DNA of 64,000 bases from Lytechinus pictus (lineage: Eukaryota), in contig NC_087251.1 of NCBI RefSeq assembly GCF_037042905.1, positions 22,136,001 to 22,200,000 of the forward strand, in the 5' to 3' direction. Under the pieces are notes generated by a model. That model did no database searches. It was not told the DNA's origin and saw only the letters and a program-made list of their open reading frames with translations. This document shows, in pieces, positions 1-64,000 of this stretch. Each line of letters opens with the position of its first letter. Position 1 is the stretch's first letter. The position numbers and the translations under genes are program-made.

Positions 1-749
1 TGTACTTTGTATGACCAAATAAAAATATGTGTGCTTTTTTCTGATGATTTTGATTGTTTCACCAATTCCTTATGTATTCTATTGTTTCAACAATTTGTTA
101 TACATGTATAATATGTAGCTTTTGATTTGAGAGACAATGGACATGTGATTACATTTTTTTAGAAGGAATGAGCAGCTGAGTGTAAAATATGTATGTAGAA
201 TTGTATGCAATTTATTTCAAGTATCAAGAAGGACGAAAATTAAGTTTTAATATATTCTATCAGTTGTCAATGTCTTATATTTGTATACATACATTGTATT
301 ACTAAGGCCCTGTTTGAGCTCTCTTTTTAAAGAAAAATAAATAAATTCAAATTATTAGTCGAAGCCAAAAGAAAAGGAAAAGAGTGGTCTATTTCTTTCA
401 AAACAAAACAAAAAACAACCAGGAAAAATATATAACAAAGCTCTAAACAACAACAAAACAGACATCAAAGCTCCAAACAAGCACTAAAAAAAAACAAGAG
501 AAACAAAAGTGACACAAAAACTTGTACCAATCCCATCCCCATTTTCCAATTCAAAACACAACCCCCACCTGCGCCCCTAAAAAAAGAAAAGTGAATAAAA
601 AAATAAATAGTAAAATTAATAATGAAGAAAACATAAATACATGACTTAGACCCATCTGGAAATGAAATATTCTTTCCTCTGAGTTTTCATATATTTTCTT
701 ACAAGAGTGAAAAAAATTACAACAAAAAAATAAACAACATCTAGTTCGT

Positions 750-1140
750 GCATTTTAATAAAAAAAATCAACATTTAAGATATTCTCCTTTCAAAAGCAA
801 ATCCAGTCTCCAAATAATGAAATATGACCCCCAAAAAATGAAAAAAATAAACAATACAATAATTTAAAAAAGAAACTTTAAAAAATATATAAAAAAGAAA
901 CTGAAAAATTAACAATTTTTGCATTTTAATTAAAAAGTCAACATTTATGATATTCCCCTTTCAAAAGCAAATTCAGTCTCAAAATAATGAAACATGATTG
1001 AAAAGTTTCAAAATATATTTTTTTTCTACAAAAGAAAAAAAAAGAAACACTATAGATTTTGCATTTTAATTTAATAAGTCAACATTAATATTCCACTTCC
1101 AAAAGAATCCAGTTTCCAAATGATAAAACATGATTGAACA
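750..1140. repeat. Three degenerate tandem copies (gcattttaat..tcaacatt..ttcaaaagcaaatccagtctc..aataatgaaa)
   Basis: Copies begin near 750, 921 and 1061. Confidence 0.7.
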
Positions 1141-2744
1141 ATCAAAGTAAAACATGTTGACTCTATAACCTAAGGAGGAAAGAATGTTTTTGTGACAAAA
1201 TGTATATATTTAAATCAATATCAGAATAACAATCTACGGTATAATGACAGACATTTTCAGAAAAAGGCACAATATTATCAAGTAAACAATTTAGATCCAG
1301 TTCAATCCAGCATGAACGACTCACTATCGACCGCTCCCATCACCAAGCCCTCCGCATCGGGTACCGGTAGCTCGACTGCCGAAAGACGGACGGGAGCCCA
1401 CCGCATCGGGCAGCTCGACTGCCGAGAGACCGGCTGTGACAAGGGTAGCTCGCTTCTCTTATATCTGGACAGCTCAACGATAGAATCTTTTAATTTTAAT
1501 TTTTTTGTTGATTTGAATATATTCTATAACAATTCAGATACATAATTGAATCGTAGTTCTACTTACCATTAAAAATTTTTGATCATTTGCGCATCCAAAA
1601 ATTTGATGAACTTTCAAGCTCCGATATCCACACTTCACAGGCGAGTATCCACATTGAAACTTATATGTACAGAAAGAGCACATTTTCAACTGTCTGTATC
1701 AAGGCACGAGATTGCATCAACTATGTGCGCATGCGCATGAAACCCCATTTTCGATCACTCCTAGTACCAATGAGGTCCAACATTACATGTATGGACCTCA
1801 TAGGCGACATCAGTAGTATTTTGTGTCAGAAATCTTTGTGAAGATGATTATTTTTGTATTTTATCAAAACTACAAGCTATCGTACTGTCTAATCATTACA
1901 TTTCGATCTCACTAATTGAATACATTGTTAGCAATAAAAAAAATTGAAAGAAATGAAGGGGAACTTACATTTTCACGGCTTTTTCCTGATTTTCTGGGCA
2001 ACTGCTCCTCTCTTCTGACTTGCGATCGAAGCTGATATGAAGATCACGTGATTCGCGTTCTCGTCAGCTGATCGGTTGGTTATTCTTTTCGTCAGACGTT
2101 AATAATATATATTTTATAATGCTAGCATTCATCGCTAATTTAGGTGAAAGAGATTGAAGTTAAACAGCGCCAGGTCGGAATCATAATTATTTTGGAAGAG
2201 TGTATTTATACACTCGATCTCATACCTGACGTAGACGGCGCTATTCAACAAATGCACAATCTTCAATATAAAAATAAAACAGAAAGAACGCCTTGAACAC
2301 AGGCCAAAATGCCTAACGATTTCTCCGCGGCATTAACAACTATCGTAAAGGGCGCTCCATTTATCAATAAAGATGGACGCTAAGCTGTCTATGGCGACAA
2401 AATTTGCCGCAAATATTTACGAAGAATTGTGAGAAATGGTCTGAAAATGCAACAAAAGAACCGGTGAGTACCGATTAAACATTATTAAATTTATAAATAG
2501 ATTATACATACCTTGTAGATTTAGTTTTTAAGGTGATATTAGTGCTTAGTTCTAAGCTAGGGAGGCCCAAACGCGCGTGAGTGGAGTCCCAGTTTATTAG
2601 CACGGGTAAGTATTGGGGTGTCGCCTAGAGTGTTTTCGATGAGCCTCCCAGACAGAGGCGATGCCACTTGCAGCGAAACCCGCGCGAAAACCGTGCAGCC
2701 AAAACCAGCGCTCGCGATGCGCCCGTATTCGCACATACCTACTT

Positions 2745-3191
2745 CAGTAGAGGCGCACGGCCAATATTGGAGACTGTCTCCAATGTGGGAGATTATCTCC
2801 AATATCAGAGGCTTTTGTAAAGAATTTGGGTATCCAATTTCAGAGACAGTCTCCAGTTTTGGAGACCAATTTCCTTTGTTTACATTTGCTGCAAAAGGAT
2901 TACCTTGGCGGCAAATAAAAATGTGATAAGCAGATTCCTCATGAAAAATTACCCCTTTTCACCGTCTCCTTTAAAAATTCACCGTCTACTTTTGTTTTGA
3001 TAAGGATTTTTGTTGTCAATCACACACAAAACAAATGGGCTTCTGACCTCAGTGAGACAAAATTTTGGGTGGAAAAAATCATGCTTTTGTTGGTGTTGTT
3101 TCTTTTGTCCTTTTGCAAAGCAAGTCTCCAATGTGGGAGATTGTCTCCCCTATTGGAGAGAGTCTCCCATATTGGCCGTGCGCCTCTACTG
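2745..3191. mobile_element. Non-autonomous TIR element with CAG..CTG ends and 5-bp TSD
   Basis: ~30-bp TIR CAGTAGAGGCGCACGGCCAATAT(T/G)GGAGAC; TACTT flanks at 2740-2744 and 3192-3196. Confidence 0.85.
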
Positions 3192-3717
3192 TACTTACAG
3201 TACGGTAATCATCATGGGAATTGTGTCAAAATTTGGATTAAATTTTAATCCAAATTTTGACAAACTGCAATAAACAATAATAAATTCACTCAAAATCGTA
3301 CATAATTAAAAGAAAAAATAAATATAATCAGCAATCAGGTAAAATCACCACCATTCAATTCATCATTCCAATTCCATCAACAAAGAATTAAGAAAGGGAA
3401 GCTAAAAACTCCACGTGAGTTTAGGTGAATGGGACTGAGAGGAATTTTGTTTCATGTTTGAGGTCATTCTTGTATTCTTCATTCAATATAATGGAAAGTT
3501 GACACTGTTTAGAACATACAAAATCATCCACGACAAAATTTTAAAATAAGTGACAAATTTCATTAAGTCTGTAATGCTTACCATGATCTACGGCTACGCT
3601 ACAGTTTCGGTCGCATCAAAGTGTAGAAATGGTCCTTCTCGCGATGACTTTGCATTGCTGTATTGTTTTTGCAGGTACAATTGCGCATGCGCGAAATTCT
3701 CGAATGAAGAAGAGCTG

Positions 3718-3849
3718 GGGCCCGTTGAGAAAGAGTTGCGTCAAAAAATCAATCGTAAGTCAAAAATGCGCGCTGTTGATTGGTTGAAAATCAAGTTACG
3801 CATGATTTTAGGAGTTGCGATTGATTGCAACTCTTTCTGCAACGGGCCC
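3718..3849. mobile_element. Small PIF/Harbinger-like MITE
   Basis: TIR GGGCCCGTTG(C)AGAAAGAGTTGC; CTG 3-bp flanks on both sides. Confidence 0.8.
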
Positions 3850-3869
3850 CTGGAGAATTAAGAGCTCGG

Positions 3870-3919
3870 GAAGAAGAAGAAGAAGAAGAAAGAAGAAGAA
3901 GAAGGAGAAGGAGAAGAAG
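3870..3919. repeat. (GAA)n/(GGA) microsatellite
   Basis: Directly visible. Confidence 0.9.
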
Positions 3920-3985
3920 TGTATATTGGTTTGAAAAGGCCAAAATTAAAAAAGCTCCATGTAATTCTGTAGAGCACGATATTAA

Positions 3986-4588
3986 AGGACAAGTCCACCC
4001 CAACAAAAAGCTGCTTTGAATAGAAAGAGAAAAATCAAACATGAATAACGCTGAAAACTTCATCAAAATCGGATGTAAAATAATAAAGTTCTGACATTTT
4101 AAAGTTTCGCTTATTTTTAACAAAATAGTTATATGAACGAGCCAGTTACATCCAAATGAGAGAGTCGATGATGTCACTCACTCACTATTTCTTTTGTTTT
4201 TTATTGTTTGAATTATACAATATTTCAATTTTTATGAATTTGACCATTAGGACCCCCTTGCTTGAACCACAAAATGTTAAAATAATGGAATTCCATGTGT
4301 TCAGGGAGGAATTAAACTTTGTTTCATATGACAGTGACGAGAAAATCAAAATATTTCATATTTCATATAATAAAATACAAAAGAAATCGTGAGTGGGTGA
4401 TGTCATCGGTTCCCTCATTTGCATACCGAACAGGGTGTGCATATAACTGTTTTGTGAAATTAAGCGAAACTTTAAAATGTCATAACTTTCTTATTTTACA
4501 TCCGATTTTGATAAATTTTTCAGTGTTATGCTTGTTTGATTTTTCTCTTTCTATTCAAATCAGCTTTTTGTTGGGGTGGACTTGTCCT
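3986..4588. mobile_element. TTAA-flanked MITE, Kolobok-like, with ~135-bp TIRs
   Basis: TTAA|AGGACAAGTCCACCCCAACAAAAAGCTG ... CAGCTTTTTGTTGGGGTGGACTTGTCCT|TTAA. Confidence 0.88.
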
Positions 4589-6723
4589 TTAAATATGTTG
4601 AGCGGAAATTTTATTTCGTCTAGTGACCTGAAAGTTTTTTCTCGATTTTTTTTAATCCTCCCCTTCCCCTCCTCCTTCCTCTTATATTTTTTATCTTCTC
4701 CTTCAACCTTTTTTTTGTGTGCCACCAATGTGTATGTGTTGGGGGGGGGGGGGGCGGCGTTGGCCCCCTGCATGGAACCACCTATGTATGGAATATTTAT
4801 TTTGGGAAGACATGAAAGGTGGTCAATAAAAAATGAGCCCATATAGGGCCCTATCTAGGCTTATTATGCTAGCGCAAAACGCGAGCTGAAATATTCTGAT
4901 AAATATAGGCCTTCATCTGGAAAATTGACATTACAATTTATTCTGAAATTACAAACAATATATATATATATATCTCCAATTAAGCAGATGGTGAATGTTG
5001 TAATTTACTCACATTTAACAATGTTTAATCAGAATTCATGTAGACTCATTTTCTCACTCGGTTCAAGTAACGATTCCGTTTTCAGGATTATAATATTTTG
5101 GATAGCGACATCTTGCGGTCGTTAACACTAAAGTGTGTATAATTCACTGATGTACACTATAATACTAGTATTTAGATCAGTGGTATCATGTATAAGTCCA
5201 TGGTCTATTACATGATTGTAAAATGTAAGGGAAATTCTATTCTAATCTATACATAATCATTCATTTTTTTCAAGTTGAATTTAAAATTCAAATAAGTAAA
5301 ATAAAGTGACAAATCAAACCATTTTAATCACATACATATCTCCAGAATGGTATAAGAGTCATTCTTTAATTATTCGTCACTTCTGGTGCCTTTTATGCTA
5401 AATGCAGAGGAAAATAAATCAAACAAACATAACAAAGCATTAATTTTCACTGTTTTTAAAATGGCATGCAGTCCCAACAGGCTAACCAGGGAAGTGGGAG
5501 GTTATAGGCAACGTATGCTATTTTTGTTTTACTGCATGCTACTACATATAATGTACCCTATATGGATTGGCAGTGCAGGAGCTTTTAAAAGCCAATTAAA
5601 TTTCCCCAGTCGCGAAGAGTGAAAGCTTTGAAGATTTTGAGTTCATGATAAAGAACCAGTAAATATTATCTTGACATTGCAATGGCCGCATGAAGTTATA
5701 AGAAATTCAAAGTTTCTTTGAGATGTCAGGGAAAAGATAAAGGCTTATATTTTCTTCAAAATTAGCTCACATGTATACCGACCTCCTCCTCCAACTCGTA
5801 CTGGGTCTGATAAGGGAATATGTCATGTCATGCACGGCCCGTATAGGCTCTGGCTATTAATCTAAATGGATTATTCTAATGGTTGACGACAATTATGAAT
5901 CACTAAGAAATAACATTTAGACATAATTAATAGAACGATTCTCATTTACAAAGACAAATATTCCAACTTGAAATAAAACTTTAAAAGTCAACTGTTTTAA
6001 TGAATACGTAATAATATAAAGAGAAAAATAAGAAAGCAACATCATTAATTACTATAGTATACGATGACAAAATAAATAAATAAGTTTATGTTTACTTAGT
6101 TCCACAAAACAGTTTGAATTGAGTTTGTGGCTATTCGCGTACACCGTATATAGGCATCTATGAAATATTTTTTTAAAATATAAAAATGCGATTTTTTTTT
6201 TCCTGAGACTCAACTCAAATCATTATTTTGAATGAAATTATAAGTTTAATCATGAAAGTATGAAATACAGATATGTCCACTTCCATGATATATAACTATC
6301 ACTGTCACTTGTTCTGCACGCTGGGTTTTGAAAAGAATGGAGGCAAAATAACGTTTTCTTGTGGGGGGACTTTTACGCCTACCACAAATTAGTCCCAGAG
6401 AAAAAGAAGAAGAAAAACGACGTGGTCCCAATTATGTTCGCCGCGAAGCTCTTTCCGAAAGTTATATAATAGTAATGAAACCTATATGGGATGAAGCAAA
6501 TGCCATATAGCTAATTAGGTCCACAGGTAAATTGGGATGGGCAAGCACTTGTCTTCCCACCCTACCCCGATCCAAAAACTTTGATAAAATTCATCAATTA
6601 TTGTGTACCAAAAGAGGTCATGTTATAAACTCGGGCCCCGTAATAAATTGCTCCCGCCCATTAATTACGAATACGTTTTTTTTGTCACACAGCATTAGCA
6701 CATCTAACCCCTGATCAGTCCCC

Positions 6724-7328
6724 ATACTCCGGGCTGAAGTATATCTAAATAAATAGAGTAAAATTCATAGAGCAAAATGCTGAAAATTTCATCAAAATCA
6801 GAAAACGAAGTTATTGAATTTTAAAGATTTGCATTATTCCGGTGAAACAGTTCTTGGCATGCCTTCATGAATATTCATTAGGCATGTTAGGTGGTCTGAT
6901 GATGTCACATCCCCACTTTCATTTTTCTTATGTTTTCACATGAAATCATAATCGCTTCATTTTTTAAATTAGTAAATGATGTGTCTCCATAATGATGAAA
7001 TAAGTTGCAGTTATAAATAACTAATGCACTTAATCAGTTGTCACTCCAATTGTTATAGTTCTTGGTAGAAATTTCTTTAATAAACCTAATTTCATATTCA
7101 TATAATAGAATACAAAAGAACAAGTGGTGATATGACATCATCAGCCCACCTAATGAATATTCATAAATGCCTACAACTGTTTCACCGGAATAAAGCTAAT
7201 CTCTAAAAATCAATAACTTCCCTGTTATTCATGTTGTTAGTTTTCCGATTTTGATCAAATTTTCAGCATTTTGCTCTGTGAATTTTACTCTGTTTATTGA
7301 GATATAAAGATATCTGCAGCCTGCATAT
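6724..7328. mobile_element. Foldback MITE with ~200-bp inverted arms and eroded termini
   Basis: gagtaaaattcatagagcaaaatgctgaaaattt pairs with aaattttcagcattttgctctgtgaattttactc; internal gatgatgtca/tgacatcatc. Confidence 0.8.
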
Positions 7329-7779
7329 ATTTGCCCCCCATCCAGAATTGAATCGCAATCCATGTGAGATACGGATATTTTTTTTCGGGGGGGGGGGGGG
7401 GGGGGGTCTAGCCTATATAGGCATAGATCCAATGTCCATTTAAAAAATCACAAAATTTAAGTCATTGTGTATAATTTCCCGGAATAATTTCATTTTATTC
7501 TTTTTATGCGACCGGGAATTACAGGCTCGCGCCTTCATCCCGTATGATGATGTGATGATGACAGGGGATTACATGATCCGGGATGATGATGATGATGATG
7601 ATGAGAAGTCTTTATTTTTTTCCTATTTGAAACCCTCATGAGGTGACGTCCCGGGTGACATTTGATCCCAGTGTTTTCCGTTTTGTTTGTTCTTCGACTG
7701 AAAACACACATGACAGCATCACACTTCCAAATATAGCCGATGATAAGAAATTCCATTTTTTTCAAGGCGATCCCAAAGC

Positions 7780-8021
7780 ATGACTCAAGAACGATTCAGC
7801 TCACGCAGCGCATACCGTAACACTGCCGGATTCGAGTTTTTTTAGAGTAGCTAGAAATCGGTACCGGTGCCGGGTTGTGGAAACGGGTGGTGTTGGTAGG
7901 TAGGCGCAGGCGCATTGTTGGCAAACTGAACTGAATTCATGAAGAAAATTTGCTTGATTGCAAGATAATCAAAGAGGTTGACAACATAACAGGATATCAT
8001 ATCATTCCTGAAAGGCTAAAG
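7780..8021 (+). promoter_or_regulatory. Putative promoter / non-coding first exon of the PTP gene
   Basis: Locally CpG-rich stretch ending in a donor-like AAG|gtaact at 8021/8022. The first strong downstream acceptor before the ATG is at 15385. Boundaries are inferred only. Confidence 0.4.
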
Positions 8022-8274
8022 GTAACTATAACTGATAACTTTCTTTTGTCTGTGACGGTATAACGTTAAACGCACTTAGATCTACTTGTCGCGTCACTCG
8101 TATCGTATAAACAAGTTGTCGATTGTCTCGAGCAGCTAGCTAGCGGGCCGTTCAACATGGGTCTTGCTCGCCTACCACTCCGAGCTCTCCGGTACAAAGT
8201 GAGCACGGTACGTACTGTACATGTATACATGTACGGTGTCCTGCTAGTGCTACTGCCAGTGGTCGTTAAACTAA

Positions 8275-8675
8275 AGGTAAATGCTAGTTTTGGTAACGAT
8301 AGCAAAATGAGTTCGTACAGAATCCAATGAAATGACCACCAAAGTGTCTGTTTGTATAAATAAAACGCATGTGCCAAAGGATTCTGGAAGAAATTGTGTA
8401 ATTGCTGAGAAATCCGCAAATAAGCACAGGATTCGGGTAGAGCGTCAGGCCCGACGCTCTAAGCAATAATTATACACTGTCCCACGTGTGCTTATCTGTG
8501 TTGGGGAAGTTCAGTCTGAACATTTTTCAGCGTAGATTTCAAGATTTCACAAAGTTCAGTTTATGTAACTGTACCAGATCTAGATCCTCGATGATATACT
8601 GACAATTAAGCCTGGTTTTACAGACTTTCTCATGAAATCAGTGTTTACTGCAACTACCGGTACTGGAATTTCTCT
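8275..8675. mobile_element. Degenerate Kolobok-like MITE
   Basis: Starts (c)TAA|AGGTAAATGCTAG and ends CTGGAATTTCTCT|TTAA. A related degenerate fragment lies at ~54230-54470 (cagaatcca..aaat.ac.acc, gctgagaaat). Confidence 0.55.
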
Positions 8676-10195
8676 TTAATCAGCGAGAAGGTGGAAGTGT
8701 TATAAAGCTATCTTTTTGACCGGGATTGGGGATGGGAGTCATATTTTGATGGGAGAGTCTTACTCTATCTTACAGATTATGACATAGGTGATAGAGGTAC
8801 CCGGTACTCACACGTATTGCAAGGCTATACTACATTATAAGTACCGTGTAGATCTATTCATTTTGATTAGAAAATAATAAAAAAATAATATAGACCCTCT
8901 AGGCTCTACTAATCTTTTCTAGATCTAAATCTTCTATACTCGTCTCAAGTCAATCTTGACGTTCATAATTAATATGCCATAATAATGATTGTGGGCATTA
9001 ATGGAGAGACAAGACTTTAGAGTCTAGACTTTATGCATCATCATTATTTTTTATATGATCTGAAACTATACTATACTAGTGAGACTGGTGATGATAAATG
9101 GCAGGATAACTTTAAGTTAGCAGTGCACAATTAATTTATGGAACTTAATTTTAGTTATAATTATTTACAATGGGAGATCACATCACCTTGAGGAAAAAGT
9201 TGTTTTTTAAGAAATTATGAAGTAAATATTGAAGGTTTTTCAAAAATCTGTCAACTCAAAGAATAACCAGAGAACTTTGTGAATATTTAAACTTTTGATT
9301 TGGTTACCTTGGTTACATCAGAGACGAACAGCTCCTCCATGAATAATATGTTGTGACTTGTGTAAAGTGTAAACTGGTAAAGATATATGCAGTTTTCTTT
9401 AAAAAAATTAAAGTTGCTTTTATTTGTGTTGACTTGTGTGGTTGATAAATCATCAGAAATTCAGACACATCATTTTATAGATATACCCCTTTCTATAAAA
9501 AATGTTTTTAGTCATGTTCCATTATTTTAGGCTACATTTATGGCTATTCGCATACATGTATCATGTCACAAAAATAAATTATAGGCCTAGACCAAACTTC
9601 CCATATCTATTCTTTGGCTGAGAGTGAGACTACATTACGCTTTATGGCGCAAATATTCACTACTGAATGATACGCGCCGTATAAGCTAAAACAACAACAA
9701 CAACAACGGCATTTGCATTGTGGCATGTGTCTGTAATCCAAGTTAATTCGGGTAAGTTACACATTGGTGCAGAGGTTCAAGCTCTGGTCATAAACCAGGT
9801 CGATGAAAGATAAATATAGTATCTGAGTGATGCATATCTGAAAAGAAAAGTTACCCTGTAATACCCCCACACATTAATCACCTCTATCAATAAAAAGGTT
9901 AAAAAAAATTAAAAACTCTTTAAACTTTAAACCTTAGGATCTAGACCTAATTTAACATTGGATTGTAACTATATCATTTCTTTAGTTTAGTGCAAAATAA
10001 TAAGAGTAATTCATCCATTTCTAGAAACAGGATATGATATTATACACTGAAATACAGTATGTTGAAAGTAAAATACACCCTTTATTGTAGGGGTTTTAAG
10101 GTAAATCAAGGAAAAGGAAGATGTATATTAAAAAAATAATAGACCTATATGGAACAAATTGTTAAAAATGAATTATACATGAAGATGAAATAGAT

Positions 10196-10568
10196 GGTTT
10201 ATTCCAATTCGTCTACTATCATTTGGTCTACCATCAGTTCGTCCACTCACCGCATGGTCTACTTTCATTTAGTCTAATGCCATTCCGTCTAATATAACCA
10301 GTTGGTCCAATAGCCATTTAGTCCATATACCATTTGGTCTAATTGGAGTTAGTGTTGAATTGTGCAAAGTGAATGAAAATGAAATGGATATTAGACCAAC
10401 TGATTATGAGATGAAATGGTGATTAGACAAAGTGATGATTGGACCAAATGGTTAATGGACCAAATGGTTATTAGACGACATGTTGATGGGCGGAATGGCA
10501 TTAGACTAAATGAAAGTAAACCATGTGGTGAGTGGATGAGTTGGCAGTAGACGAATTGGCAATTTACC
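10196..10568. mobile_element. GG..CC TIR element built of short catttggtcta-type subrepeats
   Basis: TIR GGTWWWTT(G)CCAATTCGTCTACT; near-TSD aaatagat/aaatagaa. Confidence 0.75.
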
Positions 10569-10791
10569 AAATAGAATAGGCCTAATTGGCCTAGGAATGG
10601 CAGTAAAGTAAATTTATCTAATAAAACACATTCTGCCATATATCCTTCACATCATACTCATTAAGGCTGACACAAATATAAAATTAATATGTGTTTAATG
10701 AATTTGAATATGCTTTGGGGGATTAACCAAAACAATAGGATTTAAAGTTTAAACATACATGTAACCTACATGTACAGTAGTTTAGCCTACA

Positions 10792-11304
10792 CCAGGGGGG
10801 GGGGGGCACTCGACCAAAAAAGTGGTAGGGGTGTGCCGCGGGCGAGACAAAAAACGGGGGCCTTGGAGCGGGCTCATTGTAAAAAGGAGGGTCCTCGGAA
10901 CGGGCTTCGGAACTACAAATGTTTGTGAAAACGGGGGTCCTTGGAACGGGTCGCCTGCGTGCGAGTGCGTATGCATCCCTATGGAACGTGCATGCAGCTA
11001 GCCCGGCGGCACGACTGACGGGCGCGCTAGCGCAGAGGCGATGGTCGGAGAGCGAGCTGCGGCCGCTTTTCACCAAAATTGCGACCGGAACGGCGTAACG
11101 GAAAATATGCGAAGCCCTGGAGCGGATTTTTTTTTTTTTTTTTTCTCGAGAAGAAGAAAATGCTATGCTTTGGAGCAGCTTTCTTTGTTCTTTTTCTCAA
11201 TAAGACAAAAATGCTATGCCTCGGAACGGAAATTTGAGTGTAAAAATGGGGGTCCCCTCCGCGGCACATACCCACTATGCATTATATACTGAGTGCCCCC
11301 CCGG
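10792..11304. mobile_element. GC-rich non-autonomous TIR element (CC.G(n)CACTC ... GAGTGC(n)GG)
   Basis: Inverted termini, subterminal gtgtgccgcgg/ccgcggcacat, internal tcggaacgg repeats; flanks agcctaca/tgcctaca. Confidence 0.8.
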
Positions 11305-11450
11305 TGCCTACACATACAACATCCATGAGAAAAATACAAAGACAGTTTCATCAAGAAAATGAGATATGGACATGGTATCTTTATAATCCTTTTCTTGTAG
11401 TGTTTTGAGAGTTTACATTTCTGGATGACTTTGACATGTTTAACTCTTTT

Positions 11451-12547
11451 TAAATATCAGTCAGTCCGCAAGACCTGAAAAAGTAGCTCCTTTTATCCAA
11501 GTGATATTCATGACAAGAGGTTTTTTGCATAGTTAATGAGCTTGGTGCGAACCAAAACACCTCTTTTTATTCGGCCATTGCTGCTCTAAATATTGACCAA
11601 ATTTCATGTTTTTGGTATCTTTGTAAAGAAGAAGAATCATTCTTTTAGGTCATGTGTTTGGATTTTTAAAAGAATGTTGTAATATAGGAAAAACCTTTTA
11701 TCTAAAACATGAAACAAAATATTTTTTTTATGCAACAAAAGTTGTTGTTTTCACACTTAATTTCTGTTTGGGCACAAATGATTTTTAAATCATGATAAAG
11801 CTGAAGATCTAAGCTTTAATATGATATAATTTTTATAAGAAGATGTATTTTAGATGGGTCAGCAGCCAGCTTTTCATAGGCCAAGTACATTTTGCAGCTC
11901 AAAAACAAGAATACTGCGCTCTGATTGGTCATAGAGACCACACGCCCACGCAAATTCCAATGTTCCCCACACTGGGCCTCTGCAAGGTCACACTCACCAC
12001 GTGGTAATCTCTTCAAATTACCCGCGCCTGATTGTTTTGAAAACAGTATTCAGCCAATCAGAACTCTTGATTTTATGTTACTCAGAAATTTCAGAAATCT
12101 CGTCTTGCATCTTGATGGAAATAACTGGCTGCTGACCCATCTAAAAGATGCCACATATCAAGAGTGACATTGTAAGAAAGTATAGAGTTTGAGCTTTCTG
12201 ATGATATAAATAATGTTGGTGCCTAAAACACAAAATGTTGCACAATTTGCAAGTGAAAACAGAGGAAGAAAATTCTGTTTGATGCATCTTTTCAGGTAAA
12301 AAATTCACTTATTTATCAAAATATTTCATTCAAAACAAATGACCAATATAAAAGGGTAACATTTACTCTTGCCCATGGTACAAAAATAATCAATATTACT
12401 CAAGGAGAAAGTGGTTAAATTCTTTGAGAAAGAAAGTCTCACAATTCACGAGATTTTGTAGGGACGTGAATTCAGCCACGAGAGGACTTGGATAAATCTT
12501 GCTCATTTGCTCATTAACACAGGGGCTTGCGGACTGACTGATATTTA
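11451..12547. mobile_element. 1.1-kb symmetric TIR element
   Basis: Perfect 22-bp outer IR taaatatcagtcagtccgcaag; perfect 22-bp internal IR at 11848-11869 and 12125-12146. Confidence 0.8.
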
Positions 12548-12566
12548 TGTACCGGTACATGTATTT

Positions 12567-13335
12567 GGGCAATTCCAAGCAAAAGTGGACATTTTCCCAA
12601 AAATTATATTGGCTCTATTTCAAATCTGGATCATTTTTTTAAATCAAAACTCATATGGAATTTCATAAATACAAAAGGGGAACATAATTAGCCAATTTTT
12701 TTTTCTTATGCCTCTCCTTATAGGAGAATCCAAACCATACAAGAAATTCTATACATGGGACTACATATATTTAAAAAAAACTTAATTTCAATTTAGCAGA
12801 AAACTATTGCTCGTCTTGTAAAATTTTCTTTTGGATTAACTGAAGGTCATTATTTTACATCATATCAATCGAAAATGTTAAAATATAAGTTCATTTTACG
12901 TTGCCTGTGTGTGGATATTTCTCATGTCACTCTGTAGCCGTCACTCCGTATTTGGGTATGGGTTTACGTTTTAAGTCGTAATTAATGAAATAATACACCA
13001 ATTTTTTAATGTAATGCAGCATATTAAAGCTAGAACAACATAGAATCCAATTAATTAATCAAAATTGTGATAGCAATTTAAAGAACTTTCACAGAGTTTA
13101 AGCAATATGTTTTCTCTTCAAATATGCATGTCACTCCGTAACCATGTTTATGAATATTCATATCTTATTAATTCAGTGTAACAAATTATAACAAATGTTG
13201 TTATTTTGACAAGTGGGTTTCAGCAACTACCGTCAGGTACCATTTCTTTGCAAATAACTTTCAAATATGGGTGATATCTTTGTTTGAATGCAAAAATTTG
13301 TTTCTGTATATCACTCCGTTACCTTGGAACTGCCC
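12567..13335. mobile_element. GGG..CCC TIR element (Harbinger/ISL2EU-like)
   Basis: GGGCAATTCCAAG ... CTTGGAACTGCCC; internal tcactccgta repeats. Confidence 0.65.
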
Positions 13336-14400
13336 ATTAATTATGTAATCAAAATCAAATTACAATATTTACAAGTGATCAGAAAAATAAAAAGACAAAC
13401 ACAATAACATATTATAAAAAAATGGCAAATAAGGTTTTGGTCCTATGTACATGTACATGTATATGTACATGTAGATCAATCTGCATTGAATGAAATGTAA
13501 AACAAAAATAACCATGAGGAGTAAATCAAGACAAAATATCACCCAGATACAAGACCATGAGCCACATCTGCTAGCTGGTTGATTGTTAGGAGACTGTATA
13601 CATGTAGAAGGAAAGAGTTCAGACATTTTTTGCTTTACACAGGCTAGTATTATATAGGCTATGCAATTATTGTCCCAAATAGACTTATTAGTAGACGGTA
13701 ATGCTACCAGTACTCGCTAAATATGTTTTTGGATTGTGTTTGACTTTGTTTTGCTGAAATACATGTATATATATGTATGTTAGACCCATAGACATACATG
13801 TAGTTCATGCTTGTGCATGTATATATCATAGGCATTGTGTACCGCTTTGGAGTATAAAAATGGTTGGGGATCAATACAGCTGTTATTGATTTCTTTCATT
13901 ATGCAGGTGTGGTATGCTTTTAGAAGTTATTTGGAAGGCTGAATGTACATTCATTATGAGTACTTGATTTATGAGAATTGTGTATATGACTGTATACATG
14001 TACATGTAGTTTTCACATGATGGTCATTTATTTAATTATTTTCAAATAAACAACATCATAATGCATAATGTAAATTGCTCAATACATTGTACATGTTTGT
14101 AATTTTGTGTACTATACTGTACATACATATCTTTGAAAACTTTAATGGTATTGAACTTTCAACAATATCTGTGGACTGTGGTTGGTATAATATATGAACA
14201 AAGCATGATTTGACCCAATAATTGAGTGGAATTTCAAGGTCAGTGATTTGTAATCAAACGGCCTTGCCCTTTGATAAATCACTGACCATATTAATATGAT
14301 TCAAAGCATTTGGGAATTGTGCCAATGTATGCAAAGTAATATGTGTAGCATTATGGAATAAATAATGCTACTTATAGATAGGTTCAGTTGATACATTATA

Positions 14401-15208
14401 CAGTGCGTCCCAGAAAAAACGAAACCGAGATTTAGCGATGATTTATCATAACTTAATCATAAATAAAATAGACAAATGACCTACCAATGTAAATCTTAGA
14501 ATCTCCTCTTTCATCTGGTATTACTTAGATTATTCCTAATTTACGCATGATTGAGCAAAAACAATTCGAAGAAAGGATGCCAAAAACTCATTTGGCGGGG
14601 GGTATCTGAATTTCAAAAAGAAAATCACATGACTAAAAAGTTTAATATCTTTTCTTTTCTTTGATACCTAAATTACAGAAAATGGTCATGTAGTAAAAAA
14701 TTTATGATCCCTCGAAACAATGCTTGTATTTCCATAATTTCATTAAATAAACGTGTTTTCACCGGTTTCCCACAGAAGCTATCGCACGGTAACAAAAGAC
14801 TTCATGCATGGCTGATCGTCAACAAAACGGAGTGTCGAGTGAGTTTGAACGCTAGCCTGTAAAACCTCTTCATTTTATGAAATTATTGAAATTCATGCCT
14901 TATTTCAAATGACCAGAACTTTGTTATTTCTTGACCATTTTCTGTAATTGAGGTATCAAATTAAAGAGCAGATATTGAACTTTTTAAAAATGTGTTTTTC
15001 TTTTTAAAACCCAGATACGGCCCGCCAAGTGACTTTTTGGTATCCGCTTTTCAAATTGTGTTTGCTCACTCATGCATGAATGAGAAATAATCTAAGTAAT
15101 TTCAGATGAAAGAGGAGATTATAAGCTTTAAAATGGTAGGTCATTTGTCTATTGTATTTGCGATTAAGTTATGATAAATCTCGGTTTCGTTTTTTCTGGG
15201 ACGCACTG
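14401..15208. mobile_element. Tc1/mariner-type MITE with ~300-bp inverted arms
   Basis: TA|CAGTGCGTCCCAGAAAAAACGAAACCGAGATTTA ... TAAATCTCGGTTTCGTTTTTTCTGGGACGCACTG|TA. Confidence 0.92.
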
Positions 15209-15704
15209 TATATGTTTATATAGCCTACACTGTACATACATGTTGTACAAATTAGGGTACAAACGGTTATTTCAAATGGGATTTCTAAACAGATTATGAA
15301 CTCAATTTTTTATTTTTTAAAATCCTAATTGTGATTTCAAAGTTTTATCAATTTTTACAAGATTTTTATTTTTGTTTATTTTCAGGTACACATACTTGTT
15401 GCATATAAACACATATGCTGAGGAATATAAGCAGGAGGAGGAATATTGTTTCAGGGGAGGATTGAAGGAACCCTATTTGAGCTATCATTTCATCCAGGAA
15501 TTTATATTGTGGATACCTAGCATAGCTGAGCCTGTGAAGAATGAGTCTCTGATAAGTGATTAGGAAAGTTTGACGTTGAACCATGGCATGCAATCATCAG
15601 CCATTCACTCCAAAGAGCAACACTCAATAGTTTCTAGTGCCTTGAACAGGGGGAAAATTTAAATTCTTGTGAACCGTGAAGGTTTTTCATCTATTCCTAG
15701 CAAG

Positions 15705-15878
15705 ATGCCGTTTGGTCTTCGTCTGAAGAAAACCCGGAGGTATAACGTGTCTGGAAAGAATTCATTCGTTGCCAGGATTCAACTTCTGGACAATGCTGTT
15801 TTGGAAATAACATTAACACCAGAAAGTTTGGGACAGGATTGTCTGGACACCATTGCTCAGAAACTTCAGCTTGAAGAG
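15705..15878 (+). CDS. PTPN14/21: PTPN14/21 coding exon 1 (start codon, FERM N-lobe)
   Basis: [30 protein letters not shown]...LEE; donor GAG|gtaagg. Confidence 0.93.
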
Positions 15879-18800
15879 GTAAGGCTCATTTTTTCCCCTC
15901 TATGAGGCAGAAGTTGATGTTATAATTTGGAAATAGATTTTTGGCCTGGCCTACAATATTGTACACACATGTACAGTAGTGTGATGTACATGTACAGGAT
16001 AAAGTAGGAACATGTTCCGGTACTTATTGTTTATCTTGCATAATCAGATGAAGACTTCTTTCTTGTCAGCTGTACATTATAATATAATATGTTTATGAAT
16101 GAGTGAATGGAATTATAATTTTTATAAGATGCAGACATGAGCTATTTAAGAATAAATTTTTTTAATCAACAGAAAAAAAATTACTCTGACTACAAAAACT
16201 AAAATATATTCAAATGTAAGTATGTAAAACAGCAACAATAGTTAAAGAATAACAATAATGTATTACGAGCCTACATAGCCCTCCTTTAGCATGTGAAAAA
16301 AGTCTGAATGTTTACAAGTCATGGACATGTAATGTATGGTATGAATCAGAGCACACACCCACTACTACATGTAATTGCTACGTATTCTGACTAGCTGGAG
16401 GTGGGGCTGTTATAAGTGGAATTCCCTAATGTGTCATCATCCCAATCAATAGATGTACCGTATACCAGTACAATGAACCATGACCCTACCTGAATAAAGT
16501 GAATATATGTAATATATTTGTAATGTATGTGCAATGTGCATGTATTCCAAGTTACTTTAAGGACGTTCCACAGTTATGTTTGTGCGCATCATGGTCTGCG
16601 CATATTTTACACTCTGCGCGCTGACGTCACAATGAATGAACTGGTGATTTAATCAGCTGTAGGTAATATGAGCTGATTTTTGTCTCACCTGCATAGCAGA
16701 GTGAGACTATAGGCGCCGCTTTTCCGACGGCGGCGGCGACGGCGGCGGCGGCGGCGTCAACACCAAATCTTAACCTGAGGTTAAGTTTTTGAAATGACAG
16801 CATAACTTAGAAAGTATATGGACCTAGTTCATGAAACTTGGCCATAAGGTTAATCAAGTATTACTGAACATCCTGCCTGAGTTTCATGTCACATGACCAA
16901 GGTCAAAGGTCATTTAGGGTCAATGAACTTAGACCATGTTGGGGGAATCAACATCAAAATCTTAACCTAAGGTTAAGTTTTTGAAATGTCATCATAACTT
17001 AGAAAATATATTGACCTAGTTCATGAAACTTATACATAAGGTTAATCAAGTATCACTGAACATCCTGCATGAGTTTCACGTCACATGACCAAGGTCAAAG
17101 GTCATTTAGGGTCAATGAACTTTGGCCGAATTGGGGGTATCTGTTGAATTACCATCATAACTTTGAAAGTTTATGGATCTGATTCATGAAACTTGGACAT
17201 AATAGTAATCAAGTATTACTGAACATCCTGTGCAAGTTTCAGGTCACATGATCAAGGTCAAAGGTCATTTAGGGTCAATGAACTTTGGCCAAATTGGGGT
17301 ATTTGTTGAATTACAGCCATAAATTTGAAAGTGTGTTGGTCTAGTTCATAAAACTTGGACATAATAGTAATCAAGTATCACTGAACATCCTGTGCGAGTT
17401 TCAGGTCACATGATCAAGGTCAAAGGTCATGTAAGGTCAAAGAACTTTGGCCACGTTGGGGGTATTTGTTGAATTGCCATCATATCTCTATAAGTGTATT
17501 GGTCTAGTTCATAAAACGTGGAAATAAGAGTAACCAAGTATCACTGAACATCTTGTGCGAGTTATAGTAGTTTTCAAAATCAGCACTGCTGCTATATTGA
17601 ATCGCGTGATGCAGGTGAGACGGCCAGAGGCATTCCACTTGTTCTCCTTATCTGCACTAACTGCAGATCTGATGTGTTATTTTATGAAGCAAATAAACTG
17701 GAATTATTCCATGGACCATTTTTTTTTATTCCTGTACAATTTCAAAATAGTTTCTCTGTAGTGCTGCAAAGTATGATGAATATGACCCCAAGTTTGAATA
17801 AAGGGAAAAGTGGTTCAGAATTTTTCCTCACATAGATACTGCTTTTGGAAAGTTTTCGGGTGTTTTAAGAAGCAAATTTGCTCTAATAAGAGTGCTGATA
17901 GTTTGAAAACAAGCATATGAACCCATATTTTTTAAGGTTTGCACCTCTTAGGTATAGGCTACCTTCCTCTACAACTTTGCAAAGTTAGGTGAAAATTACA
18001 TGGGTTTTGAATAAAGTGCAGCATTTCTTTTACTTCTCAAGTTTGTTATTGAAATTTGAAATTTTTGAGGTTGAGTATCTTTCCCGCAATTTCTAAGAAC
18101 TGAGAGTGTTGTTAGACTTAAATGAGCAAACAATTGACAGCAATATAGATAGATTATCCATCTTACGGATACAATTATTAATCATATTGCAAAATTTGAA
18201 GAAATTTTTGTGGATTTTGACTGAGTAATAGGGCTTTCCACTCATTGTTGTGATCTCGTGAAGTCTAAAAATGCCAAATTCTTTTGGATACGCAATTCTT
18301 AAGAACATCATCCATTTTGGGTTAACTTTGAAGCTCTATAGCAAAAAATCAAGCATATGAACCCATGTTCATTTTTGCATATATTTGGAATATTCAGGTG
18401 CTAACGTATCTATGTGCAGAGTATGATGAAAATGACATGGATTTTCAATGTTTGGGAGCAGAACTACGGAACCATACGTATATTAGACATTTTGGACGGT
18501 ATTATCAGACTTTTACTTGTTTTCGGCGCATTTTTGGGCTGTTTAGACACTGATAGTTTAAAAACGAGCACATGGACCCCATGTTTTTAATATTTCAACG
18601 TCATCAAAATATATTTCTCTGCAAATCTATCGAGTATGATGAAAATTACATGGATTTTGAATGTTTGGGAGCGAAATATGAAACCATTTGCATTTTAGAC
18701 AGTGTTATCATACTTTTTGCTTGTTTTCGGCGCACTTTAGGTGGATTTCAATATTTTCAAGCCAACTCGCAACACTTTGGACATTGATAGTTTAAAAACA

Positions 18801-21800
18801 AGCACATGAACCCAATATTTTTAATATTTTAATGCCTTTAGAATATATTCCTCTACAAATCTAGAGAGTATGATGAAAATGACATGGATTTTGAATGTTA
18901 GGGAACAAAACTACGGAACCATTCGCATTTTAAAAGGCATTATTAGACTTTTGCACGTTTTGGGCGCATTTTGGGTGATTTTCATGCCAACTCGCATCAC
19001 TATGGAAACTCATAGTTAAAAACGAGCACATGGACCCCATATATTTAACTTCCCTACACCTTCGATATGCATTCCTCTACAATTTAGCTGAATTTGATGA
19101 AAATGACATGGATTTTGAAAAAAGTGCAGCTTACAAAATACTTTTTTAATTTTTGAGTAGATTCACGACTTTGAAGATTTGTTTTTCAGAGTTTTTGCAC
19201 CATTCTTGCCAAATGAGGGTGCTGCTGACTCCAAATAGATATATTTTTATCAATAAAAAGACTTTCTCTTACTTTGGTATACTACACCTTGTTATATATC
19301 TTGAAAATTTGATGACGTTTGATGCGGTATCCACTGAGATGATTTAAACTCATTTGGTGAATTCGTGAGGTCTAAGAGAGGCATATAATTCTCTTAATTG
19401 CGCAAGATTGCATATCATTCAAATACGGCGACTTTGAAGACCCGTAGAAAAAAAATAAGCACATGAACCTATATTATTTTTTGCATTTTCATAATGCATA
19501 GATACCAAAGTAACTCTCTGCAAAATTTGGTGAAAATGACATGGACTTCATTTTAACTGTGGAACGTCCTTAAACATGGACCTACATTTGTACTGTACTA
19601 GTACATGTAGGTCCATTCATGTACGTCGAATACAGTACATGCAGGCCCTATATTGTCTTTCAATTTCCAATTCAAACCTCTAACCTCGAATTCTCTGATA
19701 CTGATGCAAATTAATTCAATGTATTTCAAAGTCATTATTAGTACAGTTATTTATGTGTGGATATGAATAATATTTATTGTATCAAAACAAAATAAAGGGG
19801 GGGGGGTTCGTGATGAGGGTGAACAACGACTGAGGGGTGATTTATTGGAGAGCACTTTCCACTTGCAGTTGCATCCTTGCGCTCTCCTTGTATTATTTGA
19901 TGGTAATTCATTCCATTCCTGACCCCAGGGGCACTCTCAACATTCCAATAGGTTTTCCTGGTAGGCTGTGCTCTCTACATGTACATGTACCTCTGGCTAT
20001 CTTGCCTAGAGTAAAGAGGTAGTCAGTTCTCCTTGCTTTAATCCTACAAATGGCTGTCTTTATTGTTATAAATGTATATGTCTGTGTGCATCATATATTT
20101 TTGTTAACAGATGATATTATCTTTGGCTCACCTTTTTTCACACAACCCATTGTTTACATTTACATTAATTTTTTTTATAAAAAAATGCCAAATACACTGT
20201 ATTTGGATGTAAATACTGCTTATGTGATATTGAATTTTAATTTGTTACTGTTTAGATGTTATTATATTACTAGATTGGTTTTAATAATAGATCATACTTA
20301 AACACCCCTTCTCCATTTACAAAATATTAGGCCTTATCCAGAAAAATGTACATCTCTTTAAAAGAAAAAGTTATTTTGAAAGTGAAGTCTTACATATATT
20401 TTTGTGGTGTGTGTTTGCAGAGTATCTACTTTGGCCTCCAGTATAGCAACAAGAACTACAAGCTCCGATGGGTGGATCTAGAGAAACCGCTAAAGAAACA
20501 ATTGGACAAGAATGCCCATGACTCTATGCTTCGTCTGGGTGTCATGCTCTATACAACCAACATACAAACACTGAGGCATGAAATAACAAGGTAAAGGTGA
20601 AAAATACAGGCATTCTATTGTGTCAGCAAATCTTACACATTTCTGGACAATTGAGTTCGATTGGACTGTTTAAGAATCAACTTAATTGCATTTGTGTTGT
20701 AATTGTGCTTGGCCGATATACATGGTAGGCCATTTATACAATCTGTTATTTAAAAGCCTATCTATAGCCAATACCATACCTCTATTTTACATGTTTAAAA
20801 AAAAATTCTGTTGAAACAAAAGTGAAAAAGAAAGTGAATGAAAATATGTGGCCTGTAGATGATAACTTGTAACCACATACACATGTAGGCACATATAGGC
20901 CTGCCCTACATGTACATGTACAGTATGCGTATTGCGTAGGCAGACGTACATACTGTATGTACAGGCCTTTTAAACACACACATGTAGGTGTTTGCATTCC
21001 GGAATGATGAGTCAATATTATTGGAAATGTACCATTACTTCTTAAATTTTGTCTGCATGTACATGTATTGATATTTATGTAGGCCTACATAGTTTTATTA
21101 TACTGTATGTAGGCCTACTGTATTACACATATTACTCAATACTCAATCACGCAATGATCAATAAGTTTGGTATGTACATGTATGCTGTAAAGTAAAGGGG
21201 ACGTTCACCCTGACAAAGTTTATTGTAAAAATACATGTAGCAGGAAAAATACTAAAAGATGGATTGTGAAATTTTGAGGAAAATCCATCAAATTTAAACA
21301 AGTTATTAGAATTTATTATATATTTTTTTATTTGTGATGTCATATTCGAGCTGCTTCCGGCTTCCCCATATATTGTGTTGAGAAAGAATCAATCAAATGT
21401 CATTTTCTCAGAAAAATTTAAAATGGTTTTTATTGTAGGCCTACAGGTCTTCAGTATATCACTAGACAAATCATTTCACACCCGCTTCTAAAAGAAAAAA
21501 AAAAAGTCATCATGAACCATTAACAAATTGAAATTTATGCATTTTAAATGACATAACGTATGATATGAAGCAATATTCCTCAAACCTTCACCAACATTTT
21601 TAATATATTTTTTTTTCTGGTATTTTTACTACAAACTTTTCGTCAGGGTCAGGGTGAACATCCCCTTTATGTAGGCTACATGTAGTTTACAAAATACAAT
21701 GTACAAACAACAACAACAACAACTTGTTTTGTAGGCCTACACTGTACATGTATATATACACTTATATATGTTACCAATAAAAAATACAATGGTAAGGGAA

Positions 21801-24800
21801 CAGTGATGATGAATGTTCAGTTAATGTGATATTGATAAATTCCTACAGTGTATTTTCCCCTTTTTGTTAGTGTTGTTGGTCCCTTGTATACAACTCTGCC
21901 TGCACATGTCCTTGAACCATTTAAGAAGGTTCAGAAATTCATGTAGAAAGTTTTGTTGTGAAATGAAAGGGTAAGAAGGTTAATCGTTGTGCATGCCAGC
22001 TGCCTAGTTGTTGAATGTCCTCAAGCTTTCCAGTTCATGGCATTGCAGTCCAGAGTCCGAGTTCCCACACTGATTCAATTTCACAAGAAATATGTGATGA
22101 ACTTTCTTGGAATTCGGAAAAGGATCAGTGCCTTTGTCAGAAAAAGGAGCTTTTAATAGTATTTCAAAACACACTGAATTGCTCAATACTTGAATCACTA
22201 CTATGTACATACATGTACTTTTAAATTTTAGTTTGTTTCCCTTCCTGCTTTTGCGCTATTACCAATGTGTAATTCATAATGATACATATGTAGTAGGCCA
22301 TTTACAGTAATTGACCTAAATTTTTTGATGTAAAAATATACATGTATGCGTAAGTATTTATGTTTTATAGTTGGTTTACCATACATGTAGACTTTGTCTA
22401 CTGCCTACATGTACATGTAGTTTTTATATTTTTAGTTACCTTGTTAGTACAATTGATTGTGCATGTATGTTATACAGTGGGTAAATACCATGATTTTGTT
22501 CAAACACTGAACAGGAGCTGATCAGAATTGTTCTTTGAAAAGTTTGAATATTTTCAATCCATCCCAATATATGTTTTACAGGGCCTGAATGTACAATGTA
22601 CATGTACATGGAGCTTTAAAATAGAAAACAAAATAAGAAAGTAGGGTCTTTGTCATTGTATTCTGAATAGCATTTGTTAAAATTAAAAAAGGCCTAATTG
22701 TATGCCTACACATGAAACACCGCCATTGGCTCCATGATTGGACACTATTCTTGTAGCCTTCAAAGAGGTTTTGGACAATGGTTTGATAAAACATTTTTCA
22801 GGATCTTTTGGGCTTATTGTACTTTTGTTGATTGCTGCAACAAAAAGTACATTTAAAGTATCTTTTGCCTTGTCCTGCCTGGCTAGAAGTATGTGGGATT
22901 ATTTCCTTGAAAAATAATGAAAAGAGTCAACTGCCCATTGCATACCAGTCTTTTATTGACGACTCAGGTCACATTCCTTCCTCGCAGGTCATTGTGTTTT
23001 AGCAAGAAGTACATGTAATATGTCCAGTCCAATCGTCCATACTGCTAATGCACAAAATGGTGATACTGGTATTGATAGCATACTTTAGCTTTCTGCATTC
23101 CTTATTGTTACACTTTAGGTTCAGTCTGGAAGGAGCAAACTTAATTCATAAGTCAGGCATTTTATAATGATAATTTACATTTTATAAACTTGTGTCAGCA
23201 TATATATGTTTCTACCAACATGTATTGTGTGGACATTTAAAGGAATTTGTGCTTGGTACATGTACTGTGATAGAGGATTTAGATGTAAAGTTATTATCTG
23301 TGTACTTGTGCATGCCATAAGTAAGATTTCTTCCATATTTAGGCCCACATGTACATGTATCTGTAAGTGAATTTGTTGAAATACCGTACATACATATGAT
23401 AATTTACAAGTGATGGTTTATATCAACCTTAATTAAAATTACAAAATTCTATAAAAAATCAGTCAAAAAAGTAAACACAAGGTAACATTTAAATTTGAAA
23501 AATATATCAAAGGCACCCACATTGATTCCAACTACATGTTTGTTAAAATTGTCAAAAAAATGTTAACATATGTACATGTACATGTTACCAAAATGTCAGA
23601 GTCTCAGAGATTTTGTAGGAAGTATTACTGGTAAAAGAAAATGGAACTTAGATGTAGGCTACATGTACATGTATAAACTAAATTTTTTTTATTTCATTTT
23701 ACTTGCACAGCAGGCCGACATGTAGGCCTACATTATTATCTGTGTATTGTAAATAAATGATATAGATTTCTAAGCAAAAATTAGAAGGTCAGGTGAAGTT
23801 CAAAGTTTTCAACTCATTTACCTGATGCAATGCATTCATTGAATTGTTTGAACTTTGAAACAATACATTCTAACAGGTCAATTACATGTCACAAAGTTAT
23901 GCATTGTGATTGTTATTTATTTATTTTTCTGTTTTAGATACATGTACTTCTTGCAGTTGAAGAGTGATATTATTGAGGGCATTTTACCATGCAGTGAAGA
24001 ACAAGCAGTGACTCTGGCCAGCTTTGCTTTACAAGGTGTGATTTTTACTTGTTTATTTATTCATTTTATTTGTTTATTGATGTATTTATTTTTTGTTTGT
24101 TTATTTATGTATTTATTTGTTTGTTTATTTATTCATTTATTTGTTTATTTATTTATTTATTCAGTATTATTTTTATTTATTTAGTTATTTACATTGTAGG
24201 TTCTAATAAAAGGAATGTATATTGAATGTTGATTAAGGATGTTTTCTGTTTTTTACATGTATGTAAACTTTTATGATTATCAATTTTTTGGCCTATGCAA
24301 TAACCGCAATCTATAGCTGCATACACTGTATATGTAGGCCCTGTCTTGTCTGCATTGACTTTTTAGCATCATACATGTAGTGTATTGTGATTAAACAGGA
24401 GACAGATCTCATAATCACATCAAATCTGCAATGAATTCTATTTAGTTTCCAAGTTTGAGGAATTTCACACGTCCCTTCTGAGTCATTATTTGGTTTGCCT
24501 TTTCCATCAAAATGGTCACAAAATCACTCCAAAAGATCCCCAAAATACCAGCCCAGGAACATTCCTTCCTGAAAATGAAAACCACTATTCCTTGTCAAAT
24601 GTGGTCTCTCGCTGTGACCTTATTTCTTGTGAATGCCTTCCCAAAATCCAGTGAATGTCTGTCTCTCATGCATGTGACTACTGAGCTTATGTTTTTCTTT
24701 CAATCTTTCTCTCTTCTCTTTCTCTTTCCCCTCTGACAGCTGAGATAGGAAATTTTGACCCCGCCAAGCACACTGTGGAATTCTACCAGAATGAATATGT

Positions 24801-27800
24801 TCTGCTGCCTAAGGTGAGTTGACCTTAGCTTTGACCTTGATAGTGTCAGGCTATTTATCTGTCTCTCCTGTAGGGATATATCATGTGATGACGAGGAGAT
24901 GGATTTGGTGAGGTGGAGATCCATCCTAAAAAAATCATTTGAAGGAAAAGGACACATGTTCAATAGTGGATTTTAAGTACATGTATACACTGTACCTATA
25001 AAAATATATATCCCCAGTTTGATGTTCAAATTGTCTTTGTCTTACAGCTAGAAATGAGTAGATTTTCATAATTGATTGATTTAAGCTGTTACTTATGTTT
25101 AAAAAGAAAAAAAATGTGGACAGTTGTCCATATGTTGCTCTGATTTTTTTGTTTTTTTTGTTTAGGCCTTATTCATTGATAACGATATTGATTTAAGTGT
25201 TCATTATCAAGCAATGAACACTTTTTTTTATTACCACTGTTGTTATTAATATCATTAATAGTACTTTCACGATCATAACTATTATTATTATCATCATCAT
25301 TAGTGTAATTTATAGTTTTCATTATTATTCCTGAAAAGTTTTGTTCAGCTAATAAGGATTTTTTACTGCCCCAATACTCCGCCTTTTACATGTATACATC
25401 CTCTTTCTTTCTCTGCCTCTGCCTCTCTATCACTAGATATATTTCTCTATCTCACATCATGTCCTTGCTTTCTGTCCTATTTCTTCATTATTTTCATGTT
25501 AGAGCAATCATGTCTGGGTATTTTCTCATAAGGATCTGGGTTTCTGACTGTCTGTCTGTCTCAAACATTTCCCTGCTACCCCAATCCCTCCTTTTTCCCT
25601 CCCCATTGCTGTTCCATTCCGTGACAGGTTGAAGGGTTACAGGTCATCAACTGCTTGTTTTTGCAGCCAAAATGAAAGTAGTTCAATGTAGCTCCAAGTT
25701 CATGGGTATTTTTTTTTGTTATGCCAACCTACATGTACAATCATATAGGCCTAAATAAAACTTTTATGTTCATACAAAGTCACAAGTTCGTACATGTCGG
25801 TATAAATGTTTACTCCATACTCACATTGTTATGTACTGGCATGTTGAAGCTCGAGGTTCTGAAGTTCAGCGTTGTTTGAAATAATATTTTTTATGAAATG
25901 CATTTTAGGATGAAAAGTGTGAATGTGTTATTTTTGTTTCTTTTTTCTTCATAATATATAAGATTTTATAAAGAATGATATTTCTGAGTTTAAAACTGTC
26001 TTGTGTAGTTGCACCAGGCTTACAGAATGTTGTAAGAGCGTAATGTACATGTAGGCCTTCAGTAGGGAAATGTTCCCTGATGAAAAAGTAATAGCCTAAA
26101 CGTCTTTCTATCTATGAAGAGCAGAATTCCAGGTTACCCCCTGTTGCTCTCCCCCCTGTTTCCATTAAATGTAGTCTTGTGTTTAATAATGTAGACCTAA
26201 TTATATGTGGTTCGTCTCCCATATCGACTTATAGTCTTGGAAAAAAAGGCTGTTGTTTGTTTCTTGTGTGAAACGTAGATGCAATAAAATTTTTTTGTGT
26301 TTGTTCTTTGGAAAAATGTTTACTGCTGGTTACCTGTTCAAGTGTTGTTTGGTTGATCCACTTTCACTTTAATTGTAAATTGTCATCGAAAAGATTTTTT
26401 ATAGAAATTACTGTCTTGCTTTCAAATAGACATCTTTATTCAGGAAGGTAAATGGGTCAATCAGTATGCAGAAAAAGAAACGAAAGAGAATGATACCATT
26501 TTTTTTCTTCAGTATCAATTTCTTAGAAGGAATGTTAATGGGCTGTTTGAAAGCTTTGATAGTGTTAGATAAGACCTACATGTTCATGTATTCTAGGAAA
26601 ACTTGATTTGATGATAAAATTGTTTGGCTGGGCCCTATTAGTTTGGTAGTGGGATTGATTCATTGATTTCCAGTGAGTTTCAGGACATCTGTGGAATCTG
26701 GGTTCTCCAGGAGTGGTTGGATGTAACCCAAGACAGGCGTCAGTGTACGTAGGCTAGCAGCACAAGTAGTCAGTTGTTTCCATAGGGAGGCTTGGATTAC
26801 ACTGCTGTGAAACAAAGAAATTAGCATAAACCTGCCTGTAACATTCTATCCCACTTTTTTGCTTTCCATACATGCATGCATGCACATGGAAATGTACACA
26901 TCGGATTAGGGGGTGCAGACAGGGTGAGAAGAGCTTATCTGGAGTCTGTATTGTCCTACTTTTGTTATTATTGTGTTCTTGATCTGGGTCAACACAATAA
27001 ATACCTTCTGTTCAATCATGCTCATCCATGATGTAAGGCAAGGATGTGTTTGTCATTGTTTACCCATCCTTCTGATCTCCATTGCTCAATCCTCTCAAAG
27101 ATTGAGTGTTCTCTAATCATAGCTTGAGAATATGTACTTTTCTCTTTCAAAGAGAGAGGATACATGTAGGTCTTTTCAATAATGTTTCAAGGCAAATATT
27201 TTTACATTGCTGTAAATATAACATAGATTATGTCAGCAGCAATGATACATTTTGTTAAGTAGGCCACTTCACTTGGGTTTTGTGCATTCAAGATTGAAAA
27301 TATATGTATGTCTGATTTAGTATTTGACTCATTGAACAGAACATTAAACATTTTATCACCCTCAGTCCCCAACCTTTCCTGACATATAATTATTCATGTG
27401 ATCAATATTTTTCTAATTTTTCCAGAACATGACAACAGAGAATGTGAGTTTGTCTGAGTTACTTCTCAGGGTTATGAACGCACATCAGGCCAAGGTTGGC
27501 ATGTCAACATGTCAGAGTGAACTAGGGTATATTGACCAGGCTGCTAAATTACAAGGTTATGGACAAGAGAGCTTCCCAGCTAAAGTAAGTTGAATCCAGT
27601 TTCAAATCCTTAAGTTTCAAGTCCTTGTAAGAAGCAATCTTGTGAAAAAAAAATGAACATCAAAGATGAGATAAATTATCAGTTGGCAATGCCATTGTAG
27701 AATATGTTAAAAAAGATAAATGTCATTAATTTTTACTTCTTGTTTCCCAGATTCACAAAGATTTGTATTCAGTGTAATCTATGGTTTCTGCAGAATTTAC

Positions 27801-30800
27801 AGTGTTGTTGCATTTCTGACAAGGACCAATAATGAACTTACCCTTTTGGCCAAGGGCACTAATACCTTGGTCACATTTCCCCTATGGCAGCCCTACGGCG
27901 AGTCGAAGACAGCCATTTTGACATTTTTTGTACCAGTTACATATAGGTGGTTTGAATAAAAATGAAGAAAATGGCTATTTTTGACTTGCTGTACGGCCGC
28001 CATAGGGAAAATGTGACTGAGGCATTAAGGTTGTTCTTACTTACATGTATATCAAAGTCATTGTAACCTGAATGAACTTGGTAGTATTTCATTAGTTTGT
28101 AATTCTGTATTAACAAACCTGAAACTTAATCTGATCCTTAATCACCTGGCTTGAGACCTTCATAAATGATTTGTTAATTAATTTTTAGAATGTTTTTATT
28201 CTTTATTCTTTTTATTGTCATTATTGAAATGCTAAATATGAAACCGCCCTGTCACATGGTGAGCTTAATATGCACTGTAATAAGAAAAAACAAGTGGTTT
28301 ATTAAGAAAAAATCATACCTATCCTATGACAGTTATCCTGTCTAAGATTCTCATGCATTATGATATGGAAGAGGATACTGCTTGTTCCATTATGCTTATT
28401 TTACACAATTGTATAGGCCTACTTTCTTGATTTATCGTAAAAACAGAATTACAAACAAATGTTTTAATATCCATACTCATTAAAAAATGCAACTCCCTTG
28501 TGCAATGTCAGTGATTCATTTATCTGGATTTTTTGCTCTATATGACATCAATATCCAGGTATGCAATTTACAACTGTTAACTGTTCATATGTATGTGGTG
28601 ACTTATAAATATAGTATTCAATGTCACTCTTTGTCATGCTTCTGCGCATATTAACCACACATTTTTTTTTCTGGTGGTACTGAATAGCAAGAACACATCT
28701 CATTTGTTTGGTATTTCAAGTTTTCAACCACAAATACATGTACATGTAGGTGGCAAAAATTTGTTGCAAACTACACCTTTACCCATGTAGCCCATTTGGC
28801 TATGCTTAGCAATTTGTTTTTCATACTGGTATTGTAGGCTTTTTTAAAAAAAAGCCCTGGCATATCATTACTGAAATTATTGAAATAGTTTTCCAACTAC
28901 ATGTAGTTATGCTTAAATTTCCTAAAGTCTATTTGAATAAACTTTAGTAGATGACTGCAGTTGTCGTAGTTTAATGTTTCATCAATCAGTAGTTTGAATT
29001 TGAATTGGGATTTGAGATTTATATTTATTAAATTAAAAATCCTAAAACTTAAAAAAAAAAAAATTTAACCAATAGAGAATGTGAGGTAGAGTATGCTTTC
29101 CTTTTATAGCAACACTGCTTCATTGGTTACTTAGTATTGTATTTCACTCTTGATTGAAATTTACTTTGCATTGCGTTTTATGACCTTGCAATATAGCGTT
29201 CATATTATTATTTATTCAAGGGATGGTTTACAAAATTCTTTGGTTTATTTGCATTAACCTGAAATAAGTAAATGTACATGTATGCATGATGAAAAGTAAT
29301 TTAATGGTTACCATGGTGAGATATGAGCACAATATTGTGTGTTTTCAGGCAGCCAAAATGATACTAAAATTTGTGTAGACATTCCTCCATGCAGGTGTTA
29401 TTTGTTTTATTTTGTTCTACATGTGATTGATTCTGTGCAAAAATGAAATTGAGAAACTGTTTGTCAAAGCTTTGCATTATAAATAGACAACACTGTAATG
29501 CTACCCATAAATTGACTGATTAATTGATGTTCCTAAATTAGGATTGCACTCATTAACATTGAATGTAATCACCCACGTCATTTCATGTACATGTAATTTT
29601 AGCTTAGAAAATCTTCCACAGACAATTCATTATGTTATGTAGACCTAGCAATTAATTACTGTAAAGTATGAAAATCAATTATCTACATGTACTCACAATA
29701 TGACTTATTTCATATTTTTAAATTTCAGGATGACTCTGGGAATGAATTATTCATCAGCGCATCCTTCTCAGGTTTAAGTGTTAAACATCTAGATAGACAA
29801 GAGACTGTTCATTTTGAGTGAGTATATTGCCAAGTAAATTTTTAGAATTTTCTCGGAAAAAAAAGATGAGGATAAAATCTGAAAATTTCATTGCATTTTC
29901 ATCACATTTTACTGTGAATATGTGCCTTACTTGTGACATGGAATCTACAGAGAGTTATAAAGAGATATGCATCTCCATTTTAAGCATTTTCATCAAGCCT
30001 TCATTGAAATGTTTCTGTCATTCTTTCTGCATTATTAAGGGGGAAAAATGAGTGAAGACTCTCCCTTTAAGTAATGGAGTCTAAAGAGGAAGTGTGTGTG
30101 TGATTCATTTGTTGATTGTTAGCCATTCCAGAGCAGAGTTCACAGTCAATACCAATTGATTTTGTTTTGTCACTGCCATTGCATTCTTTGGAGGGGACAA
30201 TGTGAGGTGTCAGGTGGGGACAAAGTCTAAAACATTTCTTCAAGTTTTCAAATCAGACCAAAAGGTTATCCAGACTTTGAGCTGTTCGTCAACAGGTTTG
30301 TTGTAAAAGATCAAGAGGAATGGAATGTAAAGTGATCGAGCAGAGAGCTCCAAAGTTTAAACATATACCTGTATAGTCCTGTCAACATCAGCCTAAGTTT
30401 TAAGTTAAGTTCATTCAAATTTCTTAGGTGAGAAACAAAACTTAGTAAATAATGGTTCACGTAGTTATGGTTATGTCAGTAGAGCTTTCAATCGCACAAT
30501 TTTCCTAGCCCACCCACCAGGCCACCACACATCACAGGTTAGTGGGTTTGACCTGGGAAGTAAAGGTCAATCTTGGAATGTATACAATACATATTCGAAT
30601 CAGAAGAGCGCCCAAAGTATTAGTAGTGGTTCTGCAGGATATCCTTTCAAAATGCACCATGTTTATGTTTGATATTTAAAGACATTTATTTTTAGGACCT
30701 ACAAGAAATGTATTGAAATGTGAAGTTTGACCTAAAATTCTTTGAAAAAATGTCTCTTAGGGTTAGATTAAGTGTTGAATGAACATAGTCTCAACCAGTT

Positions 30801-33800
30801 TGTCTGATCCAGCTTGGTACTCTGACCAGAACAGACTTGAGATATTTTTTTTTAAATATTAAGAATCAGTTTAATAGAGGGTTATTTTGTGAGTTTGATC
30901 CTGAGATTACATGATGCTTGGGTCAACTCAGGCTTATTTTTGTTGGTAGGGGTGGGGGAGTGGTGCAAAATAGTGTATATTTATTGATATTGATAATATA
31001 ATTGATATTAAAGCATCTGGCAAATATGTTTACCTGATCATATCATGATACTAGACAATGAAACAAGAAACAAAAAGTACATATCGCCTACATGCTTTGT
31101 ATTGTAGATAATGGAATTATTTGCTACTAAATTGAGAATCACCTTCTCTCTAGCTTTCTGATGGGTTTAGAGACGAATTTCCTGAATCTCAAGCTTTTTC
31201 TTTCAGTCCGATTGGGCTGCCGCTAGTTAAGGAAGAAAGAACAAAACTGAGGCTGATGGAGAACCACCTCTTAATAGCATCGAGAATTCCAAAATGTAAA
31301 CATATTCTATTTTGACATGTCACATCTGTATAGTGAGATACCATGTGCAAATAATACGTATAAAGTGCATATCCTTGCATGAGTTATTGTATAAACACAA
31401 GACCAAATTTAGGGATGATATGATTGTCAAGTACATGTACATGTATGAGTAATATTGATAATGTCTGTCTCAAGTTTAACATTAAGGTGTACCTGAGGCA
31501 ACATTGTTGAATATGATAAATATGCTTTAATAGTCATAGGGTACACTGTGCTTAGAGAATGACCCCATAGTAAATAACATACCTCTTAGGTAATAAGAAC
31601 ATAAAAATTACGTTTGATACATCGTGAGACAATTGGTTATTTCTTCGACTCAATCCTTCACCACGATGAACCCCTTCCACATCAAGAACATTCATGTACA
31701 TGTTTTAAAGTGGAAATTAAAATATTTTTTTTCTTCAATATTCTGATATGTGATATGAATATGAATATGAGTTCATTTTAAGATTTTTCTTGTCTCGTAG
31801 AATTTCAATCCAATACACCTCTTACCTTGTTCGTGTATATGCCAATACTGCAATATTATGGTAATATTACTGGTGCACATCATCAAGCAATACCAAAATC
31901 TCATGATGTATGTATGGGAATATACTGTACTCATGATTCTGCATTATTGCAAATATTTAAAGTTCTTAAGTTTTTGAAGGGTCCTAATAATTATGAAAGT
32001 ATACAGATCCAGCTCATGAAACTTGGACATAATTAGTATTCTAGTATCACTGATCACCTTGCTTGAGTTTTACATGTAGGTCACTTGATTAAGGTCAAAA
32101 GTCATTTAGGGTCGATGATTTTTTACCATAATTTAGGGTATATACACTACCATATTTTGTTAATGTCATCATAACTCTGAATGTTCATGGATCTATATGT
32201 AGTTAATTAAACTTAGACATACAGGAAATCATGTATCACTATCATTCTGCATGAGTTTAAGGTTATATGATTAAGGTCATAGGTCATTTAGGGTCAATGA
32301 ATATAGAATTTTATCATACGAATTGTCTTTTGTGAAGTTTTTTTAGCTGTTTTCAAAGTCAGCACTGCTGCTATAGTGAATCCCGTAAATGCAGGTGGGA
32401 CTGCCAGAGGTATTCCACTTGTCAATATTGTGGTTTGTTCCTTGAAATTACATGTGTTTCAACCAACATCTCTGTAGTTGTTATTTTGATTCTTACTTCT
32501 TGCAATTCAAAAAAAAATCTATAAAATGCCTAGCTTAAAGAAAATGTTGATATTTTTTATTTTGCCTTCCTTGTCTTAAATAGGTGGCATGAGGTTGTGA
32601 GCATGGGCCACAATCGGCGGGCCTTTGGGGTTGGGACGTCCCGCTCTCATGATGTCCTGCAATTTCAGATGGATGATGCGGAGACAGCCAAGTATGTGTG
32701 CAGAATATGCAGACTCCAACAGCAGTTCCACAAGTATACAGTTGAAACAGTCAAGTGAGTCAGTTGGAATATGCCTTAACATTTAAGAGCTATTCATGGC
32801 ACTATATACACTTGTAGAATATCTTCACAGAAACAAGATTAGCATCCTGAGCAAGTGGGGTGTACTAGCAGATAAGGAATATCAGAAATTACGAGAGAGA
32901 TGTCAGTTTTGAAGACTACCTTTACGATGTGCATGTACATGTATGTTTAGTGCAAGTTCTGTCTATGAAACATTTTAGAAAATTCCGTGTCACACTTAGT
33001 GGTGTCTTTCAGCTGAATCCCGTTCAAGATCTTTTCCTTCTTATATTCTCATTTCAGTATATACACGAACATGAAACAGTGGGAAAGCCAACATACTTCC
33101 CGGAAGTTGTGAAGCTGTTTAAAATCAATATTATAAATATTTTACTACACAATCATTCTTGCGTGTATGATAGGGGTTTGAGCTTTGATTCATTTGATAA
33201 GAAAAGGGCAAAATGCACTTCCTTGTTTTGTGAATTTTGGCCTCTATTTGACCTCTTCTATAACTCTAATAAAACTAAACTCATGAATTATGGAATGTTA
33301 TGAATGCTTAATGTGTTTTTAAAGTGCTTTAATCCCTCCCTGGAGCTGAAATGCATAACAAAACCACATACTGATGTATGGAAGCAACCAAACAACTGAC
33401 TAACACAATCAGTTGTATTTATATATTGTTGTTGATGGGACAATGAAATTTATTACCACAATATCTAATGCTTTGGGGTTTTGTTATTGGGGTTCAACCG
33501 GAAAAAAGGACTGTGTAGTGGCTTTTTGTGGAATAAATATGTGGTGTTTTTTAAGTGGAAAAATCCACTATGCTGGTGCCACAAAAAAGTTTGTCCACAT
33601 CAAATTAAGGTCTGATTGAAAGTGTATTTAGGGTCAGCAAAATTATTTTTTCCTCAGCATCATTGGATCATGGTCATTGTAGACTGTATCATTGTATTTA
33701 ATTAGCTAGCAATAGTGCGGCCTGGATTGGTCAAGCCACCTCAGGTTAGTGGCACATCAATGCTTGTCTGAACGCACAGACTGATTAGCACTTCAGTCAA

Positions 33801-36800
33801 CATTTCTGTCTGGAAATAGTCAAGCTAAATATTCTTAATTTGTTTTATTTTTATTTGTTTTACTGTGCACTCCTATGGGTCATGAAATTTATCTTCTCTT
33901 TTTTTTAGCCCAATCATCCCTATTATTCAATCAGAAAGGTTGGGAGATCAACCAAAATATGATTAAATAATAATCATGGTGCTTTGAGTTTGTCTGAAAC
34001 TTGGGACAGTATATTTAAGTATGTTTATTGACAGAAGTGAGATGCTTTGTTTCACCATGTTTGACTACTATGAAACATGTGTCAGAGCTTTTTGTGTAGT
34101 GTCTGAACATGGCTTTTGATTGTCTTTGTATATTTCAGGCTTGGAAGCAGAGAGGTTCTGGTCGATGGTTTCCCAGCAGACAAGCTAATCACTGTAGTAG
34201 ATCCAGAGAGGAGAATGTCAATGGATGGACACCAATCATCAGGAAAGATGAGGAATAGAGATAGTCTTATGATGGGTGAAGGAACTTCCTCTGAGGGTAA
34301 GTTATGAACAATACTAGCTGAAAATATATTTATGCCTCGTAGTAAGCATATAGTGATGGGTTATTGGATAGCAGTTCCATGGCATTCGCTCCAGCATCAT
34401 TTGCTCCAATGGGAAATCTGCATGTTAAGCCAAACAAAACCTAACCTCTAAAAAAAAGTAAACCCTAATCCTTATCTGTACAGCATTCTGAACCAAAAAC
34501 TCGATAACAATCCTAAATCTAACCATATGCCCTTTGAGATATTAGGACAGGTAGCAGGAGCATGTCGTATCACCTGGATAATAACTATTTGTGGTGTAAT
34601 ATTGGAAGAAAGGATTGCGCCAAAGTTTGATCATTTGCTTTACATTCAACATCTTAACCCTATCTAGGCCAGGGGGGGGGGGCACAGAATAGATACACCC
34701 AACTCATTTGTTATGGTTATCCTACTTTGAGAAATGGGGAAAAATATATTCAATGGTGGTAAAATAATAACTAAACTTTATATAAAATGCTTTTTTGCTT
34801 GTATTAATCTCATGTTTTAATTTTACTCATTAATATTTGATGGACATTTTTTTTTAATTGACAGAGAACCTTCCACATCACATGATGGCGGATGGTCAAC
34901 TAAGTAACCAGCAATTCATCATTAGCCAAACAGGAAATACCAACTTCACCACATCTCAACTGAGTCTTGATAACCAGCATGCCTATGACATGGGTCCTTT
35001 CACTACCTCCCAGCTAAGTCTGGACAGACCACCTACTGATTACAGCTACTCTAATGGTAACCTAGTCATGCTGGATCAGAATGGAAGTGTGTATAGCGCC
35101 CCCAGTGTGAATTCGCTGAATTATGGACTCCACAACCAGGTGTCACCAAACTCGTCCAATCCTAGCCTTACGAACAATGAGAAACTGCGCGCTCATCTGC
35201 AAGCAGCTCTGCCGGCATACAGGCAGAGTCCAGACTATGAGTCGTTCATCCAGGCCAGACTGCAGCAAAGGCTGTTGACTGTGAGTGAGCAGAGTCAGAG
35301 TGTAGGGAACCTTGGTAAGCAGAATGGGTTTGGACCTGTGGAAAGTGTGCTCTATCCTCAGCCGGAACTGAGGCAACATAGTCATAACAATCACTACAGG
35401 CAGCAGTTCAGACTCAGCTATGGAGGCATGCCTAACAATTACTACACTTCCAACAACATGGACTACTCCCTGGAGTCACTGCAGCATGGGCTGTTGATAA
35501 AGACTCCCCATGGGAACATTGTACATACCATCAGTGTGCCTGAATTGACGTCAGAGCATATTCAAACCACAGAGGAGTATATTACTGCAAAACTGTTGAA
35601 AAACAAGTACAAACCACCACCGCCTTACCCAAGAGGAAGTGCCAGTACCCCTAACCTTGCCAGGCAAAGTAATAATTACTTAGTGAGCAGTAGTAGCCCC
35701 GATCTGGTGAGTAGGAGGTTACAGGCTATTGAAGCCATGCATGAGGTTAATCTCCATGGAAGCGGGAATGTAAATATTGATACGGATTTATCTCAGTCAT
35801 TACCCATAGATGCATTCCAACAGTTGAGGATACAGGACTACCATCCGCAGGTTGGTATGTACAGCAGACACGTTTCACAAGGATATCAGCAGCAGTACAG
35901 TCCACAGCAACGAGAGTTCAAACCTGCATTGACTCTAAATCTGACAGACAAAGCCCAACCGTCTGATCTCTCCATGATAGGTGTGCCCTCTGGGTACGAG
36001 GACAAACTGCCTACCCCGCCAGACAAGGCTAGGATCATGAGTCCTTTCCAGGAATTCGCAGTGCCTTTGGTCAGCCCACCAAGTGAATTTGCAGATCACA
36101 GTGACATTGATTCAAACATGTCTCCGGGTAGTGTTGGGAGTCCTCCACGCCACTTTCACCTACCTCCCCAAGGCTTGGGGGATATTTACAACTCACAACC
36201 ATCACTTCCAGAGAACCATATGACCTATGTGACAGGTGGCTTTGGACAGATGAATGGCACTGGTCAGCATGGCTCGCCCACAAGAGTATACTCTATGCCT
36301 CAGCTCCACCCAGAAATGCGGGAGGTGAACCCTAGTCATTATGCCATGCTCCATGTTGATCAGGCCAACTATGTTAATTCTGTACAGGGCTTCCACGTGC
36401 ATCCCCAGCAGCAACACACCTCAGAAGTAGAAACAATACTAGCAGAGAGGACAAATCATCAGCCGCAAGGCAGTCCTATTGCAGTGAACAATCATAACAT
36501 TGGTAGCTTTGCTTCTAATGTGAATGTTACGCCTTTGGACAATATCACTCAGGAAATTCCTCAGAAGGGGCATGCAACTCAGTCGCCCTCTCCACCTCCA
36601 GCTCTTCCACTCTCGACAGTTGACGTTAACACTCACCAGCCCAAGCAACCTGAAATGAAAGTCAGTTCTCCAACCTCGAAACCTTCCACCAGTACTACTG
36701 CTCAGCAACCTTCCACATCAAAAGCCTCATCTGCTCAACCAATTAGCAGCAGCAAGCACAAATCATCCAAAGCACCCGAGTCACCTACGCTGCCTTTGTC

Positions 36801-39800
36801 TCCTGATCCTGAAGGAAGAGAAATTCTTGAGGATGTAGGGACTGAAAATGGAGGATACATTGGTCCTTTGAAGCTGGCTGCCATGAGTGGGTTAACCCTT
36901 CTCAGACCAAGGGACATGCCTGATGAACCAGAGGAAGAATCTAAACATCCAAGAGATGCAAGGGTAAGTAGAGAAATCATGCTTTGGACCTTAAAGCAAA
37001 TGTATGGGAATGTTTGGAGATTTCTTACAGTGTGCCTAATTTTTTACACTAAGCAAAGAAATCTGTTTTTAGTCCAGACCAAATATATGTCTTTACCTAG
37101 CCCAATACCCCCTTCCCCATTCATAAAGCTAAATCTCATAATCCTAATATACCTTAATTCATTTGCCCAGAGACCAAAAAAGGTTCAAGAAAATCCGCTG
37201 ACAGCTCAATTATTTAGTATGTTATGCAGCTAAAACAAATTTGCATATGTATTATTAACCTCATGTTTAGAAAATAGATGATTTCATTGTGCATGATTTG
37301 AATGTATTCAATCAATATTTATGTTCTTCTGTACCAACAACATTGTGATTTGCTTTCATCAACTTGATTTGGAAAGTGCAAATGGGTGAAAGCCATTTCA
37401 TTGTTATGGCTTTATGTTGATGTTATATATTGTTTATTGCATGTTTGGGAATGTAAACATTATTAAAACAATACAGTCGAAAATATATGTGCTTATATGA
37501 ATCTACGTTGGTTTAAGAAGTACAAAACAATTCAAACATTCACCTTGGTATAATTGATATCATAATCTACCTTTACCTCATGTTCATTTCTATTTCTCAC
37601 TTTTGCTTTTTATTATTTTTTTTTCAGGAATGTAAATATTATGTTAACAGTACAATAGCAAAGTTGATAAATAAGAAGAAAAAAATAACGATTTATCAAA
37701 AGGTATATAAAAAAGAGATGGAAGCTTTTTTATTTTTTAATTTATTTTGGATGTTTAGAGAACATTCACCACAATATTAAGCTCAAAATGATACAATTTT
37801 TTTTTTGTTCAACTATTTCCACATTTTGATCATTAATTAATTTTGTATATTTGATTGATGTGATTTATTTTGCAGCGGAAAATCCTTGAGAAGCAATTGA
37901 GAGAAGGTCAGGTATTCACAGAGTATGAGCAGATTCATAAGAAGCGAGAAGGAGCAGTGTGCTATACATCAAAATTACCAGAGAATGTCAACAGAAACAG
38001 ATTCAAAGATGTCCTACCATATGAGGTATGGATCAATTAAAATAAAAAAATCCCTTTTCTTGCTTTTCTTAAAAAGTTGATATTCAAAGCTGTTGGGTAT
38101 ATGGTATTTCTGAAAGGATTGATATACTCTTTAATATTTCTGAATTGGAATAAAAAGCTTTTCATATTGAAAGCTTTCAGTATATATTCCACTCAGCATT
38201 ATGTATCACATCATCAAGAAAGTGATGGTTAACAATGTCAGTATGATGATTGTATTTTAGAAATGTGATGTAATGAAATATTTAATTTGTTTGAGTTGGT
38301 GATCTTCTTTTTCTTTGTCTGACTCGGGACAAGTAAGAAACTGAGTTTCTTGTTTGATCCTGCCCAATATATGAAAAAGAATTTACCAAGTCCTGGCTTT
38401 GTAAGACATGCTATCAATAATAAAGATTGGAATGCTATGATAGATTCATTCACTGCCACTAAAAGTACATTATTTTAGTAGCTTTTAATATTAGTTTGTA
38501 ACAGGCAATTGTTAAAAGTTCGATGACACAGGGCTCAATAGATTTTTTCAGTAAGTTTATTGCCCATGATCTTTGTGGACAAAGTTGCAGTTGGCCAATA
38601 CAAGGATTTTAGGCGCCTGATACAGTTTGCAGTGAAATCACAGACAAATCACTTCATGAAACTCAGAAAATTATGTATATAAATCCAAGACTTCCTGATT
38701 GCTTTGGATTGACAGGATTGTAGAGTGGAGTTATCCTCATCTCATCATAACAGTGGAGGTTACATCAATGCCTCACTGGTTAAGGTACCCATCGCTGGTG
38801 AGATGCTACATTACATCGCTGCTCAGAGCCCTATGGAGAACACTGTTCAAGACTGGTGGAGGATGGTATGGGAGAGTGGTACACAGGTCATCGCTATGCT
38901 CACTAAACTCAAGGTAAATATACAACAATTGTACATCTATATTGCGCAGTTTCTATATGTATACACTCAACTGCACATATATGTTATTATCATTATTATG
39001 ATTGGCCCTCTGATCAATGGCTGAACTTTGTGTTTTGAAGTGCATGTTAGACAAATTGGTCAGAGATGAAGTAAATCAATGTTACGACAAAATCATTATA
39101 GTCCAATAGATTGAATGGCAAACTAATTATACCATGATTGTCTTGAATTACAATTGGATGCATCTGCCCCAAAACATACAGAAGTAAACCTCCATTATAT
39201 CACCATATATGGGCCTGTTTTTCTTGAGCAGGAAGTTTTCTACAAAAAAAAATGAAATACAATATTCAGTTAAATTCCCTTTGTCTATTTTTAGCATGTC
39301 CATGGTCATGGGCCATTGCATGTATTTTTTTCAATCTTCATTAAACATTCATGTACAAGGAAGTTATGACATTTTCTACAGTTATAATAAACAATCAATA
39401 TTGGTTTTCAGTTTCATTCCCTTTGTTATGCTTATTTTTAGCATTTCATGGACATGGGTCATGGCTTACCTTAATAAAACACTCCTGCACAAGGAAGTCA
39501 AGTTAAACGTTTATTTATTTTCTTATGTCAAATATTTCCCATTTTAAAAACCACCTTTAAATGTAAATAATTTTATTTTCAGGAGGATGGCAGAGAAAAG
39601 TGTTTCAAATACTGGCCTGATTGTACTTCACCTAAGAAGAATACAGCTGAGTTTGGACCTGTAAGTGTGCCAATTTTTTTTTTTAAGTTGTCACAATGGC
39701 ATAGCCCAAATTTATATTCAATATGCTATTTGATATATGAATTATGCATGTAGTTCATAAATGAATTAGATGAGAAAGACATACACTGCATAGAAACTTA

Positions 39801-41062
39801 ATGCCTCATGACAATAGAGATTGCATTCTACAGAAGATATGAGAAAATGCTAAAATTATTTGCCAACTAGATATTATGATTACTGTACCCACTTACTCAT
39901 GTTCATCATCTATCATGATTTTATTTTTGTAGTTCCGTGTGATAGCACAGTTCAGCAATGACTCTGGTTGTTACATCACCAGTGGGCTTACGTTGCGTCA
40001 TCTTCCATCAGGTGAACAGAGGACTGTTTGGCATCTACAATACAATGATTGGCCTAATAAAGGATGCCCCAATGATGTGCATGGCTTCCTATGTAAGTCT
40101 GTCAATCTTTTTTATTGCTCATGAGATTCTGGATGTAGAAATTAGAAGTATTTTTATTCACATACTTCAATTAAGGTATCCCATGTGAATGCATTATTGG
40201 AAAAACATGAATTTATCAGATGACATTCAAGGAACTCTTGTGTACATGTAAATGCTAAATCTGATGGAAACTCCTTTTCTAATAAGTGCACTAAATTTAC
40301 ATGATCAATTTAGTTTTTTGTTACCTTTTTAAATTTGGATATTGGAACTCTCCTCAGACAGGTAAAGTGCACTGTAATTGAAATGCACAATTATTTTCAT
40401 GAATCACACATCACATTTTTGTATGATGATCCAAAAGTGGAATATCCATATATAGTCATTTTTGTTTTTTTAAGTAAATATGTATATCAAATGTTTATTT
40501 TTCTTTTGTTTCCCATTAGCATTCCTTGAGGAGTTCCAGTCTGTATGTCGGCATGCTAATAGCATGAACGAGGTTGATGTGGGTCCACCTCCTATCGTAC
40601 ACTGCAGTGCTGGAGTAGGAAGGACTGGAGTATTATTACTGGTTGATATTATGATTAGCAGTCTGGAACACAATGAGGTAAGTCTTGTATAAAGAATTTC
40701 TATTTAATATAAAAAGTAAAGTTTTGAGAAGTAAATTCATCAACCCCTTTTTTTCTTTGACGAAATGGAACAACACTGAAACATTAGGGCATGATTTGCT
40801 GCTCATTCTAAAGTAGGGGTTAAATTCACAGAGTATATTAATATACAGTGATAAATGATAACACAGTTTTAAACTCAAATTGATGAGTATTGTATCAAAG
40901 CATTAAATTTTTCCTCTGTGTTTGTTCCCTCAGGAAATCAACATTCCGAAGATGCTGGGTATCTTGCGCCAGCAGCGAATGCTGATGGTTCAGACGGTGG
41001 GACAGTATACCTTTGTTTACAAGGCTCTCATCCAGTCTCTCAAGAACACCCGGCTGATCTAA
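15705..41062 (+). CDS. PTPN14/21: FERM-domain non-receptor protein tyrosine phosphatase, PTPN14/PTPN21 (Pez) family; 15 coding exons, ~1354 aa
   Basis: Exons 15705-15878, 20421-20590, 23938-24035, 24740-24813, 27426-27584, 29729-29817, 32584-32754, 34139-34296, 34865-36963, 37876-38025, 38716-38913, 39583-39660, 39933-40092, 40520-40677, 40934-41062. All have GT/AG boundaries and consistent phases (4065 nt). N-terminus [19 protein letters not shown] motif [15 protein letters not shown], linker [13 protein letters not shown] and [21 protein letters not shown], and C-terminus LKNTRLI* match the family. Confidence 0.95.
16561..19569. mobile_element. 3-kb TTAA-flanked Kolobok-like element with an internal tandem array and a nested insertion
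   Basis: TTAA|GGACGTTCCACAGTTA ... TAACTGTGGAACGTCC|TTAA; no transposase ORF. Confidence 0.88.
16677..17643 (+). mobile_element. DINE-1/Helentron-associated (HINE/Pearl-type) non-autonomous element
   Basis: T-run, then subTIR GTCTCACCTGCA (16682) / TGCAGGTGAGAC (17610); (GGC)n microsatellite; five ~163-bp core repeats; ends CCACTTGTT. Confidence 0.8.
20421..20590 (+). CDS. PTPN14/21: PTPN14/21 coding exon 2 (FERM)
   Basis: tgcag|SIYFGLQY...[15 protein letters not shown]...EITR|gtaaag. Confidence 0.93.
21196..21666. mobile_element. Kolobok-like MITE, degenerate
   Basis: AGGGGACGTTCACCCTGAC ... GTCAGGGTGAACATCCCCT; flanks gtaa/ttat (eroded TTAA). Confidence 0.78.
23938..24035 (+). CDS. PTPN14/21: PTPN14/21 coding exon 3 (FERM central)
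   Basis: tttag|[32 protein letters not shown]|gtgtga. Confidence 0.92.
24046..24191. repeat. (TTTA/TTTG)n microsatellite
   Basis: Directly visible. Confidence 0.85.
24740..24813 (+). CDS. PTPN14/21: PTPN14/21 coding exon 4
   Basis: gacag|(A)[24 protein letters not shown]|gtgagt. Confidence 0.9.
27426..27584 (+). CDS. PTPN14/21: PTPN14/21 coding exon 5
   Basis: tccag|NMTTENV...[19 protein letters not shown]|gtaagt. Confidence 0.9.
27861..28026. mobile_element. ~165-bp hairpin MITE
   Basis: aataccttggtcacatttcccctatggc pairs with gccatagggaaaatgtgactgaggcatt. Confidence 0.78.
29729..29817 (+). CDS. PTPN14/21: PTPN14/21 coding exon 6 (FERM C-lobe)
   Basis: ttcag|[29 protein letters not shown]|gtgagt. 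Confidence 0.88.
31785..32422 (+). mobile_element. Second, degenerate copy of the DINE-1/Helentron-like element
   Basis: Shares catgaaacttggacataat, aaggtc..gtcatttagggtc and the 3' end cagcactgctgctata..tgcaggtg.gac.gccagagg.attccacttgt with 16677-17643. Confidence 0.8.
32584..32754 (+). CDS. PTPN14/21: PTPN14/21 coding exon 7 (FERM C-lobe)
   Basis: aatag|[14 protein letters not shown]...[22 protein letters not shown]|gtgagt. Confidence 0.9.
34139..34296 (+). CDS. PTPN14/21: PTPN14/21 coding exon 8 (linker)
   Basis: ttcag|[10 protein letters not shown]...GEGTSSE|gtaagt; phases 2/1 fit both neighbours. Confidence 0.8.
34373..34574. mobile_element. Small TIR element with internal (CCTAA)-like repeats
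   Basis: catt(c/t)gctcc subrepeats on the left, caggagcatgtc on the right; near-TSD tggatagc/tggataat. Confidence 0.5.
34865..36963 (+). CDS. PTPN14/21: PTPN14/21 coding exon 9 (2.1-kb disordered linker with PPxY)
   Basis: Lies within ORF 34858-37233. Motifs [53 protein letters not shown]; donor AGG|gtaagt. Confidence 0.92.
37876..38025 (+). CDS. PTPN14/21: PTPN14/21 coding exon 10 (PTP domain start)
   Basis: RKILEKQL...VFTEYEQI...[15 protein letters not shown]|gtatgg. Confidence 0.93.
38716..38913 (+). CDS. PTPN14/21: PTPN14/21 coding exon 11 (PTP)
   Basis: [41 protein letters not shown]. Confidence 0.93.
39583..39660 (+). CDS. PTPN14/21: PTPN14/21 coding exon 12 (PTP)
   Basis: [13 protein letters not shown]...AEFGP|gtaagt. 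Confidence 0.92.
39933..40092 (+). CDS. PTPN14/21: PTPN14/21 coding exon 13 (PTP, WPD-loop region)
   Basis: FRVIAQF...[24 protein letters not shown]|gtaagt. Confidence 0.93.
40520..40677 (+). CDS. PTPN14/21: PTPN14/21 coding exon 14 (PTP signature)
   Basis: FLEEFQSV...[15 protein letters not shown]...HNE|gtaagt. Confidence 0.95.
40934..41062 (+). CDS. PTPN14/21: PTPN14/21 last coding exon (Q loop, stop)
   Basis: [34 protein letters not shown]. Confidence 0.94.
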
Positions 41063-44000
41063 ACACCCATCTGATCTAAACACCCATTCCAATGTCATGT
41101 GTGTCGTATAATGTTATTTGCTAATCAGATGATTTCAAGTTTCGTGTTGATTGTGGGTGTTAGTGTTTGGGAATGCTAGTGTAAGTGTTTGGCATTTTAG
41201 CACCAGCCATGACACCAAACCTGATATGGGACAGGTGGTGGTATTGATGTCAGAGGGTGTTGAGCTGCCACAGTATGTTCACTTTTCGATGTTGGAGCTA
41301 GATACTGGTACCTGTAGCTTGAATCATGGTGTCAACACCTACACCAACACTAGCACCGTACTTGAAACGTCCTTTGTGGGTCCTTTCGTTCTGTTAGGGA
41401 TTGTCATATCTCACAAGGGTATTACTCCCAGTGTATTTGCATTATCAATGTAAATGAAGAGGTTGTTTCACTAGTAGTCAAACTTGACATGGAAAGCTGT
41501 GCAGAAATCAAGTTTTTTTCCTATGTTTTAACATTGACTTTCCCCTTCTATTTGTTGAATCTGAAATAAGAGGTTAAGTCGAGTGAATTTTACAGGATTC
41601 ATGATGAAAGATGGAACTACACCTAACATCCACTTATCCAAAGGTACCTGAAAACCATTTGTAAGTGCTAGTGCACATGTGGTATTCATTACATAATTTA
41701 AACGAGTCTACCAAATACTGCCACCCCCCCTGAGATTGTCCTGTGAAACGCGGTGATGTGTTATTTATCACAATGCAGGAAGGGAATTAAGTATGACTTG
41801 AATTCAAGGTTTTCAGTGCATTGAGTGCTTTTTATTGTCAATACTAGCTCTCCATAGATATCTATTGGCATTACTCTGATGATGATAATGATAGACAAGC
41901 ATTGTATAACCTGTTATGATGGTGATAATAGTGATGAGAGATGCCCATTTTGTAACCTGTAATAATGATGAATATATTAATCATAATTATCATCATTATC
42001 ATCCATATTATCATTATACAGTACTCTGTCAAGTAACACCCAGATATCAACAAATATTTGTGTTATTGTTGGCCTATCTCTAAAAATTTCCTTTTGTCTC
42101 AGCACTGCAATGTTCCATTCATAAAGACATTCCATGCTTTATCCATTCGGTAATGAAACATTTGTTTGAAACCAGGTTTTTATTATATCTCATTTGGCTG
42201 AAGTTAGGATTTTAAAAGGGGTCTATGAATCTCTTTAAGTCTTCTTTTTCAATACTTTAGGTGTATGATGAAGGTTAATATTAGTATCGCATGCACATTT
42301 ATCTTAGGAACAATTATTACCAAAAGAAATGTTATAGAACCTTTTACAAATTATATACTTCATGTGCTGAACTCAAGTTTGCCATTGTTAACATATTTGA
42401 GATTCTTTTTAGATAGAGATTTTAATTTCACAATTGTGAATACAGTCATCAAGTTTCTCCTATATATGAATCAAAATTGATAAAATCCATGAGATTTCCA
42501 ATGAGTATGAGTAAAATGCTTCTTAGATGGCTTGCCTGCAATAATTAAATGCTATGAATAGAAATTACAGTACTTAATCACATTCGTATTCAGGTTTTGT
42601 TTTGCACATGAAGAATTCGGACTTCATGGTTTTTAATACCATATACTCTTTCATGATTTGTAACATGATTACATGCATAAAAAGGGGATGAATAAGGGAA
42701 ATTACCAACCAGTTTTCAAGATTGTATTCATTTACAATCAAGATGTGATGACATATCGTTTAATCTTGGTTTTTTTTAAAAATGCATTGTATTTTAGGCA
42801 TCAGCTTGATATGAGATATAAAATTCTAAAATATTTGATATCATGCAATAGTACTTTAAAGATTCTCAAGTACTGTAATAAAATTCCAATTCAACAATAA
42901 GATAGGAAAGACAAATCTCTGAAACTAAATGATTAACTATGAAGTAAGTGCCTAGTTGAATGTTATGAATAAATGAATACCGGTACACAATTGATACCAT
43001 ACAGTATTAGGAAAAATATTTTTCATTAACTGTTTGATTGTTTTGTCATCTTGTACTTATTCACTTTTTATTGTATTCAGATATCATGCTTATTTCTTAT
43101 GCTGTGCTTTTGTATAATGTGAATATTATCTTATATTTATTGTGTTACATTTTGTATCCCATTATAAATACTATATTTTTAAAATACAAATTTCTTACAA
43201 TAAATTGTCATGTTATTCCATTTTATCCCATCCATTACTCATTCATAGTACCATTGTATGTGAACAAAACAATATCTTGTGATAGGCAGAGACATAATTT
43301 AAGTGCTATTATTGGTTGGTATATGTCAAAGAAAAATGTCTTGTCGAATAATAGGATTCTTGAAAAAGCACATATTGGGAGCACAGCGTAAAAGCTTTAC
43401 TCCCACATATTCTGTTTGTGCTTACTAGATGGGATAAAATTAACTTGTGTGACAGTATTTCATGCAATAATGTATTCTTTATAAAGTGTATTCAAATATT
43501 TGGTCATGTTAAACCTCTGCAAGAAAACAACTCTGTTAAAAAAGATTATCATAAAGAATATTTCTGTACATTCATTAAATGCAATATAAAATGAAATGTT
43601 TTGTCTGTGTCATAAATATACACGCATTTGTCATACAGACGACTCTGCCTAATTTGAATCTCTTAGTGTGTCTAACATCAAGTAAGACACCCTAATCCCC
43701 CACACATTAAAATTTTGACTCTCACAATCACACGCACCATCATTTGCAATCATTGATGACAAGACCCGTGAGCTCTAAATTCAACCAATCAGCATACTCG
43801 ACCATCCCTCAGTCACACTTAAAACTCCAATTCAAAATACTCAAATAAAACAGTTGTATATAACCCATGGGCAGATCAAGAATTTCATGATAGATGGTGT
43901 GCCCCAAAATAATCTCTTGTTTGGCACTCCAAAAGAAAATGACAAGAAACAAAGAAAAAAGGTCTCCAATCCACAAAACCACTCTGAATTCCATACTCAT

Positions 44001-46110
44001 TCTCAAATGGGGCATTATTGATCACAGAGTACAAGTTTAATATGTACAATTTTTTTTCTGGGGGGGGGGGGAGGGGGCTATGCTACCTGTGCCACTGGAT
44101 CTGTACCTTCTAATGGCAACATCACTCTGACTGGCAGAGATCCTAAGATAAAGGTTTTCACATTAGAATCTGTTCTAGCCATTGTTACTTGCCCCAACAT
44201 CGTAAAACCACAATAATGCTTAGCGTTTACTGATTACAATCATACTAGACAAGCTACTTGAACAAGACTATCAAAAAGAATCTGGACCATTTCTCAAGAG
44301 AAAATGGATTATTTTTTTTTGGCATAGTGAGTATAGACTGCAGCAATATCTTTTGGGCACTGACTGGTATAGTACACACACCAAACAAACACATACATAC
44401 ACTCAACCGATCACCAAAAACGCATCCACTTCTCTCCAAATAGAACTACATTTCTGGTTGATGGTTTAGGAGCTCTTGTATTTATTCACTTGATATGATA
44501 CCTGCCTTTCACTGTCCATCTTTCATAGACATGTAGGTTGCTCTGTGTAAATCTTGACAGCTGTCGATGGTCAAGTAAATCGACACAAGACACACAAATA
44601 GGGAAATATATTCTGCACAAAATATAATAGCTGACACATATTTACCACACTTCACACAAAACATTATAGGCCTGATAAAATAGAACCATGGTTTTGGAAT
44701 TATAAAAGAAATCTCTGAATGTGCATAATTAAAAGTGACAAAAATTAGAATTTACTGTTGCTATTTACTGAATTAATTAAGAGAACATCATTTGATGAAT
44801 ATTTCTCAATATAATCAATTGAATCAATTATAAAATTACTAACATTGATCGAATCTAATTTTATTATCGCTACCGTTCTGAAAGACACAAACCTAAAGGC
44901 ATTTTATGTACAAATAAATATGTATACATCTATTTACAACTTATAAATATAAAAAATTGCAGCATTTACAAAATATGTACATTTATACAATTCCAAATAT
45001 AGGACGGTATTTGTAATAATCTATACAAATCTATATTTCATATACTTATGGAATGGAATGTCTATCCATTTGAATACATGTAATTTACATGAATGTAATA
45101 TCAATAGAATATAAAGCATTCAATAACATTTTGAATGAAATTCCTCAAATGAATGTTTGACAATACAATTTTGGTGGACATAACCAACTGGCATTATGAT
45201 TGATATAATTTCCTTTTAGACATTTATCTTGCTATCAAACAAAACCCAATTACCTGAGTGGTCAATAGATGATGACTGTCATCTTGAATATTTCTAAATG
45301 CAATGTTCAGGAAATCTTGGTGATAGGCCAGTCTGGAATATTAGGTGTACATACAAGAAAGTTGTGTCTGAAAGACTCTGACAAGGCAACTTAATCATAT
45401 ATTATTGACTGAACCCTTTTACACACAGTGCAGTCACTTGAGAGTACTGGGGTAAGGCCAATATGCTTAAAAAAGTACTGATAACCTATTTCATATTTGC
45501 ATAGAACTTCTGAAACAACTGCTGGACAGTCTTTCAATGACAATCTTGTCTTGCAACAACCCTTGACACACTTCTACGATTTATTCATTAATTCTTAAAA
45601 TTTAATGATTTCTTTTACATGCTGTTGGACAGAAAGTTCAGAGAATGTTTAACATTCATCACCTCCTACCCTCGAATTGTATTTTCTCCAGAGGTCTCAG
45701 AATTCCTTCTCTCTGCTGCATCTCTCGAGACGATTTCCTTCCACAGTTTTCTTTCTTCATACAGAATGTCCAGATACACCTCTATCAGGTTCTGAAAGTT
45801 CAGCTCATATTCACATAGACTCTCTTATCTTTGCTATCCAAATCAATCCCATTCAGATGGCTGCAGGACACATCTGTCCTCTTCTGTCAAGGTATGTCTC
45901 CATCTAGATCTGAGTCAATCCTTGAGTGTTCTTCTACATCATTCCCATTCAGACAGCTACAGGATAAACCTTCAGAATGTTCAGATATCCTTGGGTTTTC
46001 TCCATCAGATTGTGGCAGTTTCTGATATCTTTTGTAGTTTCTTCAAAATGTAAAGGCACATCTTTATCAGGTTCTGCATGAATCAATGTGATCTTCTTGA
46101 TCAAACCTCT

Positions 46111-46296
46111 TCAGACGGCTGCAGGACATACCTTCTTAAGAATGTTTAGATACGCTTGGTTCTTCTCGACCAGGTTGTGACAGTTTCTTTCTGCTGTTTT
46201 CTGTCTTTCCTCTGTTAGCTGCAATGTCCTCTGCAGTTTTGAGTTCTCCACATACAGCTCCTTGAGAAGGACATCATGACGAGTTGTTTTAGCCAG
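46111..46296 (-). CDS. NIN/NINL: ninein last coding exon
   Basis: LAKTTRHDVLLKELYVENSKLQRTLQLTEERQKTAE...CPAAV*; conserved ninein/NINL C-terminal motif. Confidence 0.9.
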   Translation of the reverse strand: MAKTTRHDVLLKELYVENSKLQRTLQLTEERQKTAERNCHNLVEKNQAYLNILKKVCPAAV

Positions 46297-49200
46297 CTAA
46301 AGATGAAGAAATGGATGAAGAGAATACACATATTTGATAACATGATGTCAAGAAGCACATACATATTTAATTCATACACTGTAGATGGTTACATTTGAGG
46401 TACAGACATTTTCATGATATATTTTACTCAATTAAAATATTAATAGTGCTTCTTGAGATTCTGGCATTGTTTGGAATCGGAAATTCTGGTGATGCTGGAC
46501 AAGTAACATTACGCAAGAAAACAAAACAATGCTGTAAATTTCAGCAATTGAAAAAAAAAATCCACAATCAAAACACATTAAATCTCTTGAAAAAGTTCCA
46601 AGCAAAAATATGATGAGTAAAAAATGTATCATTAAAAAAAAATGAAATAAGGAAACACAAATTTGTCTAGATCTGATTAATCAAATTGGCTTGGAGCCTC
46701 CATGTAATAGAGATAATTTTATGTTTTTTTTTCCTTTCTCAATAAACATATAAGACATGTACATAATATATATCAAGTACAGTGTTCTAGTTGCCATTAT
46801 TCTTTCACTTTCCTTAACATAAACTCTTTTAAGATACCAAAGTTTTATCAGCCTCGCAGTCCAATATTAGAAATCCAGAAGCAATATAGCTCACCTGATC
46901 TTTGAGTTTCTTCATGTATTCCTCCAACATAGCCCTCATCTTCCTGTACTTCTTCTCTGCTTCCTCCTTCCCTCTCCTCATCTTCCTAACCTCCGACCCC
47001 TCTGTCTCCTTCCCGATAGACAGCGCCCTCTTGAGTTCTTCGGCTTTCTCCCTGATCTGCCTGTCAAGCTCCTTGATCCTGCCATCTCTCTGGGCCAGTT
47101 CTTCCCTGAGATGGCCCAGCTCTCCTTGGAACTCCAGAGTCTGCTTCTGCCGTACCCGTTCCAGCTCCCTGGAATGCTGTGAACTTGCTACTGAGACCTG
47201 CATCTGCATGTTGATGTACTTTGGTGTGAAGATGGAAAAAAAGAATAATCCTTTTTAATATGTCTCATCAATCTTCATATTTATAGAAGCTAAAATACCT
47301 TCACTGAGGTTCTTGTGATTTTCTATCTCTAGTTCTCAAGTTGTATGCCAATGACAGTTGCAATCAAATTGATCTTCATGGTCAACACTTCTACTGAGAA
47401 TTTGAGATGAAATTTATCATAAATACATACTATACAACCTTTAATTAACCCATGATCAAATTATTTTTTTATCCACCATCATAGATATAATTATGATCAG
47501 GACACCTGTAAAGGTAGATTTTTGCAGCCATACATATCTTTTGTCCCACCACAAAATGAAAATATTTATGTTCAAAGAATATATCTTCTTTGCCATTTCT
47601 TGGATAAAAACAAACTACTGTATCCAAAATAAAATCTGATTTGGAGGAATGAATTATCATAATGGTAATAAAAACACATAAATTATCAAGACAGACAGAT
47701 AATGGCCTTTGAACTTGCGATATAGGCCTACTTCTTTATCATGAGAATTGGATCTAATACTTGGTTGCAACATATGCAATGTGTCAAGTATACATTAGGA
47801 GATAAACTAGAGGAGAAAATTCTTTTTTTGAATTGATATCTACCTTTTTGTTGAGATCCTCTAGCTCCATCTTGAGTCGAGATTTCTCTGTCTCTAGAGC
47901 AATCAGCTTTGTCTGTAAAGATAACAAAACATTGGTTAAAATTTTAAATCCTATGTACAACAAATGAAAAGCATGAAAGTGATTAGGGGCCTTGTTGTAC
48001 TGAATCTAGTCCACATCACCATGTCCCAAATGACATCAAATGGAATGGAGAGCAATCCAATTAAATTACTTTAATCACTGTTTTGAGTAATCACAATATG
48101 AGCATGTTTGGTGTAAACGGTTCCTTTGGAAGTTATTTCTACTGTTTTTTATGCACCTATTGTTTGAAAAGATTTGTATTCTTATATACTTCAAGTTAAA
48201 ATAATGCAACTATTTCTTTATTAGTTCTGTATATATCTACATGACTTTATCTATTTGACTTTGAAGAAATAACATGAGTCACATATTTATTCTAAAACAT
48301 TGCTTTGACTGCTTATTATTTTGGAGGTAGAAGAAGGCAAGGTTATCTTTTAGATGTGTACCAAAAAAGAGATTTAGTTTCAAATTTAAGAAATTATTGA
48401 TTTTTCTATGAAATGGTGGTCAGCATGGATTTTGTTAAATAATCAAATCTATAACAGAGAGAACACTATATACACTGGAAATGTACACAAACCTTTTAGA
48501 CAAAGACAGTTTTTGACAACCTGAAAGCTACATGATTTAGCATCAAATAATGTATGCAGTTGATTCAAAGCTTTAAAGAATCGTTTTTAACATAAAATAG
48601 CTCCAACTAAGTCTTTCTACACACTAAACAAGAGAGAGCTCGCAAAGAATAATAGCTCAGAAAATTTTCTGGAAAAAAGCCAACCTCCAAGGTGTGAAGA
48701 TCTTTACTCGTCGAGTCTGCTTTTTCTGTCATCATCTTCAATTTCTCTTCGGACGCAGAGAGTGCGACCTTGAGAAGGTCACGCTCAGTAGAAAGTGCAT
48801 CATAAGAAGCCTAAAGACACAGCAGGATAGGAATAGAGAGTGCAAGAAAGAGATGAAAGGCACAGCAATAACACTGAAAAAATGGCTTGTATAGACATAG
48901 CACAACAATATCTCCCCCTCTCGTATTACAGGATGTTCATGAATACAATAGCAAAGGAATATGGGAAGACCAAACAAATGTTGCTGTGACAGGACTATTT
49001 GTTATCAGCTTGCTACATAAGGATGCGAACAATTTGGGTTTCAAATTCAGAGCACGATATGTTGCCATGAGTTGGTCAATACATCTTAGGGCAAAAAAAA
49101 AAATCCTCTTCAATTTCAGAGTGTAATTCATAATTTTGAAGCCCTATCTAAACATTGAAATTGTCACAAAGGTTCATTGTGTGGCACTGTCACACCGAGT

Positions 49201-51365
49201 CTGTACAAGCCTGAATGCAAAATTATCATTGCAGATAAAAAAAAAAATACCAAAGAAACAAAACAGGTACTATTAACGGCACAATAAACTGTGTTATTAT
49301 GACAACACACAAAGCAAACAGATTATCTTAACAATATTATTATTACAGAAAAGAGGAGATAAATCAGAGTACATCAAGCAATATTTGAGCAAAGGAATCT
49401 TTATTTATATTCATTTGAAATTACTCATTGTCTTTTTAGCACACTGAGATATCTCATGATTTAATAATAATCAATTTACAATGGCAAATCAATTACCAAT
49501 CACCAACCTTTCTGCCATCACTTTAAATTTAATTGTGTTTACAGATACTTTCACTTAGGTGTGGTACATTTTAAAAACTTCAGTTGAAGTGTATGAAGGT
49601 TGGAAAAAGAATTTAAGAAATAATGATGTATAACATGAATGAAAAAAAAGTGAAAGCATATATTTTTATTTTCATAGAAACCATGTTACTAAACTATCGT
49701 TTCTCTAAAAAACACACAGCCACACAAATTGAATCTGAATCATTGAAGTAAAATTTACGCAACACGAAATTAGAATAATGCTATACATTTTTCATAGAGA
49801 AAAGAATATACAATAATTGCTCACTATATTGACAAAATAAAATGAAAGATTCACATTAACATGCAGAGAAGTGTCACATTGAATTTCAATTTAAAATTTG
49901 GAAGCAAAAATGTTAACTAAAACATCTTTAAGAAATAATAAAAGCACTGCAAATTCAATATGATGAAGCTGACAAGTACTTCCAAAAAGGATGCTAAAAA
50001 TCTATGTTATTGCCCATACCTTCAACTTGTTGTAGCAATTACTAAGTTTCACCTAAGATCTAAGATTTTAAAACTGAAAAAAAAATTTTGCAAGGACACT
50101 AGAACAGGATGTGCTGTAACATAAGGTGATGTTTGGACAAGATTAAGACCAGGATGTGCTTCAATAGCTTTGGCTGTAATATTCATTTTGTCAAGTTTGG
50201 CAGGGAGGTCATCATTATCCCTTCCAGATACTATTATAGATTTAATCCTCATTGCATCATGTATGGCGATACAATGAGAGCAAGAGGATTTAAACTAAAT
50301 GAAACAGCTTAACTTCCTTTTTTCTAGAGTATAATGCTATGGAACAGGACATCCTATACTTGCTATATATTTAGGGTAGTTTCTTTTAATGGAATGCTTT
50401 AAATTGAAAATTTGGGTCTTGTAAAATATAAACTTATGATTATGGAAACTTTCATGCTAACCTTGTTTTCAAGATTTCTCATAATTACCATGATAACAAA
50501 TTTAACAACTTTTTATTTTAGCAACAGGTCTCAGACCGTATATTTTTTGATATCATGAATTAGGATCACATGTGACCTGAGTCACCTGACAAATCAACAC
50601 ACATAAATGTTTTTTAAAGGTGAATAATCCATTACTACAGGTCTCAACAACAAAGAAAAGTGTAAGCACACACACACATAAACTATCTACAAGGACACTA
50701 ATGACACTAGGCACAGCAACAGTTTTCTCTTTTTGTTACACCTGGTGTGTAACATATTCTATTGGAATGATTTATGTCCAATCAGTATATCAAGACTTAC
50801 CCTATCAGGCCTGGCTTGCTGTAATGCTGCTTCCTGTGTTTGCATATGAATAGCTACTACAGCTTCCTCTTTAGCCACCTCAGCCTATCGTGATAAATTC
50901 ATCAAAATAACAGATCACATTTTTAATCATGGAGACTTCAACAGTGAACAAAATTGGGGATCAAACTAGGCATTCTCATGTGGAATACATGTTTACTTTG
51001 GCAGCATTTCTTTTTTTAATTAAAACTTATTTATAAAGGAAATTTATAACTATGACAGGGTCATCCCCCATAAAATTGACCCTGGATTAAGGAGGGCATG
51101 TGTAATATACATTTTCAGATGTTATGGAAAATATAAAACATGAGCAAACGTAGAAATAAAAATAGGAAGAAAAGAAAAGGGAAACATTAATAAAGCTAAA
51201 TTTGGCTAAAAAACCATAGGGCTGATCTGAAGGTGGCGTTTAGTTTTTATAAGCTTCATGGTAAATACATGGTACAATGTTAGTATGGTTTACAACAACC
51301 ATAAGCAGAATAAATGAGTGATTATTAAAAACAATTATATATAAAACATTTCCTCTCAGAACGAA

Positions 51366-51397
<32 letters not shown>

Positions 51398-54300
51398 TGG
51401 AGGGTTGGAACCTTTTCAAGTTCATGCTTCAAACTAAAGAAATATAGCAAAATATTCATTTGCACAAAAAATATCTAAATATGACTGCCGACATAGCTGA
51501 TTTGCAAATTTGACAAATTGATGGCTACTAAACAAATCTCAAATATCTTAAGACATTATAAGCATGGGGTGATATCATACCATTCTTAGTTTATTCTGCA
51601 GCATTTCATTCTCTGCTATCATCTCTGCTTTCTCATCCTCATATTCTGTCTTGACTTGATCCATCTTCTCCTCATACTCATTGGTCACCTCCTTCTGCAG
51701 AACACAGAGAGAAAAGAGATAAGAGTTTTGTTAGCTGTGCACAAGGCAAATGTTTGCTCAATAACTCAAGTGTGCTTTATAAAAATCCTGGATAAAAACA
51801 TCATGGTCTAGCAGTTTTAACCCTCACCTTACAATAACAGGATTGTGGGTTCAAGTCCAAGTGACAGCGTTAAGTTCCATGCTGCACTTGACCCAGGTGA
51901 GGTAAATGGGTACCAGCAGGAAGGAAAGGGCTTTGCATGCCTAAATTGGTAACGTAGCTTTGGTGCTCAAGGAGTTCCTTTAGCATCAAACCAGGTGGAT
52001 GTGTACTAAATATAAATATCCTATATCATCGTTTAAGCCTAAAGTTATTTTGTGAAATTGGGTTAATAGGATGAGAATCAATTCAAGAGGGCACAGTGAA
52101 CTATGGAATCTCACCTTTACATCTCTCTGGACCTCAACCCTGACAGCCATCTCCATCATGTTTCTCTCCCTCTCGGCCTCCTTCATAGCTTGCTGCAGCT
52201 CCTGCTCATGTCGTAGCTTCAATTTAGCATTCTCCTCCTCCCATCGCTCCTTGTCTGTCTTCATACGCTCCTCCAGTCTCCTTTTCTCCTTCTCCAGCTT
52301 CTCCTCCAGTTTATTCTTCTCTTTCTGGAGTTTATCAATAGCCTAACAAAAGGGCAGGAATGAATAAGTTTATATGTAAAACAGTCAGAAAACATGTCAT
52401 TCTTCTCATAAAAAAAAATTGTTAATGATTTTGTGTAATAATAACATGAGAAGAAATTTCAAGTTTAATTATATGAGTAGAGAAAATTTTGCTTTACTAC
52501 ATCTTGACCCAAACTGAACAAGAAACATATTAACATGATTCAACAAGACAACACTAGACAATATAGATGATTTGAATTAAAAATTAAATCATGGGTAACA
52601 AGCATTAAATGAGTTTCTCTGTAATTAAAATTAGAAATATTTCTAGACCTAACCCGATTCAAAATGCAAAATCCAATGATATATTACCTTTGCATGCTGT
52701 TTCTTCAGATCCTCTATGGATTCTTCATTCATCCTCATAAGATCATCAATCTCTTTACGATGTTTATCTGCCATCTTATTCCTATCAGCCTTGAATCTCT
52801 CCTCAGCTTCATTCCTCTCCCTCTGATGCTTCTCAATCATTTCATCTGTCTCCCTCTGGAAGTGTTCTAGGAGTTCAGACTTCTCTCCACTGACAGCATC
52901 CGAGAGTTCATACTTCTCCTTGTCAAACTCGTCCTGCATCTCCTGTCGCTCCTTTTGAAGCTGGAGACTCAGAGCCTCCTTCTCCACCTCCAGCTTCTCC
53001 AGGAAGTCATTCTCAGTCACCTGCTTGTGCTGGTCCAACAGGAGAATGAAATCCTCTTTGAGCTGGCCTTTCAACCCCACTTCTCCATCATCAAGGATGG
53101 AATCCAGCTCATTCTGTTTCTCCCGGAGCTGTCGACGGAGATCCTCCCTCGCCTCCTCGAATTTGGACTCCAGATCTTCTTTCTCTTCAAGGTGCTGAAC
53201 TTCTAGCTCCATCTTGAGATTCCTGAGCTTGGACTCACCATCTTCCCTGACCTGCTGGATCTCAGAGACAAGCTTAGATTTATCATTTGTAAGAGCGCCC
53301 TCTAGAGACAACCTTTCTTCATCAAACTTTGCTGCCTGTTCTGCAAGTCTACCATTCAGCTCATCAGCAAATTCATTCTTGAGAGTTTCCTCAAGTTCTG
53401 TTTTCATGATCTCAAAGGCTTGCTCTAGGGCAGCCTTCTCTCCTTCAAACTCTTCCATCAGTTGAGCCTTCTCCTCCTCAAACTGCATAGCAAGCGATAC
53501 CTTCTCCTCTTCGGAATCCTTCTCTTTCTCCTCAAGGTCGTTGGCTAACTTGGCACTCTCCTGCTCAAACCTTTCCTCCATCTCCCTCATCTCCTGTCTG
53601 TAACGTTTCTCAATCTCCTTGATTTCCGTCTCAAAGGTTTCCTTAGTTTCTTCCATTTCTTCAAGATGTTGCTCTTTCAGAGACTCAATCTTGGCTTCAA
53701 GCTTGGCTTCTGCACAAAAAACATAGGAAAAAGTGAAAGAAGCAACAAAAATCAAAATACTATTCTGACTATATATGTGGACTTTATAACATGTGCTTTC
53801 TATAGTGATACATATATCATGCTCAGGAGCAAAATTTATGATACTGTATTTGTAGAAAACATTCACAGATATGTCATATAGATAAGCTATGTATATTTGT
53901 TTAATGAAGTAAAACTTATGTAAAATGAAATTAAAATAGAAACCATAGCAAAATGAAAGTGTATGAGGTTCCTATGATTTGCATGAGATGAAGATCTGTC
54001 TGTTTTTATCAAATCTTTTACTTTGATATTTAACTTACTCTCTTCTTCAAGTCGTTTCTGTATCTCTCCGCTAAGTTCATCTTCTTCTTCTTCCTCCGGG
54101 ATACCGCTGACCTGAGGAAGACGTCTCTTAGATTTGGGATCCAACTCATCAAGCTCAGAATCATCATTATCTGAAATGGAAGAAAGGAATTACTTGATCA
54201 CAAATATATGCAATATGATTTAACGTAAATTCCAGCTTTGGTATCAATCTCAAAGTATGATTGATCAGAATCCATCAAAATAACTACCAACATGTTTTTT

Positions 54301-57300
54301 ATGTATAATATATGTGTATTGCTGAGAAATGAGCAAAGTATATAATGTCATTCGAGCCAGATGACGGTTCTTGTTCCGCCCAATAACAATGCACATTCCC
54401 ACATTCTTATCTGTGTCGGAGATTTGTATACAATGTGCTTGCTTTTCAGCTTAGATTTCATTATTTTGTAACTCAGCCCATATTTTAAACTCGGGTTTAA
54501 TATAAATTCTGATCATAAGTTGTGGTTTAATTAGTTGTCATCAGCAAGACCATCACGATCATCCTCATCCTCCTCCTCAAAATCACCATCCTGACAACCA
54601 TCATCCTCACCACTGCCACCACCACACCCATCCTCCCCTCCATCACTAACCTGATGAGGAGTTAAGGTTCCTTTTAACCACCGATGGTTTATTGGTATAG
54701 TCTGAGAGGACTGAGCCTCCGCGTCGAGGTCCACCCTGTAACTTGCTTCCTTTCCTCCTCACTTTCCTCTCTGATGCTTGATGCTTCAAGAGCTCATTCT
54801 CTTGACTTGTCTCATCCAATTGATCTTGCAATGTCTACAGGGAATACACAAGATATACATCACATTCAATTTCTTCATCTTGCATTAGTACTTCAGGCTA
54901 ACAGGAAGGAATGGGTAACTACAAGATTATTATTGAATATTTACAAGGCATAATTATTACCCCCCCCAAAAAAAAAAAAATAGACGCTCAGGTAACGTTT
55001 GAGAATAGAATTAAGTAAGGTGGTAAATGTGGTTATTTATCCGAAGAATATTTCAAAAAGTCAAATGCATTGATATTTCATAAGAAAATTGACAATTTGA
55101 ACACAGCAGAGAGGATCATCACCTCCTCCTCCTTCTTCTTCTCCTTCTTCTTCATTATCATCATCATTACAAATACTTGTGTTCAGAAAACTAAGATTTC
55201 CCTCTGAAGTGACTCAAGACTGAAACTCACCCGCATGTGTTCCTGCATATCTCTGAGGCTCTGCTCATAGTAAACCTCCTGCTGCTTGGAAACACCATCT
55301 CTGCTAGTTTCCAATTCAGCCAACTAAAGAAAAGAAGCGATAGGTGTTCATACCTAGTCTTGATACCAAACATTTCAAAAGTACAATGCAATTCTCTTCA
55401 GTACTAAAATATTGACTCCATAAAAGCAACATACATAAGATTTCTGACATTGCAATCATATCTACAGTAAAATAATCTATTGATGTATTTATCACATGTT
55501 CATGAATACTAGTTGTAACAGATCATAGTTTTCTTATGAGATTTTGTTGGTGATATGCACCCCTCCCCACCAAAAATAATCACTGTCAATCCACAAGGAT
55601 CATAACAATAGGTATCTCCTCAGTGTGAGGGGGAGGGGTGGTCAAGAGATTACTGGGTGATTTCAAGTTCAGTGTTCGTGTTGGAAGCACAATAAAAATC
55701 TGAGTTTAAGTGATACTTGTCCAAAAACCAGTCTTAGTTTTAATTTCAGTACTGCGCCGATGTAAAAACACCCCACCATCAACATCTCAAAGGTCTTCAC
55801 CAAACTTGAAATCACCCACTGAGATAATAAAAAATCTAACTCATCACATTCTTCTGGAAGGAATTTGATCCTCACCCTTTCCTCAAGCTCTGAGAATCCA
55901 TCAAGATCTCTCTGCTGCTTGGTTATTGTCTTCTCGTACTCTAATAGCTTCTCCATAGCATCATTCAGATCCTGCTCAATGCGATTATTATCCTGTGTTC
56001 AAAATAGATGGTTGATAAAAAAAAATATTACATTAGAACCTGCATATAAAGACTGACAAATGGAGACAAGAAATGCCGTCTATAGGAGATGGCGCACTTC
56101 CACAAGTTCCTGTAATACACATCTGAATGGGGTAACAGGTGGTTTCTTTAGAGTAGTTTGACTGTAATAAAAATTTGTAAACTGCAAAGATAGTAAACTT
56201 CTAAGAAGCTGAAATACAAGAAACATTAGGCTATGAGGAGATTTTTTTTTTAAATCATAAATTACATTAAATCATTTAGCTTCAATACACTGTGATGAGA
56301 CCAAATACTATAGATAACAATCAGTGACAGAACTGCAGTTGACAAATGGGTTGTGCATTAAAACACATTTAAACAGATAATACAAAATAATAATTTGGTT
56401 TTGATAAATTATATCTATATGGTAACTTCAATGCAGCAGAGGAAAGGAGGGAAAGAGGATACATTGAGTTAGAATGCCTTACCTCTACAATGTTCTGTAA
56501 TCTTTCTTTTGAGAGTGCTTCATCTCCTCTGAGTTGTTCCATCTCATCCAGTAGCTTAGTGGTCTGATTAGTGGCTTGCGATGAGATCATCTCTCGTTCT
56601 TTCTCTATCTCAGCTTGAAGTGAGTTGATCTTCTCCTGGTATTTCCTCTCCATATCTCTGTAGGAAGGAAATGAGAGGATTTTGTGTCATCAAAACTTGA
56701 ACATGCTTGGAGAACCTGCACGGGTCTAAATTTGTAAAGTTGGCAGTAACAATGAATTTTCCTTCTTCTCGAATCAATGAAGATCCAATACCTCAATACG
56801 ACTGCCCCGCCCCCACAAAATACTTGATCAGAAATACAATTTATCAGTTCTTACAAGTTCTTACATACTAAAGATAAATAAAAACAAAGATGTTCTGGTC
56901 TTACAAAATACATGCTCATTTAAATCCATGACTTGGGTGTACCAAAATCCAATTGCAAAATTGTTAATCAAATTTCCTGTTCATTCATTGAAACTAACTT
57001 ACCTCAATTTGGTTTCATTAGTTTTCTCAATGTTGGCATGACGATCATCAATCTCCTGGACAAGGCTTGAGTTCTGTCTGTTTGCTTCAGCAATATCCAT
57101 CTTGAGTTTGTCTCGCTCTGTTGTTAGTTGATCGTTTAAAGACCTAGAATGGGGAGAAAGGAAAATGGGGAAATGTTTAATATTCATACCCAGTTGAATA
57201 TTAATTGTTCATCAACAAGTGAATGTAAAGTAAACAAAATGAGCCATTTTCACTCCAACAATGTGTTATGAAAAGTCATGCGATGTTGCTAGATCAAATG

Positions 57301-60300
57301 TATAACATATGGATAAAATGGCAAGATAAACCTGCATCCATGAGTCAAAATGGAGTAATGCTGATTCTCCCTTGAGCTGCCGGAGTTTGAGTGCATAGAA
57401 ATCCTCAAATCTTTTATCTTTACATAATTTTTAATTCATAATGGGATTTGTCAATGGTTATATATCATCAATCACTGCTGAGAGGATGGAGGTCTGTATT
57501 GGGTTTGGTGCTACTTTTGAAGCTAGCGGTGGAAGGGATTAACATACTCAAATGTAGAGTGTTTGGTCAATGACTAGCAAGAGAAGAATTCAATAGAAAG
57601 TGGAGAGAGAGAGGGAGAATGAGAAAGAAAGTGGAATAGAGGACTAGGAGTCACACAATTTGCATAAGAGGAGAGAGTGAATTAAAGAAAGATGAGAGAA
57701 AAGAGGGACAGGAAGTAATTGAAACACATTGCCACCTGCCGGTCTGATAATACATGACATTGATAATTCCTTCCACACAGAAAACCCACAGTATGCAGGT
57801 GAGAGTTATTGATTACAGACTGACCTACAGGAAGAGGCATTCATTTATGGGTAACAAATAGAGTGTTTATACCCATCCATCAAAGGTACCAGGAGAAGCT
57901 ATGAGCACAATACGACAGGTGATTTTATAGGTTTTCATTTTAAGCATTCTTTTTTTTCCTCTCTCTACCTGTCTCTCACTTTCTCTTACTGTTTTTATCA
58001 CTTCCCCCTCTCCCCCTTTCTTTATCCTCATTGTCTCATTGTATATTTTGCTAGGAGGGGGGGCTGAAATCTTTGGGTTTGAATTGCATGATTGAAATCC
58101 TTTTAATTCATTTCATATGAAATAGTAAAGTTAATTTATGCAATACATTAGAATTCTGCAGTAAATCTTTGAATAAAACTCTTAAACTGTTAACCTTTGA
58201 TTTAGAAACTCTTTGAGGGATTCGGATCAAATGTAAGTTAACAAAAATCAGTAGCCAAATTTCATTTGCTATGTATTTTACTGTTTTTAATATTCTGTAA
58301 GTGTATTTCTTTGGTTTTTTTACTGTATCTTTTTTTCTCAATGGAAATCATCGGTGAGCACAACTCAAATCATAAACAATACAAACTTGCTCAAAAAAGT
58401 AATCAAATTTTGCATTTGATTACTTTTTTGAGCAAGTTTGGGTATGATGTGCTCTTTCAAAGTGTTGCATGTAATTCATGTAACTTCATAATCTGGCCTC
58501 TAATGTTGCAAGACATAACAAAATATGACATGAAACTACTTTTGTGCACCTCAAGTGTAAATATAAGGATATAAGTGTGCTTAAAATATATTACATAAAT
58601 TTCATCATTATTAACTGTACAGTGAATGATGATGATAATCATAACAATAGTACTCAGGATTTATAAAGAAAATGTTAAGTAAATCTCATACCTGAGGTAT
58701 TTGAGTTCACTTTGGTATGAGGTAAGAGCGGCCTGGTAGACACCATTATTCTCTCCCGCTGTCATAAGAATGTTATCTAGAGCCATAGACAGACCTTCTA
58801 GATTGATCCTACCACTCACATCTGGGTATATATCCAGGGCCTGCAAAGAATACAAATTCAATTTAGTTTATGGTTCAAATGGAACTAACCAATTTGATGC
58901 AAGTACTTTATCATCATACCATTCTTTGAAAGTGATAGAGTGAAGAGAATTACAGCCAGTAGAGCACTCACAAGTAAATCTCAGTTGCAGATGCAGGAGT
59001 GGCACATCGAGGCAAAATTCAGCAGATATGATTGTGCCTAAATCTTGATGTTTTCTATCTTATCTCAACAATTTGTATACCTGTGACCGAAATTAAAAGC
59101 AAATAATTGGTGATATTTGGCAACATTTGTGTCCACGTTTCACGGGATAGGAGCTTATACTTTCAAGGTTATTAGAAAAGTAAAAAAAGTAGTTAACTAT
59201 TTGATGTTGATGCCACCATTGCCTCCTCTGTTGCCCTTGGAAAAATTACCCCTAGGTCTTGCTTCTGCTATGCAAGGAAGAAAAACACTACCCAGCTGTC
59301 AAATTTAAAATGGACCAGTTCAGGGGCAACTGACTTTAAAATCACAGATATCTTTCTTATTTACATACAATCCAAATAACAATACAATAATTATCAGAAA
59401 ATTGAGTGATAGCACTGAACAATATAATTCTAAAAAGACTTCTATTTCTGAGTACCATTTCATAAAGACTTGTTATGACAACAAATGCACAATTTCTATA
59501 ACAAATTTACGTTCAGCCAATCAGACTGAAAGGATTTCAGTAGCTTTTAACTGCGACTGCAAATTTGTTATTACAACAAAGTTTATGAAACAGGCCTTGG
59601 CTATGGATGATGGCTTACCTCTAGCACTTCTTGAGGGTTGTAGATACCTTGTTCCATCAACTGCTCACTTACAGCATCCATTGTAGTGAAACTGAAAGAT
59701 ATAAAAAAAAATATGCAAATGAGTACCATTTCAATCAATCAAGTTTGGTAGTATTCCTGGGATCGACTGACTCATTACCTTCAGTGGCTTTGAACCTGTA
59801 TTGAATTAATTATGTCTTGTATTTCATGGAGACCAGTGTCTGTTTGTGTAGAATAAATACATGTTCTCCTGGGTCTCCCCCTTTTCGCCATTCCATGGAG
59901 AGGTTCCATCAAAAGAAGAGAGTGAAGTGTCAGCTCAGGATGACATTGTGCATGTCCTGCAAGTTTTAGTCTTTTCTTTGTTACTTCTGAGCTGACCTTT
60001 GGAAGATTGCTGTAAAACTCCGAATTTGACATGTGTGACACTATTATGAAATACATTAATTAGATTAAAAAGAAAACTTTTGAAACAGGATTGGTAACTA
60101 ATAGATTTTCATAATTAAAAATCTTAACCATAAAATAGAGTCCTGTCTACTCACCCAGCATTATTAGCATCCAGCACACTGAAGAGCTTTGTGATCGGTT
60201 GAGCCATGAGCAATGAAGGGGTGGCTGTCCTGTACATGGGCTCATCCATGGCACTTACTTGCATTCTTCTCTTAGCTGCTATCTGGGATGATAGGAGACT

Positions 60301-63300
60301 GGGGGTGGGGGCAAGGGATAGTGGGGTAAGGGGGGCAGGGGTACGGATACCAGCCGTCCTGAAGAGTCCATCCAGGAACTCCTCAAAACCCACCTTCCCG
60401 TCTTCGTCCCGGTCAAGCTTGTTGAACAGATTCTTCAGCTCCTGTAATGGAAAGAAAAAGTAACAGTGAAATGATCCATTGCAGAGTACCATACTGGCAA
60501 GAACCAATCAGATTAACAGACTGTTCCATTAAAGAACTATAGGGGTGATTCATGACTTATTGATATTTCAAAAATTTGAATAATGTAATACCATAAGACT
60601 ATACATTCTCTTCTACAAATATTTGTCAGACAAATATCACAACATATATTATGTCTTCAGCGAGTACATTTCAAAAGTTTGAATAGCTATAATACCATTA
60701 TAAGACTAGAAATACATTCTCTTCTACAAATAATTGTCAGTAAATTATCAAAACATATATTGTGTCTTCAGCTAGAACATTTCAAAGCAGAAGCATGGAT
60801 GGAGTAAAAGAGTTGGTTAAACCCTGGTGAGTTGGACTAGGGTAATTGAAATAACATCTGTTTTATTGCCTTTTCTCAGACCTGCCAACCTCTGGGAATG
60901 AAAAATTGTATTCTATGATAAAAAAAACCTGTATTTTCCCCCAAAAAGTGTATTTCATGATAAAATGCGGGGCGCACGCGCTCATCGCGGCGCTCAAGCT
61001 GCATGCAAGCTAAAATGCGCACTGCTCTTGCAGATGAAAAAAAACAACATTGAAACATGTGTATATCTCACCCTGGTTTTAACAAAATGATTGAAAAAAA
61101 AACAAGTTACCGGAAATTACATTGATCTAATAACCATATTTGTGTAAGTTTTATGAAATAGAGATATATAGAGATGATTTTTCTCAATAAATTACGATTT
61201 TGTAAAAAAAAAAATTAAAAAAAATAATTTGAAGAAAAAACGTACTGTCGTATTTTGATTTCAAAAATATACTAAATACGCCAAAAACGTACTGGTTGGC
61301 AGGTCTGTTTTCTCACTAAACACCCCCCAGCATTTTAAGGCAAGATTGTTGTTGATTGTGATATAGTGAACCCTCATTTTTAAAACAATTTTAATGAGAA
61401 GCAATATAATGCATACCCCATACTGTTGATTAATTTCAGTTTACTTTTTTGTAAGTATTTTAATTTCATATCATATCGAGAAAAAACCGATAACAGTATT
61501 GACCATACACAGCAAAGAAGGCTTCAATCACATCCACCCTTATCATTTGTTCATGTAAATCTGGCTCATGTAAATTGGTACAGAGTATCAACTGTGGTGA
61601 GTATTTTTTGTGTGTATTACTGCAAATTAGATGACAGAAATTCACATTTTAGGTAAATTCCAAATTTTTAGATCTGCATGATGCTCAATTATACCCTGAT
61701 TACTCATGGCAACACATATCTGTTCATTGAAATTAAATTTGAATCTAATTGTTGTTAGGGCATTTAGAGATTAGGATACCTCACCGTTCTATCCATGTCT
61801 TCCATGCCGATGTGTTCACACACGACGGCTAGTTCGTTGATATCTAAGAAGCCATCCTTGCCTACCCCGACCTCCTCCCAGATAGCCTGTACCTGCTCTG
61901 CCTCTGATTGACCTTGATCATATACACTCATTGATCCATTCATCTGACCTGAGAGATTGGATTATAGAGTATGAACATGGCATGAATCCAAGATTGTGGA
62001 TGGGATAATAGAGTATGAACATGGCATGAATGCAAGATTGTGGGTGGGATAATAGAGTATGAACATGGCATGAATGCAAGATTGTGGATGGGATAATAGA
62101 CTGAACATGACATGAATACAAGATTGTGGATGGGATAATAGAGTATGAACATGGCATGAATGCAAGATTGTGGTATTATGTTGCTGATGTGCTTTAGTCA
62201 TGTTATAAATAAACATAATTAGTTAATACAAGTATGATAAATACAAAAAATTATTTATCAATGAATACATATTTGAAAAGAAATCTATCTATCTGCAAGA
62301 AAGATAAATGTGATTTTCTCTCTTTATATCAACAAAGGGTTATTACATTGGCCGGTAATTCTAAGAGGTTTCAATTGTACCATGGTACAAAACCATGGAC
62401 TATGAGTATTTCTATACATCATTATGCTTATTTCATTGCATACACTATGAAAGGTCTCATTAGAAATGTTTGCTTTGGGCGAAGGACGCCTAATTGAAGC
62501 ACGATAATACAAGAAATCTGCATATTCCATGGTTTTGTAGCATGGTGAAAATGAAACCTCTTTTGAGAATACAGCCATTATATTTACTTTTGAATAACCA
62601 CTCTATGTATCATACATTTCTCTCACTATAAAAAAGAAAAAAAAAATAGAATGTGCAACCCCCCCTCCTCCCACCCTGTCGCTGTTTAAAGAAAGAATAA
62701 AATAAATTGTAAGGTTTGAAACCAAACAGGATAATCCTACTCCTAAAAAAAACCACAAAAATAGATCACCAAAATTAAGCTGACATCTACATGAAAGAAA
62801 CATTACCTTCTGCTTCAAACGTCTCATTTTGTGGTGGTTCAGGAGGGTTAGACCGGTGAGATGCTGAATGTGAATGGGACCGTCTATCATCATGTTCAAT
62901 CTCAGGTGCCTAAAAGTATACAAGATGAAGAAAAAAAATATTAGGTATGGTTCTGGTGGGTTAGACCTGTGAGATGCTAAGTGTGAATGGGACCATCTAT
63001 CATCATGTTCAATCTCAGGTGCTAATACAAAAATGAATAAAAAATATCAGAAATATAGTTAAGGGAAGTCACCTTTAATGCTACATTTAAGAAGATATAA
63101 AAAACCGATAAGTTTCTTATTTGTTGTGATCTATAACATGTGACATACATTTGATAGTGCTATGGTACTTTTACCCGAACTGCTATTAAATACAAAACAC
63201 TTGCTAAGTACTGTGAATGACATTTTGCCATATTTGACTTTAAAAAATGACAAAATTTAGGAATATGAACAAAGTATGAAAAAATTACTACACAGGATTT

Positions 63301-63883
63301 TTATGGCTAGAGCATCCATTGATTGATCAAAGTAGCTGGTAGAATTCTGATCCATCCTTTTATATTATTAATGTTGGTATATACAATAAAAAAAATCAGT
63401 ATTACAGCCCAGAATGGTTAACATGATTCCGTTAAGATAGCTACATAACCATCATTGACCCTACAACGTTAAGTATCACTGGGATTATTTTAATCTTACA
63501 ATCATTTATCATATAACAAACGAAAATGTATCTTTAACTCTCGTCTGCTCAAATATATGGCATGATTTTTTTACAGCTCTGCATTGAAAGTTGTAGGCCT
63601 AACTCTATGATGCAGATCCTCTGCCATTGGCTCTACATACATTGACTCACCTCAACGTTTTCCTCTACATAAGACTTGGACTTTCTATTAGCACTCTGTT
63701 CACTACTCTCGTGATAAGACTGCATCGGACCAAGCTCTTCAGCCAAGGACTTGGGCTCATTACTGATCAGATCATCGTCCACTTCAGAGAAGTCTGCCGT
63801 CACATCAAAGTCTATATGAGATCTTCTGCCATATCGCCTCCCATCCTTCACATACTTGGGAGATACTTCATCAATCAGGTCAG
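46111..63883 (-). CDS. NIN/NINL: Ninein / ninein-like EF-hand coiled-coil centrosomal protein; 5'-partial, 20 exons in window (~1330 aa visible)
   Basis: Exons 63883-63651, 62909-62807, 61948-61785, 60441-60155, 59691-59619, 58840-58692, 57143-57003, 56657-56483, 55992-55876, 55323-55231, 54834-54651, 54170-54039, 53709-52688, 52342-52115, 51694-51581, 50884-50801, 48810-48685, 47912-47844, 47218-46895, 46296-46111; phases are consistent. Family motifs PKYVKDGRRYGRRS, FEAEGQ, IWEEVGVG..ELAVVC, EF-hand LFNKLDRDEDGKVGFEEF, QAALTSYQSE, and C-terminal LLKELYVEN..QKTAE. Confidence 0.9.
46895..47218 (-). CDS. NIN/NINL: ninein exon (coiled coil)
   Basis: YINMQMQVSV...MKKLKDQ|gtgagc. The acceptor could also be one of two in-frame CAGs 15 or 21 nt downstream. 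Confidence 0.82.
47844..47912 (-). CDS. NIN/NINL: ninein exon
   Basis: TKLIALETEKSRLKMELEDLNKK. Confidence 0.78.
48685..48810 (-). CDS. NIN/NINL: ninein exon
   Basis: ASYDALSTERDLLKVALSASEEKLK..LE; symmetric phase-0 exon. Confidence 0.75.
50801..50884 (-). CDS. NIN/NINL: ninein exon
   Basis: AEVAKEEAVVAIHMQTQEAALQQARPDR|gtaagt. Confidence 0.75.
51581..51694 (-). CDS. NIN/NINL: ninein exon
   Basis: KEVTNEYEEKMDQVK..LQNKLRM|gtatga. Confidence 0.82.
51803..51985 (+). mobile_element. tRNA-derived SINE remnant
   Basis: A-box-like TGGTCTAGCAG, B-box GGTTCAAGTCC, core ACCCAGGTG..AAATGGGTACC. Confidence 0.6.
52115..52342 (-). CDS. NIN/NINL: ninein exon (coiled coil)
   Basis: AIDKLQKEK...VEVQRDVK|gtgaga. 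Confidence 0.85.
52688..53709 (-). CDS. NIN/NINL: ninein large Glu-rich coiled-coil exon
   Basis: Lies within ORF 52649-53866; tgcag acceptor, AAG|gtaata donor. Confidence 0.9.
54039..54170 (-). CDS. NIN/NINL: ninein exon
   Basis: NDDSELDELDPKSKRRLP..KRLEEE|gtaagt. Confidence 0.82.
54651..54834 (-). CDS. NIN/NINL: ninein exon
   Basis: TLQDQLDETSQENELLK...NSSS. Confidence 0.82.
55231..55323 (-). CDS. NIN/NINL: ninein exon
   Basis: LAELETSRD..EQSLRDMQEHMR|gtgagt. Confidence 0.82.
55876..55992 (-). CDS. NIN/NINL: ninein exon (coiled coil)
   Basis: DNNRIEQDLNDAMEKLLEYEK..LEER. Confidence 0.85.
56483..56657 (-). CDS. NIN/NINL: ninein exon (coiled coil)
   Basis: MERKYQEKINSLQAEIEKERE. Confidence 0.88.
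57003..57143 (-). CDS. NIN/NINL: ninein exon (coiled coil)
   Basis: ERDKLKMDI..LVQEIDDRHANIE. Confidence 0.88.
58692..58840 (-). CDS. NIN/NINL: ninein exon
   Basis: ALDIYPDVSGRINLEGLSMALDN..YQAALTSYQSELKYL. Confidence 0.88.
59450..59597. mobile_element. Degenerate Harbinger-like hairpin MITE
   Basis: tttcataaagacttgttatgacaacaaatgca pairs with tgcaaatttgttattacaacaaagtttatgaaa; central ccaatcag. Confidence 0.6.
59619..59691 (-). CDS. NIN/NINL: ninein exon
   Basis: FTTMDAVSEQLMEQGIYNPQEVLE|gtaagc. Confidence 0.85.
59790..60040 (-). mobile_element. RTE-clade non-LTR retrotransposon 3' fragment
   Basis: Translates HMSNSEFYSNLPKVS..KRLKLAGHAQCH..LLLMEPLHG..KRGRPRRT, typical of the post-RT region of RTE LINEs. 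Confidence 0.75.
60155..60441 (-). CDS. NIN/NINL: ninein exon (EF-hand)
   Basis: ELKNLFNKLDRDEDGKVGFEEFLDGLF. Confidence 0.92.
60587..60787. repeat. Tandem duplication, ~104-bp unit x2
   Basis: atacattctcttctacaaata.ttgtcag..aatatca.aacatatatt.tgtcttcagc occurs twice. Confidence 0.8.
60877..61307. mobile_element. hAT-like MITE
   Basis: Perfect 14-bp TIR CAGACCTGCCAACC / GGTTGGCAGGTCTG; TTTTCT flanks on both sides. Confidence 0.85.
61785..61948 (-). CDS. NIN/NINL: ninein exon (EF-hand)
   Basis: QAIWEEVGVGKDGFLDINELAVVCEHIGM. Confidence 0.9.
61964..62173. repeat. 44-bp minisatellite, ~4.8 copies
   Basis: Unit atagagtatgaacatggcatgaatgcaagattgtggatgggata at 61964, 62008, 62052, 62096, 62138. 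Confidence 0.92.
62807..62909 (-). CDS. NIN/NINL: ninein exon (..NETFEAEG)
   Basis: tttag acceptor, G|gtaatg donor; phase fits. Confidence 0.85.
63651..63883 (-). CDS. NIN/NINL: ninein exon (PKYVKDGRRYGRRS)
   Basis: ctacag acceptor, GAG|gtgagt donor; ninein-family motif. Confidence 0.88.
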
Positions 63884-64000
63884 CTGTAGAAAAGAAAACA
63901 AATAAAAAAAAAACATTATCAAATGCTGATGTTACAAATCAGGAATCAGAAGAAAAAATGTTAAATGTGAATTCAAAACGTATTACAGATGGGAAACAAT

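Follow-up and report, generated by a model that had tools for sequence, protein, structure and literature searches.

TA-flanked palindromic words in the 5′ introns of a Lytechinus pictus FERM–tyrosine phosphatase gene resemble transposon-excision footprints

Results

Genes and a word-rich patch

The window (the whole stretch of 64,000 nucleotides that was analysed; Table 1) harbors on its forward strand a gene whose product combines a FERM domain with a tyrosine phosphatase, and which from general knowledge of this domain order we take to belong to the PTPN14/21 subfamily. The start of its intron 1 is placed by a splice donor that follows a CpG-rich stretch, not by reads. The neighboring gene on the reverse strand encodes EF-hand and coiled-coil regions and is presumably ninein-like; an exon of it had no match in the Atlas.

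Table 1 Features of the 64-kb window that bear on the palindromic words
Feature	Position	Strand	Remarks
Short local duplicate, one copy with TACCGGTA	1362..1369	.	Weak control; other copy CA
Scar-rich patch, introns 1–6 of PTPN14/21-like gene	8022..29728	.	Core words counted outside recognized TEs
Stack CCGG, CATG	12550..12563	.	Between two unrelated TIR elements
Non-autonomous CAGTG..CACTG element	14401..15208	.	TA on both sides; 38 terminal bases fully complementary; longest ORF 52 aa
PTPN14/21-like gene	15705..41062	+	Patch host; 15 coding exons, about 1354 aa without internal stop
Intron 3, densest part, contains the finding	20591..23937	.	24 core words in 2.9 kb non-TE, 8.4 per kb
Stack CATG, CATG, CAG	20907..20925	.	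On shared TA
High-copy MITE, AGGGGA.. ends	21193..21669	.	Two derived insertions at family TA sites
TA(CATGTA) insertion	21232..21239	.	Family state TA–GCAG
TA(GGCCTA plus CAGG) insertion (TAGGCCTA)	21436..21447	.	Family state TA–CCTTCAG
Stack GGCC, CACTG, CATG	21732..21752	.	Three different units on shared TA
Stack GGC, CATG, CATG	23655..23673	.
6-bp insertion in repeat copy	32071..32078	.	Weak control; paralogs have CA or AA
6-bp insertion TATGTA at family TA	32194..32201	.	Paralog alignment
EF-hand and coiled-coil gene	45542..64000	-	Control; introns nearly scar-free

Introns 1–6 of the phosphatase gene carry 64 core words (55 clusters), here called scars after the reading favored below, on 1278 TA sites in 13.1 kb outside recognized transposable elements (TEs). 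Scars occupy 5% of TA sites in introns 1–6 and 0.7% in the later introns, the next gene has 0.2%, and upstream there are none; TACATGTA alone marks about 4% of TA sites in the patch. The original prediction, which placed a footprint layer in transcribed DNA at large, was too broad, as the later introns and the neighboring gene hold 8- to 21-fold fewer scars per TA than introns 1–6. Methylation or transcription alone was rejected as the cause of the patch. CpG depletion is equal between the intron classes (CpG observed/expected 0.16–0.24 in the densest introns). Intron length was likewise rejected, a 704-base intron having three words and a 2888-base intron none.

Enrichment and decay of the words

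Under a Markov-2 model of the 64-kb window, TACATGTA was observed 61 times (3.8 expected), TAGGCCTA 11 times (0.39), TACCGGTA four times (0.28), TACACTGTA seven times (0.93), TAGCCTA 12 times (3.8) and TACAGTA 25 times (13.2). The recurrence of TA palindromes noticed from the letters is thus confirmed by a k-mer comparison against a Markov background, although enrichment of more than 10-fold is confined to three of the 16 palindromic TA-NNNN-TA words, the other 13 reaching at most 3.6-fold. In the span 20860–23760, to which the prediction referred, TACATGTA occurs 19 times and TAGGCCTA five times, compared with means of 0.29 (maximum 3) and 0.012 (maximum 1) in 500 dinucleotide shuffles. Two further words said to recur fared less well: TACCGTA is not significantly enriched in the window (5 observed, 2.5 expected) and occurs once in the span, from which TACCGGTA is missing. 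The description of the words as pervasive does not hold for the window, where 56/61 copies of TACATGTA lie between 8 and 33 kb. The copy at 23939 is coding, in frame as Tyr-Met-Tyr. Strand bias was found for no word except TACACTGTA (6:1, numbers too small to interpret). In introns 1–6, TACAGTA/TACTGTA reaches 13 versus 4.2. Counting against excision scars, TAGGGCCTA is absent from the window, TACCCGGTA occurs once, and TACATA/TATGTA is without enrichment (38 versus 31).

One-mismatch variants are in 3-fold excess (43 versus 13.6 expected), and the CpG-decay product TACTGGTA occurs five times versus 0.5. Within introns 1–6, three words lie on 552 TA sites inside TEs, compared with the 64 outside, as would be expected if scars accumulate over time.

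The central A/T of TACATGTA has no variants in introns 1–6, compared with 12–16 at each other position; plain neutral decay does not predict this, and it counts against scars. Central variants do occur in metagenome loci, near background.

Derived insertions at TA sites

The high-copy MITE in intron 3, which we take to be TTAA/Kolobok-like, carries two words. Other copies of this family (21196) lack CATGTA (21234) and GGCCTA plus four nucleotides (21438), and both are therefore derived insertions at TA. At 21232, the family state was recovered in 21, 26 and 11 contigs in runs X3, X6 and X11, bearing out the use of this site as a control. At 21436, a new control, loose ends lie behind 21437 in 18 contigs of X6 and before 21449 in 37, 38 and 8 contigs of X3, X6 and X10. 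The proposed pair of controls at 32071 and 32194 stood in part: at 32194, three of the paralogs shown have TA and one TG, and the insert is TATGTA rather than CATGTA, whereas 32071 is weak, and the paralogs of this repeat have CATG close by. The control at 1362 is weak too, its empty copy having CA instead of TA at the site; as TA-duplicating insertions, 1362 and 32071 would require an additional C>T change. TA is duplicated, as in Tc1/mariner footprints, at 21232, 21436 and 32194, and all eight six-base gap rows in 43 window self-alignments represent two TA+(C/T)ATGTA events. The words are derived insertions at TA sites, as had been claimed, with the MITE family states as backing.

For two of the four controls originally named, the sequence without the insertion reads CA or AA at that point, which counts against the scar explanation.

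Target context, stacking and donors

The flanks of 72 clusters have A at −3 in 57% (versus 34%) and T at −1 in 10% (versus 32%); with CATG/GGCC-like half-sites removed, A at −3 still stands at 45% versus 30% and T at −1 at 13% versus 35%. The Tc1/mariner target context, A at −3 together with T at +3, occurs at 20/59 collapsed sites versus 220/1718 free TA sites (P = 4e-5), so that the collapsed sites bear a Tc1-like target signature. Metagenome loci repeat the CATG flank bias (A at −3, 45% versus 30%). The target motifs are CAYATATRTG for Tc1 and RCAYATATRTGY for Sleeping Beauty (SB) (PMC9635669, PMC2577343). The insert itself is independent of its flanks at 17/33 single TACATGTA sites, which have no CATG within 12 nt and no adjoining TG/CA; slippage does not account for most single sites.

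The stacks predicted at 20907–20923, 21058–21121, 22406–22419, 23573–23584 and 23655–23673 were all found. Fifteen stacks lie within 8–33 kb, of which nine are mixed; 7/16 stacks are pure CATG repeats. The suggestion that each footprint promotes stacking by creating new TA targets does not suffice: a simulation in which each scar adds one TA yields 4.3 stacks versus 15 observed, extra TA count was rejected as the sole cause, and the stacking calls for a better target context or for hot spots of insertion. Cluster spacing is not clearly tighter than that of random TA sites (11 versus 7.1, P = 0.07). A core word lies within 40 nt of 9/18 ends of other TIR elements, versus a background of 12.8%.

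Among the donor families proposed (CA..TG, CC..GG and GG..CC), only the first has a representative in the window. The intact TA-flanked CAGTG..CACTG element at 14401 was confirmed; the CA..TG series matches the ends of this one element, which fits as a candidate donor type for the CATG, CAG and CACTG words. No GG..CC- or CC..GG-ended element was present among the TA-flanked inverted termini of the 64-kb window, nor any transposase in the window, and both absences count against scars. Elsewhere, one 80-bp GGC-ended TA-flanked hairpin occurs at L115, a metagenome locus from another organism, and a 34-base stretch of the 3982 MITE had no match in the metagenome scan.

Reads and other organisms

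The read comparison covered 19575–24040 (4.5 kb), across which reads of X10 and X11 hardly differ from the window. MITE paralogs filled the 12 of 231 indels listed, and among these no locus has both a filled and a scarred allele, which counts against the scar explanation. By gap counts, words in 20999–21275 and at 23010 appear to occur in organism A as well and so need not be recent gains, which also weighs against the scar explanation. As hints only, a word coincides with 4/10 internal ends of the contig pieces from organism A, where 8.7% would be expected (P = 0.008; 3/10, P = 0.04, without one word added afterwards), and the piece 23509–23656 is six bases short across a CATG stack.

In 120 metagenome loci from other organisms, TAGGCCCTA (14 versus 1.1) and TAGCCTA (86 versus 26) complete the GGC series. 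The length of a single GGCCTA unit separates loci L036 and L111, which differ by just that unit; this pair falls below the 75% identity filter of the metagenome indel count, in which 2/9 six-base indels are TA duplications, both one mismatch from GGCC (182 events, 305 alignments). At L054, the last TA of a stack bears a CAGGGTG.. TIR-like start (element start only). Sixteen viral loci hold two core words in total besides the seed and are uninformative.

Discussion

The words are probably neutral scars left by cut-and-paste transposons that target TA and are of the Tc1/mariner kind. What is observed here comprises the enrichment of the words, their derived insertion at TA, the target signature, the mixed stacks, the decay products and the patch; the steps that would link them are partly known and partly proposed. 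By known mechanism, an element would insert at TA, duplicating it, and on being cut out would leave 2–3 end bases on each flank. End joining that keeps 2+2 bases would yield CATG, GGCC and CCGG, a three-base overlap CAG, GGC and CCG, and 2+3 bases CACTG, GGCCC and CCCGG; the word series points to three end types, CAG..CTG, GGC..GCC and CCG..CGG. Scars outnumber intact elements, presumably because an inserted copy would usually leave again, before or after spreading. A CATG scar would provide a half-site C-A-T, near the Tc1 target CAYA-TA-TRTG, and scars would lie in local insertion hot spots; they would therefore stack, a proposal borne out in part by the data. The rate would be regional and highest in a 22-kb patch from the 5′ end of the gene, probably set by germ-line chromatin access or the choice of repair pathway. 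Of the insertion–excision interpretation as originally put forward, the derived TA insertions, Tc1-like context and resident CAG end thus stand, whereas its extension to transcribed DNA and its account of stacking do not.

Comparison with known systems shows likeness and difference. Tc1 is known to leave TACATGTA as a footprint (PMC3520976, citing Eide and Anderson 1988): taCATGta of Caenorhabditis elegans is the identical word, a TA duplication with two terminal bases from each CA..TG end, Tc1 excision leaves 2-nt 3′ overhangs (PMC4490562), and the Tc1 target resembles the context of scars in the window. However, the C. elegans footprint is described as rare, with mostly error-free or highly variable repair, compared with about one TA in 25 for this word within the patch, where GGCC and CCGG series stand beside it; its germ-line Tc1 breaks give very varied scars, fewer than 10 in wild isolates (PMC4490562), which counts against our reading. 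TACAGTA/TACTGTA is an SB footprint (10.1101/659086), and the enriched 7-base words and A−3/T+3 bias recall SB. Unlike SB, the 2+2 product dominates in the window, whereas TACATA/TATGTA, the commonest Tc3 footprints and also SB products, are not enriched; neither TACACTGTA nor TACATGTA is among the SB footprints listed in the available part of 10.1101/659086, the latter counting against scars. In rice, inherited DNA-transposon scars were likewise found through sequence comparison, often close to genes, but are mostly deletions and fillers, with only 8/94 excisions clean (PMC4423477), which counts against stereotyped scars; the class in the window is stereotyped enough to dominate k-mer counts, and irregular scars are invisible to the word-count method used here. 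Phytophthora motif-1, TACATGTA, is the same abundant palindrome close to genes (PMC3520976, PMC11134190); it was taken there for a transcription-factor site, a footprint being explicitly rejected, whereas TACATGTA in the window is an insertion at TA. End joining is by NHEJ in the soma and TMEJ in the germ line (PMC13148408). In the literature covered, which included few papers from subscription journals, neither the complete word TAGGCCTA nor excision footprints at TA in sea urchins nor a genome-wide description in an invertebrate were found.

Words of this kind could also arise with no mobile element, if in open 5′ chromatin TA were cut by a nuclease, such as a domesticated transposase or topoisomerase, and a polymerase engaged in repair then added a few stereotyped palindromic bases. 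That the patch follows gene anatomy, that GG- or CC-ended donors are missing from the window and that the implied rate is very high (by rough inference, about as many scars per TA as substitutions per site) would all suit such a process, which we nevertheless regard as unlikely, because the inserted words are independent of their flanks at 17/33 sites, the 3-, 4- and 5-base series match fixed termini, one of them present at 14401, and the flank bias agrees with Tc1 and SB target motifs. We know of no repair enzyme that writes such words. Local templating, by slippage, snap-back or duplication of adjacent sequence, is given only a very slight chance: pure CATG stacks, TG or CA directly adjoining 11/33 single sites, CATG within 12 nt in 12/33 and the nearby CATG in the paralogs of the 32071 repeat speak for it, but it leaves the nine mixed stacks and the template-free half of single sites without a source, and the 21232 insertion lies between AAAAA and GCAG. 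Slippage may still lengthen pure CATG stacks.

TACATGTA is also a preferred Irx homeodomain site and is bound by the NACC1 BEN domain (PMC3520976, PMC11472053), and first introns may have gathered such regulatory sites under selection. The peak of word density in 5′ introns and the lack of central-position variants in the window accord with this, yet the words arise as insertions within repeat copies, different cores share one TA frame and stack, decay products are in excess, and central variants are present in metagenome loci; selection as the origin is highly improbable, although some scars may have been co-opted later as binding sites. Deamination of methylated CpG, converting TACGCGTA to TACATGTA, would fit the CpG depletion of the densest introns, but introns equally depleted lack the word, TACGCGTA is absent from the window, the intermediate TACGTGTA/TACACGTA is absent from both intron sets, and the process can yield neither GGCC nor a gain in length. 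As the main source it is refuted by the insertion controls and retains a negligible probability.

If the words are excision scars, their patchy density may record where transposons could reach germ-line DNA. More tentatively, and we would not yet bet on it, hit-and-run transposition could be a leading germ-line mutagen of TA in defined chromatin patches of this animal, per TA roughly on a par with base substitution per site; several transposase families would share one clean end-joining route, scars would make better next targets, scar density would form a fossil map, readable from one genome, of how accessible germ-line DNA was or which repair was chosen, and Irx- or BEN-type words would be seeded in first introns as a by-product. 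Natural germ-line cut-and-paste rates are poorly known because in most cases excision can hardly be read from what it leaves behind. With a stereotyped scar at 5% of TA sites, past excision would become countable by family and region, each word revealing the end sequence and cut depth of its family, and the patch would allow one to test directly if transposons are steered by germ-line chromatin or by repair choice. There is also a warning here: when motif discovery in genomes of this sort yields TACATGTA and TAGGCCTA, the origin of these words may be mutational and not regulatory.

Recurrence of TA-bounded words

In the AT-rich eukaryotic DNA of the window, TACATGTA occurs 61 times (3.8 expected), TAGGCCTA 11 times (0.39), TACCGGTA four times (0.28), TACACTGTA seven times (0.93), TAGCCTA 12 times (3.8) and TACAGTA 25 times (13). 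Enrichment above tenfold is confined to three of the 16 palindromic TA-NNNN-TA words, so there is no general palindrome excess. Within 20860–23760, in intron 3 of the phosphatase gene, TACATGTA is found 19 times and TAGGCCTA five times, against maxima of 3 and 1 over 500 shuffles. The original prediction of a recurrent word set is thus upheld for these two words but not throughout: the excess of TACCGTA in the window (5 versus 2.5) is not significant, and TACCGGTA has no copy in the intron 3 span. One TACATGTA copy, at 23939, falls in coding sequence and is a chance occurrence.

Against a background model trained on scar-poor introns, introns 1–6 contain (expected numbers in brackets) 52 TACATGTA (1.3), 13 TACAGTA (4.2) and six TACACTGTA (0.3) in the CATG series; nine TAGGCCTA (0.08), nine TAGCCTA (1.0) and no TAGGGCCTA in the GGCC series; and two TACCGGTA (0.05), two TACCGTA (0.5) and one TACCCGGTA (0.02) in the CCGG series. 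TACATA/TATGTA is not enriched (38 versus 31 expected).

We take the phosphatase gene to be PTPN14/21-like from its order of FERM and tyrosine phosphatase domains; its neighbour is presumably ninein-like.

Genes and elements in the window
Feature	Position	Strand	Description
PTPN14/21-like gene	7861–41062; coding 15705–41062	+	15 coding exons, translation without internal stop (clean gene model); FERM and tyrosine phosphatase domains; long 5' UTR exon 2, non-coding part 15386–15704; internal exon of 2.1 kb with PPPY motif
EF-hand and coiled-coil gene	45542–64000	-	Convergent with the phosphatase gene; introns with scars nearly absent and few recognizable TIR elements
Leftward gene, first exon	1969–2100		ATG at its end, splice donor immediately after; first intron with 3 core words per 2 kb
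Candidate CAG..CTG donor type	from 14401		808 bases
CAGTAG..CTACTG element	2745–3191		Apparent 5-base target duplication TACTT
G-run/C-run-ended element	10794–11294		Between copies of GCCTACAC; scar cluster immediately before
TTAA-flanked element	16555–19573		GGACGTTCCACAG ends; internal tandem units of 213–234 bases
Nested element	16670–17640		Units of 163–192 bases; within the TTAA-flanked element

Insertion at TA

Contigs from four public sequencing runs were compared with 19575–24040. Other copies of the high-copy 21196 MITE read TA at 21233 followed by GCAG (21, 26 and 11 contigs in runs X3, X6 and X11), so CATGTA in this copy is derived; similarly, TA at 21437 is followed by CCTTCAG in 18 contigs of X6, and matching loose ends lie before 21449 in 37, 38 and 8 contigs, which marks GGCCTA with its four extra bases as derived as well. 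The 43 self-alignments of the window give eight six-base gap rows, all traceable to either a CATGTA event at 32073 or a TATGTA event at 32196. The predicted internal controls for insertion therefore stand at 21233 and 32196, but the empty paralogs of sites 32071 and 1362 carry CA or AA in place of TA, and these two controls require one additional substitution. Contigs of organism A lack two bases over 20999–21275 and none over 22818–23108, gap counts implying that the words there would predate the split from organism A. Around 20561–23442, runs X10 and X11 resemble RNA, in that a contig of depth ~25 spans exon 20421–20590 and runs off the stretch, yet they also cover intron 3 at low depth, almost without differences from the window.

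Slippage is very unlikely to be the source of the words: 17 of 33 single TACATGTA sites have neither CATG within 12 bases nor adjoining TG/CA and thus lack a local template, and nine of the 15 stacks (units sharing a TA) in 8–33 kb mix units on a common TA, as in GGCC-CACTG-CATG at 21732. Stacks make up 16 of 106 clusters, those 15 included. It had been proposed that each scar creates new TA targets and thereby causes stacking. A model adding one TA per scar, with every TA equal, yields 4.3 stacks in 8–33 kb, and none of 5,000 runs reached the 15 observed, which speaks against this as the only cause; the densest part alone has 7 versus 3.5 modelled (P 0.03) and 24.2–33 kb has 2 versus 0.9 (P 0.2). 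A CATG scar would supply three of the four Tc1 half-site bases, a candidate reason for stacking.

Target choice

The outer flanks of 72 clusters favour A at -3 (57% versus 34%) and avoid T at -1 (10% versus 32%). With half-sites resembling decayed units removed (100 of 144 kept), the values are 45% versus 30% and 13% versus 35%, although units that are older and decayed further may even then inflate the bias. A-3 and T+3 occur together at 20 of 59 clusters versus 220 of 1,718 free TA sites. Occupancy of TA rises from ~1% at low match to the Tc1 motif to 14% at six of eight matches (7/52), and none of the six sites above this is occupied. The flank bias resembles target choice by a transposase. 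Published target preferences are CAYATATRTG for Tc1 and RCAYATATRTGY for Sleeping Beauty (PMC9635669, PMC2577343). A core word lies within 40 bases of 9 of 18 ends of other TIR elements (12.8% background; borders were hand-set and two ends share one cluster), which suggests common insertion hot spots.

Age and distribution of the probable scars

One-mismatch variants are in excess for TACATGTA (43 versus 13.6) and TAGGCCTA (13 versus 2.2), and the CpG-decay product TACTGGTA occurs five times (0.5 expected), with one intact TACCGGTA outside TEs. The ratio of excess variants to intact words, close to 0.6, suggests that scars are on average about 7% substitution per site old, and therefore, as a rough estimate, that scars arise per TA about as often as substitutions do per site. 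TE copies in introns 1–6 hold three words per 552 TA versus 64 per 1,278 outside, which is what a build-up of scars over time would predict. At the central A/T position of TACATGTA, no one-mismatch variants occur in 8022–29728 (16, 12 and 15 at other positions), which may reflect chance, CpG reversion or constraint.

The proposal of a motif layer in transcribed DNA generally is too broad: the 64 words per 1,278 TA of introns 1–6 compare with 4/603 in introns 7–15 and 3/1,206 in the neighbour's introns. The leftward gene's first intron has 3/157, and no core word occurs among 337 TA between the two promoters. The neighbour's start lies beyond the window; in the phosphatase gene, the patch sets in at the first splice donor, inferred at 8022, and has thinned out by intron 8. 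Methylation alone or transcription alone was rejected as its cause, CpG o/e being 0.28 in introns 1–6, 0.21 in introns 7–15 and 0.27 in the neighbour's introns.

Donors and relation to known footprints

Ends of the CAG..CTG, GGC..GCC and CCG..CGG types with 2–3 base overhangs would yield 2+2, overlapped and 2+3 words. The predicted resident donors are matched in part: the element at 14401 fits the CA..TG series, but no donor type with GGC..GCC or CCG..CGG ends was found in the 64-kb window. In 120 metagenome loci from other organisms (323 kb, seed masked), a sample biased by selection on one mixed stack, TAGGCCTA occurs 71 times (2.7 expected), TAGCCTA 86 times (26) and TAGGCCCTA 14 times (1.1), and CATG sites show the same flank bias as in the window. 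Single cases include a pair (L036 and L111) differing by exactly one GGCCTA unit, a stack in L054 whose last TA carries a CAGGGTG.. start, and an 80-base TA-flanked hairpin (L115, 264–347) with GGCAC..GTGCC ends and TA-bounded units piled at its centre, a candidate GGC-ended donor type. CpG o/e is near 1 at many loci with both words, which are therefore independent there of CpG-depleted DNA.

The words probably function as Tc1/mariner footprints; the available tests agree with this for the CA..TG series, and the GG and CC series are putative members. Alleles with element versus scar at one locus were not seen. TACATGTA also serves as a binding word for Irx and NACC1 (PMC3520976, PMC11472053). 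Work on nematodes and on Sleeping Beauty has already described this type of scar; a literature search returned no description of such scars occurring en masse, inherited and patchy. The commonest Tc3 scars are TACATA/TATGTA (10.1101/659086), whose lack of enrichment here counts against the model. In the C. elegans germ line, Tc1 breaks are mostly repaired without error or with variable outcomes (PMC4490562), and the majority of rice excisions are messy (PMC4423477), whereas the words here form a clean, stereotyped class. Under the model, germ-line end joining must therefore be exceptionally clean, unless the clean words are just those scars that can be recognized.
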